Positions 1 through 32,000 of a stretch of DNA of 32,000 bases are shown in pieces. The notes below the pieces were generated by a model. That model did not search any database, was not told where the DNA came from, and saw nothing but the letters and a program-made list of their open reading frames with translations. A program made the position numbers and the translations under genes. The DNA lies in IMG/VR virus record IMGVR_UViG_3300045988_032849, positions 6,539 through 38,538 of that record; one strand, given 5' to 3'. Source of the stretch: a virus. Numbering within the stretch: the first letter of the stretch is position 1; each line of letters starts with the position of its first letter.

Positions 1-2
1 AT

Positions 3-620
3 GTTTTTCAAAAGCTCGGTCTGGTCGAAGTAATGGATGATGGTGCTATCTATATGTTGCAGATTCAAAACTTCATCGGTAAGAGTTCGACGGAAGCTGA
101 ACGAAAACGACGCTATCGAGACAAAATCAAGCTTGAAAAAAGCGACAACCAAGCGGTTTTAGAAGATGTGGGACATTTGTCCACCATAGGGGTGGGACAT
201 TTGTCCGGACATTCGTCCACCAGAGATAGAGATAGAGATAGAGATAGAGATAGAGATAGAAAAGAGATAGAAGAAGAAGTAGAGGATAGAAAGATATCTT
301 CTGCTACTGCTGATAAATCAGATTTCAATATCTTTGACTATTATCAAAATCGAGTCGGTCTATTAGATGGTTTCCAACTTCAACAGATTGAAGCCTATCA
401 AGCTATTGATGGATTAGAGCCAGATTTAATCAAGATAGCTATTGATAAAGCAGCCGATAATTCTAAACGCTCTTTTGGCTATGTTAACTCTATCTTGAAG
501 TCTTGGGCACAGAATGGAATTAAAACCGTAGCCCAACAGCGAGAGGAACAGAATAGTTTCCAATCCAATAAACCAAATAGCGATAAACCAAAATTTGGTC
601 CAGCTTGTAGCAAACACTAG
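3..620 (+). CDS. Replisome organizer, DnaD-domain protein (5-prime partial; frame is open to the window start)
   Basis: Frame 3 has no stop from nt 3. The C-terminal part (FDYYQNRVG...IEAYQ...SFGYVNSILKSWAQNGIKT) looks like a DnaD domain. The central (RD)n linker is encoded by a hexanucleotide repeat. Confidence 0.8.
   Translation, partial: VFQKLGLVEVMDDGAIYMLQIQNFIGKSSTEAERKRRYRDKIKLEKSDNQAVLEDVGHLSTIGVGHLSGHSSTRDRDRDRDRDRDRKEIEEEVEDRKISSATADKSDFNIFDYYQNRVGLLDGFQLQQIEAYQAIDGLEPDLIKIAIDKAADNSKRSFGYVNSILKSWAQNGIKTVAQQREEQNSFQSNKPNSDKPKFGPACSKH
168..218 (+). repeat. Iteron-like direct repeats GTGGGACATTTGTCC x2 plus a degenerate third copy GGACATTCGTCC (candidate phage ori)
   Basis: Exact 15-mers at 168-182 and 192-206, and a 12-mer with one mismatch at 207-218, all inside the replisome-organizer gene. 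Confidence 0.55.
222..260 (+). repeat. (AGAGAT)6.5 hexanucleotide microsatellite, in frame, encoding (RD)n
   Basis: Direct reading gives agagat repeated 6.5 times. The degenerate continuation aaagagatagaagaagaagtagaggataga runs to about nt 290. Confidence 0.95.
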
Positions 621-631
621 AGGTGATGCTT

Positions 632-1414
632 ATGAGTTTAGAAAGCACAGCTAAGCAAATGCGAAGGCAGTATATGACGGTTAGCGATAAATATTGCGAG
701 AAACATAAACGGCATTATATAACCATTCACATCCCAAGCTCAACCCCTTACACTGCATGCGAGCTATGCCATCGTGAGGAACAAGAACGCTTAAACGCTG
801 TTAAAGCACAAGAGCAGTACGAACGAGAGCAAGAGCAGAAACGCTTGTACTTCCTCAAAGATTTCAGCTTGCTGGATGACGACTTGAAGAATGCTAGCTT
901 TGACAATTACAAGGCAGTAACCAGAGAGCAGAAAGAAGACTTGAAAAATGTCAGAAATCAACTTAAAGGCTATCTTGACGGTCAAGACTACAACATTGTT
1001 TTGATTGGCGATACTGGAGTGGGTAAAAGCCATCTAGCATATTCAGCACTCAAAGCCTTGTCTGATCATACGAAGAAGATGGGGCTATTCATCAACGTGG
1101 TTGACCTATTAGCCAAAATCAAAGAGGACTTCAGTCTTGAAGCCGAATACATCAGACGCATTTCGGAAGCTGAATGGCTAGTGCTCGATGATTTAGGGAC
1201 TGAAAAAGTGACAGAGTGGTCTAACGGTATCTTGTACAGCATTTTGAACAAGCGTACCAAAACTATCATTACCACCAACTTAAGCCCACGGGACATCATG
1301 GGCACTTATGGAAAGCGTGTCTATTCTCGAGTGTTCAAGAAGACAGGACTTGGAACGACGAATGAACATGTTTATCAGTTTAAGACACAACAAGACAAGA
1401 GGATGATGCTTTGA
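632..1414 (+). CDS. DnaC/IstB-like AAA+ helicase loader
   Basis: Walker A is GDTGVGKSH and Walker B is LVLDDLG. AGAGG lies 8 nt upstream of ATG 632; alternative starts are GTG 623 and ATG 626. Confidence 0.85.
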   Translation: MSLESTAKQMRRQYMTVSDKYCEKHKRHYITIHIPSSTPYTACELCHREEQERLNAVKAQEQYEREQEQKRLYFLKDFSLLDDDLKNASFDNYKAVTREQKEDLKNVRNQLKGYLDGQDYNIVLIGDTGVGKSHLAYSALKALSDHTKKMGLFINVVDLLAKIKEDFSLEAEYIRRISEAEWLVLDDLGTEKVTEWSNGILYSILNKRTKTIITTNLSPRDIMGTYGKRVYSRVFKKTGLGTTNEHVYQFKTQQDKRMML

Positions 1415-1608
1415 CAGAAACGGAAGTAAAACTAAAACTCTTTGAAGACTACGAGCGTATTCATGGACTTGTGTTTTCAGAGGAACATAAACAGAAAATG
1501 ATGGATGATTTAGATCTGTATTCGTTTATCGAGAAATTAAACGAATATATGGCGTTCGGCTACCGCTCGAAGGTGGTATTTAATCAGCACGTTCGAAAAC
1601 ACGCCTAA
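1411..1608 (+). CDS. Hypothetical early protein (65 aa)
   Basis: The TTG start overlaps the upstream stop (TTGA). AAGAGGA RBS at 1397-1403. Confidence 0.55.
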   Translation: MTETEVKLKLFEDYERIHGLVFSEEHKQKMMDDLDLYSFIEKLNEYMAFGYRSKVVFNQHVRKHA

Positions 1609-1674
1609 AATTGCACTACACCCCATTAAAATGCGAAATAAGGGCATTCAAAACAAAAAAAGGAAGACAAAGAC

Positions 1675-2430
1675 ATGACAAATCAACTACAAACACAAAA
1701 CAAAAGGGATATTTCAACAGATACAAGTGCTTGGACGTTTCAAGATATTAAACGCTACTACGACCCGCAAGATTTGTTGACAGAAAAACAAGTTGGGCAA
1801 GCTTTATCGCTGATTAAAGGTCGTAACCTCAACCCATTACTAAACGAGGTCTATATCGTAGCTTACAAAAAGAAAAATGGTGGGGCTGAATTTAGCTTAA
1901 TTGTCTCAAAAGAAGCATTCTTGAAGCGTGCAGCACAAAACCCAAACTATGAAGGTTTTGAAGCCGGAGTGGTAGTTGTTGACGATTTTGGTGATATGGT
2001 AGAGCGGAAAGGGACGCTGCTGCTACCTAACGACACGCTCGTCGGTGGCTGGGCAAGAGTTTACCGCAAGAATTTCAAGGTTCCTGTAGAGGTTTTCGTT
2101 AGTCGTGAAGAATACGATAAAAAGCAAAGCACATGGAACGCTATGCCAGCTACCATGATTAGAAAAACCGCTCTTGTCAATGCCTTACGTGAAGCTTTCC
2201 CAGAGGATTTAGGAAATATGTACACTGAGGATGACGGCGGTGAAACATTCGACAGAATCAAGGATGTAACGCCACAAGAGACACAAGAGGATGTTAGAGC
2301 TCGTAAGCTGGCGCAAATCGAACAAATGAAGCAAGAACAAACGCATTTCCAACAAACAAGTGAAAGCAATTCTCAACCGGTTGCCAACTCACAAAACGAG
2401 CCAGTTCAACGCGAACTTCTCGACTATTAA
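1675..2430 (+). CDS. recT: RecT/Bet-family single-strand annealing recombinase
   Basis: Motifs LNPLLNEVYIV, GGWARVYRK and WNAMPATMIRKTALVNALREAFPEDLGNMY are characteristic of the RecT/Bet family. AGGAAG RBS is present. Confidence 0.85.
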   Translation: MTNQLQTQNKRDISTDTSAWTFQDIKRYYDPQDLLTEKQVGQALSLIKGRNLNPLLNEVYIVAYKKKNGGAEFSLIVSKEAFLKRAAQNPNYEGFEAGVVVVDDFGDMVERKGTLLLPNDTLVGGWARVYRKNFKVPVEVFVSREEYDKKQSTWNAMPATMIRKTALVNALREAFPEDLGNMYTEDDGGETFDRIKDVTPQETQEDVRARKLAQIEQMKQEQTHFQQTSESNSQPVANSQNEPVQRELLDY

Positions 2431-2443
2431 CGAGGTGCGAACA

Positions 2444-3454
2444 ATGCAAGAATTACAAGTTAATATTGAACAAGCCAAGGTTGAGATTGTAGGGCAAGAG
2501 GTTTTTGAAAAAGGCATTGCTGATGTAGTTGCTAAGTATCAAAATTACACAGTCACCGCTGGCACTATCAAAGACGACAAGAAAGTCTTGGCTGAATTAC
2601 GAAAATTAACCAAGCAAATTTCAGACGAACGTATCAAAATCAAGAATGAGTTATCAAAACCAGCGACGGATTTTGAAAAATATATCAAGGAAACAGAGAA
2701 ACCTCTTAAAAACATTATCAACCAAATCGCAAATGATGTGAAAGAGTTCGAAAATCATCAAAAAGCACTGAGATTGGACACTGTTAAAAGCTATTTAGCT
2801 AACAAAGCCAGCGACTATATGATTGACACTCGCATTTTTGATGGAAAAGCAACGGAATACATCAAAAATGGCGATTTTATGGCGGACGGTGTAACTCTCA
2901 AAAAAGCGACTATGAAGGCATTAGACGACATGGTTACTTTTGAATATCAAAAACAAGAGGAATTAAAAAAAGCCACTCAATCCATATCCGGACTTTGTTC
3001 AGAGTACGGAATGACCGACCAACCGTATATCCGCATGCTTCAAAATCTGACATTAGCAGAGGTGTTAGATCAGATTCGTTCAGACCATGCTTTTGAATTA
3101 CAAAAGCAAGAAGCTGAACGCCAAAGACAAGAACAAGGAGCGCTACGACAAGCTGAATTACAAAAGCAAAAAGAAAAAATAGTAGAAACAGCACCAACGA
3201 CATTAGTTGTTGATTCAGAAACAGGCGAAATTATCGAAAACACGCCAACAATTGAAGAAGCTAACGTTCCAGAATCAAAACGTTATCGCCAAAAAATGAC
3301 GCTTGAAGTCTACTTTGAAGATTCAGACGATAAAGACAGATTTAAACATTTACTTAGCGAAAACGGTTGGGAATACAAACAAAACTACACTGTCAGCGGC
3401 TATCAAAACATAGCTAGCATGACCGAAGAAGAATTGAAAATACATTTAAGTTAA
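2444..3454 (+). CDS. Coiled-coil phage protein (DUF1351-like, recalled from memory) next to the recombinase
   Basis: ATG 2444 follows CGAGGTG and the recT stop. The upstream extension to 2360 overlaps recT. The protein is K/E-rich and helical. This position between recT and ssb is typical of streptococcal phages. Confidence 0.7.
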   Translation: MQELQVNIEQAKVEIVGQEVFEKGIADVVAKYQNYTVTAGTIKDDKKVLAELRKLTKQISDERIKIKNELSKPATDFEKYIKETEKPLKNIINQIANDVKEFENHQKALRLDTVKSYLANKASDYMIDTRIFDGKATEYIKNGDFMADGVTLKKATMKALDDMVTFEYQKQEELKKATQSISGLCSEYGMTDQPYIRMLQNLTLAEVLDQIRSDHAFELQKQEAERQRQEQGALRQAELQKQKEKIVETAPTTLVVDSETGEIIENTPTIEEANVPESKRYRQKMTLEVYFEDSDDKDRFKHLLSENGWEYKQNYTVSGYQNIASMTEEELKIHLS

Positions 3455-3521
3455 TGCCAAGACCGAAATCTAAACCCGCGTTGGTCAACTTCATCGAGAA
3501 TAAAGAAAAAGGAAAATAAAC

Positions 3522-4025
3522 ATGATCAATAACGTTGTATTAGTTGGGCGCCTTACCCGTGACCCCGAACTAAAATACACAACCAGTAACATCGCAGTAG
3601 CTACATTCAGCCTAGCTGTTAATCGCAACTTCAAGGGCGCTAACAGCGAACGTGAAACGGACTTTATCAACTGCGTTATCTGGCGTCAGCAAGCTGAGAA
3701 TTTGGCTAATTGGGCTAAAAAGGGTGCATTGATTGGTATTACAGGACGCATTCAGACTCGTAGCTATGAGAATCAGCAAGGTCAACGAGTGTATGTCACT
3801 GAGGTAGTCGCTGAGAACTTCCAAATGTTGGAGAGCCGTGCAGCGCGTGAAGGTAGTAGCGCCAATCAAGGCAACACTTCGGGAGCGCTTGGCAATGACG
3901 GCGGCTATGCTGGGCCTTACGGGCAACAAGCACCGCAACAGCAAGGGCCAAACTTTGCAAGAGAAAGCAGCCCATACGGTAATTCAAACCCTATGGATAT
4001 CAGCAGTGACGATTTGCCATTCTAA
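3522..4025 (+). CDS. ssb: Single-stranded DNA-binding protein
   Basis: N-terminal OB fold ([20 protein letters not shown]...), a G/Q/P-rich linker, and the canonical acidic tail DDLPF. Confidence 0.95.
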
Positions 4026-4037
4026 TTGGGTGAAAAC

Positions 4038-4499
4038 ATGAAAATGACTTTAAATATCGAGCCTAAACCTCAAACAAGACCACGATTTAGCAAATTTGGG
4101 ACTTATGAAGACCCGAAAATGAAGGCCTGGCGTCGCCAGTGCTCGCAACTTATCGAGCAAGAGTATGAGGGTGATTTCTATGACGGGCCGATTTCAGTCG
4201 ATGTCACCTTCTACATGAAGGCCCCGCTTAATGTGTCGAAGAAACCCACGCCAAAAGCCAGAGCTAAAACGTGGGACACATTCAAGAAATTCATGGATGA
4301 AAGACTTTGGCATGCGAAAATCCCGGACGTTGACAATCTGGTCAAATCGCTCTTTGACAGTGTTTCAAGAGCTGGCTACAACAAAGTTGATAAAAAGGGT
4401 ATCGTCTGGACGGATGACAGTATCGTTTGCGATTTAAGAGCTCGCAAGAAGTACAGCCCTAATCCACGTATTGAATTTGAAATCAAGGAGCTCGAATGA
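4038..4499 (+). CDS. rusA: RusA-family Holliday junction resolvase
   Basis: PKPQTRPRF ... PDVDNLVKSLFDS ... WTDDSIV matches the RusA catalytic Asp pattern. The start is uncertain (4026, 4038 or 4044). Confidence 0.8.
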   Translation: MKMTLNIEPKPQTRPRFSKFGTYEDPKMKAWRRQCSQLIEQEYEGDFYDGPISVDVTFYMKAPLNVSKKPTPKARAKTWDTFKKFMDERLWHAKIPDVDNLVKSLFDSVSRAGYNKVDKKGIVWTDDSIVCDLRARKKYSPNPRIEFEIKELE

Positions 4500-4732
4500 A
4501 TAGCAAGTACAAAGACAAGCTGGTCGGCGTATATGCTCCAGGGAGTTACGACCACACAAGCGTATTAGGTCAAACGCAAGAGTTTTCGAGATGGTTTTGG
4601 GCTAATCACGAAGATATGGAATATATCAGCGCTAAGCTAGGTATCAACGCAAAGAAACTCAATCGCATTCTGACACTGGAGCAGTTACCGGATGAAGAAT
4701 TACTAACAAGGATGATGGAACTATGCAAGTAA
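4496..4732 (+). CDS. Hypothetical early protein (78 aa)
   Basis: ATGA overlap with the rusA stop. Possible HTH-like segment YISAKLGINAKKLNRIL. Confidence 0.6.
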   Translation: MNSKYKDKLVGVYAPGSYDHTSVLGQTQEFSRWFWANHEDMEYISAKLGINAKKLNRILTLEQLPDEELLTRMMELCK

Positions 4733-4893
4733 AGGAATACGCATTATATAAAGGCGAGGAATTGCTGGCTATGGGAACTAAGCGTGAAATAGCTGAACAA
4801 TTGGGTGTGTCAGCTAGCACAATCGGTTATTACGGTACGCCGGTGTATGCTCGCAGAACATCGGATAATGGAAGGAGATTAGTAAAGCTATGA
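4723..4893 (+). CDS. Small HTH-like protein (56 aa, below the ORF-track cutoff)
   Basis: Hand translation: MQVKEYALYKGEELLAMGTKREIAEQLGVSASTIGYYGTPVYARRTSDNGRRLVKL. It fills an otherwise empty gap and overlaps its neighbours in operon style. Confidence 0.5.
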   Translation: MQVKEYALYKGEELLAMGTKREIAEQLGVSASTIGYYGTPVYARRTSDNGRRLVKL

Positions 4894-5048
4894 AATATAA
4901 AGTAATCGTATATTACGACAATATGCCAGACAGTGAGCATATTTTTAGCAACAAGAACGACGCTATCAACGAACTACATCGTTTGAGAGGTGTTAAATAT
5001 CGCAATTCTAGGATGTATACAGTGGAGCTGGTCGAATGCGGTGGATAG
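4890..5048 (+). CDS. Small hypothetical protein (52 aa), paralog 1
   Basis: Hand translation: MKYKVIVYYDNMPDSEHIFSNKNDAINELHRLRGVKYRNSRMYTVELVECGG. GGAAGGAG lies upstream and an ATGA overlap joins it to the previous ORF. Confidence 0.5.
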   Translation: MKYKVIVYYDNMPDSEHIFSNKNDAINELHRLRGVKYRNSRMYTVELVECGG

Positions 5049-5194
5049 TACGAGTAGCACGCACAATGAATGATGTTAAAGAGTGCCATTTTACAGATAA
5101 GAACAAGGCACTGAAACACGTTGAAGCGTTGAAAAAGTTAAGTATGGCAGTAGATGCTACTGTCTGGATGGAGGAAATTAACGATGATGAATAA
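5036..5194 (+). CDS. Small hypothetical protein (52 aa), paralog 2
   Basis: Hand translation: MRWIVRVARTMNDVKECHFTDKNKALKHVEALKKLSMAVDATVWMEEINDDE. Same length and same IV..M.D....F..KN.A pattern as the preceding ORF. Confidence 0.5.
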   Translation: MRWIVRVARTMNDVKECHFTDKNKALKHVEALKKLSMAVDATVWMEEINDDE

Positions 5195-5690
5195 AGATGA
5201 ACAAATACAGAATTTATCAAAGATAGCACGCATTTCAGTATCGTATGCAGAAGACCTATATGACTTTTTCTTCCCTAAACCAGTCGTACCACAATACGTG
5301 GCGGATTGGTATGAGGAGAACAAAGAGGATTTTGAAACGAATTTGTTTAACGATATCTACAATATTTCGAATGTCTATCCCGGTGACAATTTAGGTGAAT
5401 TTGCGGATTGGTTGATGGCTGATGATAGCCACGCACTCATAACCCTCGTCAACATGCACCAGTTCGGCTATGAGGTCGAGAAGGAAACTAGATATACGGT
5501 AAAAATGAAAGGGATCTTCGGACACAGTAAATACCTCAATCGAGATACAAAAACTCAAGTATGGTTTTTTGCATCAAATGAAAGAATTGACGGTTTTAGA
5601 GTTAGACACACCCGCAAAGAGCTTGAAGACGCTGATTTCGGCTGGGTATTCTCTTGTGAAGGCGTGGAAGTGAAAGAGGTGGATGAATGA
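5184..5690 (+). CDS. Hypothetical early phage protein (168 aa)
   Basis: ATG 5184 lies 10 nt after GGAGG (5169-5173). The track start 5154 lacks an RBS and overlaps the upstream small ORF. Confidence 0.7.
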   Translation: MMNKDEQIQNLSKIARISVSYAEDLYDFFFPKPVVPQYVADWYEENKEDFETNLFNDIYNISNVYPGDNLGEFADWLMADDSHALITLVNMHQFGYEVEKETRYTVKMKGIFGHSKYLNRDTKTQVWFFASNERIDGFRVRHTRKELEDADFGWVFSCEGVEVKEVDE

Positions 5691-5872
5691 GCAAGAGAGT
5701 GCAGGCTACAATTTCTAATGATCTATTCACACACATCTTAGTTTTGAAAGAGTACGGAAATTACAAAAGTTTTTCAGCTTTAGTGGAAGAATCGCTTGAA
5801 AAAACAATATCTGAATATAACAAATATCAAAGTTTTAGAGATTATTTAAACATGAGGAAGCGCAATGAATAA
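5687..5872 (+). CDS. Small protein, possible ribbon-helix-helix fold
   Basis: ATGA overlap with the upstream gene. N-terminal beta-strand-like RVQATISNDL is followed by helices (SFSALVEESLEK). Confidence 0.55.
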   Translation: MSKRVQATISNDLFTHILVLKEYGNYKSFSALVEESLEKTISEYNKYQSFRDYLNMRKRNE

Positions 5873-6383
5873 CCTTAGAAATCTACGAAAACAGAAAAAT
5901 CGAACCATCATCGAGGTAGCTGAAGAAATAGGAGTGCCAAAGGTGACGGTTTTAAGTTGGGAACATGGAACCAGTCAAATTGGCATGGGTAAAGCCAAAA
6001 AACTAGCTGAATACCTTGGCGTTAGCGTTGGTTGTCTGTTAGGGCTTGATACACCAGCAAAGGACGGCATCTCAAAGCTCATCGATAAAATCAACCATTG
6101 GGCAGACAGCCGTGGATTAAAGCAAGCAGACCCTAAGATTCAGTGGATGCGTATCACGGAAGAAGTCGGAGAAATTCGGGATGTACTCTTGAAACCGACT
6201 AAATTTACAGAACCGCAAACAGCACTCAAGGACGCTATCGGTGACACGCTAGTAACGATTATCGTGCTAGCACATCAATTAGATCTTGATGTAACTGAGT
6301 GTCTAAGTATTGCATACGAAGAAATTAAGAATAGAAAGGGAAAAATGATTAATGGAACATTCGTCAAAGAAGAGGATTTATAA
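5865..6383 (+). CDS. XRE-type HTH domain fused to a MazG-like nucleotide pyrophosphohydrolase domain
   Basis: N-terminal part: LRNLRKQKNRTIIEVAEEIGVPKVTVLSWEHG...LAEYLGVSVGCLLG (HTH_3-like). C-terminal part: RITEEVGEI ... AIGDTLVTIIVLA ... AYEEIKNRKGKMINGTFVK (MazG-like EEXGE / GD / NRKG pattern). Confidence 0.7.
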   Translation: MNNLRNLRKQKNRTIIEVAEEIGVPKVTVLSWEHGTSQIGMGKAKKLAEYLGVSVGCLLGLDTPAKDGISKLIDKINHWADSRGLKQADPKIQWMRITEEVGEIRDVLLKPTKFTEPQTALKDAIGDTLVTIIVLAHQLDLDVTECLSIAYEEIKNRKGKMINGTFVKEEDL

Positions 6384-6660
6384 CGACCTAGCTATTGCTA
6401 CCGTGCTACTCATGGTATCACTAGCAATTAATATAACTACTGTCTTGCGAGTGGTTAATAGACCGGTGGAAGCTATTGTCGTGCATAAGGCTGATAACGC
6501 CACTGTATTGCATGGAAAAATCACCGGCAAGGAAATGGTCGGAAAACTCTACACGCTTGATTGTGGGGCTTACGGGAAATTCCTTGTAAGCAAGGAACAA
6601 TACGACAGCGTGCAGGTTGGGGATGATATTCCCAGTTATTTGAAAGGACGGGGGCAATGA
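6352..6660 (+). CDS. Small membrane-anchored protein (one N-terminal TM helix)
   Basis: LAIATVLLMVSLAINITTVL is a hydrophobic helix. ATG 6412 is a possible alternative start. The stop overlaps the next start (ATGA). Confidence 0.6.
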   Translation: MEHSSKKRIYNDLAIATVLLMVSLAINITTVLRVVNRPVEAIVVHKADNATVLHGKITGKEMVGKLYTLDCGAYGKFLVSKEQYDSVQVGDDIPSYLKGRGQ

Positions 6661-7031
6661 TACCAAGATTTAGAGCGTGGGATAAAGAGTTTAAAGAGAT
6701 GGTGCAAGTTGACGCACTGGTTTTCGAGGAACAAATTATCAAAGTAACTTACAAAAATGGAAATGTTGTAAAAGAAGACTTAAAAAATTATGTACTCATG
6801 CAATCCACAGGCCTCAAAGACAAGAATGGCAAGGAAATCTTTGAGGGGGATATTATTGATTCAACAGATGGTTTTATTACTGGGGTAGTTGAATTTAGAG
6901 AAGCTTTGGGGATGTTTATCAGTGATTTAGTAGAGTACAACAATTTTGAACGTTTATGCAACGTAGCCAGCTCAAGGAAAATTATCGGGAATATATGGGA
7001 ACATCCAGAATTGGCAGAGGCGAGTTCATGA
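6657..7031 (+). CDS. YopX-family protein
   Basis: MIPRFRAWDK ... LMQSTGLKDKNGKEIFEGDII ... IIGNIWEHPEL is the typical YopX signature. Confidence 0.85.
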   Translation: MIPRFRAWDKEFKEMVQVDALVFEEQIIKVTYKNGNVVKEDLKNYVLMQSTGLKDKNGKEIFEGDIIDSTDGFITGVVEFREALGMFISDLVEYNNFERLCNVASSRKIIGNIWEHPELAEASS

Positions 7032-7738
7032 GCAAAACCTACAAATATTCCGGACTGACACCAGAATTATATCAACGGTTAGTCAGTGAACATGCGGAAC
7101 TGAGAAAAGCGCATAAAAAAGGCTCTTATAAGCAGTTCTTTCAAGAGGTCAAGCAGTGCGATGAGTTACAGGCTCGCATCATTTATCAAGCATTCAACGC
7201 CGCAGTCGTTGAGCGTGCGAGGATATCACCAGCGACAGTCGACAGACTAGAAGGCATTATCTCCGATGAATTATTCAACGACCTTCAAGATTATCTGTCT
7301 ACTAATTACACAAGAGGGAAAACCACTAAACCGGTTTTGGATAAAACCAATGCTGGACTGCCAGAGGGGCTGTTTAAACGGTTTCGTAAGGAAGTGGAAG
7401 AACTACGCAAGGGACATCCTAACAATCTAAATAACTACATTAGAGACGTCAAGGACTGCGACCAGAAAAACGCTAACAGGACCCAAAACGCCCTCAATCT
7501 GTGCTATGCGGGAAAAGCCGCACTAACACCTTTGAAAGCAATTCAAATGGAAGGGCTACTTTCAAGAGAGCTATTTAGTGAGATTATTGATTTCGTTTTC
7601 AATAACTATGAATGGGCCGAGAGGTTGGACAACGAAATTGATCGCATAACCCTAGAATATCGGACCAAAGGCAAGGTAGGGCGTGAGAAGACCACGGTCA
7701 GAAAAGCTCTATATAAAGCCTACATGTTAGGCGTGTAG
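7028..7738 (+). CDS. Hypothetical protein built of two homologous roughly 85-aa repeats
   Basis: ATG 7028 overlaps the yopX stop. The repeats align: GLTPELYQRL..ELRKAH..VKQCD..EGIISDELF..NY versus GLPEGLFKRF..ELRKGH..VKDCD..EGLLSRELF..NY. Confidence 0.7.
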   Translation: MSKTYKYSGLTPELYQRLVSEHAELRKAHKKGSYKQFFQEVKQCDELQARIIYQAFNAAVVERARISPATVDRLEGIISDELFNDLQDYLSTNYTRGKTTKPVLDKTNAGLPEGLFKRFRKEVEELRKGHPNNLNNYIRDVKDCDQKNANRTQNALNLCYAGKAALTPLKAIQMEGLLSRELFSEIIDFVFNNYEWAERLDNEIDRITLEYRTKGKVGREKTTVRKALYKAYMLGV

Positions 7739-7783
7739 CTAGAACGGTTTATGAGGGTTCGACTCCCTTGCTAGCTATTACCA
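7736..7783 (+). other. tRNA 3-prime-half-like minihelix A (acceptor-like stem, canonical T-arm, then ..CCA)
   Basis: T-stem GAGGG/CCCTT (7753-7757 / 7765-7769) with loop TTCGACT. Flanking TAGCTAG (7736-7742) pairs with CTAGCTA (7771-7777). CCA at 7781-7783. Confidence 0.45.
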
Positions 7784-7955
7784 GTAAATCTAAATATAGA
7801 ATCGAGGAATCCTTTATTTTTTCATTCAAATCAAGCTGAAGCGTGACTGGTCGTGGATGCTACCAAAATCCAGTAAATAATAAGTTATAGAATCGAGGAA
7901 CCTTTTTTATTTCGTTCACAAATCTAAAGCGTCCTTACTGGTGGCGTGATTCTTC
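7781..7955 (+). repeat. Diverged tandem direct repeat, period 89 bp (two copies)
   Basis: Copy 1 spans 7781-7869 and copy 2 starts at 7870. Shared blocks are CCAGTAAAT, TATAGAATCGAGGAA, a T-rich tract, AAATC, AAGCGT and ACTGGT.G.G..T.CT. Confidence 0.7.
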
Positions 7956-8024
7956 AAGGCGTATGCCTGCAATTAGATATAGGTCAGAAATCTCCATAAT
8001 TCACCTAATTAATTCTTGTATTAT

Positions 8025-8051
8025 TTCAAAAAACGAAAGGGGAATATCCCC
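8025..8051 (-). terminator. Minus-strand intrinsic terminator
   Basis: Hairpin GGGGA-ATA-TCCCC (8039-8051). On the minus strand it is followed by TTTCGTTTTTTGAA. Confidence 0.5.
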
Positions 8052-8070
8052 GATAATGATTTCACTATAT

Positions 8071-8115
8071 CTGGCTGGAGTGGTTGTATAAGGGGTTCGA
8101 TTCCTCTTGCCAGTC
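8071..8115 (+). other. tRNA 3-prime-half-like minihelix B
   Basis: T-stem AGGGG/CCTCT with loop TTCGATT (8091-8107). CTGGC (8071-8075) pairs with GCCAG (8109-8113). Homologous to element A across GGTT.TAT.A.GGGTTCGA.TCC..TTGC. Confidence 0.45.
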
Positions 8116-8131
8116 ATTGTCTGTCAAAACA

Positions 8132-8160
8132 CACTAAAAAATGGATATAGATTTTTAGTG
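8132..8160. repeat. Perfect 9-bp inverted repeat CACTAAAAA / TTTTTAGTG (hairpin, 11-nt loop)
   Basis: Direct reading. It is nested inside a larger inverted repeat, CATTGTCTGTCA at 8115-8126 versus its complement at 8201-8212 (11 of 12 positions). Confidence 0.7.
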
Positions 8161-8398
8161 GCTTGAACACTTTTCGACACTTTTTCAACACCGAGCAAGC
8201 TGACAGACATTGCTCAAACAAAACCCAGCAAATTTAAGAAAAAAGGATGTGAAAAAAGCCTCTTTCTTATTGATATCATTGCGTTACAAAAACAAAGCCA
8301 AAGATCTTGCTGGTGTCGATGGCTAGGAAGGAGGCGATAAAAAGCCCGAGAACAAATACACTTATCTTTTCATAAATCTCTTAATGTTTCTAGGGCTA

Positions 8399-8428
8399 AA
8401 ATAAAAAAAGACCGACACGATGGCCGGC
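8399..8428 (-). terminator. Minus-strand hairpin plus T-run
   Basis: The minus strand reads GCCGGC-CATCGT-GTCGGT followed by CTTTTTTTATTTT, about 25-50 nt downstream of the minus-strand extended -10. Confidence 0.4.
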
Positions 8429-8451
8429 ACTCTTTGAAAGTCAACACTACT

Positions 8452-8460
8452 ATTATACCA
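8452..8460 (-). promoter_or_regulatory. Minus-strand extended -10 promoter TGGTATAAT, divergent from the late regulator gene
   Basis: The reverse complement of attatacca is TGgTATAAT, the same element as promoter P1 in the post-lysin array. No good -35 is present. Confidence 0.4.
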
Positions 8461-8474
8461 GAGAGGGCAGAACA

Positions 8475-8891
8475 ATGCTATTGCCGGAAATTGATGAGAA
8501 AGCAACTATCAGAGGTTGCAAGCGTAAACTTCGAGAATATCCAAGATGGCGAGAGATAGCACACGATAGCGCTGAGCAGAAGATTACACAAGAGTTTACT
8601 TTCATGCCAAGAGGTGGCAGTGGTGTAAGTAGACCAGTGGAAAATATCGCAGTTAGGCGTGTCGATGCTATGAACGAGCTAGAAGCCATAGAGCAAGCAG
8701 TTAGCGGGCTATACCGTCCAGACTATCGCAGAATACTGATAGAGAAATATCTGGCATACCCACCGAAACCAAACTGGCAAATCGCCCAAGCAATCGGATT
8801 CGAGAGAACGGCTTTTCAAGAGCTACTTAATAATGCTGTCCTAGCATTCGCTGAATTGTATAGAGATGGTAAATTAGTTGTAGAATGTTGA
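8475..8891 (+). CDS. ArpU-family (sigma-70 region-4-like) late transcriptional regulator
   Basis: KRKLREYPRWREIA ... AVRRVDAMNELEAIEQAV..L ... RRILIEKYL ... WQIAQAIGFERTAFQELLNNAVLAFAELY. Located directly upstream of terS, as in many Firmicute phages. Confidence 0.8.
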   Translation: MLLPEIDEKATIRGCKRKLREYPRWREIAHDSAEQKITQEFTFMPRGGSGVSRPVENIAVRRVDAMNELEAIEQAVSGLYRPDYRRILIEKYLAYPPKPNWQIAQAIGFERTAFQELLNNAVLAFAELYRDGKLVVEC

Positions 8892-8893
8892 AA

Positions 8894-8926
8894 TGACGGT
8901 ATTTTGACGGATAATTCACGGTATCT
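8894..8926 (+). promoter_or_regulatory. Three phased 11-bp direct repeats (TGACGGTATTT / TGACGGATAAT / TCACGGTATCT) upstream of terS
   Basis: Exact 11-bp periodicity, 25-30 nt upstream of the -10-like TATTATTATATTAT (8945-8958). Candidate late-promoter operator or pac-related site. Confidence 0.5.
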
Positions 8927-8970
8927 TACAACTGTTTAAAGTGGTATTATTATATTATCGAAGAAAATCA

Positions 8971-9000
8971 GAGACAGCTCACTTTGTGGGTTGTCTTTTT
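8971..9000 (+). terminator. Hairpin plus T-run in the late-operon leader (possible attenuator)
   Basis: An imperfect 10-bp stem pairs 8971-8980 with 8988-8997 (including G-U pairs) around the loop ACTTTGT. The TTTTT run at 8996-9000 begins inside the 3-prime arm, just before the terS RBS. Confidence 0.35.
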
Positions 9001-9019
9001 CAGTATCAGAAAGGAGTTG

Positions 9020-9463
9020 ATGGAAAATGGGATGACCGAGAAACAAATGAAGTTTGCCGATGAGTACATCATCAGCCTAAATGCTTCGCAAGCGTATAAG
9101 AAGGCTTATCCTAATATTAAGAACAATGATGTTGCGAAAGCTAACGGAAGCAGACTGCTTGCTAAAGCTAACATCAAGGCTTATATAGACGAGCAACTTG
9201 AAAAATTAAAATCAGAACGTGTTGCGGATCAACAAGAGGTCATGGAATTTCTCACTGCCGTAATGCGTGGTGAGATTGAAGAACCCTTACTTGTCCTGGA
9301 TGGTGAGGGTATGCAGCGCATTGCTCAAGCTAAGCCGAATGTTGCCACCCGTCGAGCTGCGGCAGTTGATATCGGTAAACGTTACAGAATGTGGACAGAT
9401 AAGGTCGAAGCCGATGTAACGCAAGATATCAATATTAATGTCGGTGAATGGAATGACGATTAA
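9020..9463 (+). CDS. terS: Terminase small subunit (Terminase_2-like)
   Basis: MTEKQMKFADEYIISLNASQAYKKAY ... SRLLAKANIKAYIDEQL. The start is ambiguous (9020 or 9032). The upstream extension to 8984 has no RBS. Confidence 0.85.
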   Translation: MENGMTEKQMKFADEYIISLNASQAYKKAYPNIKNNDVAKANGSRLLAKANIKAYIDEQLEKLKSERVADQQEVMEFLTAVMRGEIEEPLLVLDGEGMQRIAQAKPNVATRRAAAVDIGKRYRMWTDKVEADVTQDININVGEWNDD

Positions 9464-10718
9464 TCTTGAAATCAATCCAAGCAGGGTGTTTAATCGACAC
9501 ATCTATGAACATTTGTTTGATTATGACACGTTTACTGAGGTACATTACGGCGGAGCGTCTAGCGGTAAGAGTCACGGGGTCTTCCAGAAGATTGTTCTCA
9601 AAGCTCTTAAAAAGTGGGATAAACCCCGTAAGATATTGATATTGCGTAAGGTAGGCTCTACGGTTCGTGACTCGGTGTTTGCGGACGTGCAAGCAGCCTT
9701 GTCTTACTTTGGTGTGCTTAATCTATGCAAGGTTAACATGAGCGCATTCCGCATTGAGTTACCAAACGGCGCTGAGTTGATTTTCAAAGGGATGGATAAC
9801 CCAGAGAAAATCAAGTCAATCAAAGGCATTTCAGACGTAGTCATGGAAGAAGCGTCAGAGTTTACGCTTGATGATTACACGCAGCTAACACTTCGCTTGA
9901 GGGATAAGGCCCACAAACAGAAACAAATCTATTTGATGTTTAACCCAGTGTCTAAGGCTAACTGGGTATATAATGCGTTTTTCGTGAAGAACCCTAAAAA
10001 TACAGTGGTTTATCAAACGACGTACAAGGATAATCGCTTTCTGGATGACTTGACCAAAGAGAACATCGAGGAGCTAGCAAACAGAAACGAAGCCTACTAC
10101 AAAATTTATGCTTTGGGTGAGTTTGCCACCCTCGATAAGTTAGTATTTCCCAAGTACGAAAAGAGACTACTCAATAAGGACGAGCTTAAACAGCTACCGT
10201 CCTTTTTTGGTCTTGACTTTGGGTTTACAAACGACCCCACGGCATTCATGCACGTCAAAATAGACCGAGAGAATAAGCGGCTATATATCCTTGAAGAGTA
10301 TGTCAAGAAGGGCTTGCTTAACAACCAGATAGCAGAAGCTATCACTAGCCTTGGCTATTCAAAAGAGGTGATTATGGCTGACTCAGCAGAACAGAAATCC
10401 ATTGCTGAATTGCAAACACTGGGCTTGCGTCGAGCTATTCCAGTAGACAAGGGCAAAGGCTCGGTTCTACAAGGTATTCAGTTCTTGCAGCAATTTGACA
10501 TCATCGTTGATGAAAGATGCGTCAAGACGATTGAGGAGCTTGAGAATTATACATGGCAGAAAGACAAGCATACAAACGAGTACATCAACAAGCCGTGTGA
10601 TAGTTATAACCACTGTATCGACGCTATTAGGTACGCACTGCAAAACCTTATTTTCGTCAAGGATAGACAGGACGTAGACGCTAAGATAAGACGGGTTAAC
10701 AAACTGATAAGGAGATAG
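9453..10718 (+). CDS. terL: Terminase large subunit, PBSX/Terminase_3 type
   Basis: Walker A is YGGASSGKSHG and the Walker B-like segment is VVMEEASE. The C-terminal nuclease part contains ADSAEQKSI and NHCIDAIRY. The start overlaps the terS end (9438 or 9453). Confidence 0.9.
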   Translation: MTINLEINPSRVFNRHIYEHLFDYDTFTEVHYGGASSGKSHGVFQKIVLKALKKWDKPRKILILRKVGSTVRDSVFADVQAALSYFGVLNLCKVNMSAFRIELPNGAELIFKGMDNPEKIKSIKGISDVVMEEASEFTLDDYTQLTLRLRDKAHKQKQIYLMFNPVSKANWVYNAFFVKNPKNTVVYQTTYKDNRFLDDLTKENIEELANRNEAYYKIYALGEFATLDKLVFPKYEKRLLNKDELKQLPSFFGLDFGFTNDPTAFMHVKIDRENKRLYILEEYVKKGLLNNQIAEAITSLGYSKEVIMADSAEQKSIAELQTLGLRRAIPVDKGKGSVLQGIQFLQQFDIIVDERCVKTIEELENYTWQKDKHTNEYINKPCDSYNHCIDAIRYALQNLIFVKDRQDVDAKIRRVNKLIRR

Positions 10719-10719
10719 A

Positions 10720-12219
10720 ATGACGAACACAACACATAGTGCTGACGACATTTTACATGAAGGCCAGTACATTCCTAGATCATATCAATTCGAACGGGAC
10801 ATGGAGCCGACTAGTTTGCAGAAACGTGAAGACTTCCTTCGTTTCCCGAAAGAAGCTAATACACACTTTATGGCTCAGTCAGCGGATGACCTAGTGGACA
10901 CGTTCCAAGGGCGTGAGAAGTTAGAGAAGATGGTAGCTCAGTTCCAAGACGGGCAGATAGACCGTTTGAATATCCTAGAGAGCTACTCAAACGGAAACAA
11001 CTACACGATTCTAAATGGTCGTAAACGATTAGAACCAGAGAAAGCTGACTACCGTATTAGGCATGACCTGGGCGGACAAGCTAGCCGATTCTTTACGGGT
11101 TACACAGTGGGGCAGCCTATTTCAATCGGAGCTACTGACACTAACAGCGACTTGACGGCTATTGATGATTTCAACGCTTACAACGACATTGAAGCCCTTA
11201 ACCGTGAGCTAGTCTATGACGCTTCACGTTTTGGGCGAGCATTTGAGCTGCATTATTACGACGAGTTTGGCAATCCTGCAGTGGTCTTGATTGACGCAAG
11301 GGAGATGTTCACAATCCGTAGCGCAGACGTCCGAAAGGATATCATTGCGGCTGTTCATTGTCCAGTGTACAACGGTGAAATGTTTGTAACGGTCTATACT
11401 GACAACAAGATTGTTAGCTATGACCCAAACTGGCAGGAAATCGAGCGCAAAGAAAACCCGTTCGGAATGGTGCCGGTGGTTGAATGGCAGAATAACCGAG
11501 AGCGTTCGGGAGACTGGGAGAAAGGTATTCCAATCATTGACGCTTACGACGCAGCAGAGTCGGACACGGCTAACTATATGTCAGACCTTAATGACGCCAT
11601 GCTTGTTATCAAGGGTGATGTCGAAAGCACTGGCATGAACGCGTCTGACATCATGAAAATGAAACACGCTAACATGCTTGTTCTTGAAAGTGGTGTCGGA
11701 CACAACGGGCAGCAAACGTCGTTAGATGCTGGCTATATCTATAAGCAATATGATGTCAGCGGTGTTGAAGCGTACAAATCACGCTTGATTAAAGACTTCT
11801 TCCGCATTGTCGGGCTGCCTAATTTGCAAGACGATTCGACTTTCTCAGCTACGTCTGGGATTGCTATTCGCTACAAGCTAGTTGACTTGCAGCAGGTTAC
11901 AGCCGTGAAGCGTGGGTTCTTTGTCAAAGCGCTCAGACGACGCTATAAACTGCTTGAGTTGCTATCTAACAATCTCAAAGGTATCGAACCAGTGGACGCT
12001 GACATGCTGACATTCACGTTTCATGAGAATCTGCCAACGGATGTATGGGCTGAGATTCAATCAGCTATCAATTCGGGTATGGAAATCTCACAAGAAACGC
12101 TTATGGAATCAGCTAGCTTCACCGATGCACGCAAAGAAAAGAGCCGTTTGCTCAAAGAGGGCGGGGCTACTGATCTAGAAGTTAGTCAGATTGTAGGTGT
12201 TGAGGATGATGACGAATAA
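10720..12219 (+). CDS. Portal protein (SPP1 gp6-like)
   Basis: 499 aa, immediately after terL and followed by a MuF-like gene, which is the typical arrangement. Confidence 0.85.
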   Translation: MTNTTHSADDILHEGQYIPRSYQFERDMEPTSLQKREDFLRFPKEANTHFMAQSADDLVDTFQGREKLEKMVAQFQDGQIDRLNILESYSNGNNYTILNGRKRLEPEKADYRIRHDLGGQASRFFTGYTVGQPISIGATDTNSDLTAIDDFNAYNDIEALNRELVYDASRFGRAFELHYYDEFGNPAVVLIDAREMFTIRSADVRKDIIAAVHCPVYNGEMFVTVYTDNKIVSYDPNWQEIERKENPFGMVPVVEWQNNRERSGDWEKGIPIIDAYDAAESDTANYMSDLNDAMLVIKGDVESTGMNASDIMKMKHANMLVLESGVGHNGQQTSLDAGYIYKQYDVSGVEAYKSRLIKDFFRIVGLPNLQDDSTFSATSGIAIRYKLVDLQQVTAVKRGFFVKALRRRYKLLELLSNNLKGIEPVDADMLTFTFHENLPTDVWAEIQSAINSGMEISQETLMESASFTDARKEKSRLLKEGGATDLEVSQIVGVEDDDE

Positions 12220-13162
12220 TGAACGCTACAATGCTGAACGGAAAGCACAATCAGACCTAATTAAGCGTGACATAGAGCGTGACGAGGTCTTAAAAGAGCT
12301 CTATCAAGCGTCATATAACCGTATGCAAAGCCAAATAAACGGGTTTTACATGCGCTACGCTGACAAAGAGGGGCTAAGCCGTGCCGAAGCTATGAAGCGG
12401 GCTAGTGAGTTCGATGTTACTGAGTACAAAGACCGAGCTAGAAAGGCAGTAGTCGAGAAAGATTTCTCGCATGGCACTAATCAATGGCTAAGACTGTTTA
12501 ACCTCAAAATGAAAGTCAGCCGCTTGGAGCTACTCAAAGCAGAATTAAGACTTGAAATAGCTAGTCTTATATCAGACGTTAACGAAGTCTTCGACGAAGC
12601 GCGTGAGAGTGAATTTTTAGCTGAATTTAAGCGCCAAGCGGGCATCTTGGGCAATTCTGCTGTCAACGCAGTAAGTCACATGAGAGCGATTTTAGACGCT
12701 GATTTCTATGGACAGAATTTTAGTCGTAGAGTTTGGGGCAGGAACGGACTTCACGCAAGCATGCAGAAGGATGTGTTTAGCTCGTTAGCACGTATCTTCA
12801 CCGATATGGACGGTTTTAAGCAGGAACGGCAGCGATTAGCTAAGAAATATAACACAAGTCAGTCCAATGCCCAACGGCTACTCAAGACCGAAATAGCTCG
12901 CATTAATGCTGATACAGAATTGATGATGTTGAAGGAGAATGACTTCACGCATTTAATTTATGTCGCTGAAAGTGGGGCTTGCGATATCTGTAAGCCTTTG
13001 GATAGAAAAGCCATACCGATTAACAAGGCAGAAAAGGGGGTTAACATGTACCCAATGCACCCTAACTGTCGCTGTTCAGCGTATGGACATATCAAAATGG
13101 AATACAAAGCCGGTGGCAGCACGCTTGATGAAGAAGCTGTTAACGGCGTGTGGGGTGAATAA
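12206..13162 (+). CDS. Head morphogenesis / minor capsid protein (SPP1 gp7 / Mu F-like)
   Basis: C-terminal CDICKPLD ... MHPNCRCS motif. Position after the portal gene. Confidence 0.85.
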   Translation: MMTNNERYNAERKAQSDLIKRDIERDEVLKELYQASYNRMQSQINGFYMRYADKEGLSRAEAMKRASEFDVTEYKDRARKAVVEKDFSHGTNQWLRLFNLKMKVSRLELLKAELRLEIASLISDVNEVFDEARESEFLAEFKRQAGILGNSAVNAVSHMRAILDADFYGQNFSRRVWGRNGLHASMQKDVFSSLARIFTDMDGFKQERQRLAKKYNTSQSNAQRLLKTEIARINADTELMMLKENDFTHLIYVAESGACDICKPLDRKAIPINKAEKGVNMYPMHPNCRCSAYGHIKMEYKAGGSTLDEEAVNGVWGE

Positions 13163-13248
13163 CCTCTTGTCCAGACCGTGCTGAGGACGTTAAAAGCTGC
13201 ATGAGTTCGTCGAGGTTGGACGTTAAAGCGTAAAGAAAGGAGCCTATC

Positions 13249-13800
13249 ATGGCAGAAAAAGAACTTGAAACAGTTGAGAATCCTCAAGAGGTTGAAGCTA
13301 GCCAACCAGAAAAAGAGGAGAAGATGGTGTCAGTTGCTGAGATGCAGCGTAGACTCAAACAGATGGAAGAAAAACATACTCTTGAAATTGCTGATATGCA
13401 AACCGGTATTCAAGCTCAAATTGAGGAAGCCGTTGCTAAAGCAAAAATGAGCGAGGAAGAACTTCAAGAGCTGCAACAGAAACAGCGGGATAAAGAATTC
13501 GAAGAAGCCCAGAGCACAATTGCAGCACTTCAAGCTCAAATTGCTCAACGTCAAATGCAGGATATCGCTATTAAAGAGCTCGAAGCTCAAGGCGTTCCTG
13601 TCAACGAGTCAACGCTTGCTTTCGTTGTTAAAGGCGACGAAGAAGCTACCAGGTTAGCTGTTTCAAATATGGCTAACATCCTAAACTTGCAGAAACGAGA
13701 AGAAGCCAAAGCTCTACCACCTCGCACTAGCGGTGGAGAGGAAGGGCGTTCTCATCGTGGAAAAGACAAGTTTGACAAAGCCAAAATCACTAATTTCTAA
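13249..13800 (+). CDS. Capsid scaffolding protein
   Basis: Acidic, E/Q/K-rich predicted coiled coil directly upstream of the major capsid gene. Strong RBS AAAGGAG. Confidence 0.8.
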   Translation: MAEKELETVENPQEVEASQPEKEEKMVSVAEMQRRLKQMEEKHTLEIADMQTGIQAQIEEAVAKAKMSEEELQELQQKQRDKEFEEAQSTIAALQAQIAQRQMQDIAIKELEAQGVPVNESTLAFVVKGDEEATRLAVSNMANILNLQKREEAKALPPRTSGGEEGRSHRGKDKFDKAKITNF

Positions 13801-13818
13801 ATAAAGAAAGGAGAGCGC

Positions 13819-14751
13819 ATGGCTCAACAAAAATTTAATCCAGACACAGTCCTATTGTCTGATTCTCTTGGGAAAGAGGTCACATCAGAACAAATCACTG
13901 ATCTATTCACTGACGAACTCGTTAAAACTTCAAAAGTTATTCAGCTTGGCCAAAAAGTTGAAATGAACGGCAAAATGGTCCGCAAAGGTGTTGAAGTTGG
14001 TCAATTGACAGACGCTTATTTTGTGGGTGAAGGTCAAAAAATTGGTACTGCAAAAGTACAAACTAAATCTTACGTTCTTGAATCTCGCAAATTGGCGGTT
14101 ATCTTGCCAGTGACAGAAGAAGTCCTCAACTACACTTGGACTGACTTCTTCGAATCAATCAAGGATAAGATTGTTGACTTGTTTAACAAAAAAATCGACG
14201 GGGCAGCATTCCTCGGTTTGTATAACAACCCATTCGGTGCCAACGTTTTGGCGTCTGCTAAACGTGCTCAAAACATCGTATCTGGGGACATCAACCTCAA
14301 TAACATCTACGATGTTGAGGATAAATCAGAAAAAGAACCTAACGCATTCGTGGGGCACCGCACAATCAACCGTACACTCCGTGGAATTGTGGACAACGTA
14401 AACGGTGGTCAACACATCTTCACTAAACCAGCTAACCCTAACGCAATCGGTGAGCTTGATGGCCTTCCATATTCTCAACTTCAATTGCAAGATGGGCAAA
14501 CTTACCCAGCAGGTACATTGATCACTGGTAACTTCAATGGTTTGGTTTATGGTATTCCAAACGGTACTAACTTGCGTCTTAAAATCGCAGACCAAGCTAC
14601 TTTGTCTAAAATTCAAAACGATGGCACACTTGATTCTGGGGACGTTCACTTGTTTGAACAAGACATGCAAGCACTTCGTGCAATCTTTGAAATTGCCGTA
14701 GCAATTCCAAACGACGAAGCATTTGCAGCGATCCAACCAGTAGGAGTCTAG
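13819..14751 (+). CDS. Major capsid protein
   Basis: 310 aa following the scaffold gene. Strong RBS AAAGGAGAG. Confidence 0.85.
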   Translation: MAQQKFNPDTVLLSDSLGKEVTSEQITDLFTDELVKTSKVIQLGQKVEMNGKMVRKGVEVGQLTDAYFVGEGQKIGTAKVQTKSYVLESRKLAVILPVTEEVLNYTWTDFFESIKDKIVDLFNKKIDGAAFLGLYNNPFGANVLASAKRAQNIVSGDINLNNIYDVEDKSEKEPNAFVGHRTINRTLRGIVDNVNGGQHIFTKPANPNAIGELDGLPYSQLQLQDGQTYPAGTLITGNFNGLVYGIPNGTNLRLKIADQATLSKIQNDGTLDSGDVHLFEQDMQALRAIFEIAVAIPNDEAFAAIQPVGV

Positions 14752-14764
14752 TCAGGAGGTTTAA

Positions 14765-15037
14765 ATGACCTATAAAGCTAAGATTACATTCCGTGATTTG
14801 CAAGATAACGAGTATATCTATCAAGTCGGGGAAGTTTACCCACGAGAAGGCTATGAGCCATCTAAAGAGCGTGTGGCAGAAGTTCTTGAAAAGGGTGGTA
14901 TCGAACAAGTCGAGTCGTCAAAAGAGCTTACAGTCAAGGAGCTCAAAGCAAAACTTGATGAAGCTGGTGTCGAGTACGATGCCAAAGCAAAGAAAGCAGA
15001 TTTAGAAGAACTTCTAAAGGCTGCGGAGGGGGTCTAA
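14765..15037 (+). CDS. Small head-associated protein with a C-terminal HeH/SAP-like motif
   Basis: LTVKELKAKLDEAGVEYDAKAKKADLEELL resembles the HeH / Rho-N helix-extension-helix motif. Confidence 0.6.
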   Translation: MTYKAKITFRDLQDNEYIYQVGEVYPREGYEPSKERVAEVLEKGGIEQVESSKELTVKELKAKLDEAGVEYDAKAKKADLEELLKAAEGV

Positions 15038-15038
15038 A

Positions 15039-15386
15039 ATGAACGATATCCAACTTGAAAAGATTAAGCGTCGGTTGGGTATCGACGTTGAAGACGATCT
15101 TGAGGATGAATTGATTGAAGACTTAGTCAACGACGCTGAGAGCTATTTCAAAGCATTAATCGGAACAACCGAGATTGACAAGAAATATCATTTCATCATC
15201 GAGAATGTTGTTTACAAGCTCTATGGTCGTAAGGGGTCAGAAGGTGTCAAAACCGAAAACGTAGACGGCTATTCAGTCACCTACGAGGATTGGGACGACA
15301 TGTTCAAGCCTTACAGAAAGATTCTGGATAAAGATTTTGGCCTAGATGGCTCGTTAGCTCGAAAAGGTAAGGTGAAGTTTTTATGA
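15039..15386 (+). CDS. Head-tail connector (gp6-like / Phage_connect_1)
   Basis: N-terminal LEKIKRRLGIDVEDDLEDELIEDLVNDAESYF is typical of this family, and the position fits. Confidence 0.75.
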   Translation: MNDIQLEKIKRRLGIDVEDDLEDELIEDLVNDAESYFKALIGTTEIDKKYHFIIENVVYKLYGRKGSEGVKTENVDGYSVTYEDWDDMFKPYRKILDKDFGLDGSLARKGKVKFL

Positions 15387-15691
15387 AAACACCACACCGC
15401 ATTAAGCTAGTGAAGCAAGGTGTTTCGACTTACAACCCAATCACTGATAAGCACGAAGAAAAGGCACAGTCTAGCAAGATTGTGCCTTGTTTGGTTAACT
15501 TCATTGACCAACAGCGTGCATTTGAAGCCTATGGGAGTAGGTCCGACGTGGTCATGATATGCCGATTCAGTAAAGAGCAGAAGCAGTTTGACTACGCTCT
15601 TTATGGGGGTAAGAAGTATTATCCTATCGAACGCATTGACGCACCGATAAAAGGGGCAATCCGATTGAAAAGAGGTGAGCTAAATGGCTAA
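15383..15691 (+). CDS. Head closure / head-tail adaptor (SPP1 gp16-like)
   Basis: Size and position fit, with ATGA overlap to the upstream gene. Confidence 0.65.
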   Translation: MKTPHRIKLVKQGVSTYNPITDKHEEKAQSSKIVPCLVNFIDQQRAFEAYGSRSDVVMICRFSKEQKQFDYALYGGKKYYPIERIDAPIKGAIRLKRGELNG

Positions 15692-16037
15692 TTTCACAAT
15701 CGAGTGGAGAGGTGACACAGTTCTCGCTGCTGCTTTGAACAAGGCAAGTCAAGGAGTTAGAACACAAGCTCAAAACGCTCTTAAAAACTCAGCTGAGAAG
15801 GGCAAGAGTATTTCAAAAGGTCTTGCGCCAGTTGATACCGGCTTCTTGAGAGCTAATATCACCACTAGGCATTTAGGCGAAGAATCGCACATCCATTCAG
15901 CCGCCTCTTATAGTGGATTCCAAGAGTTTGGCACACGCTATCAGCCTGGTAAGCCGTTTATGCGTCCTATGATGCACCAAATCGAGCCTTACTTCACAGA
16001 ACAAATCCGTAAAGTTATGGAAGGAGCCTTTAAATGA
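15684..16037 (+). CDS. HK97 gp10-family tail-completion protein
   Basis: Size and position in the connector block, and the segment LAPVDTGFLRANI. Confidence 0.65.
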   Translation: MANFTIEWRGDTVLAAALNKASQGVRTQAQNALKNSAEKGKSISKGLAPVDTGFLRANITTRHLGEESHIHSAASYSGFQEFGTRYQPGKPFMRPMMHQIEPYFTEQIRKVMEGAFK

Positions 16038-16414
16038 CACCTAGCCACGACTTATTCAGAAATCTATTCGCTATTGCTAGTGAGAAACTGGCAACTTACG
16101 ACTACTTACCCGATTCATCCGCAAGCTATCCTTTCGCTTTCATTGGTGAGAATAGCTCAGCACCTACACTCAATAACGACAATTTTGGAACGATAAGACA
16201 AACCGTCCATATCTACGGGACTAGAGTGCAGCGTGCAGAGCTAGACACTCACTGCCAAGCATTAGAGCAAGCTAGCGAACGAATCAAAGGGTTTGAATAC
16301 AACTTATTGAAAACTGGTACAGACAAGCAAGTTTTACCAGATAATACAGACGTCCAGCCATTGATTCACATTGTGCTGGATTTTTCATTTACTTATATCA
16401 AAAAGGAGGAATAA
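16034..16414 (+). CDS. Tail terminator / tail completion protein
   Basis: Last gene before the major tail protein, joined by operon overlaps. Confidence 0.6.
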   Translation: MTPSHDLFRNLFAIASEKLATYDYLPDSSASYPFAFIGENSSAPTLNNDNFGTIRQTVHIYGTRVQRAELDTHCQALEQASERIKGFEYNLLKTGTDKQVLPDNTDVQPLIHIVLDFSFTYIKKEE

Positions 16415-16957
16415 ATGACAGAACTTATTTTGGGGAAAGACCTCATGGTTTTCTTCCGTCGTGTCAAAGACCAAAAAACACAAGACGCTGCTAAAGTACG
16501 TTTCCAAACAGAACACACTATCAATGCTGAAAAAGAGGTCGAAGCCACCAAAACCAAAGACGGCGTAGTCAACTCTATTTCAGACGGTGAAGTGTCTGGA
16601 GAATTCGTATCACTTGCGTATCGTGAAGATGGCACTACTGTTGAAATGTGGCGTGAAATGCAGAAATGGTTCTTTGCAGGCGACAAAGTAGAGTGCTGGC
16701 AAGTTGACCTTGCTTCTAAACGCATGTCTGGGGGCAAAGAAGTCTATAACGTTGAATACTACCAAGGCTACCTTAAGAATTTTGAAACTTCAGCACCCGC
16801 TGACGACAAAGTTGAGCTTTCTTATGAAATGGCTATTGATGGCAACGGTATTATTTCAACCGACAGCTTGACAGACGCTCAGAAAAAAGCAGTTGCAAGT
16901 GCTCAATACGACTACCACACTCTTGCTAAAGAAGACGGCCTAGTTTCATCTATCTAG
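16415..16957 (+). CDS. Major tail protein (phi13-like)
   Basis: 180 aa, RBS AAAAGGAGGA, followed by a strong terminator and the chaperone pair. Confidence 0.8.
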   Translation: MTELILGKDLMVFFRRVKDQKTQDAAKVRFQTEHTINAEKEVEATKTKDGVVNSISDGEVSGEFVSLAYREDGTTVEMWREMQKWFFAGDKVECWQVDLASKRMSGGKEVYNVEYYQGYLKNFETSAPADDKVELSYEMAIDGNGIISTDSLTDAQKKAVASAQYDYHTLAKEDGLVSSI

Positions 16958-16964
16958 TCTAACT

Positions 16965-16992
16965 GCAGGGGCTTTGTGCCCTTGCTTTTTTT
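16965..16992 (+). terminator. Intrinsic terminator after the major tail gene
   Basis: GCAGGGGC-TTTGT-GCCCTTGC forms an 8-bp stem and is followed by TTTTTTT. Confidence 0.8.
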
Positions 16993-17012
16993 GTATAAAG
17001 GAGAAATAAAAC

Positions 17013-17354
17013 ATGATTCTATCTATCAACGGACGAGACTTTAATTTGATTTTCGGACTTGCATTTTTGCGTGAAATCAACAAATTGCACTCAGCAGAAC
17101 TTGAGGGCATGAAGACTGGTTACGGTGCCATGACATTGATTTCAGCCGGCGTCGCTATCAACGACCCTCTTGCATTCGTGGATATCATCAAAGCTGGTAC
17201 GATTACAGCCCCACAAAAACCAAGTGACGCTGACATTGAAGCCTATCTTGCTGATTTGATTGACAAAGGTAAATACAAAGAGACGATTGAGTCAATTATC
17301 GACGAGTTAAAAGCGTCATCCCTACTCAAACTCGCAATGAACGTTCAAGAGTAG
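17013..17354 (+). CDS. Tail assembly chaperone (gpG-like)
   Basis: Lies between the major tail protein and the tape measure. The downstream ORF overlaps it in the -1 frame. Confidence 0.8.
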   Translation: MILSINGRDFNLIFGLAFLREINKLHSAELEGMKTGYGAMTLISAGVAINDPLAFVDIIKAGTITAPQKPSDADIEAYLADLIDKGKYKETIESIIDELKASSLLKLAMNVQE

Positions 17355-17395
17355 GGCAAAGTCAACCAGATTATGATTTCAGCTATGACGACGCA

Positions 17396-17728
17396 ATGGC
17401 TCTATTGATTGCAAGACACGGCATGAGCTATGTAGAAGCTGCTAGGACGACACTTGTCGAATTCGAGGTTTACAATACCGCTTACGCAATCAAACAAGAG
17501 GACGCCCGCTTTAACGCAGCGATTCAAGCGTGGTATAACCAGACCGTGCAAGCTACCAAGGGCAAAGGCAAGAGCGTTCGCTCAGCTTACAGGACCTTTA
17601 ATGAGTTTTATGACCATGAAAAAGAGTTCAGCAAGATATTTAAGCCCGAGGACACTGCGCCTATAAGTCGAGCGCTCTCGTTAGCTGATAAGAATAGAAT
17701 CATCAATCAACAGAAAGAAAGGGGGTAG
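17396..17728 (+). CDS. gpT-like ORF, probably expressed as a -1 frameshift extension of the chaperone (G-T fusion)
   Basis: The -1 frame is open from 17291, giving a 64-nt overlap with the gpG ORF. Candidate slip site TTAAAAG at 17307-17313. Confidence 0.7.
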   Translation: MALLIARHGMSYVEAARTTLVEFEVYNTAYAIKQEDARFNAAIQAWYNQTVQATKGKGKSVRSAYRTFNEFYDHEKEFSKIFKPEDTAPISRALSLADKNRIINQQKERG

Positions 17729-17731
17729 TTA

Positions 17732-20700
17732 ATGGGAGCATCTTTTGACGTTACGGCCATACTTCGTGCCAATTCAAGTGACTTCACCAACGGCGTCAAC
17801 GCTGCCAAGTCTGCCCTTGCTGATTTGAGAAATCAGTCTGGGGGCATGCTTGCTCAAGTTGGTAGCAGTTTGAAGTCAGTCGGTAGCGCCATGCAGTCAG
17901 TCGGAGCTGGGATGACTACAGCTTTCACACTGCCAATGGTCGGAGGGTTAACTGCCGTAATCAAAGGCTATGCAGACCTTGAGCAATCTTTGGGCGGTGT
18001 TTCTACGCTATTCAAACAGAATGGTTCAAGCGTCAACACCCTTGCTAGAGACTACGGCATGACCAGACAGCAAGCCCAAGCGCTCTATAACACAATGGAT
18101 CGTGAGGGAACCAACGTCATTGAGAATGCCAATCGAGCCTATAGGACAGCTGGTGTGTCTGCTAACCGATACATGGAGCAGGTAACGTCGTTCTCAGCTA
18201 CCTTGCTACAAGGTCTAGGCGGGGACACTGCCAAGGCTGCGAAATACGGGGATAAAGCCCTTGTCCAAATGTCAGATAATGCGAATAAATTCGGTACTAA
18301 CATGACCGACATTCAAAACGCTTATCAAGGTTTCGCAAAAGATAACTATTCCATGCTGGATAACTTGAAACTTGGTTATGGCGGTACCATGTCCGAAATG
18401 GCTCGTTTGGTCAATGAGTCTGGTGTCTTGAATGGTGAATTTGAAGCCACGGCTGATAATATCCGTGATATCCCATTTCATACCTTGATTGATGCCATCG
18501 GTATTACTCAAGATAGGCTTGGAGTAACCGGAACAACTGCCAAAGAAGCGAGTACAACCGTTTCGGGTTCGTTTAATTCCATGAAAGCAGCCGCTGAGAA
18601 CTTAGTGGCCGGTCTTGGTAATAACGAAGCTAATATCAAGCAGCTAATGGAAAACATGAAGCAGACTGTCATCACATTTAAAGACAATGTGGTGCGTGTT
18701 CTAGGGACTATCTGGGACAATCTGCCAGTGGATGGCTGGGTAAAATGGGCAGCGCTTATCGTTGGAGCAGCGGGGCCTATTATCACAGTGCTTGGGACTT
18801 TAATCATTTGGGTTGGGAACGTCGTTTCTGCACTAAGCACAATTGGTGGTGCTATCAGCTCGCTTGCTGGGTTCTTCTCAAGTGGTACCGCAGCAGTAGA
18901 AGGCTTTTCAATGGCTTTCGAAGGTGGTGAAGCCATGATGGTTTCATTTGGTAGTGCTGCCAGTGGTGTTTCTGCTGCTGCCCTTGCTGCGTTCGCTGGG
19001 ATTGCGTTAGCAGTCGGGATGGTAGTAGCTGCGCTCGTTGATTTGTGGAACCATAATGAGAATTTCCGTTCGCAAGTCATTGCAATTTGGGAAACTATCA
19101 AGAGTGCGATCACTAACGCTGTTCAAGCCATTGTGTCGTTTGTTATGTCAATATGGGGTCAGTTGACTTCCTTCTGGAACGAAAACCACGCCTTAATTAT
19201 GCAGACGGCGACGACTTACTGGAATATGTTCAAGGGCATGATCGAAAACGTCATGAACGCAATTCTTCCAGTGGTTCAAACTGGATTGAATTTGCTGATT
19301 ACACTGTTCTCAACAAGCTGGCAAATGATTACCACAGTTATTTCAACAGTCATTGAAGTCATCCTCAACATCATCAAAATGGGGATGCAGATTTTGCAAG
19401 GTGACTGGTCTGGAGCGTGGGAAACACTCAAAACTATCTTGTCTACTGTTTGGGAGGGTATCAAATCCCTTGTTTCAATCGGTATCAATGCTATTGGTCC
19501 GATTATCCAAGCGGGTATCCAGTTCATTCTCGCAATCTGGAACGCAGCATGGGCATTGTTAGCTATTCCATTCCAAACGCTTTGGGCATTGCTTCAACAA
19601 ATCGCTGGCGGAGCTATGACTGCCATTAGCGGTGTGATTAGTGCCGGGATTGCCGTGATTCAATCCATTTGGTCAGCAGCATGGACAGTTATCCAGACAG
19701 TGTTCTCAACCGTTTGGAACACAATCATGTCTATTCTGTCACCTATCATGGCCGGTATTTCAAGCATCATTTCAAGTACCTTGTCAGCTATTCAAGCGAT
19801 TTGGACCGCTATCTGGACGGGTATTCAAGCTGTTTTAGCTGGTGTATTAGCTGCTATCGTCGGATTGGTTACTGGTAACTTCTCGCAAGTTCAAGCGGCT
19901 ATTTCGTCAATCATGTCAGCTATTCAAGCCACTATCAGTGCGATTTGGAACGCCATCCTGTCGCTTATCAGCAGTGTACTAAGTGCGATTGCTAGCACTG
20001 TATCAAGTACATGGGCATCTATCCAGTCAATCGTTTCAAGTGCTATGAGTTCCGTTCAGAGCATTATCAGCTCAGCTTGGAGTGCTGTTAGATCAGCGGT
20101 AAGCAGCGCCATGAGCTCAATTCAGTCAGCTATCACTAGCGGATTTAGTGCCGTGGTATCAGCGGTAACAAGTGCCGGTCAGCGTATCATTTCAGCGGTC
20201 CGCTCAGCGTTCAGCGGTGCACTTAGTGCAGCCCGTGGATTCGTTGGACAAGCTGCAAGCGTCGGTTCTCAATTGATTAGCGGTTTCGTTAGCGGGGTTA
20301 CATCCGCAGCCGGCAAGCTGATTTCGGCAGTTAAAGGCGCGGTAAGTAATGCGATTAATGGAGCTAAAGCCTTGCTTGGTATCAAATCACCATCCCGTGT
20401 GTTCCGTCAATTCGGTATCTACACGGATAAAGGTTTCATCATCGGTATCGACAGTAAAGCGGATCAAGTAGCCCGTTCAATGCGCTATATGGCCCAAGGT
20501 GCTATCGACGCATTCACTGGTCAAGATATCAACGGAGCTATCACTGATGAGCTTGGTAGCATGGACGGCCAGTTAGGTCGATTAGCAGGGTATGATCCAT
20601 CTGTTTCATTCAACGGCGGCAAGATGTCAGTTACTCAACAAGCAGCGGACATCGTGCTTAAAATGGGTGATACAACTTACAGAGCATTTACTGAGGACAT

Positions 20701-20743
20701 CACTAACGCTCAATCAATGGAATTAATGCTTGATAACTATTAA
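17732..20743 (+). CDS. Tape measure protein
   Basis: 1003 aa. The central region is hydrophobic and repeat-rich, A/S/I/W-rich with recurring AIW..I motifs. Position follows the G/GT pair. Confidence 0.95.
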   Translation: MGASFDVTAILRANSSDFTNGVNAAKSALADLRNQSGGMLAQVGSSLKSVGSAMQSVGAGMTTAFTLPMVGGLTAVIKGYADLEQSLGGVSTLFKQNGSSVNTLARDYGMTRQQAQALYNTMDREGTNVIENANRAYRTAGVSANRYMEQVTSFSATLLQGLGGDTAKAAKYGDKALVQMSDNANKFGTNMTDIQNAYQGFAKDNYSMLDNLKLGYGGTMSEMARLVNESGVLNGEFEATADNIRDIPFHTLIDAIGITQDRLGVTGTTAKEASTTVSGSFNSMKAAAENLVAGLGNNEANIKQLMENMKQTVITFKDNVVRVLGTIWDNLPVDGWVKWAALIVGAAGPIITVLGTLIIWVGNVVSALSTIGGAISSLAGFFSSGTAAVEGFSMAFEGGEAMMVSFGSAASGVSAAALAAFAGIALAVGMVVAALVDLWNHNENFRSQVIAIWETIKSAITNAVQAIVSFVMSIWGQLTSFWNENHALIMQTATTYWNMFKGMIENVMNAILPVVQTGLNLLITLFSTSWQMITTVISTVIEVILNIIKMGMQILQGDWSGAWETLKTILSTVWEGIKSLVSIGINAIGPIIQAGIQFILAIWNAAWALLAIPFQTLWALLQQIAGGAMTAISGVISAGIAVIQSIWSAAWTVIQTVFSTVWNTIMSILSPIMAGISSIISSTLSAIQAIWTAIWTGIQAVLAGVLAAIVGLVTGNFSQVQAAISSIMSAIQATISAIWNAILSLISSVLSAIASTVSSTWASIQSIVSSAMSSVQSIISSAWSAVRSAVSSAMSSIQSAITSGFSAVVSAVTSAGQRIISAVRSAFSGALSAARGFVGQAASVGSQLISGFVSGVTSAAGKLISAVKGAVSNAINGAKALLGIKSPSRVFRQFGIYTDKGFIIGIDSKADQVARSMRYMAQGAIDAFTGQDINGAITDELGSMDGQLGRLAGYDPSVSFNGGKMSVTQQAADIVLKMGDTTYRAFTEDITNAQSMELMLDNY

Positions 20744-20765
20744 GAGAGAAAAGAGGTTTTAGCTA

Positions 20766-21557
20766 ATGTATGATTATGCTTCATTGAAGCGCACGGAATC
20801 AACGGTGCTGCAAAGAGCGCCAGTTGATAACATGCGTATCAACGGAACACCAATTGAAGATATCATCCAAGGGTATCGACAACTTACAGTTAAGGGGCGT
20901 TCGTTGCTTAACCGTGAAATTTCAACCACTCGAGTTCCTGGGCACCGTGGTGTTTGGGTGGACAGTGTCAACGATTCAGAGCGTGAGATTGAAGTTAAGT
21001 ATCAGTTAACTACGGTTACTAGCCAAGTCATGAGGACCTCTTTCCGAGAGCTTAACCGCATTTTGAGAGAGGTAGGGCCTAGCGGTTATCTTGAAGTAAC
21101 TTTTGATGATGAGCCGGATTTCACTTACTACGCAATATTCAAGGAAGCGGACGAAGTCGAGGAAGATAGGCTTTCAGTCATTAGCAGTTTCGTTTTGCTA
21201 GTGCCAGACGGCTATAAAAAACGGGTTCCAGAGCGTTCTAACGGTGTTGTTTATCTAACTTACGCTAAGCAGGTAATACCCGAGAAGATTGTAGCCGTGA
21301 CATCGGCAGCGTCAACAGAATTTGAAATCATCAACGGCCAAACCAAGTTATCGTTTAAGGGTAGCTATGCAGCTAATAAGGAAATCGTCATTAAATTTGG
21401 CACCGAAGAAGTGACTGCTACTTATGATGGTCGTAATATCCTAAGTGAATTACAGCGATTTAGCCCACTTGAGCAGTTTTTTGTCAAAGACGGGGACCGA
21501 TTGAGCGGAAAAAACGTGGTGATTCGTGAAGTTCAGTGGAGGGATGAAAGTATATGA
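20766..21557 (+). CDS. Distal tail protein (Dit, Sipho_tail-like)
   Basis: 263 aa, directly after the tape measure and overlapping the Tal start. Confidence 0.8.
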   Translation: MYDYASLKRTESTVLQRAPVDNMRINGTPIEDIIQGYRQLTVKGRSLLNREISTTRVPGHRGVWVDSVNDSEREIEVKYQLTTVTSQVMRTSFRELNRILREVGPSGYLEVTFDDEPDFTYYAIFKEADEVEEDRLSVISSFVLLVPDGYKKRVPERSNGVVYLTYAKQVIPEKIVAVTSAASTEFEIINGQTKLSFKGSYAANKEIVIKFGTEEVTATYDGRNILSELQRFSPLEQFFVKDGDRLSGKNVVIREVQWRDESI

Positions 21558-24500
21558 TCTATTTATTCGATAAGGACGAAAAACTTATCAAGATTATTCG
21601 CAAGCCTGCAATTAAGACGGCATTGCAAAAATTCAGTCTTACCACTGAAAACTACATTTCAGACCGCTTGACCGTTGAAATGAAAGCCTTGAAGGATGAT
21701 GAACTGGCAAAACTGGAATACATGGCTATTCAGTCAATCGACGATACGCATAAATTCCATTACTTCTACATTGCCCAAGGCAATACCAAAGGGGATATCA
21801 CAACGCTTGTCGGTGTTCAATCCGGTATTGAGGAGCTACGCAAGACAGTTGTTTACGACAAACGCCCAACAGACCAACGTGCTAGACCAGTCATCGAATG
21901 GCTTTTAACTGGCACAAACTGGTCCCCTCGCTTCGTTGCTGAAACAAACCCAAAGAGCACTAATTTCTATTACATTTCCACATTTGATGCACTGAAAAAA
22001 GTGTGCAAAGTGTGGGGCTTAGAAATGCAGTTCTTTGTTGAAATGAACGGCGCTCAGATTGGCGCTAGATACATTGATTTCAAGCGCAAAATAGGTGAAG
22101 CAGTCGGTAAGCGTGTAGTTTATGGGCATAACGCCCTTGAAATTCTGCAAGAGGTTGAGAAGACAAACCTATACACTGCCTTGGTAGGGCGTGGAAAAGG
22201 GGAACAAGTCAGTTCAGCGGAAGATACTGGAAAAGATGCTGACGGTTACGGACGCAAAATCAACTTCGAGGAAGTTGTCTGGTCGAAAGCCAAAGGGGAC
22301 CCACTAGACAAGCCCCTCGGTCAGAAGTATCTTGAAATTCCAGAAATGACCGCTAAATATGGCATTAAGCAACCAGACGGCAAGATGCGCCCTAAGATTG
22401 GTTTTGTCGAATTTAGTGAGGAAGAGGATAAGAACGAGCTTATCAAACAGACTTATGATGCTTTGATTGAGTCTTCAAGACCTAAACTAACACTTAAAAC
22501 GTCAACAGTGTATCTCAAGGGTGTTCAAATTGGCGACACTATCCGAGTAGCCCGACATGACAGACACCTTGATTACGATACACGCATCTTTGAGATCACG
22601 TTCAATCGCTTAAACAACGAATCTAGCGACATCAAGCTAGGGGACCGAGTTAGCGAAAGCAACGACGCAAAGGTACAGAGTACCGTCAACAAAGCTCTTG
22701 ATGAGTTTAAAGCTGGTGAGTTTACTGAGTTTGTCAAAAAGTTGCCAGAGTTTATCCCGTCAGCTAATGGTTTTAACCATAACTGGTACACAAGCACTGA
22801 TCCAACAGAATCTCACCCTGGACAAGTCCTAATCAATGATTCTTGGTACAAACCAGACCCAGAACATGAGGGACACACTATCATGTATCGCTGGACTGGG
22901 GAAATGTGGCAAGAGGTACTGAGAACATGGGACGGCACGGGGCTTCAAGACAAAATCAAGAAAGAATTCGAGAAAGTCGCAGCCGACATGGCTAAACAGC
23001 AATCAGAACACGACAGAGTGGTTGCTGAAATCACAGCCAAGGCCACTAATGCGGAAACATTAGCCAGTTCAGCTAAATCAACCGCAGAGGACGCTTTTAA
23101 CCGTCTGAATGATGTTAAGAGCGAAGCTATCGCAGAAGCTCGTTACTTGGACACAGTCGAGCGTGCAGAGACAGAGAAGAAGATTGCTGCATCTAAAAAA
23201 GACGCACTTTCAGAAGCTGTCAAACTGGTCGATAACGCTAAAAGTACGCTAAACACGGACTTATCAGAGACTGAAAAGAGAGTTGAAGCTCTAAAGGGTT
23301 CTATTGGTACATTGTCAAATGACACGTCAGTACAGTTTGCCAAGATCAATAACGCCTTGATTTCAGTAGCTAGCAAGCAAGACGTTGATAAGGTCAGTCA
23401 GCGCGTGTCTAATGCTGAGACGGTTTTGACACAGCAAGCAGGGCAGATTTCAGCCAAGGCTAGCAAAGAGGATGTCAACGCTGTTTCTGGGCGTTTAAAC
23501 AAAGCTGAGAGTTCTTTGACGGTGCAGGCTGGGCAAATCAGCCAGAAAGCCAACAAGCAGGACGTAGACACGCTGACAGGACGTGTGAATCGAGCTGAAA
23601 CATCAATCACTCAACAAGCGGACATGATTGCATCCAAAGCTAATAAGCAAGAACTTGACAATGTCAATAATCGAGTGTTGAACGCTGAAAGTCGTATCAC
23701 TCAACAAGCTAACGAGATTAGCCAACGAGTGAAGACAAGCGATTTTAACAATGCTACTCAGAGACTTGCGACGGCTGAGAGCTCAATTACTCAACTAGGC
23801 AATAAAATTACTACTGAGATTAGTAGAGTGGACAGCAAGATTCCAACTGATTTCGGAAGTCGTAACTTGATTTTGAAATCAGCAGATTTTGAGAATCTAC
23901 ACCGACAGCCCGGAGGAGGTGGGAATACTACTACTGACGGGCAAGCATTCCTAATCAAGTCTCACAGCTATTCAAATGATGTTTATGGTGGTATCTCATG
24001 GAATATGGCTATCCCAGAAATCAAAGCCGGCGAAACATTCTCGCTCTTGGTTCCGGTTTACATTGACAGCGGGGTAGACATTGACCGTGGCGCTATGATT
24101 ATCATTAAAAATCATAAAAACAATGACAATCTAGTTGCTTACAATATCCCAACAGACCTCAAAAATGAGTGGTTTGACGTTAAGCTTATTTTCACTGCCG
24201 GCAGGGGCATCACACTCGGTGAATGGCCATTCTATATTACAGTTATTAGAAACGGCTATTTGAAAATCAAACCACCTATGTTAGTTAGAGGGACACTCAT
24301 TCCCTTGCAGCATACAGTAGCACCAGAGGATGTCGAAGCTGAAATAAGCACGGTTAAAACGACGATTACACAAACCGAGCAGGGTGTCAGTCAGTTATCT
24401 CAGAAACAATCTGAAACAGATAGCCGTATCACTAACGCTGAAACTACGGTCAATCACTTGGTCGATGAAGTTTCGTCAAAAGTGTCTAAGACTGATTTTG

Positions 24501-26593
24501 ACAAACTCTCTAAGAGTGTAGCGGCTAATAGTACCGCAATCACTCAGACTGATAACAAAATTAGTTTGAAAGCAGACCGGACAGAAGTCCAAACCGCTAA
24601 AGCTACGGCTGACAGTGCAGTGTCTAAAGGCCAAGAATTAGAGCGTAAAATCAACCAGACTAATGCAGAGTTACGTGTTACAGCGGATTCTATCGCCCAA
24701 AAGGTTTCAAGAGTTGATTTTGACAACCTTGGGAATAAAGTCACAAACGCTGAAACGCAAATCAGCACGTTAGCTGGCAAGATTGAAACTAAAATCTCTA
24801 GGGTTGACCTAGACAGTGCTATTGATAGCAAAGGCTTTTTGAAAGAGTCTGACGTCAACAGATTGGTCGATAACAAAGGTTTTGCGACGGCTACGGCTGT
24901 AACAAACCTTATCCAACAATCAGAACAAGGGACAACGCAGCTTATTAGCGAGGTCAAGAAACAGATTCCGTCGATTGACACGCTTTCTGTTGGTGGTGAG
25001 AACTTGATCCGTAACTCAGCTTTTCCGGACAGCCTGGACGGCTGGGGCTATTGGGAAGCATCGCAGCCTAACTCGAATTTATCTGTGTCAAGTCATTCAT
25101 TCTATTACAACGGTTCTAAGCCGTTGTTTTTGCTTTCAACAACAACAACAACAACAACGCCTAGCGCTACGATGAGATTTCCAGTGAAACGAAATACCAC
25201 TTATTCCCTTAATGTTTCGATTTCGGCAGGCGGTAACCTAAAGGGGATGGATATCTATTTTCTTGGGCGCAAGTCAAACGAAACTAAAACATTTAGCAAA
25301 GTAGTTAACATCAAGCATTTCGATGGTTCGCCATCCACAAGCGGTGTTAAGAAATTTCACTTCACTTTTAACTCCGGCGACTGCGATGAAGGCTTTATCC
25401 GTATCGATAATACTGGTACTACCAACGGCAGTCAGTCATTGCTATTCTTCACCGAGCTTGATTGTTACGAGGGAACTATGGACCGCGCTTGGCAACCATC
25501 GCCAAAAGATGCAAGTCAAGAGGTGACAGTCAAGTTCAACGAAATCAAGTCAACCGTTGACAGTTTCAGCCGTACCATTGGCGAACATGGGCAGTCTATT
25601 TCTCAGATTATCCAAGATGCCAAAGGTACGGTTTGGAAGGTGGAGAACCTAGAGGATAAGTGGGCGTTTAATCTCGGTGTCACTAACAAGCAACTAGACA
25701 AGCTAGACACCGGGCTTGAAGCTACCAAGTCCGAAATGTCCCAGATTGCTGGTTCATGGGCTGTCAAGAACCTAACAAGGTCGGGGGATGTACTCAACCA
25801 AATCAATCTTAACAAAGACGGCTCGGTTAAAATCGACGGTAAACTGGTTCAAATCACTGGTTCTACTTACATCGAAGATGGTGTCATTAGCTCGGCTAAA
25901 ATTGGAGAATTATCAGCAAGTAAAATCACTAGCGGGCGCTTAAACGCTTCACTGGTTGATGTTGTCAATCTAAACGCTTCAAGCGTTACTAGTGGCACGT
26001 TTACTGGTCTTAATTATCGAGGCGGACGGATTGAATCGTTAAACGGTTCAATGTTTTTCGATTTGAATAGCAACTATCTTCAAATGGGAGCAGATACCGC
26101 TTCAATCAGACGTGTTCAGCCCGGATATCCTGCGCAGTTTATCCGATACGAGACAAGCATCGACCAAGGCAACTATCGTTCCAAAACTATTATCGGTTCT
26201 AACCGAGAAGGGACGGACGCTTACAATGCTACGACGTTTTCTGGTGTTGTGATCCAAAACAACACTAACAACGATATCGATACATTGCATCTCTATGGTG
26301 ATAGAACATACTTTAGACATACGTTTACTAACGATGGATGGGATTTAGATGCGGTAACGCAACGACTTCGTCCGGGCATGATGGAAAAAGATTCACAGAT
26401 TTGGTCAGTCCAGTTTGCGACGCCGAAAAACGGGAAAGATTTTAGCACTGGAGCAATCAATATCACAGAGTCTCTTGCAGCGGTTTGGCGAATGTTCAAA
26501 CACTTCGAAGGAAATATCAAAATGCCAAACGAGCTTAAAACACTCATTCAGCATGGTTACAATAACTACGGCATCCACATGCCAGTGTTGTAA
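21554..26593 (+). CDS. Tail-associated lysin / host-specificity protein (Tal-type minor structural protein) with coiled-coil repeats and two CBM-like insertions
   Basis: 1679 aa. The N-terminal 380 aa or so is prophage-tail-like. Five 30-aa repeats are present. Two modules start with the (G)xNLIxxS motif at about nt 23850-24300 and 24990-25500. The C-terminal part (ISSAKIGELSASKITSGRL) is fibre-like. Confidence 0.85.
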   Translation: MIYLFDKDEKLIKIIRKPAIKTALQKFSLTTENYISDRLTVEMKALKDDELAKLEYMAIQSIDDTHKFHYFYIAQGNTKGDITTLVGVQSGIEELRKTVVYDKRPTDQRARPVIEWLLTGTNWSPRFVAETNPKSTNFYYISTFDALKKVCKVWGLEMQFFVEMNGAQIGARYIDFKRKIGEAVGKRVVYGHNALEILQEVEKTNLYTALVGRGKGEQVSSAEDTGKDADGYGRKINFEEVVWSKAKGDPLDKPLGQKYLEIPEMTAKYGIKQPDGKMRPKIGFVEFSEEEDKNELIKQTYDALIESSRPKLTLKTSTVYLKGVQIGDTIRVARHDRHLDYDTRIFEITFNRLNNESSDIKLGDRVSESNDAKVQSTVNKALDEFKAGEFTEFVKKLPEFIPSANGFNHNWYTSTDPTESHPGQVLINDSWYKPDPEHEGHTIMYRWTGEMWQEVLRTWDGTGLQDKIKKEFEKVAADMAKQQSEHDRVVAEITAKATNAETLASSAKSTAEDAFNRLNDVKSEAIAEARYLDTVERAETEKKIAASKKDALSEAVKLVDNAKSTLNTDLSETEKRVEALKGSIGTLSNDTSVQFAKINNALISVASKQDVDKVSQRVSNAETVLTQQAGQISAKASKEDVNAVSGRLNKAESSLTVQAGQISQKANKQDVDTLTGRVNRAETSITQQADMIASKANKQELDNVNNRVLNAESRITQQANEISQRVKTSDFNNATQRLATAESSITQLGNKITTEISRVDSKIPTDFGSRNLILKSADFENLHRQPGGGGNTTTDGQAFLIKSHSYSNDVYGGISWNMAIPEIKAGETFSLLVPVYIDSGVDIDRGAMIIIKNHKNNDNLVAYNIPTDLKNEWFDVKLIFTAGRGITLGEWPFYITVIRNGYLKIKPPMLVRGTLIPLQHTVAPEDVEAEISTVKTTITQTEQGVSQLSQKQSETDSRITNAETTVNHLVDEVSSKVSKTDFDKLSKSVAANSTAITQTDNKISLKADRTEVQTAKATADSAVSKGQELERKINQTNAELRVTADSIAQKVSRVDFDNLGNKVTNAETQISTLAGKIETKISRVDLDSAIDSKGFLKESDVNRLVDNKGFATATAVTNLIQQSEQGTTQLISEVKKQIPSIDTLSVGGENLIRNSAFPDSLDGWGYWEASQPNSNLSVSSHSFYYNGSKPLFLLSTTTTTTTPSATMRFPVKRNTTYSLNVSISAGGNLKGMDIYFLGRKSNETKTFSKVVNIKHFDGSPSTSGVKKFHFTFNSGDCDEGFIRIDNTGTTNGSQSLLFFTELDCYEGTMDRAWQPSPKDASQEVTVKFNEIKSTVDSFSRTIGEHGQSISQIIQDAKGTVWKVENLEDKWAFNLGVTNKQLDKLDTGLEATKSEMSQIAGSWAVKNLTRSGDVLNQINLNKDGSVKIDGKLVQITGSTYIEDGVISSAKIGELSASKITSGRLNASLVDVVNLNASSVTSGTFTGLNYRGGRIESLNGSMFFDLNSNYLQMGADTASIRRVQPGYPAQFIRYETSIDQGNYRSKTIIGSNREGTDAYNATTFSGVVIQNNTNNDIDTLHLYGDRTYFRHTFTNDGWDLDAVTQRLRPGMMEKDSQIWSVQFATPKNGKDFSTGAINITESLAAVWRMFKHFEGNIKMPNELKTLIQHGYNNYGIHMPVL
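23372..23821 (+). repeat. Five tandem 90-nt (30-aa) coding repeats inside Tal
   Basis: Units of the form (S/N)K.DVD.V..R...AE...TQQA..IS.KA repeat five times. Related units recur around 24460-24800. Confidence 0.8.
25136..25159 (+). repeat. (ACA)6-ACG trinucleotide run encoding poly-Thr inside CBM-like module 2
   Basis: tca aca aca aca aca aca aca acg translates to STTTTTTT. Confidence 0.95.
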
Positions 26594-26604
26594 AAGGAGA
26601 ATTT

Positions 26605-26832
26605 ATGAACGAACAAATTTACACTTCAATGATTCAAGATATCGCAAGTCAGAACGCTAATTTGACGATTGAAAAAGCTGAGTTTAAGGCTCGCTTGCGG
26701 GCAACTGTTAGCGAACTTGAGCAAGCTAAATCACAACTAGAGCGTTATCAAAATGTACTAGCATCTGATTCAGACCTTAACGACCTCTTTAATGAGGTAG
26801 CACAGAAAGGAGTGACGGATGAACAAATCTAA
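26605..26832 (+). CDS. Small coiled-coil protein (75 aa)
   Basis: RBS AAGGAG. Helical heptad-like sequence. Confidence 0.65.
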   Translation: MNEQIYTSMIQDIASQNANLTIEKAEFKARLRATVSELEQAKSQLERYQNVLASDSDLNDLFNEVAQKGVTDEQI

Positions 26833-27418
26833 TTTCAGTGTCACATCAAGTTATCTGACCAACCCGACAACAACAAGGATTGCTATCCAGTCCAAAGATG
26901 GCTCGACGTGGTTGACCCGTGATGTTCCCGGCGACCACACTAACAAGACGGATGAAGCTAAAATCCAGCTTATTCTGGATATCTTAGCGACTGAGTTGGA
27001 CCCTGCGGGAGCATTGGCACGCTATCAAGCCAAGTCAGAGGAATCGATTAAAGACCTCGACAGCCGCTTGAATTTAGCTGAGAAAGTCGCTGAACAAGGC
27101 GAGTTAACTCGTAAAATTGCTAACGTGTCCATTCTCAATGCGGTAATGAGCCAAAACATCCAGTACGGCACAATCTACAAGCAATATCTGGAATTGTTGC
27201 CAGTCGCTAAAAAAGGCGATGCATTCAACGCTGGTGACATCTTCGCTATCGAAGCCCCGGACCACGAAGAAGTGGACGGAGAAGGCAAATTGGTACTTAT
27301 CCAAGTTAACGGCTCTTTCACTTACGATAATCAACCGTTCGCTGATTTTGCAAAGGGTGGCAAGTTAGAAAATAACGGGGTTGCTACAGCATGGCTATTC
27401 AAACCGAAGGAGAATTGA
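26819..27418 (+). CDS. Hypothetical protein between Tal and the holin (199 aa)
   Basis: RBS AAGGAG at 26808. The stop overlaps the holin start (TGATG). Confidence 0.7.
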   Translation: MNKSNFSVTSSYLTNPTTTRIAIQSKDGSTWLTRDVPGDHTNKTDEAKIQLILDILATELDPAGALARYQAKSEESIKDLDSRLNLAEKVAEQGELTRKIANVSILNAVMSQNIQYGTIYKQYLELLPVAKKGDAFNAGDIFAIEAPDHEEVDGEGKLVLIQVNGSFTYDNQPFADFAKGGKLENNGVATAWLFKPKEN

Positions 27419-27852
27419 TGGTACAGAAACCAGACGGTATTTTTGGGGTTTTCGATGTGGTCAGAGACTTCTATGCACACGGTATCGATGAGCATTTATG
27501 GGTGTTTCTGCTAATGATTATCATTTTTAGCGACATCATTATCGGTGTGTCGAGGGCTTGGGCCGCTCATGAGTTTTCAAGCTCTAAATTTCGTAAAGGG
27601 CTAGTCAGCCATACCGCCATGATTACATTTGTAGCCATCTTTTATCCGTTTGCGGTCTTCATGAATCTGGGCGGTGTCCTAGATACATTTATCTTTGCAA
27701 TGATTGCAGCCTACGGCTCTAGTATTTTGGCTAGCTTATCAGCATTAGGGGTTGAAATCCCTTTTATCGACAAATACGTTAAGAGAAATATTGATAAAGA
27801 GAAGTTTTTTCTTAACTCAGAAGAAGAAAAGGAGAATACAGACAATGATTAA
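27418..27852 (+). CDS. Holin (multi-TM, Phage_holin_4-like)
   Basis: ATG follows AAGGAGA. Three to four hydrophobic helices (LWVFLLMIIIFSDIIIGV, AMITFVAIFYPFAVFM, FIFAMIAAYGSSILASL) and a charged C-terminus. Confidence 0.8.
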   Translation: MVQKPDGIFGVFDVVRDFYAHGIDEHLWVFLLMIIIFSDIIIGVSRAWAAHEFSSSKFRKGLVSHTAMITFVAIFYPFAVFMNLGGVLDTFIFAMIAAYGSSILASLSALGVEIPFIDKYVKRNIDKEKFFLNSEEEKENTDND

Positions 27853-28075
27853 TTTGAAATTACGACTTAAAAATAAAGTAACGCTAGCAGCTCTTATCTC
27901 AGCAGTTTTTATTATGCTGAGACAATTTGGTCTTGAGATTCCACACAACATTCAAGAAGGTGTCAATACTCTATTGATGATCTTGGTTCTACTCGGTATC
28001 GTTGTTGACCCTACGACCAAGGGTGTGGCAGACAGTGAACAAGCATTGAACTACAACGAACCTCGTGAGGACTAG
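27845..28075 (+). CDS. Holin (phi LC3 / Phage_holin_1-like, 76 aa)
   Basis: MINLKLRLKNKVTLAALISAVFIML ... LLMILVLLGIVVDPTTKGVADSEQALNY matches the family pattern. RBS AAAGGAGAA. The track start 27752 lies inside the previous gene. Confidence 0.8.
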   Translation: MINLKLRLKNKVTLAALISAVFIMLRQFGLEIPHNIQEGVNTLLMILVLLGIVVDPTTKGVADSEQALNYNEPRED

Positions 28076-28077
28076 CT

Positions 28078-28530
28078 ATGGCTAAACTCATGACCTCTAT
28101 CAATCAATTAGAAGGCGGTGACATTCTCAAGAGTGGGGATGTTACTTCCTTGTTTGGTTTTGAAATTCTAGGGGCTGATGGCAAGCGTATGGAGCTATCC
28201 GGTACTGGTAAGCTCTCGCTATCAAACAACGAAACCGTAGCACTCTATCAAGATGTAACCGTAGAGAACGGACATTTTACGTTTGTCATGGGTGATGTCG
28301 TAGAGCCTGGCACTTACTACCTTGAAATTAAATTAGGTGGGCATATTTTCCCATCTAACAATTTTAAGGTCAAAGTTAAGAGCTCACTGAATGCGGACAG
28401 TGCTATTCCATCGGACAAGAGCCCTAAATTAAAACTACTAGCGGATGAATTGCGAGAATCTGGGTTAATCAGTGGTGGCACTGATACGACGGAAGACCTC
28501 GTAAATGCCTACAATCTAGCTAAAATTTGA
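28078..28530 (+). CDS. Ig-like / BppU-N-like small structural-type protein (150 aa)
   Basis: Predicted beta-rich domain (FEILGADGKRMELSGTGKLSLS ... GTYYLEIKLGG). The C-terminal tail is EDLVNAYNLAKI. The assignment is tentative. Confidence 0.5.
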   Translation: MAKLMTSINQLEGGDILKSGDVTSLFGFEILGADGKRMELSGTGKLSLSNNETVALYQDVTVENGHFTFVMGDVVEPGTYYLEIKLGGHIFPSNNFKVKVKSSLNADSAIPSDKSPKLKLLADELRESGLISGGTDTTEDLVNAYNLAKI

Positions 28531-28543
28531 AAGGAATAACTAA

Positions 28544-28870
28544 ATGAGTAAATTACACGATTTTGCCCAAGCTGTTGGTGCAGACATTAAGGAAATTAAA
28601 ACTAGCCTAGCAGGCAAGGCTGATAAGGGTTTGGAAGGTGTTACCGAAGAACGTTTGACGCAAGCTCTCACACAAGTTAAGACTGACATCATTGGTGGAG
28701 CTCCCGAAAACCTTAACACACTCAAGGAAATTGCTGATAACATCGAAGCAGCTGGTGGCAATACCGGCAGTGGTATTATTACGAAAATGACTGAATTGGG
28801 TGGCCGTCTCGATACCATTGAGCAAGAAGACCTTGTAAGTGTATATAATTCTGCTAAAAACGCCCTCTAA
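28544..28870 (+). CDS. Tail-fibre-like coiled-coil protein (108 aa)
   Basis: Contains GGAPENLNTLKEIADNI, resembling the G-APE.LDTLKELA fibre repeat. The C-terminal tail is EDLVSVYNSAKNAL. Confidence 0.55.
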   Translation: MSKLHDFAQAVGADIKEIKTSLAGKADKGLEGVTEERLTQALTQVKTDIIGGAPENLNTLKEIADNIEAAGGNTGSGIITKMTELGGRLDTIEQEDLVSVYNSAKNAL

Positions 28871-28882
28871 GGAGGTTGATTT

Positions 28883-30298
28883 ATGAGCAATTTAAGCAAG
28901 GCTATTGAAGCCATCGGGCATGATATTGGTGAAATTAAAGGGAAACAATCTTCATCGTTGACTATCAATCAAGCGTATGGGTTATTTCCAACATATAATA
29001 ACTTTTTCCAACAGGTTGTAGAGCAAAACAAATGGGCGGAAGACCCGCTTGTAACAAAATCTCAACTACCTACAAAAGATATTAAAGAAGTTCAATCTGG
29101 TGTTATCGAAAACAAATACGAATTGCTAAACCCCTCGAATGGTGAACGATTTATCAGTCCTATTAGTTATTGGTATCCTGACTTCCATAAGACAACGTCT
29201 AAATGGAACCAAGCAATTACCATGTCTGACAAACTCGGATTTGTTATTATTAACCCTAATAGCGGACCCGGCGACCAAAAAGACGATATGTATGTTCAAC
29301 AAGCTATTCGTGCTAAAGCTGTAGGGGCCACTGTACTTGCATACGTAGCAACTGGATATGGTAAGGTTGAGATTGACTCTATTATCAGTCAAATCAAACA
29401 ATATCAAGAGTGGTACACAATCGAAGGCGTATTCCTAGACGAGACAATTAACGGGTTTTCTGAACAAGCTGATCTAATACCTAAATATATCGAAATGCAC
29501 AAACGTATTAAAGATACATACGGAAAAGACTTTATTGTTGTGGCTAATCCCGGTTCAAACGTTATTGAGTCTTTGTTAGACTCTGCTGACGTCTTTATGA
29601 ACTTCGAATCCGCTGCTGAAAAATATATTGATGGTTCTCGTGAAGTGACACCTTCATATTGTTTATCACAACCTTATAACAAGTTCTGGCATTGCGTCTA
29701 CAATGTTACAAAAGACAACTATAAGGCGGTTCTTGAAAAGGCTGATAAAGAGCATGTCGGACATCTCTATCTGGTTGACAATCCAAGTTATGGCAATCCA
29801 GCGGCCCCTTGGTTGCAAGAGGCCATGCGTGATTGGGCAAATAAAAACACCTCACTTGCAAAACGTGTTGAACGGTTGGAAACTTCTGGCGTGCCCACAA
29901 GTACCGTATCAGCACCAGAAATGGCTGTTTACAAAATCCCAGACGAATATTTTCCAGCATCGTTTAAGGGCAAAATAACGGCTAAAATGGCCGTCTATGG
30001 CAATGCTATTGATATCTCTATCAAGGTTAATGAGTATATCAGTAGCTCAACCGAAACAGATAATGACGAAGCGACGGAAACATGGCCAGAAAACTTGCTA
30101 GACTACGCTGGCAACCTAACTATTCCATTCACTAAGTATTCGTCTAAACAAGGTTATGCGCCGTTTCTGGTCGCTAATGCAAACGGTAAGCTCACGTTTA
30201 GAGGTTCTGGGATGGACGCAAACGGGGCATGCTTCGGACATGTCAACTATTTAGCTACTAACCCAACCGTTCCGACTGGTTGGACGAAATTAAATTAA
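28883..30298 (+). CDS. Spherulin-4 / GH135-like putative polysaccharide hydrolase with a fibre-like N-terminus and a beta-rich C-terminal domain
   Basis: The ordered motifs YWYPDF, W, VIINPNSGPG, Y, AYVATGYG, YQEWY and GVFLDE match my recollection of spherulation-specific family 4. Strong RBS TAAGGAGG. Confidence 0.65.
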   Translation: MSNLSKAIEAIGHDIGEIKGKQSSSLTINQAYGLFPTYNNFFQQVVEQNKWAEDPLVTKSQLPTKDIKEVQSGVIENKYELLNPSNGERFISPISYWYPDFHKTTSKWNQAITMSDKLGFVIINPNSGPGDQKDDMYVQQAIRAKAVGATVLAYVATGYGKVEIDSIISQIKQYQEWYTIEGVFLDETINGFSEQADLIPKYIEMHKRIKDTYGKDFIVVANPGSNVIESLLDSADVFMNFESAAEKYIDGSREVTPSYCLSQPYNKFWHCVYNVTKDNYKAVLEKADKEHVGHLYLVDNPSYGNPAAPWLQEAMRDWANKNTSLAKRVERLETSGVPTSTVSAPEMAVYKIPDEYFPASFKGKITAKMAVYGNAIDISIKVNEYISSSTETDNDEATETWPENLLDYAGNLTIPFTKYSSKQGYAPFLVANANGKLTFRGSGMDANGACFGHVNYLATNPTVPTGWTKLN

Positions 30299-30311
30299 GG
30301 AGGCCTACTAT

Positions 30312-31058
30312 ATGGCAACAGATAATGACATCATTCAATTTGCAGAAGACCTAGCTAATGCTGAGGTTGGTACCGATGCAGATGGATCATGGGGGACACA
30401 ATGCGTTGACCTGCCTAACTCTATCTCAATTAACTTCTTTGGCCGTGCTCTTTGGGGTAACGCCATCGACTTGCTAAACTCAGCGGCAGCAGCAGGCTAT
30501 GAAGTGGAATACAACCAAGAAGGCAACCTTGATAGCCGTCCACGCCGTGGGGCTGTATTCGTCATGGATACTACTTACATCTATGGCCACTCTTACGGGC
30601 ACACTGGTCTGGTTATCGAAGATTCAGACGGCTACACTATGCGAACTATCGAGCAGAATATTGACGGCAACGCTGATAGCCTTTATATTGGCGGTCCTGC
30701 TCGTTACAATACACGTAATTTTGACGGCATTGTAGGTTGGTTCTATTTCCCAACGGATAACCAATCACAAGCCCCTGCACCAACTCCGACCCCGTTTGAT
30801 GGTATAATTACTATTAACGAGGAAACCGGGACATTCACGGTTGAAGTCTCAGCTCTTAATGTTCGAGCTGGTGCCGGGCTAGGTGCTGAAATCGTGGCAG
30901 TCTATGGAGCCGGTGAAACTATCAACTATGACGGCTGGTGCGACGTTGACGGCTATATCTGGATTAGCTACATTGGCGGGTCTGGTAATCGCCGCTTTGT
31001 CGCAGTCGGTCAATCAGAGAATGGTCGCCGTATCACATCATTCGGATCATTCGCCTAA
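30312..31058 (+). CDS. Endolysin: N-terminal CHAP domain plus C-terminal SH3b (SH3_5) domain
   Basis: The catalytic Cys context is WGTQCVDLPN and the His context is GHTGLVIE. A P/T/A linker (APAPTPTP) follows. The SH3b part is LNVRAGAG.GAEIVAVYGAGETINYDGWCDVDGYIWISYIGGSGNRRFV. Strong RBS. Confidence 0.9.
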   Translation: MATDNDIIQFAEDLANAEVGTDADGSWGTQCVDLPNSISINFFGRALWGNAIDLLNSAAAAGYEVEYNQEGNLDSRPRRGAVFVMDTTYIYGHSYGHTGLVIEDSDGYTMRTIEQNIDGNADSLYIGGPARYNTRNFDGIVGWFYFPTDNQSQAPAPTPTPFDGIITINEETGTFTVEVSALNVRAGAGLGAEIVAVYGAGETINYDGWCDVDGYIWISYIGGSGNRRFVAVGQSENGRRITSFGSFA

Positions 31059-31151
31059 ATTAAAACCAAGACCACGAATCAAAATAAAATAAAAAGGAGT
31101 ATATCACCTCCCGACAGACCACAGTTCGGACATCATGGTGGTAGTGGTCGA

Positions 31152-31180
31152 AGCCCTGGCATTTGCTGGGGCTTTTTTTA
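31152..31180 (+). terminator. T1, late-operon intrinsic terminator
   Basis: AGCCCTGGC-ATTT-GCTGGGGCT forms a 9-bp stem and is followed by TTTTTTTATTT. Confidence 0.8.
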
Positions 31181-31182
31181 TT

Positions 31183-31191
31183 TGGTATAAT
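31183..31191 (+). promoter_or_regulatory. P1, extended -10 TGgTATAAT
   Basis: Perfect TGnTATAAT 3 nt after the T1 T-run. Confidence 0.5.
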
Positions 31192-31197
31192 ATATCT

Positions 31198-31247
31198 AGG
31201 AAAGTGCCAGTAACTCTACGGGGTCTGGTGCGTTTTTTATTTTTTTG
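31198..31247 (+). ncRNA. Predicted short RNA 1 (about 50 nt; P1 to T2)
   Basis: Bounded by P1 and by hairpin 31204-31231 (7-bp stem including 2 G-U pairs) followed by GTTTTTTATTTTTTT. Confidence 0.3.
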
Positions 31248-31254
31248 TTATAAT
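31246..31254 (+). promoter_or_regulatory. P2, extended -10 TGtTATAAT
   Basis: Perfect TGnTATAAT embedded at the end of the T2 T-run. Confidence 0.5.
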
Positions 31255-31260
31255 GTTATT

Positions 31261-31304
31261 GATTTTGATGAATAAGTACCGCTTTCGAGCGGTTTTTATT
31301 TATT
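31261..31304 (+). ncRNA. Predicted short RNA 2 (about 45 nt; P2 to T3)
   Basis: Ends in ACCGCT-TTCG-AGCGGT (6-bp stem with a UUCG tetraloop, 31278-31293) followed by TTTTATTTATTT. Confidence 0.3.
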
Positions 31305-31315
31305 TGTGTTATAAT
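31305..31315 (+). promoter_or_regulatory. P3, TRTG-type extended -10 TGTGtTATAAT
   Basis: Perfect Gram-positive -16 TRTG motif plus TATAAT. Confidence 0.55.
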
Positions 31316-31321
31316 ATACCC

Positions 31322-31460
31322 ACAGCAAGTAAGTCTTGACTGTTCCAAAGACTGATTAAGTTCAGCGCCATGTAAGCTATGTGCACGTAGCCCGATGGAA
31401 TTTATGGAACGGGTGCCGTCGTGCCCACCGAAAAGGGCTATTTGAGAGAGGGCCCTTTTT
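31322..31460 (+). ncRNA. Predicted RNA 3 (about 140 nt; P3 to T4), multi-hairpin
   Basis: Internal hairpins are AGTCTT/AAGACT (31329-31351), GCTA/TAGC (31376-31391) and GGGTGC/GTGCCC (31411-31426). The terminal stem AAAAGGGC/GCCCTTTT lies at 31431-31460. Confidence 0.3.
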
Positions 31461-31470
31461 GTGTTATAAT
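31460..31470 (+). promoter_or_regulatory. P4, TRTG-type extended -10 TGTGtTATAAT
   Basis: Identical 11-mer to P3. Confidence 0.55.
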
Positions 31471-31476
31471 ATGATT

Positions 31477-31523
31477 ATCTATCATAGGCAAAGAGCTATG
31501 AGTTTCCTCGTAGCTCTTTTTTA
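31477..31523 (+). ncRNA. Predicted short RNA 4 (about 47 nt; P4 to T5)
   Basis: Ends in an 11-bp hairpin AGAGCTATGAG-TTTC-CTCGTAGCTCT followed by TTTTTT. Confidence 0.3.
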
Positions 31524-31599
31524 TGTTTGCTAATCTCTACGATAAGTGATAACATAGGTTTCGGAATACTTGGCGTCATTTCGATAAATTTCTCGAACT

Positions 31600-31629
31600 G
31601 CCCCGGCTTTATGTCGGGCTTTTTATTTT
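31600..31629 (+). terminator. T6, intrinsic terminator
   Basis: GCCCCGGC-TTTAT-GTCGGGC (one bulge) followed by TTTTTATTTT. It is followed by a decayed promoter copy, TGTGTATAGCAT. Confidence 0.6.
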
Positions 31630-31713
31630 GTGTATAGCATTAGACATTTAATCTAAATAGAGGTACACTATAGACGGACTTTCACGTTCAATGTTTTTGT
31701 TTTTTTCATGCCG

Positions 31714-31744
31714 CTTGGTAGCTCATGCTGCCAAGTCTTTTTTT
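31714..31744 (+). terminator. T7, intrinsic terminator
   Basis: CTTGGTAGC-TCAT-GCTGCCAAG forms a 9-bp stem and is followed by TCTTTTTTT. Confidence 0.75.
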
Positions 31745-31749
31745 ATAAA

Positions 31750-31772
31750 AAGGGGCAAATAAGGGGCAATAA
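31750..31772 (+). repeat. Tandem AAGGGGCAA(A)TAAG motif; a third AAGGGGCAAA lies at 31988-31997
   Basis: Direct reading. Copies lie immediately after terminators T7 and T8. Confidence 0.6.
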
Positions 31773-31890
31773 GTGTAAACTTTAGTAACTTTATGTGCAT
31801 TTTACCGTCTACATCTTACATGCATATGTCCTTATTTAATAGGTTTTCTTCCTATTATATACGCATTTCAAATGGCGCTAACAGAATACC

Positions 31891-31982
31891 GTGGTTTGAA
31901 ATCATTCTACAACTTGAAAAAATAAAACGTTGATTTAACAACGTTTCTGAGGACTCTAGGTTTAGCCTAGGGTTCTTTTTTT
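31891..31982 (+). ncRNA. tracrRNA-like element: type II-A anti-repeat-like 5-prime segment, two hairpins and a terminator (nexus region absent)
   Basis: The reverse complement of 31891-31913, GTTGTAGAATGATTTCAAACCAC, resembles the 3-prime half of streptococcal II-A repeats. CAACTTGAAAAA (31910-31921) also occurs in tracrRNA. Hairpins at 31925-31946 and 31951-31975 are followed by TTTTTTT. Confidence 0.3.
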
Positions 31983-32000
31983 CTACTCAAGGGGCAAAGA

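Follow-up and report, generated by a model that had tools for sequence, protein, structure and literature searches.

The large ornate RNAs ROOL and GOLLD are characterized by their size, by a context in Lactobacillales prophages, and by tRNA-like pieces, while GOLLD is further defined by a single conserved multi-domain fold of ~800 nt. RNase P and RNase Z, for their part, recognize the stack formed by an acceptor stem and a T-arm with a canonical T-loop, which stack comprises 12 bp in a true tRNA. In a stretch of 32,000 nucleotides of viral DNA—the whole of which is referred to here as the window—a first-pass annotation had singled out an ORF-free and structure-dense interval between early genes and a late activator as one candidate large noncoding RNA, possibly of the ROOL or GOLLD class. 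Our analysis upheld a noncoding region with conserved, covarying RNA structure and tRNA-like pieces at that location; but neither the ROOL/GOLLD assignment nor the notion of one large RNA survived, the island being a string of separable plus-strand RNA modules, each folding on its own.

Position, coding status, and relatives of the island

The gap (7739–8474) encompasses 736 bases, with the DUF1340 early gene on its 5' side and an ArpU-type activator gene on its 3' side (Table 1), the latter being followed by terS at 8984 and terL at 9438, which arrangement agrees with the flanks initially described. Neither strand contains an ORF start within the gap that would give at least 45 aa, and the possibility of decayed or small protein genes was dismissed upon comparison with homologs: the seven short ORFs located in or at the gap were mostly broken, being intact in merely 1–11 of 45–90 distinct homologous stretches, and since those ORFs are not kept, the region is noncoding. 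The DUF1340 stop codon TAG (7736–7738) constitutes the first three bases of the module that we denominated T1, and homologs of that gene were found by tblastn in 336 phage records, all from Streptococcus phages. The annotation of related phages gives the same activator as ArpU or transcriptional activator; and in the records inspected, the conserved region preceding the late activator is either unannotated or bears an arbitrary "hypothetical protein" ORF. Literature searches combining ArpU with noncoding, or tRNA-like with prophage and Streptococcus, or directed at DUF1340 did not turn up any account of the element.

TABLE 1. Location of the island modules, the minus-strand elements, and the flanking genes in the window.
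Feature	Coordinates	Strand	Evidence or description
DUF1340 gene (phrog_1814), last early gene	6956..7738	+	Pfam PF07067, E = 1.3e-75
T1, tRNA top-half mimic	7736..7777	+	Alignment A3
Y1 module	7781..7862	+	Direct-repeat families D1 and D2; Y haplotype table
Y2 module	7870..7955	+	Long-range stem CCAGTAA (7870–7876)/TTACTGG (7935–7941)
Predicted intrinsic terminator	8028..8051	−	GGGGATATTCCCC then TTTCGTTTTTT; terminator scan
T2, second tRNA top-half mimic	8073..8115	+	Alignment A4
X module	8119..8215	+	Haplotypes, alignment A5, RNAalifold
Y3 module	8225..8324	+	Long-range stem CCAGCAA (8225–8231)/TTGCTGG (8307–8313)
Orphan Shine–Dalgarno sequence	8328..8334	+	AAGGAGG (GGAGGTGATAA in relatives), ~140 nt upstream of arpU
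Predicted mini-gene, ~43-nt RNA	8402..8460	−	Terminator scan and conservation
ArpU-type late transcriptional activator (context)	8475..8891	+	phrog_248, E = 2.1e-43

The modules recur just upstream of the late-gene activator in more than 300 Streptococcus phages of dairy and oral origin, and 331 Streptococcus phage records matched the island of phage 2972 by blastn. Among 100 distinct complete islands, nearly all had the order T, X, Y, the minus-strand terminator and −10 element, and the activator ATG, with a Shine–Dalgarno (SD)-like motif after Y that a loose regular expression scored in most, though not all, of them. The core—present in phages 2972, Sfi21, 5093, and P0092—retains that order before either an ArpU-type or an unrelated DUF1492-type activator. 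The homologous islands range from ~300 to ~790 nt through the presence or absence of whole modules, a variation that does not fit a single large noncoding RNA; the island in the window consists of the short T-X-Y core with an extra T-Y-Y unit on its 5' side. In one relative (L191), the DUF1340 gene is deleted and the island is retained.

According to a TEX RNA-seq study of phage 2972 (PMC11551762), that phage has only two primary promoters, an early and a middle one, and ArpU belongs to the early gene cluster, from which arrangement, by homology, the island in the window would lie inside the early transcript. A sigma-70 promoter scan of the plus strand inside the island gave no hit, and inspection by eye gave poor candidates only.

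To relate the island to described RNAs, all 4227 Rfam 15 models were run with cmscan on the whole window at the gathering score, on 7600–8600 at E ≤ 10, and on six relatives at E ≤ 1. No model matched the whole window at the gathering score; no match to ROOL (RF03087), GOLLD (RF01998), or any other large RNA appeared in 7600–8600 even at E ≤ 10; and the six relatives gave no relevant match at E ≤ 1. Apart from a chance-level match to CRISPR-DR38 (E = 1.8) in 7600–8600, the sole similarity was a weak local one to the tmRNA T-arm, at 10–12 bits versus gathering scores of 47–84. ARAGORN, in turn, found no tRNA or tmRNA in the window and no tRNA in the relatives L001–L003; a true tRNA gene was discarded on account of there being no cloverleaf, with just 9–10 nt separating the T-stem from the 5' strand of the acceptor.

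A reading of the whole island as one large ornate RNA of the ROOL or GOLLD kind can invoke its size, its Lactobacillales prophage context, and its tRNA-like pieces, and the island indeed shares with those RNAs the noncoding nature, the occurrence in phages of Lactobacillales, and the proximity of tRNA-related sequence. That reading nevertheless appears hardly credible to us, considering that neither the ROOL nor the GOLLD model matched under any of the above conditions, that the relatives keep versions of ~300 nt without half the modules and hence have far smaller conserved cores, that a minus-strand terminator sits mid-island (8039–8051), that the folding z-score is merely −2.4, and that the organization is modular instead of a single fold.

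The T, X, and Y modules

The term structure-dense proved appropriate for the individual helices—covariation, with G·U intermediates compatible with plus-strand RNA alone, was observed in the stems of T, in the local hairpin of X, and in the long-range stem of Y—but only weakly so for the global folding energy, whose z-score of −2.39 on the plus strand and −1.43 on the minus represented a modest gain over shuffles. Of the two findings by which the first-pass annotation would jointly have been refuted, the lack of a covariance-model hit was obtained, but the lack of conserved or covarying structure was not. Covariation was judged against shuffle controls, with counts that ignore the kinship among the phages.

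The two tRNA-like minihelices previously noted correspond to T1 and T2. In the former, an acceptor-like stem of 7 bp (TAGCTAG/CTAGCTA) is combined with a T-stem of 5–6 bp that carries the T-loop TTCGACT, and the bulge on the 5' side, AACGGTTTA, contains a conserved GG; in the latter, the acceptor-like stem has 6 bp (GGCTGG/CCAGTC, one of them G·U), the bulge reads AGTGGTTGTA, and the T-stem, of 7 bp, carries the T-loop TTCGATT. In the 42 distinct T1-type copies of alignment A3, 97% of the cells were paired, and in the 24 distinct T2-type copies of alignment A4, 99.7%; in each instance both sides had changed at four pairs, and none of 500 shuffles reached the score. Accordingly, these elements display the T-arm of tRNA type, namely, a 7-nt TTCRAnY-type loop and a T-stem of 5–7 bp on an acceptor-like stem of 6–7 bp, both stems covarying. 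The motif GGTTCGAnTCC is present in the 32-kb window at only the T1 and T2 sites, both on the plus strand. The GG of the bulge, which may be likened to G18–G19 of the tRNA D-loop, is invariant or nearly so among the T elements possessing a bulge, and many S. thermophilus phages have T elements without one. At the alanine-identity position T1 has G3–C and T2 C3–G, with G3·U70 in neither, and NCCA is absent from the corresponding tRNA position. There are also elements that are T1/T2 hybrids and whose acceptor stem is mismatched, which forms, together with the bulge-less relatives, indicate that not every feature of T is essential.

This conserved elbow-like architecture—the T-loop and the GG bulge on a stack of 12–13 bp—provides the structural prerequisite for an RNase P/RNase Z signal. 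The same architecture, along with the tmRNA T-arm match as the only Rfam similarity, might alternatively suggest that the T elements were decoys for host factors binding the tRNA top half or the tRNA-like domain of tmRNA (SmpB, tRNA-directed toxins or defense nucleases, the CCA-adding enzyme), the island being then an RNA counter-defense locus. We regard that role as very improbable, however, in view of the tmRNA matches being far under threshold, of the lack of an alanine identity pair, a CCA end, or an anticodon arm, and of the many S. thermophilus phages without the bulge.

The X module begins with the 5' strand GTCTGTCA (8119–8126) and continues with a variable hairpin at 8132–8160, the perfect 9-bp pairing of which (CACTAAAAA/TTTTTAGTG) was confirmed; with the tandem words of 8167–8189, which are two copies of ACACTTTT starting at 8167 and 8177; and with a local hairpin (8193–8215) whose loop CTGACAGAC (8200–8208) is complementary to the 5' strand of the module. 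Of the inverted repeats reported in and around X, 8115–8126/8201–8212 were complementary at 11 of 12 positions, and 8161–8165/8196–8200, 8193–8198/8210–8215, and 8225–8231/8307–8313 were perfectly so; all the features listed in the first-pass annotation were, in fact, located where it had placed them. The local hairpin occurred in 53 distinct haplotypes and, in alignment A5, had changed on both sides at six of its seven pairs, with a covariation score of 0.688 versus 0.18 in shuffles. The 8-bp long-range helix obtained by RNAalifold from 16 diverse phages was unchanged in all 16 save for one G·U, an invariance that deprives that helix of any support from covariation. Because the X loop extends only 0–1 nt beyond the paired stretch at each end, we infer that the long-range and the local pairings are mutually exclusive.

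With respect to the Y modules, the long-range stem of Y1 pairs CCAGTAA (7781–7787) with TGACTGG (7844–7850), with one A·G mismatch in the window copy, and encloses a purine-rich GAGGAATCC and a T-run segment, with a local hairpin around the 3' strand. In Y3 the interior contains the hairpin AAGAAA..TTTCTT, the 3' strand is surrounded by the local hairpin AGCCA..TGGCT, and the variable pair of the long-range stem is U–A in 7 instances, U·G in 5, and C–G in 4. Among the haplotypes of the Y long-range stem, the fully paired states CAA/TTG, TAA/TTA, and TCA/TGA numbered 59, 57, and 21, and the wobble states TAA/TTG and TTA/TGA 25 and 5, respectively, while the reciprocal C·A state CAA/TTA occurred once: the 25 G·U intermediates versus the single reciprocal A·C thus indicate that the structure fits plus-strand RNA only. 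In both X and Y, the 5' strand is complementary to the loop of the downstream local hairpin and the long-range helix has 7–8 bp, so that, as the sequences suggest, the 3' strand of that helix can alternatively sit in the local-hairpin loop. The RNAalifold consensus of 16 diverse phages independently recovered T and both long-range helices.

Three further candidates were rejected. A pairing of the Y segment GAGGAATC with the T2 T-arm was dropped because that segment is unconserved (GAATCGA varies); a MITE or transposable-element origin of X and Y was set aside, given that within the window the X strands pair solely with each other and the modules are confined to the island; and a tracrRNA mimic, suggested by a resemblance of 7955–7975 to the nexus of the St1Cas9 tracrRNA, was discarded after alignment of that tracrRNA (sequence from PMC8038530) with the island gave best local scores of 17–18 against a shuffle median of 19.

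The evidence of recombination between repeats provided by the hybrid T1/T2 elements and the whole-module differences, together with the finding of the same flanking sequence before two unrelated activator genes, might point to a conservation at the level of DNA, either as module-boundary repeats promoting homologous exchange or as inverted-repeat protein-binding sites, with the tRNA-like pieces being vestiges of tRNA or tmRNA attachment sites. We consider such an explanation quite unlikely: compensatory changes preserve the pairing in four different helices, the asymmetry of plus-strand G·U over A·C intermediates would not be expected of DNA half-sites, an attachment-site relic would keep only the 3' part of the tRNA—whereas T has the matching 5' acceptor strand as well—and the T elements of the family are all on the plus strand.

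A different possibility is that X and Y were trans-acting phage small RNAs and the T elements mere processing handles, at which RNase P and RNase Z would release the downstream hairpins as in TMER or MALAT1/mascRNA, with the invariant loops CUGACAGAC and UUACUGGUG serving as seeds for host or phage targets. In keeping with that proposal, an X or Y module starts 3 nt downstream of each T, and the loop of X does not vary even between very divergent phages, on a stem that covaries freely, as would be expected of a presented recognition sequence. Nevertheless, we find a role in trans unlikely: each invariant loop is perfectly complementary to a stretch of its own module, which circumstance points to folding in cis; on the plus strand of the window, the X loop finds its complement within X itself only, and Y-type 7-mers elsewhere in the window occur at roughly chance frequency; and the fixed place directly upstream of the activator gene better suits a role in cis.

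The orphan Shine–Dalgarno sequence and the minus strand

The orphan SD sequence, seen also in phages 2972, Sfi21, and 5093, has no start codon at normal spacing, the bases that follow (CGATAAAAAGCC) containing neither ATG, GTG, nor TTG. On the minus strand, the terminator at 8028..8051 separates the T-Y-Y unit on the 5' side of the island from the core; the version of its stem in the relative L025 has GGAGG/CCTCC in place of GGGGA/TCCCC, with the A-run on the plus side being kept. The predicted mini-gene comprises an extended −10 element TGGTATAAT (8452–8460), a terminator hairpin (8411–8428), and a U-run (8402–8410), and is antisense to the arpU leader, with an end ~14 nt from the ATG and adjoining the ribosome-binding site of the activator. 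Among 93 distinct upstream regions, TGnTATAAT was located 13–20 nt from the ATG in 90, in 87 of which a T-run began 40–43 nt after; and the hairpin was stabler on the minus strand in all 36 variants (mean −7.85 versus −2.47 kcal/mol). The mini-gene thus presents the predicted promoter and intrinsic terminator, opposite the leader of a target, that are typical of a cis-antisense RNA. In the searched passages of the papers on phage 2972, no minus-strand small RNA was mentioned, although one of ~43 nt could escape standard libraries.

A candidate leader of the early transcript and its parallels

Tentatively, and with somewhat less than even confidence, we propose that the island acts in cis as a modular, noncoding, processed leader of the early transcript that would set the expression of the late activator, a function deduced from sequence features. 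The early polycistronic RNA would read through the island, and the T elements would be recognized through their acceptor/T-arm stack by the tRNA-maturation enzymes, RNase P on the 5' side and RNase Z on the 3' side. That cleavage, which we put forward as pure conjecture, would detach the activator mRNA from the early mRNA on its 5' side, whereupon the new 5' region would be shielded from 5'-to-3' decay by the two domains X and Y together with the orphan SD in its ribosome-bound state, and the convergent promoter with its ~43-nt antisense RNA would damp the expression of the activator, the combined effect being to set its amount and timing. Against such a leader and its processing, T lacks both NCCA and G3·U70, not all of its features are essential, the gain in global folding energy is modest, and the copy number of the modules varies, which is unusual in a precise regulatory device.

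A bolder scheme, which strikes us as decidedly unlikely, would have RNase P and RNase Z genuinely cut the T minihelices, which would thereby punctuate the early transcript and set X and Y free as separate, bistable small RNAs—a phage counterpart of the herpesvirus tRNA-miRNA units—with the same cut stripping the DUF1340 mRNA of its stop codon, so that trans-translation would shut off the last of the early proteins as the activator mRNA was freed.

Among phages, those of Streptococcus thermophilus pose the chief threat to dairy fermentations; they are also the classic CRISPR model. If the leader model holds, the island would offer a testable handle on the timing of the early-to-late switch in those phages, made up of four elements: the processing signal of tRNA-like form that overlaps a stop codon, the RNA domains able to switch, the orphan ribosome-binding site, and the mini-gene for an antisense RNA. 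Independently of that model, T, X, and Y constitute well-supported candidate RNA motifs for curation, with abundant comparative data and no matching Rfam family.

Regarding known systems, the tRNA-like domain of tmRNA resembles T in having an acceptor stem, a T-arm—to whose sequence that of T, GGGTTCGACTCCC, is similar—and a reduced, stemless D-loop analog with GG; T differs in being devoid of G3·U70, the ACCA end, the pseudoknots, and the tag reading frame, on which grounds, along with the ARAGORN result, a tmRNA gene was rejected. The mascRNA at the MALAT1 3' end, the TMERs of MHV68, and the RNase P-processed C4 antisense RNA of P1 and P7 are, like T, tRNA-like folds inside a longer transcript with a structured RNA directly after. 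In contrast to those RNAs, T is a top half only, without the D and anticodon arms and with a 9–10-nt bulge; its stack, compared with the 12 bp of a tRNA, amounts to 13 bp in the window and to 12–13 bp in the family as a whole; a stop codon forms part of it; and it bears no sequence-family relationship to them, its processing being here a prediction.

The STAB-SD stabilizers of Gram-positive mRNAs (cryIIIA type) have in common with the island a leader without a start codon at a working distance from a strong SD-like sequence, which here is AAGGAGG and in relatives GGAGGTGAT; a stabilizing effect in the island is putative. The mini-gene, finally, recalls lambda OOP/cII, P22 sar/ant, and the RNAIII/rep leader of pIP501 and pAMbeta1 in its predicted strong convergent promoter, its own intrinsic terminator, and its complementarity to a leader that belongs to a key regulator. 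The predicted RNA differs from those antisense RNAs in that its ~43 nt are shorter than any of them, in that it leaves the ribosome-binding site uncovered, and in that no plus-strand attenuator terminator is evident. In the pAMbeta1-type system, as would be the case in the island, the antisense RNA is paired with a long leader of alternative structures (PMC8860593).

Gene setting and conservation of the gap

DNA and protein searches grouped the window with the Streptococcus salivarius/thermophilus siphophages (Aliceevansviridae), the closest cultured relative being S. salivarius phage SA-TP2, whose island is 84% identical. Of the ORFs with 110 aa or more, all those not overlapped by a larger plus-strand ORF are on the plus strand. 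The mechanically called DUF1340 ORF shares 76 nt (6956-7031) with the YopX gene, and its Pfam match starts only at residue 25; the real start is probably some 70 nt downstream of 6956. The ORF at 5865-6383 fuses an N-terminal HTH_3 to a C-terminal MazG-like pyrophosphatase domain (phrog_1994), which latter part stands alone as a 104-aa protein in the IMG/VR phage locus L191. Five plus-strand TGnTATAAT extended -10 motifs (30800, 31183, 31246, 31307 and 31462) fall within about 670 nt (30800-31470), at and past the end of ORF 30312-31058; by analogy with the S. thermophilus phages, where early promoters lie downstream of the lysin (PMC13575424), these might form a strong-promoter cluster.

The first-pass annotation had described the stretch between DUF1340 and arpU as ORF-free and structure-dense, and all the features that it listed are present at the positions it gave (see the table). 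Because no ORF of at least 45 aa starts in this gap, and the seven short ORFs in or at it are intact in just 1-11 of 45-90 distinct homologous stretches, the gap is non-coding and not decayed coding sequence. The global folding energy is only modestly below that of shuffles (z = -2.39 for the plus strand and -1.43 for the minus); the structural argument depends on comparison between relatives. The motif GGTTCGAnTCC occurs twice in the 32 kb, both times within the island and on the plus strand.

Features of the island and its flanks
Feature	Position	Strand	Description
DUF1340 protein, 260 aa	6956-7738	+	PF07067, E=1.3e-75; upstream flank of 7739-8474
T1	7736-7777	+	7-bp acceptor-like stem, 9-nt 5' bulge AACGGTTTA, 5-6-bp T-stem, loop TTCGACT
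Y modules (Y1-Y3)	7781-7862, 7870-7955, 8225-8324	+	5' strand CCAGnnA, 3' strand TnnCTGG
Second minus-strand terminator	8028-8051	-	
T2	8073-8115	+	6-bp stem, 10-nt bulge, 7-bp T-stem, loop TTCGATT
Inverted repeat	8115-8126/8201-8212		complementary 11/12
X module	8119-8215	+	local hairpin with invariant 9-nt loop CTGACAGAC
Perfect 9-bp hairpin	8132-8160		
Inverted repeats	8161-8165/8196-8200, 8193-8198/8210-8215		
ACACTTTT word, twice	8167, 8177		
Long-range complement	8225-8231/8307-8313		
Orphan Shine-Dalgarno AAGGAGG	8328-8334	+	GGAGGTGATAA in relatives; no start codon within working distance
ArpU-type transcriptional activator, 138 aa	8475-8891	+	phrog_248; downstream flank of 7739-8474
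terS	8984		downstream of arpU
terL	9438		downstream of arpU

Related loci were collected through the DUF1340 protein (80 IMG/VR loci and 1 MAG locus) and by a DNA pattern search (119 further loci), and the annotated regions of SA-TP2, Javan535, Javan536, P0092, 5093, 2972 and Sfi21 were compared. A gap follows DUF1340 in all the loci with downstream sequence; its apparent length varies between about 170 and 750 nt, the lowest figures being artefacts of spurious TTG-start ORFs, and the distance from T to the activator ATG is 301-788 nt among distinct complete islands. In blastn the island of 2972 matched 331 Streptococcus phage records, the majority, among the matches listed, having no annotated feature at the matched site. 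In L191 (3480-4272) DUF1340 is nearly wholly deleted, only its last ~40 nt being left, and the full T-Y-Y-T-X-Y island, T1 included, is kept directly 3' of the YopX gene.

Modules of the island

Side-by-side comparison of short and long versions establishes that the island is built of modules. Of 100 distinct complete islands, nearly all show the order T (a tRNA top-half minihelix), X, Y, minus-strand terminator, ATTATACCA and then the activator ATG, and in most a Shine-Dalgarno-like motif was scored after Y. Longer islands, the window's included, carry one extra T-Y or T-Y-Y unit upstream, in some instances—again including the window's—with a second minus-strand terminator. This architecture is the same whether the activator is of the ArpU type or is an unrelated DUF1492/sigma-like protein (PF07374).

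The first three bases of T1 are the DUF1340 stop codon. Among 42 distinct T1-type copies, 97% of the cells are paired and four pairs are changed on both sides (for instance, an acceptor-stem U-A that becomes C-G, and a T-stem G-C that becomes C-G through a U.G intermediate), and none of 500 shuffles matches the covariation score; among 24 T2-type copies, the corresponding figures are 99.7% and four pairs. The GG of the bulge shows little or no variation. In tRNA the D-loop G18-G19 contacts the T-loop, and we infer for the similarly placed bulge GG an equivalent contact. The stack measures 13 bp in both T1 and T2 of the window, versus the 12 bp of the acceptor/T-arm stack of tRNA; a bulge-less T overlapping the stop codon in Sfi21, read by eye, has 12 bp. 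That such mimics would act as a decoy for proteins binding tRNA top halves strikes us as improbable.

In L006, L018/L045 and other loci, a hybrid T joins the T1 5' half (TAGCTAG...) to the T2 3' half (...GCCAGTC) with a mismatched outer stem, all the sequence between the two T copies being gone. These hybrids indicate homologous recombination inside the conserved T-loop—an exchange that accounts for a large share of the differences in length among islands—and show that the outer stem is not always kept.

The S. thermophilus phages 2972 (NC_007019; L206, 1-20) and Sfi21 (L207, 810-830) have an additional short T-arm hairpin over the DUF1340 stop codon (for example, GGCTTGTAGCGG TTCGAAT CCGCTATAAGTC, 12 bp). 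In 2972 the linear GenBank sequence opens within the T-loop of that hairpin (GGTTCGAAAA...); downstream of it lie GGAGGTGATAACAGCG and a TATAAT on the plus strand. On the 3' side of its acceptor stem T2 reads CCAGTCA (8110-8116), which is the usual Y1-type 5'-strand word and complements the Y1 3' strand TGACTGG (7844-7850); since all modules share the CCAG/CTGG clamp, inter-module pairings are possible in principle.

The freely covarying stem of the X local hairpin occurs as GGACAAG/CTTGTCC, GAGCAAG/CTTGCTC, GTCGAG/CTCGAC, GCATCG/CGATGC and GTCAAG/CTTGAC, with G.U intermediates; across 16 diverse phages, six of its seven pairs are changed on both sides (covariation score 0.688 versus 0.18 in shuffles). 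The hairpin loop complements GTCTGTCA, which lies at the module's 5' edge, and the RNAalifold consensus for those phages chooses this 8-bp long-range helix, which helix, being constant in 16/16 save one G.U, cannot be tested by covariation; two rare variants in other loci each yield a plus-strand G.U. In the loop, 0-1 nt flank the complementary segment at each end, so formation of the local hairpin would exclude the long-range helix and vice versa.

The Y modules share this design, their 3' strand likewise lying within a local hairpin loop. Among 190 distinct copies, extracted without a complementarity requirement and counted without phylogenetic correction, the variable positions are paired as CAA/TTG (59), TAA/TTA (57) or TCA/TGA (21), and wobble as TAA/TTG (25) or TTA/TGA (5), the reciprocal C.A state (CAA/TTA) occurring once; Y1 of the window has one A.G mismatch. 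The wobble asymmetry is what pairing in plus-strand RNA would give and is at odds with half-sites in duplex DNA; we consider a role of the repeats at the DNA level, in recombination or protein binding, unlikely.

The activator-proximal elements

A minus-strand TGnTATAAT lies 13-20 nt from the ATG, directly upstream of the activator RBS, in 90 of 93 distinct sequences, with a T-run beginning 40-43 nt beyond it in 87 of the 90. The intervening hairpin, of two unrelated sequence types, folds far more stably on the minus strand in all 36 variants (mean -7.85 vs -2.47 kcal/mol). The product predicted for the window is a ~43-nt RNA that runs from ~8445 to ~8403 and is antisense to the leader of arpU.

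Interpretation and relation to known RNAs

The assignment to the ROOL/GOLLD class, proposed in the first-pass annotation, found no support: in a scan of all 4227 Rfam 15 models the window had no match at the gathering score, 7600-8600 gave at E<=10 chance-level matches alone, with ROOL, GOLLD and tRNA absent, six relatives gave no relevant match at E<=1, and ARAGORN found neither tRNA nor tmRNA. That the island is one ROOL/GOLLD-like RNA is accordingly very improbable.

The comparisons show a non-coding region of plus-strand RNA that is conserved widely and made of covarying modules, each folding on its own and tRNA top-half mimics among them; beside these a minus-strand antisense mini-gene is predicted. 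Judging by homology, the island would most simply belong to the early transcript, with the last early gene on one side of it and the gene for the activator on the other. Our preferred, still tentative, reading is an action in cis on late-activator expression: T would be a signal for RNase P/Z processing and punctuation, X and Y with the orphan Shine-Dalgarno would form a 5' structure and ribosome-bound stabiliser, and the convergent promoter with its RNA would have a damping effect. The same tRNA-like processing might instead free small RNAs acting in trans, which we regard as unlikely though the foremost of the alternatives. The T, X and Y motifs, their combination and their position are absent from Rfam, and no description of them or of the island was found in the literature searched. 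Each kind of element invoked for the action in cis is already known: processing signals that resemble tRNA, antisense regulation of phage regulators, and Shine-Dalgarno sequences that act as stabilisers.

What the first reader, a model, noticed from the sequence alone, without database searches (positions are those of the whole stretch)
28078..30298. Three-gene fibre/depolymerase-like cassette inserted between the holins and the endolysin, ending in a spherulin-4 / GH135-like enzyme
The usual arrangement is holin followed directly by lysin. Here three genes with strong RBSs intervene. The first is a 150-aa Ig/BppU-N-like protein. The second is a 108-aa coiled-coil protein containing the fibre repeat GGAPENLNTLKEIADNI. 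The third is a 471-aa protein whose core carries the ordered motifs YWYP, W, VIINPNSGPG, Y, AYVATGYG, YQEWY and GVFLDE. I recognise that series as the spherulation-specific family 4 / GH135 (Sph3-like) fold, a (beta/alpha)8 hydrolase family known from cleavage of fungal galactosaminogalactan. As far as I know, a GH135-like enzyme has not been characterised as a phage depolymerase. Its fibre-like N-terminus and beta-rich C-terminal 140 aa suggest a virion-borne or lysis-accessory enzyme acting on a GalNAc/Gal-containing capsule, exopolysaccharide or cell-wall polysaccharide. The genes look structural but are located after the holins.
Basis: partly seen in the sequence, partly recalled or inferred. 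Interest (0 to 1): 0.65.

Follow-up and report, generated by a model that had tools for sequence, protein, structure and literature searches.

The report
Phage accessory fibre with GH135-like glycanase
A temperate Streptococcus salivarius/thermophilus-type phage carries, between its holin and lysin genes, a three-gene fibre module whose last protein has a sugar-cutting domain of the fungal Sph3 (GH135) family, an enzyme type not yet studied in phages and most likely used to bind or cut a host surface polysaccharide.

Summary
Three tightly packed genes (150, 108 and 471 aa) sit exactly between the second holin and the CHAP/SH3_5 endolysin of a 38-kb temperate Streptococcus siphophage.

Gene 3 is a clear Spherulin4/GH135 homologue:
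- Pfam gives 110 bits against a cut-off of 30.
- There is a direct sequence hit to Sph3.
- The predicted fold matches Sph3 best (TM 0.73).
- Counterparts of Asp166, Glu167 and Glu222 are conserved.

Gene 1 is an Ig-like sandwich. It is homologous to the N-terminus of a 707-aa post-Tal esterase-tipped protein of phage Str-PAP-1. Gene 2 is one unit of a widespread tail-fibre repeat.

The cassette itself is not rare. All 80 related viral contigs examined have it at this position. In 71 of 74 complete cases gene 3 is only a 90-aa stub. Two carry the GH135 form and one carries a probable beta-helix form. The beta-helix distal module is 71% identical to that of a tail-module protein.

My best reading (about 0.6) is a virion-borne accessory fibre with swappable glycan-degrading tips. 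A lysis-phase accessory glycanase is not excluded (about 0.2). No enzyme activity or virion location was tested. I rate it a new variant of a known kind, of moderate interest.

The parts
27391..27852 (+). Holin 1 (Phage_holin_4_1), upstream neighbour of the cassette
   Evidence: Pfam E = 2.2e-12; PHROG holin
27842..28075 (+). Holin 2 (Phage_holin_1, 77 aa from ATG 27842). Its stop codon lies 2 nt before the gene 1 start.
   Evidence: Pfam E = 5.3e-19; junction sequence
28078..28530 (+). Gene 1, 150 aa. Ig-like beta-sandwich (residues 7-101) plus two C-terminal helices that end in the motif EDLVNAYNLAK. Proposed anchor or adaptor piece of the fibre.
   Evidence: phrog_6487, E = 1.5e-39. AF2 model and fold searches. 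The N-domain is homologous to the N-terminus of Str-PAP-1 gp17, a 707-aa post-Tal protein with an SGNH esterase domain.
28544..28870 (+). Gene 2, 108 aa. Helical fibre-repeat protein. Its N-terminal motif is shared with gene 3 and its C-terminal motif with gene 1.
   Evidence: phrog_4757, E = 1.7e-20, and tail-fibre PHROGs. A sensitive search finds the same unit repeated in 400-2750-aa proteins that match tail-fibre families. Terminal motifs.
28694..28744 (+). Fibre repeat motif GGAPENLNTLKEIADNI (gene 2, residues 51-67)
   Evidence: this is the region matched in long tail-fibre proteins
28883..30298 (+). Gene 3, 471 aa. N-terminal adaptor, GH135/Spherulin4-like catalytic barrel and a lineage-specific C-terminal domain.
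28883..29110 (+). Gene 3 N-terminal adaptor (residues 1-76). It is conserved in the 90-aa stub, 294-aa, 471-aa and 575-aa variants.
29168..29812 (+). Spherulin4 / GH135-like (beta/alpha)-barrel core (residues 96-310)
   Evidence: Pfam PF12138, 110 bits. phmmer to Sph3 5D6T/5C5G, E about 2e-8. Foldseek top hits 5C5G/5D6T, E = 4.5e-13, TM 0.73.
29438..29443 (+). Codons for Asp186-Glu187, which align with Sph3 Asp166-Glu167
   Evidence: Alignment. D186 is invariant and E187 is conserved in at least 90% of sequences. Codons checked. The role of D166 comes from bioRxiv 10.1101/113696 and PMC10485009.
29606..29608 (+). Codon for Glu242, which aligns with Sph3 Glu222. Asn222 (29546-29548) is also invariant.
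   Evidence: PMC10485009, PMC12054363
29870..30295 (+). Gene 3 C-terminal domain (about residues 330-471). Fold unknown; found only in this lineage.
   Evidence: Low pLDDT. No PDB or Pfam hit. Among deposited phages only VA460 has it.
30312..31058 (+). Endolysin (CHAP + SH3_5), downstream neighbour of the cassette
31150..31175 (+). First strong terminator-like hairpin after the late operon. There is none of comparable strength inside the cassette.

Best explanation
Genes 1-3 encode a three-piece accessory fibre made late in infection, on the same transcript as the holins and the lysin.

- Gene 1 is an Ig-like sandwich followed by helices. I propose it is the piece that docks on the virion (tail tip, baseplate or neck).
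- Gene 2 is a single tail-fibre repeat unit that acts as shaft or adaptor.
- Gene 3 starts with an adaptor segment that shares its first 19 residues with gene 2. It then carries the working end: a GH135/Sph3-like (beta/alpha)-barrel glycoside hydrolase with an intact Asp/Glu pair, followed by a small C-terminal domain of unknown fold.

On the virion the enzyme would bind and cleave a host surface polysaccharide during adsorption. The target would be an exopolysaccharide or a cell-wall polysaccharide, possibly one with alpha-linked GalNAc by analogy with Sph3. This is how other depolymerase-tipped fibres work.

What is shown: homology, predicted fold and catalytic residues of gene 3; the fibre nature of gene 2; the modular swapping of gene 3 tips; and the operon layout.

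What is inferred: assembly of the three proteins, their location on the virion, enzyme activity and substrate.

The position between holin and lysin is a conserved trait of this phage lineage. I do not read it as evidence of a role in lysis.
For: Evidence on gene 3:
- It scores Pfam Spherulin4 E = 1.7e-31 over 226 of 239 profile positions.
- It matches Sph3 chains 5D6T and 5C5G directly by sequence.
- The confident core of its AF2 model (residues 90-320) finds Sph3 first, at E = 4.5e-13 and TM 0.73. The next hit is at 2.8e-6.
- D186, N222 and E242 are invariant in 19 sequences that include a fungal homologue, and E187 is conserved in at least 90% of them. D186, E187 and E242 align with Sph3 D166, E167 and E222.

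Evidence on gene 2:
- It matches tail-fibre PHROG families.
- In an exhaustive search its motif region recurs, often several times, in 400-2750-aa proteins dominated by tail-fibre families.

Evidence on gene 1:
- Its N-domain is homologous to the N-terminus of Str-PAP-1 gp17. That protein is encoded directly after Dit and Tal and ends in a GDSL/SGNH esterase domain.
- The best BFVD fold matches are N-termini of long phage proteins.

Evidence that gene 3 is modular:
- The same 76-residue N-terminus carries no tip (90-aa form), a 190-aa beta domain (EJ-1, Javan374), the GH135 domain, or a probable beta-helix (575-aa form).
- The distal 515 residues of the beta-helix form are 71% identical to the distal part of an 831-aa protein encoded right after Tal in locus L017. 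Gene 3 therefore exchanges tips with a tail-module gene.

Evidence from other phages:
- Spherulin4 domains sit in tail-fibre settings elsewhere. Rothia phage Spartoi gp21 lies between minor tail proteins and fibre-like gp22/gp23.
- Rctr41k gp46 is the last of three large, unannotated consecutive genes.
- P0031 has a long repeat-rich, fibre-like N-terminus.

Other points:
- Genes 1-3 have no signal peptide or membrane segment.
- The only strong terminator follows the lysin.
Against: - No virion proteomics or imaging exists for any member that I could find.
- Gene 1 has no specific structural match to a protein of known position in a virion. PDB gives only generic Ig-like folds.
- In 71 of 74 related loci gene 3 is a conserved 90-aa stub with no tip, so the common form of the module does something that needs no enzyme.
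- The module stays next to lysis genes in very different phages: between two holins in the myovirus EJ-1, after the lysin in Javan374, 315.5 and T12, and beside the holin in a Staphylococcus warneri phage.
- A Spherulin4 fibre-like protein also follows lysin and holin in an unrelated contig.
- In this phage the cassette is not in the tail module.
- Activity and substrate are untested.
Confidence: 0.6

Rival explanations
1. Lysis-phase accessory glycanase. The three proteins stay soluble in the cytoplasm. They reach the wall through the holin lesions together with the endolysin. The GH135 domain then cuts the wall-associated polysaccharide or the exopolysaccharide from the inside, which helps lysis or frees progeny from debris and capsule. 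This would be analogous in logic to LysB of mycobacteriophages.
For: - The cassette is co-transcribed with, and lies physically inside, the holin-lysin unit, with no internal strong terminator.
- The module is always next to lysis genes in sipho- and myoviruses of Streptococcus and in a Staphylococcus phage.
- In an unrelated contig a Spherulin4 protein and a GDPD protein follow the lysin and holin.
- Like the endolysin, genes 1-3 lack signal peptides.
Against: - Fibre repeats, an anchor-like N-domain and swappable tips are hallmarks of virion fibres, not of known lysis enzymes.
- The fused homologue in Str-PAP-1 sits directly after Tal.
- The order relative to holin and lysin varies between phages, which is unexpected for a functional unit.
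- Most cassettes have no enzyme at all.
Confidence: 0.22
2. Lysogenic-conversion gene (moron). The GH135 enzyme is made by the prophage to remodel the host's own exopolysaccharide or biofilm, as Sph3 does within fungal galactosaminogalactan synthesis.
For: - The cassette lies at the prophage end near the attachment site, where morons usually sit. In 315.5 and T12 the related module is next to speA.
- Sph3 itself is a biosynthesis-associated hydrolase (PMC12054363).
Against: - There is no convincing promoter or terminator of its own.
- There is no signal peptide or membrane anchor for export.
- Spacing to the holin and lysin genes is translationally tight.
- Genes 1 and 2 have a fibre architecture.
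Confidence: 0.06
3. The GH135-like domain is catalytically silent and serves only as a carbohydrate-binding head of the fibre.
For: - Many phage receptor-binding proteins use enzyme-derived folds for binding only.
- The substrate is unknown and identity to Sph3 is only about 20%.
Against: D186, N222 and E242 are invariant and E187 nearly so. Several aromatic and Asn residues of the family are also invariant from phage to fungal members. This argues for a retained active site.
Confidence: 0.07

Closest known systems
Sph3 of Aspergillus (GH135, Pfam Spherulin4 PF12138; PDB 5C5G, 5D6T), a retaining endo-alpha-1,4-N-acetylgalactosaminidase of galactosaminogalactan biosynthesis
   Same: - The family profile is matched well above threshold.
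- The predicted (beta/alpha)-barrel fold is the same.
- Aligned Asp-Glu and Glu residues have identical 56-residue spacing.
- Invariant Tyr, Trp and Asn positions are shared.
   Different: - Structural-alignment identity is only about 20%.
- There is no membrane anchor.
- The domain is embedded between a phage fibre adaptor and an extra C-terminal domain.
- It is encoded by a phage of a Gram-positive coccus, and its substrate is unknown.
Depolymerase-tipped phage tail fibres and tailspikes (conserved N-terminal anchor plus exchangeable enzymatic distal domain)
   Same: - There is a conserved N-terminal adaptor with alternative distal modules.
- One of those modules is shared with a tail-module protein.
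- Fibre repeats are present in the partner protein.
   Different: - The catalytic fold is a TIM-like barrel of GH135, not the usual right-handed beta-helix.
- The fibre appears to be split into three small polypeptides.
- The genes lie after the holins, not in the tail module.
- Virion location is unproven.
Streptococcus phage Str-PAP-1 gp17 (annotated 'neck passage structure' or 'neck protein'; 707 aa)
   Same: - The N-terminal sandwich domain is homologous to gene 1, including an internal copy of the gene 1 C-terminal motif.
- It ends in a carbohydrate-active enzyme domain.
   Different: - It is a single polypeptide encoded directly after Tal and before the holin.
- Its enzyme is a GDSL/SGNH esterase, not GH135.
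- The 'neck' label is an annotation whose basis I could not trace.
LysB-type lysis accessory enzymes (mycobacteriophages)
   Same: It is an extra envelope-degrading enzyme encoded inside a lysis cassette.
   Different: LysB is a lipolytic esterase. The recorded searches did not examine LysB itself. Fibre repeats, an anchor-like N-domain and tips shared with tail genes are features of virion fibres rather than of lysis enzymes, and they are present here.

Membership tests
GH135 / Spherulin4 (PF12138) | Match to the family profile above the curated threshold | tested here: met
   110 bits against a gathering score of 30.2, E = 1.7e-31, profile positions 7-232 of 239
GH135 / Spherulin4 (PF12138) | (beta/alpha)-barrel fold like Sph3 | tested here: met
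   The AF2 core has block-mean pLDDT of about 65-97 (residues 90-320). Foldseek finds 5C5G/5D6T first, at E = 4.5e-13 and target TM 0.73. The next hit is at 2.8e-6.
GH135 / Spherulin4 (PF12138) | Catalytic acidic residues equivalent to Sph3 Asp166 (Glu167) and Glu222 | tested here: met
   D186, E187 and E242 align with them. D186 and E242 are invariant and E187 is conserved in at least 90% of 19 sequences.
GH135 / Spherulin4 (PF12138) | Retaining endo-alpha-1,4-N-acetylgalactosaminidase activity | not testable with these tools
   Needs recombinant enzyme and a substrate.
GH135 / Spherulin4 (PF12138) | Formal CAZy/dbCAN assignment | not tested
Virion-borne phage depolymerase fibre | Conserved N-terminal anchor with exchangeable distal domain | tested here: met
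   The same 76-residue N-terminus carries four kinds of distal part. One tip is 71% identical to that of a post-Tal protein.
Virion-borne phage depolymerase fibre | Encoded within the tail morphogenesis module | tested here: not met
   In the window it lies after both holins. Only the fused homologue in Str-PAP-1 lies directly after Tal.
Virion-borne phage depolymerase fibre | Physical presence in the virion | not testable with these tools
   No proteomic data were found in the literature searches.
Virion-borne phage depolymerase fibre | Right-handed beta-helix catalytic domain (typical, not obligatory) | tested here: not met
   The GH135 form has a barrel fold. The rare 575-aa variant shows only a weak pectinesterase-type cap motif: Pfam E = 0.007, PDB E = 0.043.
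BppU (baseplate upper protein) N-terminal domain, for gene 1 | Match to Pfam BppU_N | tested here: not met
   No hit for gene 1 at E up to 1. The 315.5 homologue scores E = 0.092, below the cut-off.
BppU (baseplate upper protein) N-terminal domain, for gene 1 | Fold similarity to BppU | tested here: inconclusive
   PDB gives only generic Ig or macroglobulin domains. BFVD lists a 'BppU domain protein (fragment)' at E = 5.8e-4 and a 'baseplate component' at 1.2e-3.
Holin-endolysin accessory proteins | Membrane segment, signal sequence or lipobox | tested here: not met
   The highest 19-residue hydropathy is 1.04, and none of the three proteins has a hydrophobic N-terminus.

The most novel reading that the evidence does not exclude
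The module is not structural at all. It would be a third functional component of Gram-positive lysis cassettes: a soluble fibre-like complex that passes through holin lesions and strips the wall polysaccharide or exopolysaccharide, with GH135, beta-helix or other tips matched to the host glycan. This would explain why it stays beside the holin and lysin genes across sipho- and myoviruses of streptococci.
Probability: 0.2. Interest if true: 0.75.

Novelty: new variant of a known kind. Interest (0 to 1): 0.5.

Why it matters
**Enzymology.** Confirmation would add GH135 to the catalytic folds used by phage polysaccharide-degrading fibres. Only fungal Sph3 has been characterised in that family, although most family members are bacterial (PMC12054363).

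**Host biology.** It would point to a GalNAc-type or related glycan on S. salivarius/thermophilus as a phage-relevant surface structure.

**Applications.**
- Phage resistance of dairy starter cultures. VA460, a phage recorded with S. thermophilus VA460 as host, carries the same gene.
- Oral and gut streptococcal ecology. The exact protein recurs in many metagenome assemblies.
- Antibiofilm enzymes, since Sph3-type hydrolases disrupt GalNAc-rich matrices.

**Annotation.** The finding flags an uncharacterised three-gene module that is common in streptococcal prophages, including the speA-carrying phages T12 and 315.5, and that is still annotated as hypothetical everywhere. It also suggests that 'spherulation' genes reported in viral metagenomes as sporulation-related auxiliary genes (PMC8269230) may be fibre enzymes; this is my inference and I did not inspect those sequences.

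Tried and rejected
- The NCBIfam scan of genes 1-3 and the beta-helix variant gave nothing.
- The PDB sequence search gave nothing significant for the gene 1 profile or for gene 2. The best fibre-related hit was 80alpha FibU at E = 0.6, which I treat as a lead only. The gene 3 C-terminal domain gave nothing at all.
- The C-terminal domain of gene 3 is found in no deposited phage except VA460, and its model is unreliable. Its role stays open.
- Two scans of the species-representative genome collection, with gene 3 and with gene 1, returned no relatives. The host therefore rests on deposited phage records (S. salivarius, S. thermophilus).
- The original Sph3 paper was not held. Catalytic residues were taken from secondary sources. 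One of them prints 'Asp196', which I read as a slip for Asp166, given the D166A variant and the chain numbering.
- I looked for flanking repeats or RNA elements that might mark a mobile insertion. The repeats were trivial and there were no Rfam hits.
- I looked for lactococcal neck-passage-structure homologues of the gene 1 domain. None appeared; the domain was found only in Streptococcus phages and four Staphylococcus phage records (two listed, both from S. warneri).
- Literature searches for virion proteomics or a discussion of this module found nothing usable.
- I considered and rejected the idea that the cassette is a recent, unusual insertion. It is the norm in the lineage.
Full report
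**1. Observation**

Upstream lie two holins. The first is Phage_holin_4_1 at 27391-27852. The second is Phage_holin_1, best read from ATG 27842 to 28075. Downstream lies a CHAP+SH3_5 endolysin at 30312-31058.

The genes are packed like one translational unit. The holin stop is followed after 2 nt by the gene 1 ATG, with GAGGA upstream. AAGGA precedes gene 2. GGAGG precedes gene 3 and the lysin. The only strong terminator-like hairpin follows the lysin, at 31150-31175.

**2. The phage**

The window is most of a roughly 38.4-kb temperate siphophage of the Streptococcus salivarius/thermophilus group. Its gene order is replication, packaging, head, tape measure, Dit, a 1679-aa Tal, two small ORFs, holins, cassette, lysin.
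- Partial DNA relatives are the S. salivarius phages Javan536, SA-TP2 and YMC-2011 and the S. thermophilus phage VA460.
- The exact gene 3 protein is indexed in 35 blocks of the assembly collection. Of these, 28 have a longest contig of 20-50 kb. The contigs shown are 27-38 kb; three of the four carry an integrase, and one shows a flanking LtaS-family gene (probably host) instead.

**3. Gene 3 is a GH135/Spherulin4 homologue**

- Pfam Spherulin4 scores 110 bits (cut-off 30.2, E = 1.7e-31) over residues 96-310.
- phmmer finds the Aspergillus clavatus Sph3 chains 5D6T and 5C5G directly, at E about 2e-8.
- An AF2 model built on 19 homologues is confident for residues 90-320 but not for either end.
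- Foldseek places Sph3 first, at E = 4.5e-13 and TM 0.73 on the target. The next hit is nearly seven orders of magnitude worse.
- In the alignment with Sph3, the phage DE of GVFLDE pairs with the FFDE of Sph3. From the chain numbering, that is Asp166-Glu167.
- The E of NFES pairs with Glu222. The 56-residue spacing is identical.
- D166A abolishes Sph3 activity (bioRxiv 10.1101/113696).
- Asp166, Glu167 and Glu222 are given as the putative catalytic residues (PMC10485009; PMC12054363).
- D186, N222 and E242 are invariant in 19 sequences that include a fungal homologue, as are Y96, W108, N124, Y154 and Y202. E187 is conserved in at least 90% of them.

The enzyme is therefore very probably an active glycoside hydrolase. 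Its substrate cannot be read from sequence. Alpha-linked GalNAc is an analogy with Sph3, not a result.

The last 140 or so residues have no detectable relatives outside this lineage.

**4. Genes 1 and 2**

Gene 1 (phrog_6487):
- It models as a beta-sandwich (residues 7-101) followed by two helices.
- PDB matches are generic Ig, macroglobulin or filamin domains.
- In BFVD the best matches are N-termini of long phage proteins. A 'BppU domain protein' fragment appears at E = 5.8e-4.
- By sequence, the sandwich is homologous to the N-terminus of Str-PAP-1 gp17 (707 aa). That gene follows Dit and Tal directly and ends in a GDSL/SGNH esterase domain.

Gene 2 (phrog_4757):
- It hits tail-fibre PHROG families.
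- An exhaustive HMMER search found about 40 small stand-alone relatives, plus long proteins of 400-2750 aa in which the motif region recurs several times.
- Eight of the ten long proteins I scanned match phrog_4757. Seven of those eight also match families annotated as tail fibre or tail protein.

Shared terminal motifs:
- Genes 1 and 2 end in the same motif (EDLVxxYNxAK).
- Genes 2 and 3 begin with the same motif (MSxxxxFAQAxGxDIKEIK).
- Both pairings persist in the EJ-1 and Javan374 versions, which are only 30-50% identical.

I read these motifs as assembly interfaces. That is inference.

None of the three proteins has a signal peptide or membrane segment.

**5. Population survey**

I examined 80 IMG/VR loci that encode a gene 1 relative of 85-93% identity.
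- Every locus in which the neighbouring genes could be read shows the order holin_1, gene 1, gene 2, gene 3 N-terminus, then, where the contig reaches it, a lysin.
- At least three lysin types occur downstream.
- Of 74 loci with a complete gene 3, 71 encode a conserved 87-90-aa stub consisting of the adaptor plus a short coiled coil.
- Two encode the 471-aa GH135 form.
- One encodes a 575-aa form. Its distal part carries a weak pectinesterase-type cap motif, which suggests a right-handed beta-helix.
- Three stub loci keep an out-of-frame relic of the last 25 or so codons of the GH135-type gene between the stub and the lysin. In those loci the enzyme form was therefore lost by deletion or recombination.
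- The distal 515 residues of the 575-aa form are 71% identical to the distal part of an 831-aa protein encoded right after Tal and before the holins in L017. About twenty further loci show the same arrangement.

Gene 3 therefore trades distal modules with a gene in the post-Tal position of the tail module.

**6. Wider distribution**

The gene 1/gene 2 pair occurs in many streptococcal prophages, always near the lysis genes but in different orders.
- EJ-1, a myovirus: between a holin-like ORF68 and ejh/ejl.
- Javan374: after the lysin.
- S. pyogenes 315.5 and T12: after the lysin and next to speA.
- A Staphylococcus warneri phage: a gene 1 homologue alone, beside the holin.
- Str-PAP-1 and Mushu: upstream of the holin, as one long protein directly after Tal in Str-PAP-1 and as two adjacent 'neck protein' genes after the tail genes in Mushu.
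- YMC-2011 lacks the cassette. Its holin-lysin junction matches both edges of the window's cassette.

**7. Spherulin4 domains in other phages**

- Rothia phage Spartoi gp21 lies between the minor tail proteins and the fibre-like gp22/gp23.
- Rctr41k gp46 is the last of three large, unannotated consecutive genes.
- P0031 has a long, repeat-rich, fibre-like N-terminus. It lies after a GH25 lysin and a holin, and is followed two genes later by a GDPD protein that has tail-fibre matches.
- An Atacama soil study reported viral 'spherulation-specific family 4' genes (mean protein length 1265 aa) and proposed a sporulation role (PMC8269230). In the light of the above, a fibre enzyme is an alternative worth testing. 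This is my inference; I did not inspect those sequences.

**8. Interpretation**

The evidence best fits a virion-borne accessory fibre built from three polypeptides, with exchangeable glycan-degrading or glycan-binding tips. The GH135 tip is one rare variant. I give this a confidence of about 0.6.

The main rival is a lysis-phase accessory glycanase released through the holin lesions (about 0.2). It is kept alive by three facts:
- the module's constant adjacency to lysis genes in unrelated phages;
- the lack of any proteomic evidence;
- the fact that most cassettes carry no enzyme at all.

A prophage-expressed moron and a binding-only domain are less likely, because there is no separate promoter or export signal and because the active site is conserved.

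**9. Novelty**

Searches of the held literature for GH135, spherulin or PF12138 together with phage terms found no characterised phage enzyme of this family. A 2025 survey of Streptococcus phage lysis modules notes only that some modules contain intercalated genes. The module is annotated 'hypothetical' in the deposited genomes I inspected; exceptions are single 'tail fiber protein' labels in Javan374 and Javan384 and the 'neck protein' labels in Str-PAP-1 and Mushu.

I rate this a new variant of a known kind. It is a depolymerase-type fibre with an unstudied catalytic family, a split three-piece build and an unusual genomic position.

**10. Limits**

- There is no activity, substrate or virion data.
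- The ends of gene 3 are poorly modelled.
- The BppU and neck labels for gene 1 are untested annotations.
- The host is inferred from related deposited phages only, because the genome-collection scans were empty.

Noticed in passing
window 28489-28527, 28544-28600, 28826-28867, 28883-28939: Genes 1 and 2 end in the same 11-residue motif (EDLVxxYNxAK), and genes 2 and 3 begin with the same 19-residue motif. Both pairings are kept in the EJ-1 and Javan374 cassettes at 30-50% identity. They look like docking interfaces.
   Followed up: partly
L009:7069-7158, L014:4377-4466, L016:7056-7145: An out-of-frame relic of the last 25 or so codons of the GH135-type gene 3 sits between the 90-aa stub and the lysin. 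In these phages the enzyme domain was deleted or recombined away.
   Followed up: yes
window 31100-32000: The region after the lysin holds a dense run of terminator-like hairpins on the + strand, starting at 31150, 31278, 31490, 31602, 31713 and 31949. The 6-kb scan found 19 sites where 4.4 were expected. In related contigs no gene is called for about 0.9 kb before the integrase. There were no Rfam matches.
   Followed up: partly
window 27752-28075 and 27842-27852: The mechanical ORF for the second holin starts at TTG 27752. The Pfam match and gene calls in related contigs fit ATG 27842 or nearby (76-77 aa). That start overlaps the last 11 nt of the first holin gene.
   Followed up: partly
window 21554-26593: The 1679-aa Tal has only an N-terminal Prophage_tail match. 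It contains a run of similar helical repeats of about 35 residues (…VSxRxxxAExxxTQQAxxIxxKAxKxDV…). Unlike its relatives, this phage has no separate DUF859 or beta-helix gene between Tal and the holins.
   Followed up: no
L073:4162-5351, L074:7071-8857; L001:6395-8253: In some relatives the CHAP lysin gene is split after codon 29 by about 1 kb. The VA460 lysin is split by an endonuclease gene. These interruptions look intron-like. The window's lysin is intact.
   Followed up: no
L093:17157-19259: The same phage, outside the window, carries a 700-aa gene with Big_8 and Collagen_bind domains just after the lysogeny switch. It is a possible adhesin-type moron.
   Followed up: no
L091:130-8857: An unrelated metagenomic phage contig has the order GH25 lysin, a 103-aa ORF, holin, two small ORFs, a 790-aa Spherulin4 fibre-like protein, two ORFs, then a GDPD protein with tail-fibre matches. 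This is a second case of envelope-glycan enzymes placed after the lysis genes.
   Followed up: partly
L008:4986-7262, L099:4029-6270: In the S. pyogenes phages 315.5 and T12, a related four-gene module lies between the lysin and the speA toxin gene. It consists of a gene 1-like 200-aa protein, a 257-aa fibre protein and two more ORFs, all annotated hypothetical.
   Followed up: partly

Follow-up and report, generated by a model that had tools for sequence, protein, structure and literature searches.

Morons are autonomous promoter-gene-terminator units in phage genomes, a concept of Hendrix and Juhala, and the classical ones are single protein genes. Small RNAs are also known from prophages, again as single genes, and include SprD of Staphylococcus aureus, which lies in the phage immune-evasion cluster, DicF of Escherichia coli, and AgvB and AsxR of enterohaemorrhagic E. 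coli (EHEC). In phage lambda, the oop RNA is antisense to cII, and the 6S RNA running from pR' to tR' serves to let Q extend transcription into the late genes. RNA anti-CRISPRs (Racr) are solitary repeat units in phages that mimic CRISPR repeats. ToxI-type arrays, phage tRNA clusters and CRISPR arrays each give one transcript that is then processed, and their units are tandem repeats or tRNAs; a ToxI-like antitoxin is made of tandem direct repeats of ~36 nt next to its toxin gene. Further prophage small RNAs are SprY of phage phi12 and StxS of EHEC (PMC12197685), and a preprint on the Pas sRNAs adds others.

Here we analysed a stretch of 32,000 nucleotides of streptococcal phage DNA (the window; IMG/VR record IMGVR_UViG_3300045988_032849), in which the interval between the endolysin gene and attP is occupied by a structured RNA, element A, and six cassettes, U1 to U6 (Table 1). 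On its anatomy, conservation, covariation, strandedness and modularity, which are evident from the sequence comparison, the array has the look of phage small-RNA genes that have been overlooked. As in morons, each cassette has by sequence a promoter and a terminator, the cassettes are placed between conserved modules at the lysin-att end and vary in their presence between close relatives, and they could be expressed from a prophage. Unlike morons, they encode no protein, and they stand head to tail, up to seven of them in a set order, with terminator and promoter overlapping at the junctions. They share with the single prophage sRNAs the short non-coding unit with its own promoter and terminator in an accessory region of temperate phages, trans action on host RNAs being a feature of those sRNAs. 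However, the latter are isolated genes with demonstrated transcripts and targets, whereas the present RNAs are predicted, form a multi-gene array common to virulent and temperate phages, and have no sequence relation to them (no Rfam match). The very short units between a constitutive promoter and a nearby intrinsic terminator recall lambda oop and 6S, but no antisense gene overlaps the array and no co-oriented gene follows it in the window. Small RNA units with constitutive promoters in or next to an anti-defence region are a likeness to Racr and to the anti-CRISPR "variable region" after the lysin in S. thermophilus phages (PMC13575424), yet none of the cassettes is similar to any of the four S. 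thermophilus CRISPR repeats. Several small RNA units on one strand of a mobile element are likewise found in ToxI, tRNA and CRISPR arrays; in contrast to these, the cassettes are unrelated in sequence, and every one is provided with a promoter and a terminator of its own. The original prediction knew of no phage system organised in this way, and none was found in the literature searched: the full texts contained no description of the array RNAs, and the papers with RNA-seq of phage 2972 made no mention of the post-lysin region.

Table 1. Features of the lysin-attP interval and its borders in the window.
Feature	Coordinates	Strand	Description or basis
Endolysin gene	30312..31058	+	248-aa ORF; context, last gene of late operon
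Element A, structured RNA at 3' end of late transcript	31094..31179	+	Conservation, covariation
A helix P1	31096-31099 with 31108-31111	+	GGAG/CUCC, like Shine-Dalgarno paired to anti-Shine-Dalgarno
A helix P2	31112-31114 with 31126-31128	+	
A pseudoknot P3	31118-31122 with 31138-31142	+	
A terminator stem	31153-31160 with 31165-31172	+	T-run 31173-31179
Seven terminators	31152-31179, 31204-31238, 31278-31297 (UUCG loop), 31434-31460, 31492-31522, 31602-31624, 31713-31744	+	RNAfold-based finder
U1 promoter	31163..31191	+	-35-like TTGCTG 31163-31168 (within A terminator), 17-nt spacer, extended -10 TGGTATAAT 31183-31191
U1, predicted RNA ~45 nt	31198..31246	+	5' AGGAAA, long hairpin 31204-31231, T-run
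U2 promoter	31246..31254	+	Extended -10 TGTTATAAT; box present in 4/4 U2 copies
U2, predicted RNA ~40 nt	31261..31299	+	Unpaired 5' UUGAUUUUGAUGAAUAAGU, hairpin 31278-31293 with UUCG tetraloop, T-run
U3 promoter	31305..31315	+	Extended -10 TGTGTTATAAT; present in 19/20 U3 copies
U3, predicted structured RNA ~140 nt	31322..31460	+	Core ~85 nt, optional internal hairpin, terminator 31434-31460
U4 promoter	31442..31470	+	-35 TTGAGA (loop of U3 terminator), 17-nt spacer, extended -10 TGTTATAAT 31462-31470
U4, predicted RNA ~47 nt	31477..31523	+	Unpaired 5' AUCUAUCAUAGGCAAAG, 11-13-bp hairpin 31492-31517, T-run
U5 promoter	31527..31555	+	-35 TTGCTA 31527-31532, 17-nt spacer, TG 31547-31548, -10 TAACAT 31550-31555
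U5, predicted RNA ~65 nt	31563..31629	+	Conserved 38-nt body GAAUACUUGGCGUCAUUUCGAUAAAUUUCUCGAACUG, terminator 31602-31618, T-run
U6 promoter	31641..31669	+	TAGACA, 17-nt spacer, TACACT
U6, predicted RNA ~70 nt	31676..31744	+	Variable 5' part, invariant UUUUUGUUUUUUUCAUGCCGC, terminator 31713-31736, T-run
attP region	31745..31985	.	Context; AAGGGGCAA repeats, crossover, bidirectional terminator
Integrase gene, last codons and stop (...SLPLE*)	31986..32000	-	Runs off window; homologous 5093 region annotated integrase

The earlier observation that the DNA after the endolysin is free of protein genes is confirmed, as 31059-31750 has no credible ORF. The endolysin itself is real, since it carries CHAP and SH3_5 domains (Pfam). 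The largest ORF beyond its stop at 31058 has 50 aa (31381-31533, GTG start) and the next one 46 aa, both without a Shine-Dalgarno sequence and both spanning terminators; the shadow ORF ends at 31092. With an ORF cut-off of 20 aa for the post-lysin region, none of the window ORFs of at least that length had a ribosome-binding site and all crossed terminators, and coding potential of the array was rejected on these grounds. No ORF remnants were found in 31059-31750, nor any ORF for a toxin gene adjoining the array. In the GenBank records inspected, the 400-700 bp after the lysin are blank or filled with spurious small ORFs.

The slot is the lysin-to-att interval, as had been proposed, and in the integrated prophages L126 and L129 the array adjoins attR. 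On the attP side it borders the AAGGGGCAA repeats, which are of arm type and occupy 31750-31773; the crossover lies near 31900-31925, the point where L129 diverges into host DNA, and the bidirectional terminator at 31924-31982. Positions 31702-32000 have a counterpart of 89% identity in phage 5093, directly 3' of its integrase gene. Since the end of the integrase gene closes the window, the order lysin, array, attP, int is that of the excised or circular phage.

Terminator-like sites were in excess in this part of the window, where a consensus scan counted 10 between 29500 and 32000 against 2.1 +/- 1.4 in shuffles, while the control region, 1-20000, showed no excess (18 against 16.8 +/- 4.9). 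All seven plus-strand intrinsic terminators claimed for 31059-31750 were recovered by an RNAfold-based finder within a few bases of their predicted positions, the weakest being that at 31434-31460, which has a large loop. The sequence TGNTATAAT was found seven times in the 32 kb on both strands (1.13 +/- 1.02 expected), a count reached in none of 100 shuffles. Four of these copies, at 31183, 31246, 31307 and 31462, are on the plus strand, each directly 3' of a terminator T-run, and correspond to the four near-identical extended -10 elements described before; four perfect boxes inside 290 bp compare with about one expected per 64 kb (both strands). The promoters of U1 to U4 have the extended -10 TRTGnTATAAT and those of U5 and U6 have -35/-10 pairs. 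U2 and U3 lack a -35, and their predicted promoter activity relies solely on the extended -10. The T-tract of each cassette terminator abuts the following promoter. Two of these junctions go further: promoter and terminator overlap there, and the -35-like hexamer is supplied by the terminator hairpin. Neighbouring cassettes have junction repeats of 16-37 nt in common. Two further elements had been misread as decayed copies of the -10 box: the first, TTTGCTAAT, holds TTGCTA, the -35 of a conserved promoter whose spacer is 17 nt and whose -10 part reads TGnTAACAT, and in place of the second the last unit uses the conserved TAGACA-17-TACACT promoter.

The first terminator of the series is real but does not stand alone, being part of a conserved structured RNA, element A, that the original prediction missed. 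The comparison drew on ~130 related loci together with 329 records of Streptococcus phages in GenBank. Element A was near-universal among the loci compared and was found in the 329 GenBank records, near full length in 325 of them, as well as in 120 viral contigs; among the eight GenBank matches displayed, no annotated feature covered it. In an alignment of 106 sequences, 99.8% of the cells were paired and both sides had changed at two pairs of P2 and three pairs of P3. The observed covariation score was reached by none of 500 shuffles and collapsed in slid controls. The terminator of A varies through G-U only, which fits a plus-strand RNA. A search of species-representative genomes returned seven matches, in S. 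salivarius, in a Streptococcus MAG and in contigs placed in unrelated taxa, indicating that element A is confined to phages of the salivarius group. As judged from these alignments, it is a new, widespread and covariation-supported structured RNA. No part of the window matched Rfam at the gathering score, and under permissive settings (E up to 10) 30900-32000 gave chance-level matches only, so the Rfam search that had been suggested identified nothing. The suggested search for covarying hairpins across related phages was productive, as both A and the terminator stems covary.

The units of roughly 45, 45, 140 and 47 nt that had been foreseen match U1, U2, U3 and U4, which recur as families with conserved bodies, promoters and terminators. 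Fold stability exceeded that of shuffles for six of the seven elements (z -2.4 to -5.7). U1 as a whole folds at -14.6 kcal/mol (z = -2.9). Its hairpin ends in a UACG tetraloop and contains a conserved inner sequence, CUCUACGGGG, substitutions in the stem are G-U or compensatory, and another family, F11, carries the U1 loop on a covarying stem. The U1 body, 100% identical in Sfi11, occurs in 12 GenBank records, the matches listed including Sfi18, Sfi11, Sfi19, Sfi21, O1205 and CHPC919, and an extended -10 lies at most 30 nt upstream in 20 of 22 U1 copies of other phages. U2 (z = -3.4, equalled in stability by 0/200 shuffles) is rare, with four loci, and shares homology in its 5' part with U2b, a common family (29 loci). 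U3 (-46.1 kcal/mol, z = -2.9) was found in 20 copies in viral contigs and none in cultured-phage records; its conserved core of ~85 nt includes the motif AGACUGAUUnnGUUCAGCGCC and a helix CCAU...AUGG, and its terminators are interchangeable. The U4 promoter matches the consensus at 11 of 12 positions and has the TG in addition, and an extended -10 precedes 57 of the 64 U4 copies, in which the segment CAUAGGCAAAGAGC is near-invariant and the hairpin loop variable; the U4 fold has z = -5.7. U4 and U5 together are present in 85 GenBank records. The U5 promoter is conserved over 41 distinct copies and is rebuilt as a TATAAT box in phage SW1; among 49-50 copies the body is kept between oral and dairy phages and the terminator diverges. 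U5 folds no better than shuffles (z only -1.2), and its body contains an inverted repeat, TTCGA-N8-TCGAA, with invariant arms and a variable spacer, which could be a DNA operator instead. For U6 (31-33 copies, z = -4.3) the promoter is conserved in the 26 copies with enough flank, and the terminator stem covaries (GCUCAUGC, GCAUAGGC and GCGUGGGC variants). Three different sequences were found beyond its T-run, so the module ends at the T-run.

Hundreds of related dairy and oral phages carry the array units too, arranged in a fixed order, and both the sequence and the structure of the units are conserved among relatives. The families number 64 copies for U4, 50 for U5, 33 for U6, 29 for U2b, 27 for F1, 21 for U1 and 20 for U3. 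Whatever the upstream neighbour, a copy retains its extended -10 or its own -35/-10 pair (U2b 29/29, F1 26/27, F3 10/10). The -10 box and the body are near-invariant, and the bases between them and the hairpin loops vary. Changes in the stems are G-U or compensatory and preserve pairing on the plus strand only. Covariation is thin outside A and the terminators as body variation is low, and the high body identity could in part stem from recent horizontal spread. Cassettes are present or absent from phage to phage, in ~50 different layouts, all of them bounded by the lysin on one side and by the early promoter or attP on the other; examples are A-U1-F3-U4-U5 in Sfi11, Sfi19 and Sfi21 and A-U4-U5 in YMC-2011 of the S. 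salivarius lysogen 57.I. Of 586 co-occurring pairs, 580 obey one linear order. In ~1.1 Mb of oriented phage DNA, cassette seeds occurred in one orientation and only 0-1300 nt after A, with one exception, in L009, where a U6-like match follows A at a distance of 1755 nt. The window endolysin and the Sfi11 lysin are unrelated (BLASTP E = 1.7) and have the downstream RNA elements in common; A and U1 are conserved behind such non-homologous lysins, which argues for their independence from the lysin. That the slot carries only RNA genes holds for the window but not for the family, since phage 2972 has a tiny peptide cassette there. Its arrangement of promoter, tiny ORF and terminator indicates that the slot takes autonomous units. 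An NAR 2026 study reported that a small hypothetical ORF of 2972, which it did not name, is poorly expressed; we take this to be gp30, the ORF in the post-lysin slot.

On balance, we consider it probable, by a modest measure, that the lysin-attP interval is an island of autonomous small-RNA genes ("RNA morons") transcribed by the host polymerase and located beside attP, at the prophage end. Element A would open the island, and its intrinsic terminator would close the late lysis transcript. The six cassettes that follow would each be read by host sigma-A polymerase without phage factors, and each would have, after its promoter, 40-140 nt of conserved non-coding body and then an intrinsic terminator of its own. 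Recombination at the shared junction repeats may add or delete whole cassettes, which would explain the differing subsets in one fixed order. The products would be short, abundant RNAs, made immediately on infection and, in lysogens, from the prophage end, and their conserved unpaired 5' segments and their loops may enable them to act in trans on factors of the host or the phage, whether by base pairing or by protein binding. Also in favour of such units are the recurrence of the U3 motif behind a strong promoter in the lysogeny module of other phages and the anti-CRISPR genes that lytic relatives have after the lysin (PMC13575424). More tentatively, the salivarius/thermophilus-group phages (Aliceevansviridae) may possess an unrecognised RNA-only island composed of a universal pseudoknotted RNA and up to seven recombining, order-constrained autonomous small-RNA genes, expressed at the start of infection and from prophages, which would serve as a toolkit for host takeover or counter-defence directly upstream of the region for anti-CRISPR proteins.

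An unlikely alternative that nevertheless deserves weight is that the cassettes are cis-acting leaders or attenuators, each a promoter, a sensor RNA and a conditional terminator. What matters would then be regulated read-through into downstream DNA, which would be the early genes in the case of lytic relatives and, in the window, attP and the antisense int, and the RNAs would be by-products like the lambda pR'-tR' 6S RNA. The U3 motif speaks for such leaders, since in four other phages (L048, L064, L077 and L085) it lies on the opposite strand between cI-like and ImmA-like genes of the lysogeny module, with the helix there reading CCCU...AGGG, and the order of a strong promoter, the U3 motif, a terminator and then the ImmA-like gene is a classic leader layout; this copy had no Rfam match. 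The cassettes of lytic phages are strictly co-oriented with the downstream early genes, and the promoter/terminator overlap at two junctions would also suit a leader. However, the terminators are strong, no alternative antiterminator pairing stood out where we looked, in a non-systematic inspection, and every cassette already has its own promoter, as does the early operon, which in lytic phages has a perfect TTGACA/TATACT with an UP element (see also PMC13575424). Moreover, the window offers no co-oriented downstream gene to be regulated.

It is improbable, in our view, that the interval is a redundant terminator stack insulating the late operon from early or lysogeny genes, or a set of decayed-moron scars, with TATAAT incidental in AT-rich DNA and RNAs that have no function. 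The interval does coincide with the late-to-early boundary, A has a P1 hairpin that is terminator-like on the minus strand also, and the cassettes are dispensable, as many phages hold only one or two. Against this, the four perfect TGNTATAAT boxes are clustered, each family retains its promoter regardless of its neighbour, and the order is fixed. Near-invariance falls on unpaired body segments (U4 CAUAGGCAAAGAGC, U2b UGGUUUUGAGAAUAGCCUUCAUAGGUAGACGCC and the 38-nt body of U5) while loops and terminators drift. Nor do the units appear to be scars of deleted genes, since ORF remnants are absent and the bodies are conserved as non-coding DNA in more than 100 contigs, never around an ORF.

We give still less credence to the conserved segments being elements of double-stranded DNA bound by protein, such as operators, arm sites for integrase or host factors, or recombination hot spots. 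The arm-type repeats at the attP border, the invariant palindrome of U5 with its variable spacer, and the junction repeats, which are plausible recombination substrates, would all suit such elements, but the G-U pairs through which the stems vary would become A-C mismatches on the opposite strand, virulent phages without int and attP carry the array equally, and the cassette boundary falls exactly at the T-run. That the cassettes encode micro-peptides, below the 20-aa cut-off or from unusual start codons, is very improbable: a small hydrophobic peptide ORF with a Shine-Dalgarno does occur in the slot of 2972 and of a 5093-like contig, but the window ORFs of at least 20 aa are as described above, no frame is kept across U3 variants, and in U1, U2 and U4 the body amounts to 12-25 nt and a hairpin.

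Returning to the island of small-RNA genes, which we favour, the anti-defence, decoy and antitoxin-like roles proposed for its RNAs found no direct support. In local alignments to the CR1-CR4 repeats, no cassette exceeded chance in CRISPR-repeat or anti-repeat mimicry once multiple testing was allowed for (best p = 0.015 among 128 comparisons), no tandem repeats resembling ToxI or a CRISPR array were found in 31059-31745, ARAGORN found no tRNA or tmRNA, and there was no similarity of the array to plasmids. Within the window, antisense matches to the units by BLAST were at most 13 nt, and duplex energies against 36 start regions were not beyond those of shuffles, with one outlier, U2 against the ORF at 3522, which was rejected as a split, unconvincing duplex. 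When the reverse complements of 12 conserved segments were searched with up to two mismatches in ~1.1 Mb of oriented phage DNA, the only matches were the minus-strand U3-like genes.

Lytic relatives have a post-lysin "variable region" with anti-CRISPR genes, and natural type III-A CRISPR spacers favour the early-gene region (PMC13575424). Since the array lies just upstream of this spacer-favoured region, the predicted transcripts may matter for type III-A immunity, and a part in host takeover, counter-defence or lysogenic conversion can be envisaged. Phages of S. thermophilus are among the most sequenced and studied, owing to dairy failures, the discovery of CRISPR immunity and anti-CRISPRs. 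If the cassettes are true small-RNA genes, they would be a rare multi-gene, RNA-only accessory locus in a phage, and their shared terminator/promoter junctions would offer a simple route by which RNA genes are shuffled as cassettes. They would also represent a conserved layer of the phage-host interaction that has been missed in a model system, one that would be testable at once since phage genome editing and strains with defined defence systems (PMC12322248) exist.

Behind the endolysin gene there is no ORF of more than 50 aa up to the window end, and the short ORFs present there lack ribosome-binding sites and run across terminators. By consensus scan, terminator-like sites are abundant in 29500-32000 (10 versus 2.1 ± 1.4 in shuffles) and not in excess in the first 20 kb (18 versus 16.8), and an RNAfold-based finder recovered all seven plus-strand terminators of the original prediction at essentially the same coordinates. 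Against an expectation of 1.13 ± 1.02, the window holds 7 copies of the box TGNTATAAT, an extended -10 (TGnTATAAT-type), and the four copies predicted behind the endolysin gene are each directly preceded by a terminator T-run. With terminators and boxes in excess and no credible ORF, the proposal of terminator-plus-promoter modules devoid of protein genes is confirmed. Two of its promoters had been misread: the supposedly decayed box at about 31526 actually belongs, as its -35, to a conserved TTGCTA-17-TGnTAACAT promoter, and the last unit has a conserved TAGACA-17-TACACT promoter rather than a decayed box.

Positions of the features discussed (in the window unless a comparison locus is named)
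Feature	Position	Strand	Remark
Non-coding stretch	7738-8475		
tRNA-like minihelices	7734-7792; 8066-8122	+	acceptor-type stem and T-arm GGUUCGAnUCC, no anticodon arm
Direct repeat	~7783-7822; ~7870-7912		CCAGTAAAT..TATAGAATCGAGGAA..TTTATTT
Mini-cassette	8460-8402	-	TGGTATAAT (8460-8452), ~45 nt, hairpin 8428-8411, T-run
471-aa ORF	28883-30298	+	Spherulin4 domain (PF12138, E = 1.7e-31)
Endolysin gene	30312-31058	+	CHAP and SH3_5 domains
Perfect extended -10	30800-30808	+	TGGTATAAT; linker preceding SH3_5 domain
Element A	31094-31179	+	structured RNA
P1 hairpin of element A	31095-31112	-	followed by T-rich run, scores as terminator
TGNTATAAT boxes	31183; 31246; 31307; 31462	+	
Cassettes U1-U6	31198-31744	+	predicted short-RNA units
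U5 palindrome	31572-31597	+	TTCGA-N8-TCGAA
AAGGGGCAA	31750-31773; 31989-31997		2.3 copies directly after U6; one at integrase stop
Integrase, final codons	last 15 bases	-	gene continues beyond window
U3-motif copy	L064 ~6480-6720	-	lysogeny module
gp30	L131 (phage 2972) 4090-4250		annotated, 43 aa; post-lysin slot

The array is headed by element A, the first 86 nt of the interval used as query. BLAST returned 329 GenBank phage records, all from Streptococcus (S. thermophilus or S. salivarius among the matches listed), and an exact-word scan of IMG/VR with the 19-mer from the interval start gave at least 120 contigs, which were oriented and cut at the motif. Element A is near-universal, being almost full length in 325 of the GenBank records, with no annotated feature over it among the matches listed and no Rfam match. 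A four-helix model reaches 99.8% pairing across 106 sequences, with both-side changes at two pairs of helix P2 and three of the pseudoknot helix P3; helix P1 (GGAG/CUCC), whose 5' half is missing in phage SW1, falls in the 19-mer search word, so that its sequence is fixed by the way sequences were selected. All four combinations of P2 and P3 haplotypes are present, and thus each helix remains internally matched despite recombination. None of 500 shuffles reached the covariation score, and in slid-helix controls pairing dropped to 37-57%. The terminator stem varies solely via G-U, a pairing open to the plus strand only. On the minus strand, the terminator-like P1 hairpin could halt leftward transcription coming from the lysogeny module ahead of the lysin gene.

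Cassette families were obtained by cutting loci at extended -10 boxes, clustering the pieces and mapping seed sequences back. Among the matches listed, copies of the window units number 21 (U1), 4 (U2), 20 (U3), 64 (U4), 50 (U5) and 33 (U6) by seed mapping, and nine further families (U2b, F1, F3, F4, F6, F7, F9, F11 and F12) are not in the window. An extended -10 stands upstream whatever the neighbour in 20/22 U1, 29/29 U2b, 19/20 U3, 57/64 U4, 26/27 F1 and 10/10 F3 copies listed; U5 and U6 have conserved -35/-10 pairs of their own. Within families the -10 and body are near-invariant; variation falls in the hairpin loops and in the short gap that separates -10 from body, the pattern that would be expected of a promoter and a functional transcript. 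Changes in stems are G-U or compensatory, and six of seven elements fold more stably than shuffles (z -2.4 to -5.7; U5, z = -1.2). Motifs are shared between families occupying one slot: CAUAGG(C/U)A(A/G)A by U4 and U2b, CAGAUACG(C/U)UCUGA by F1 and F3, and a CUCUACGGGG hairpin with covarying stems by U1 and F11. The palindrome in U5 keeps its arms invariant across oral and dairy phages while its spacer varies; the MFE fold makes no use of it, and it is compatible with a 5-bp RNA hairpin as well as with a DNA operator.

In the phage DNA that had been oriented (about 1.1 Mb), cassette sequences are confined to at most 1300 nt after A in a single orientation; the lone exception is a match in one locus (L009) that resembles U6 and lies 1755 nt from A. 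About 50 different layouts were found, and 580 of 586 co-occurring cassette pairs satisfy a single linear order: A, F6/F9, U1/F11, F1/F3, F4, U2, U3, U2b/U4, U5, then U6 or the early promoter. The window's A-U1-U2-U3-U4-U5-U6 is the longest array among the matches listed. A follows the lysin gene in both the window phage and Sfi11, and their U1 bodies are identical, although the two lysins are unrelated (E = 1.7). The island thus forms a separate module. Every terminator's T-tract abuts the following -10 box, and at two junctions the hairpin also provides a -35-like hexamer (TTGCTG for U1, TTGAGA for U4), with a spacing of 17 nt. Junctions repeat one another directly over 16-37 nt, and several loci resemble junction-to-junction deletions, for example TATAATATATCTA joined to the U4 body; cassettes would be gained and lost via recombination at these repeats.

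The stretch 31702-32000 is 89% identical to DNA immediately 3' of the phage 5093 integrase. Two integrated prophages, L126 (S. salivarius) and L129 (Streptococcus MAG), match the window until about 31925. Past that point both differ from it, L129 reading into host DNA and L126 being masked a little further on, and this locates the attP crossover there. Together with the integrase end this gives the order lysin, non-coding array, attP, int, which is that of the excised or circular phage form, and in a lysogen the array is the right-hand prophage end adjoining attR, as originally supposed. The AAGGGGCAA repeats probably serve attP as arm-type sites for integrase binding. Upstream, the Spherulin4 domain encoded directly before the endolysin gene is unexpected beside a lysis gene, and the extended -10 inside the latter is a candidate internal promoter whose transcript could comprise the C-terminal domain and element A.

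All of the computational tests run agree with independent plus-strand small-RNA genes driven by the host polymerase, and on this sequence evidence we lean towards autonomous trans-acting small RNAs. Cis-acting leaders or attenuators are a possible, rather unlikely reading, whose main support is the U3 core motif (AGACUGAUUnnGUUCAGCGCC, then a helix CCAU...AUGG). Four other phages (L048, L064, L077, L085) carry this motif on the opposite strand, between genes for a cI-like HTH repressor and an ImmA-like (HELGH) metalloprotease, with the helix compensatorily changed to CCCU...AGGG, a strong TTGACA-17-TAAACT promoter before it and a terminator after it. This lysogeny-module copy has no Rfam match and is a candidate for either a leader or a separate RNA gene active during lysogeny. 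An insulator, or a scar with incidental promoters, is improbable. Since their bodies are conserved in their present form, the RNA cassettes are not remnants of deleted protein genes, the alternative raised with the original prediction. DNA-level sites are very improbable, and micro-peptides scarcely credible.

A peptide cassette does occur in the post-lysin slot of phage 2972, where A is followed by an extended -10, the small ORF gp30 with its Shine-Dalgarno and a terminator, after which come the strong early promoter and cro; beside the RNA cassettes elsewhere, this indicates that the slot accepts autonomous units of either kind. An alternative frame of the gp30 region has a hydrophobic stretch (..FIIWILFILVWILIGGLLF*) resembling the 22-aa hydrophobic peptide MIGFVIWILSILLLILIEGLIF that a 5093-like contig has in the same slot, and from its sequence the annotated frame may be wrong and the real product a small membrane peptide.

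Far from the array, the minihelices gave no ARAGORN tRNA call, match Rfam by the T-arm only and have weak fold z-scores (-0.9, -1.5); the non-coding stretch there may be a replication-origin region. The minus-strand mini-cassette has the architecture of the post-lysin units and is divergent from an ORF starting at 8475.

Small RNAs encoded singly in prophages are well known, as are protein morons. No description of an ordered, recombining RNA-only moron array headed by a conserved pseudoknotted RNA was found in the literature searched (reviews of S. thermophilus phages, studies of type III CRISPR and by RNA-seq, a phage small-RNA review of 2025 and a lysis-module survey); prior mention is possible in the older Sfi19/Sfi21 Northern-blot work. 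The cassettes bear no likeness to the CRISPR repeats compared, and the array has no ToxI-like repeats, no plasmid relatives and no complementary site in the phage DNA searched. It lies at the late/early boundary and, in lysogens, at the prophage end, and in lytic relatives it is directly upstream of the anti-CRISPR "variable region" and strong early promoters (PMC13575424). This position fits, and does not prove, a candidate host-directed role for the array.
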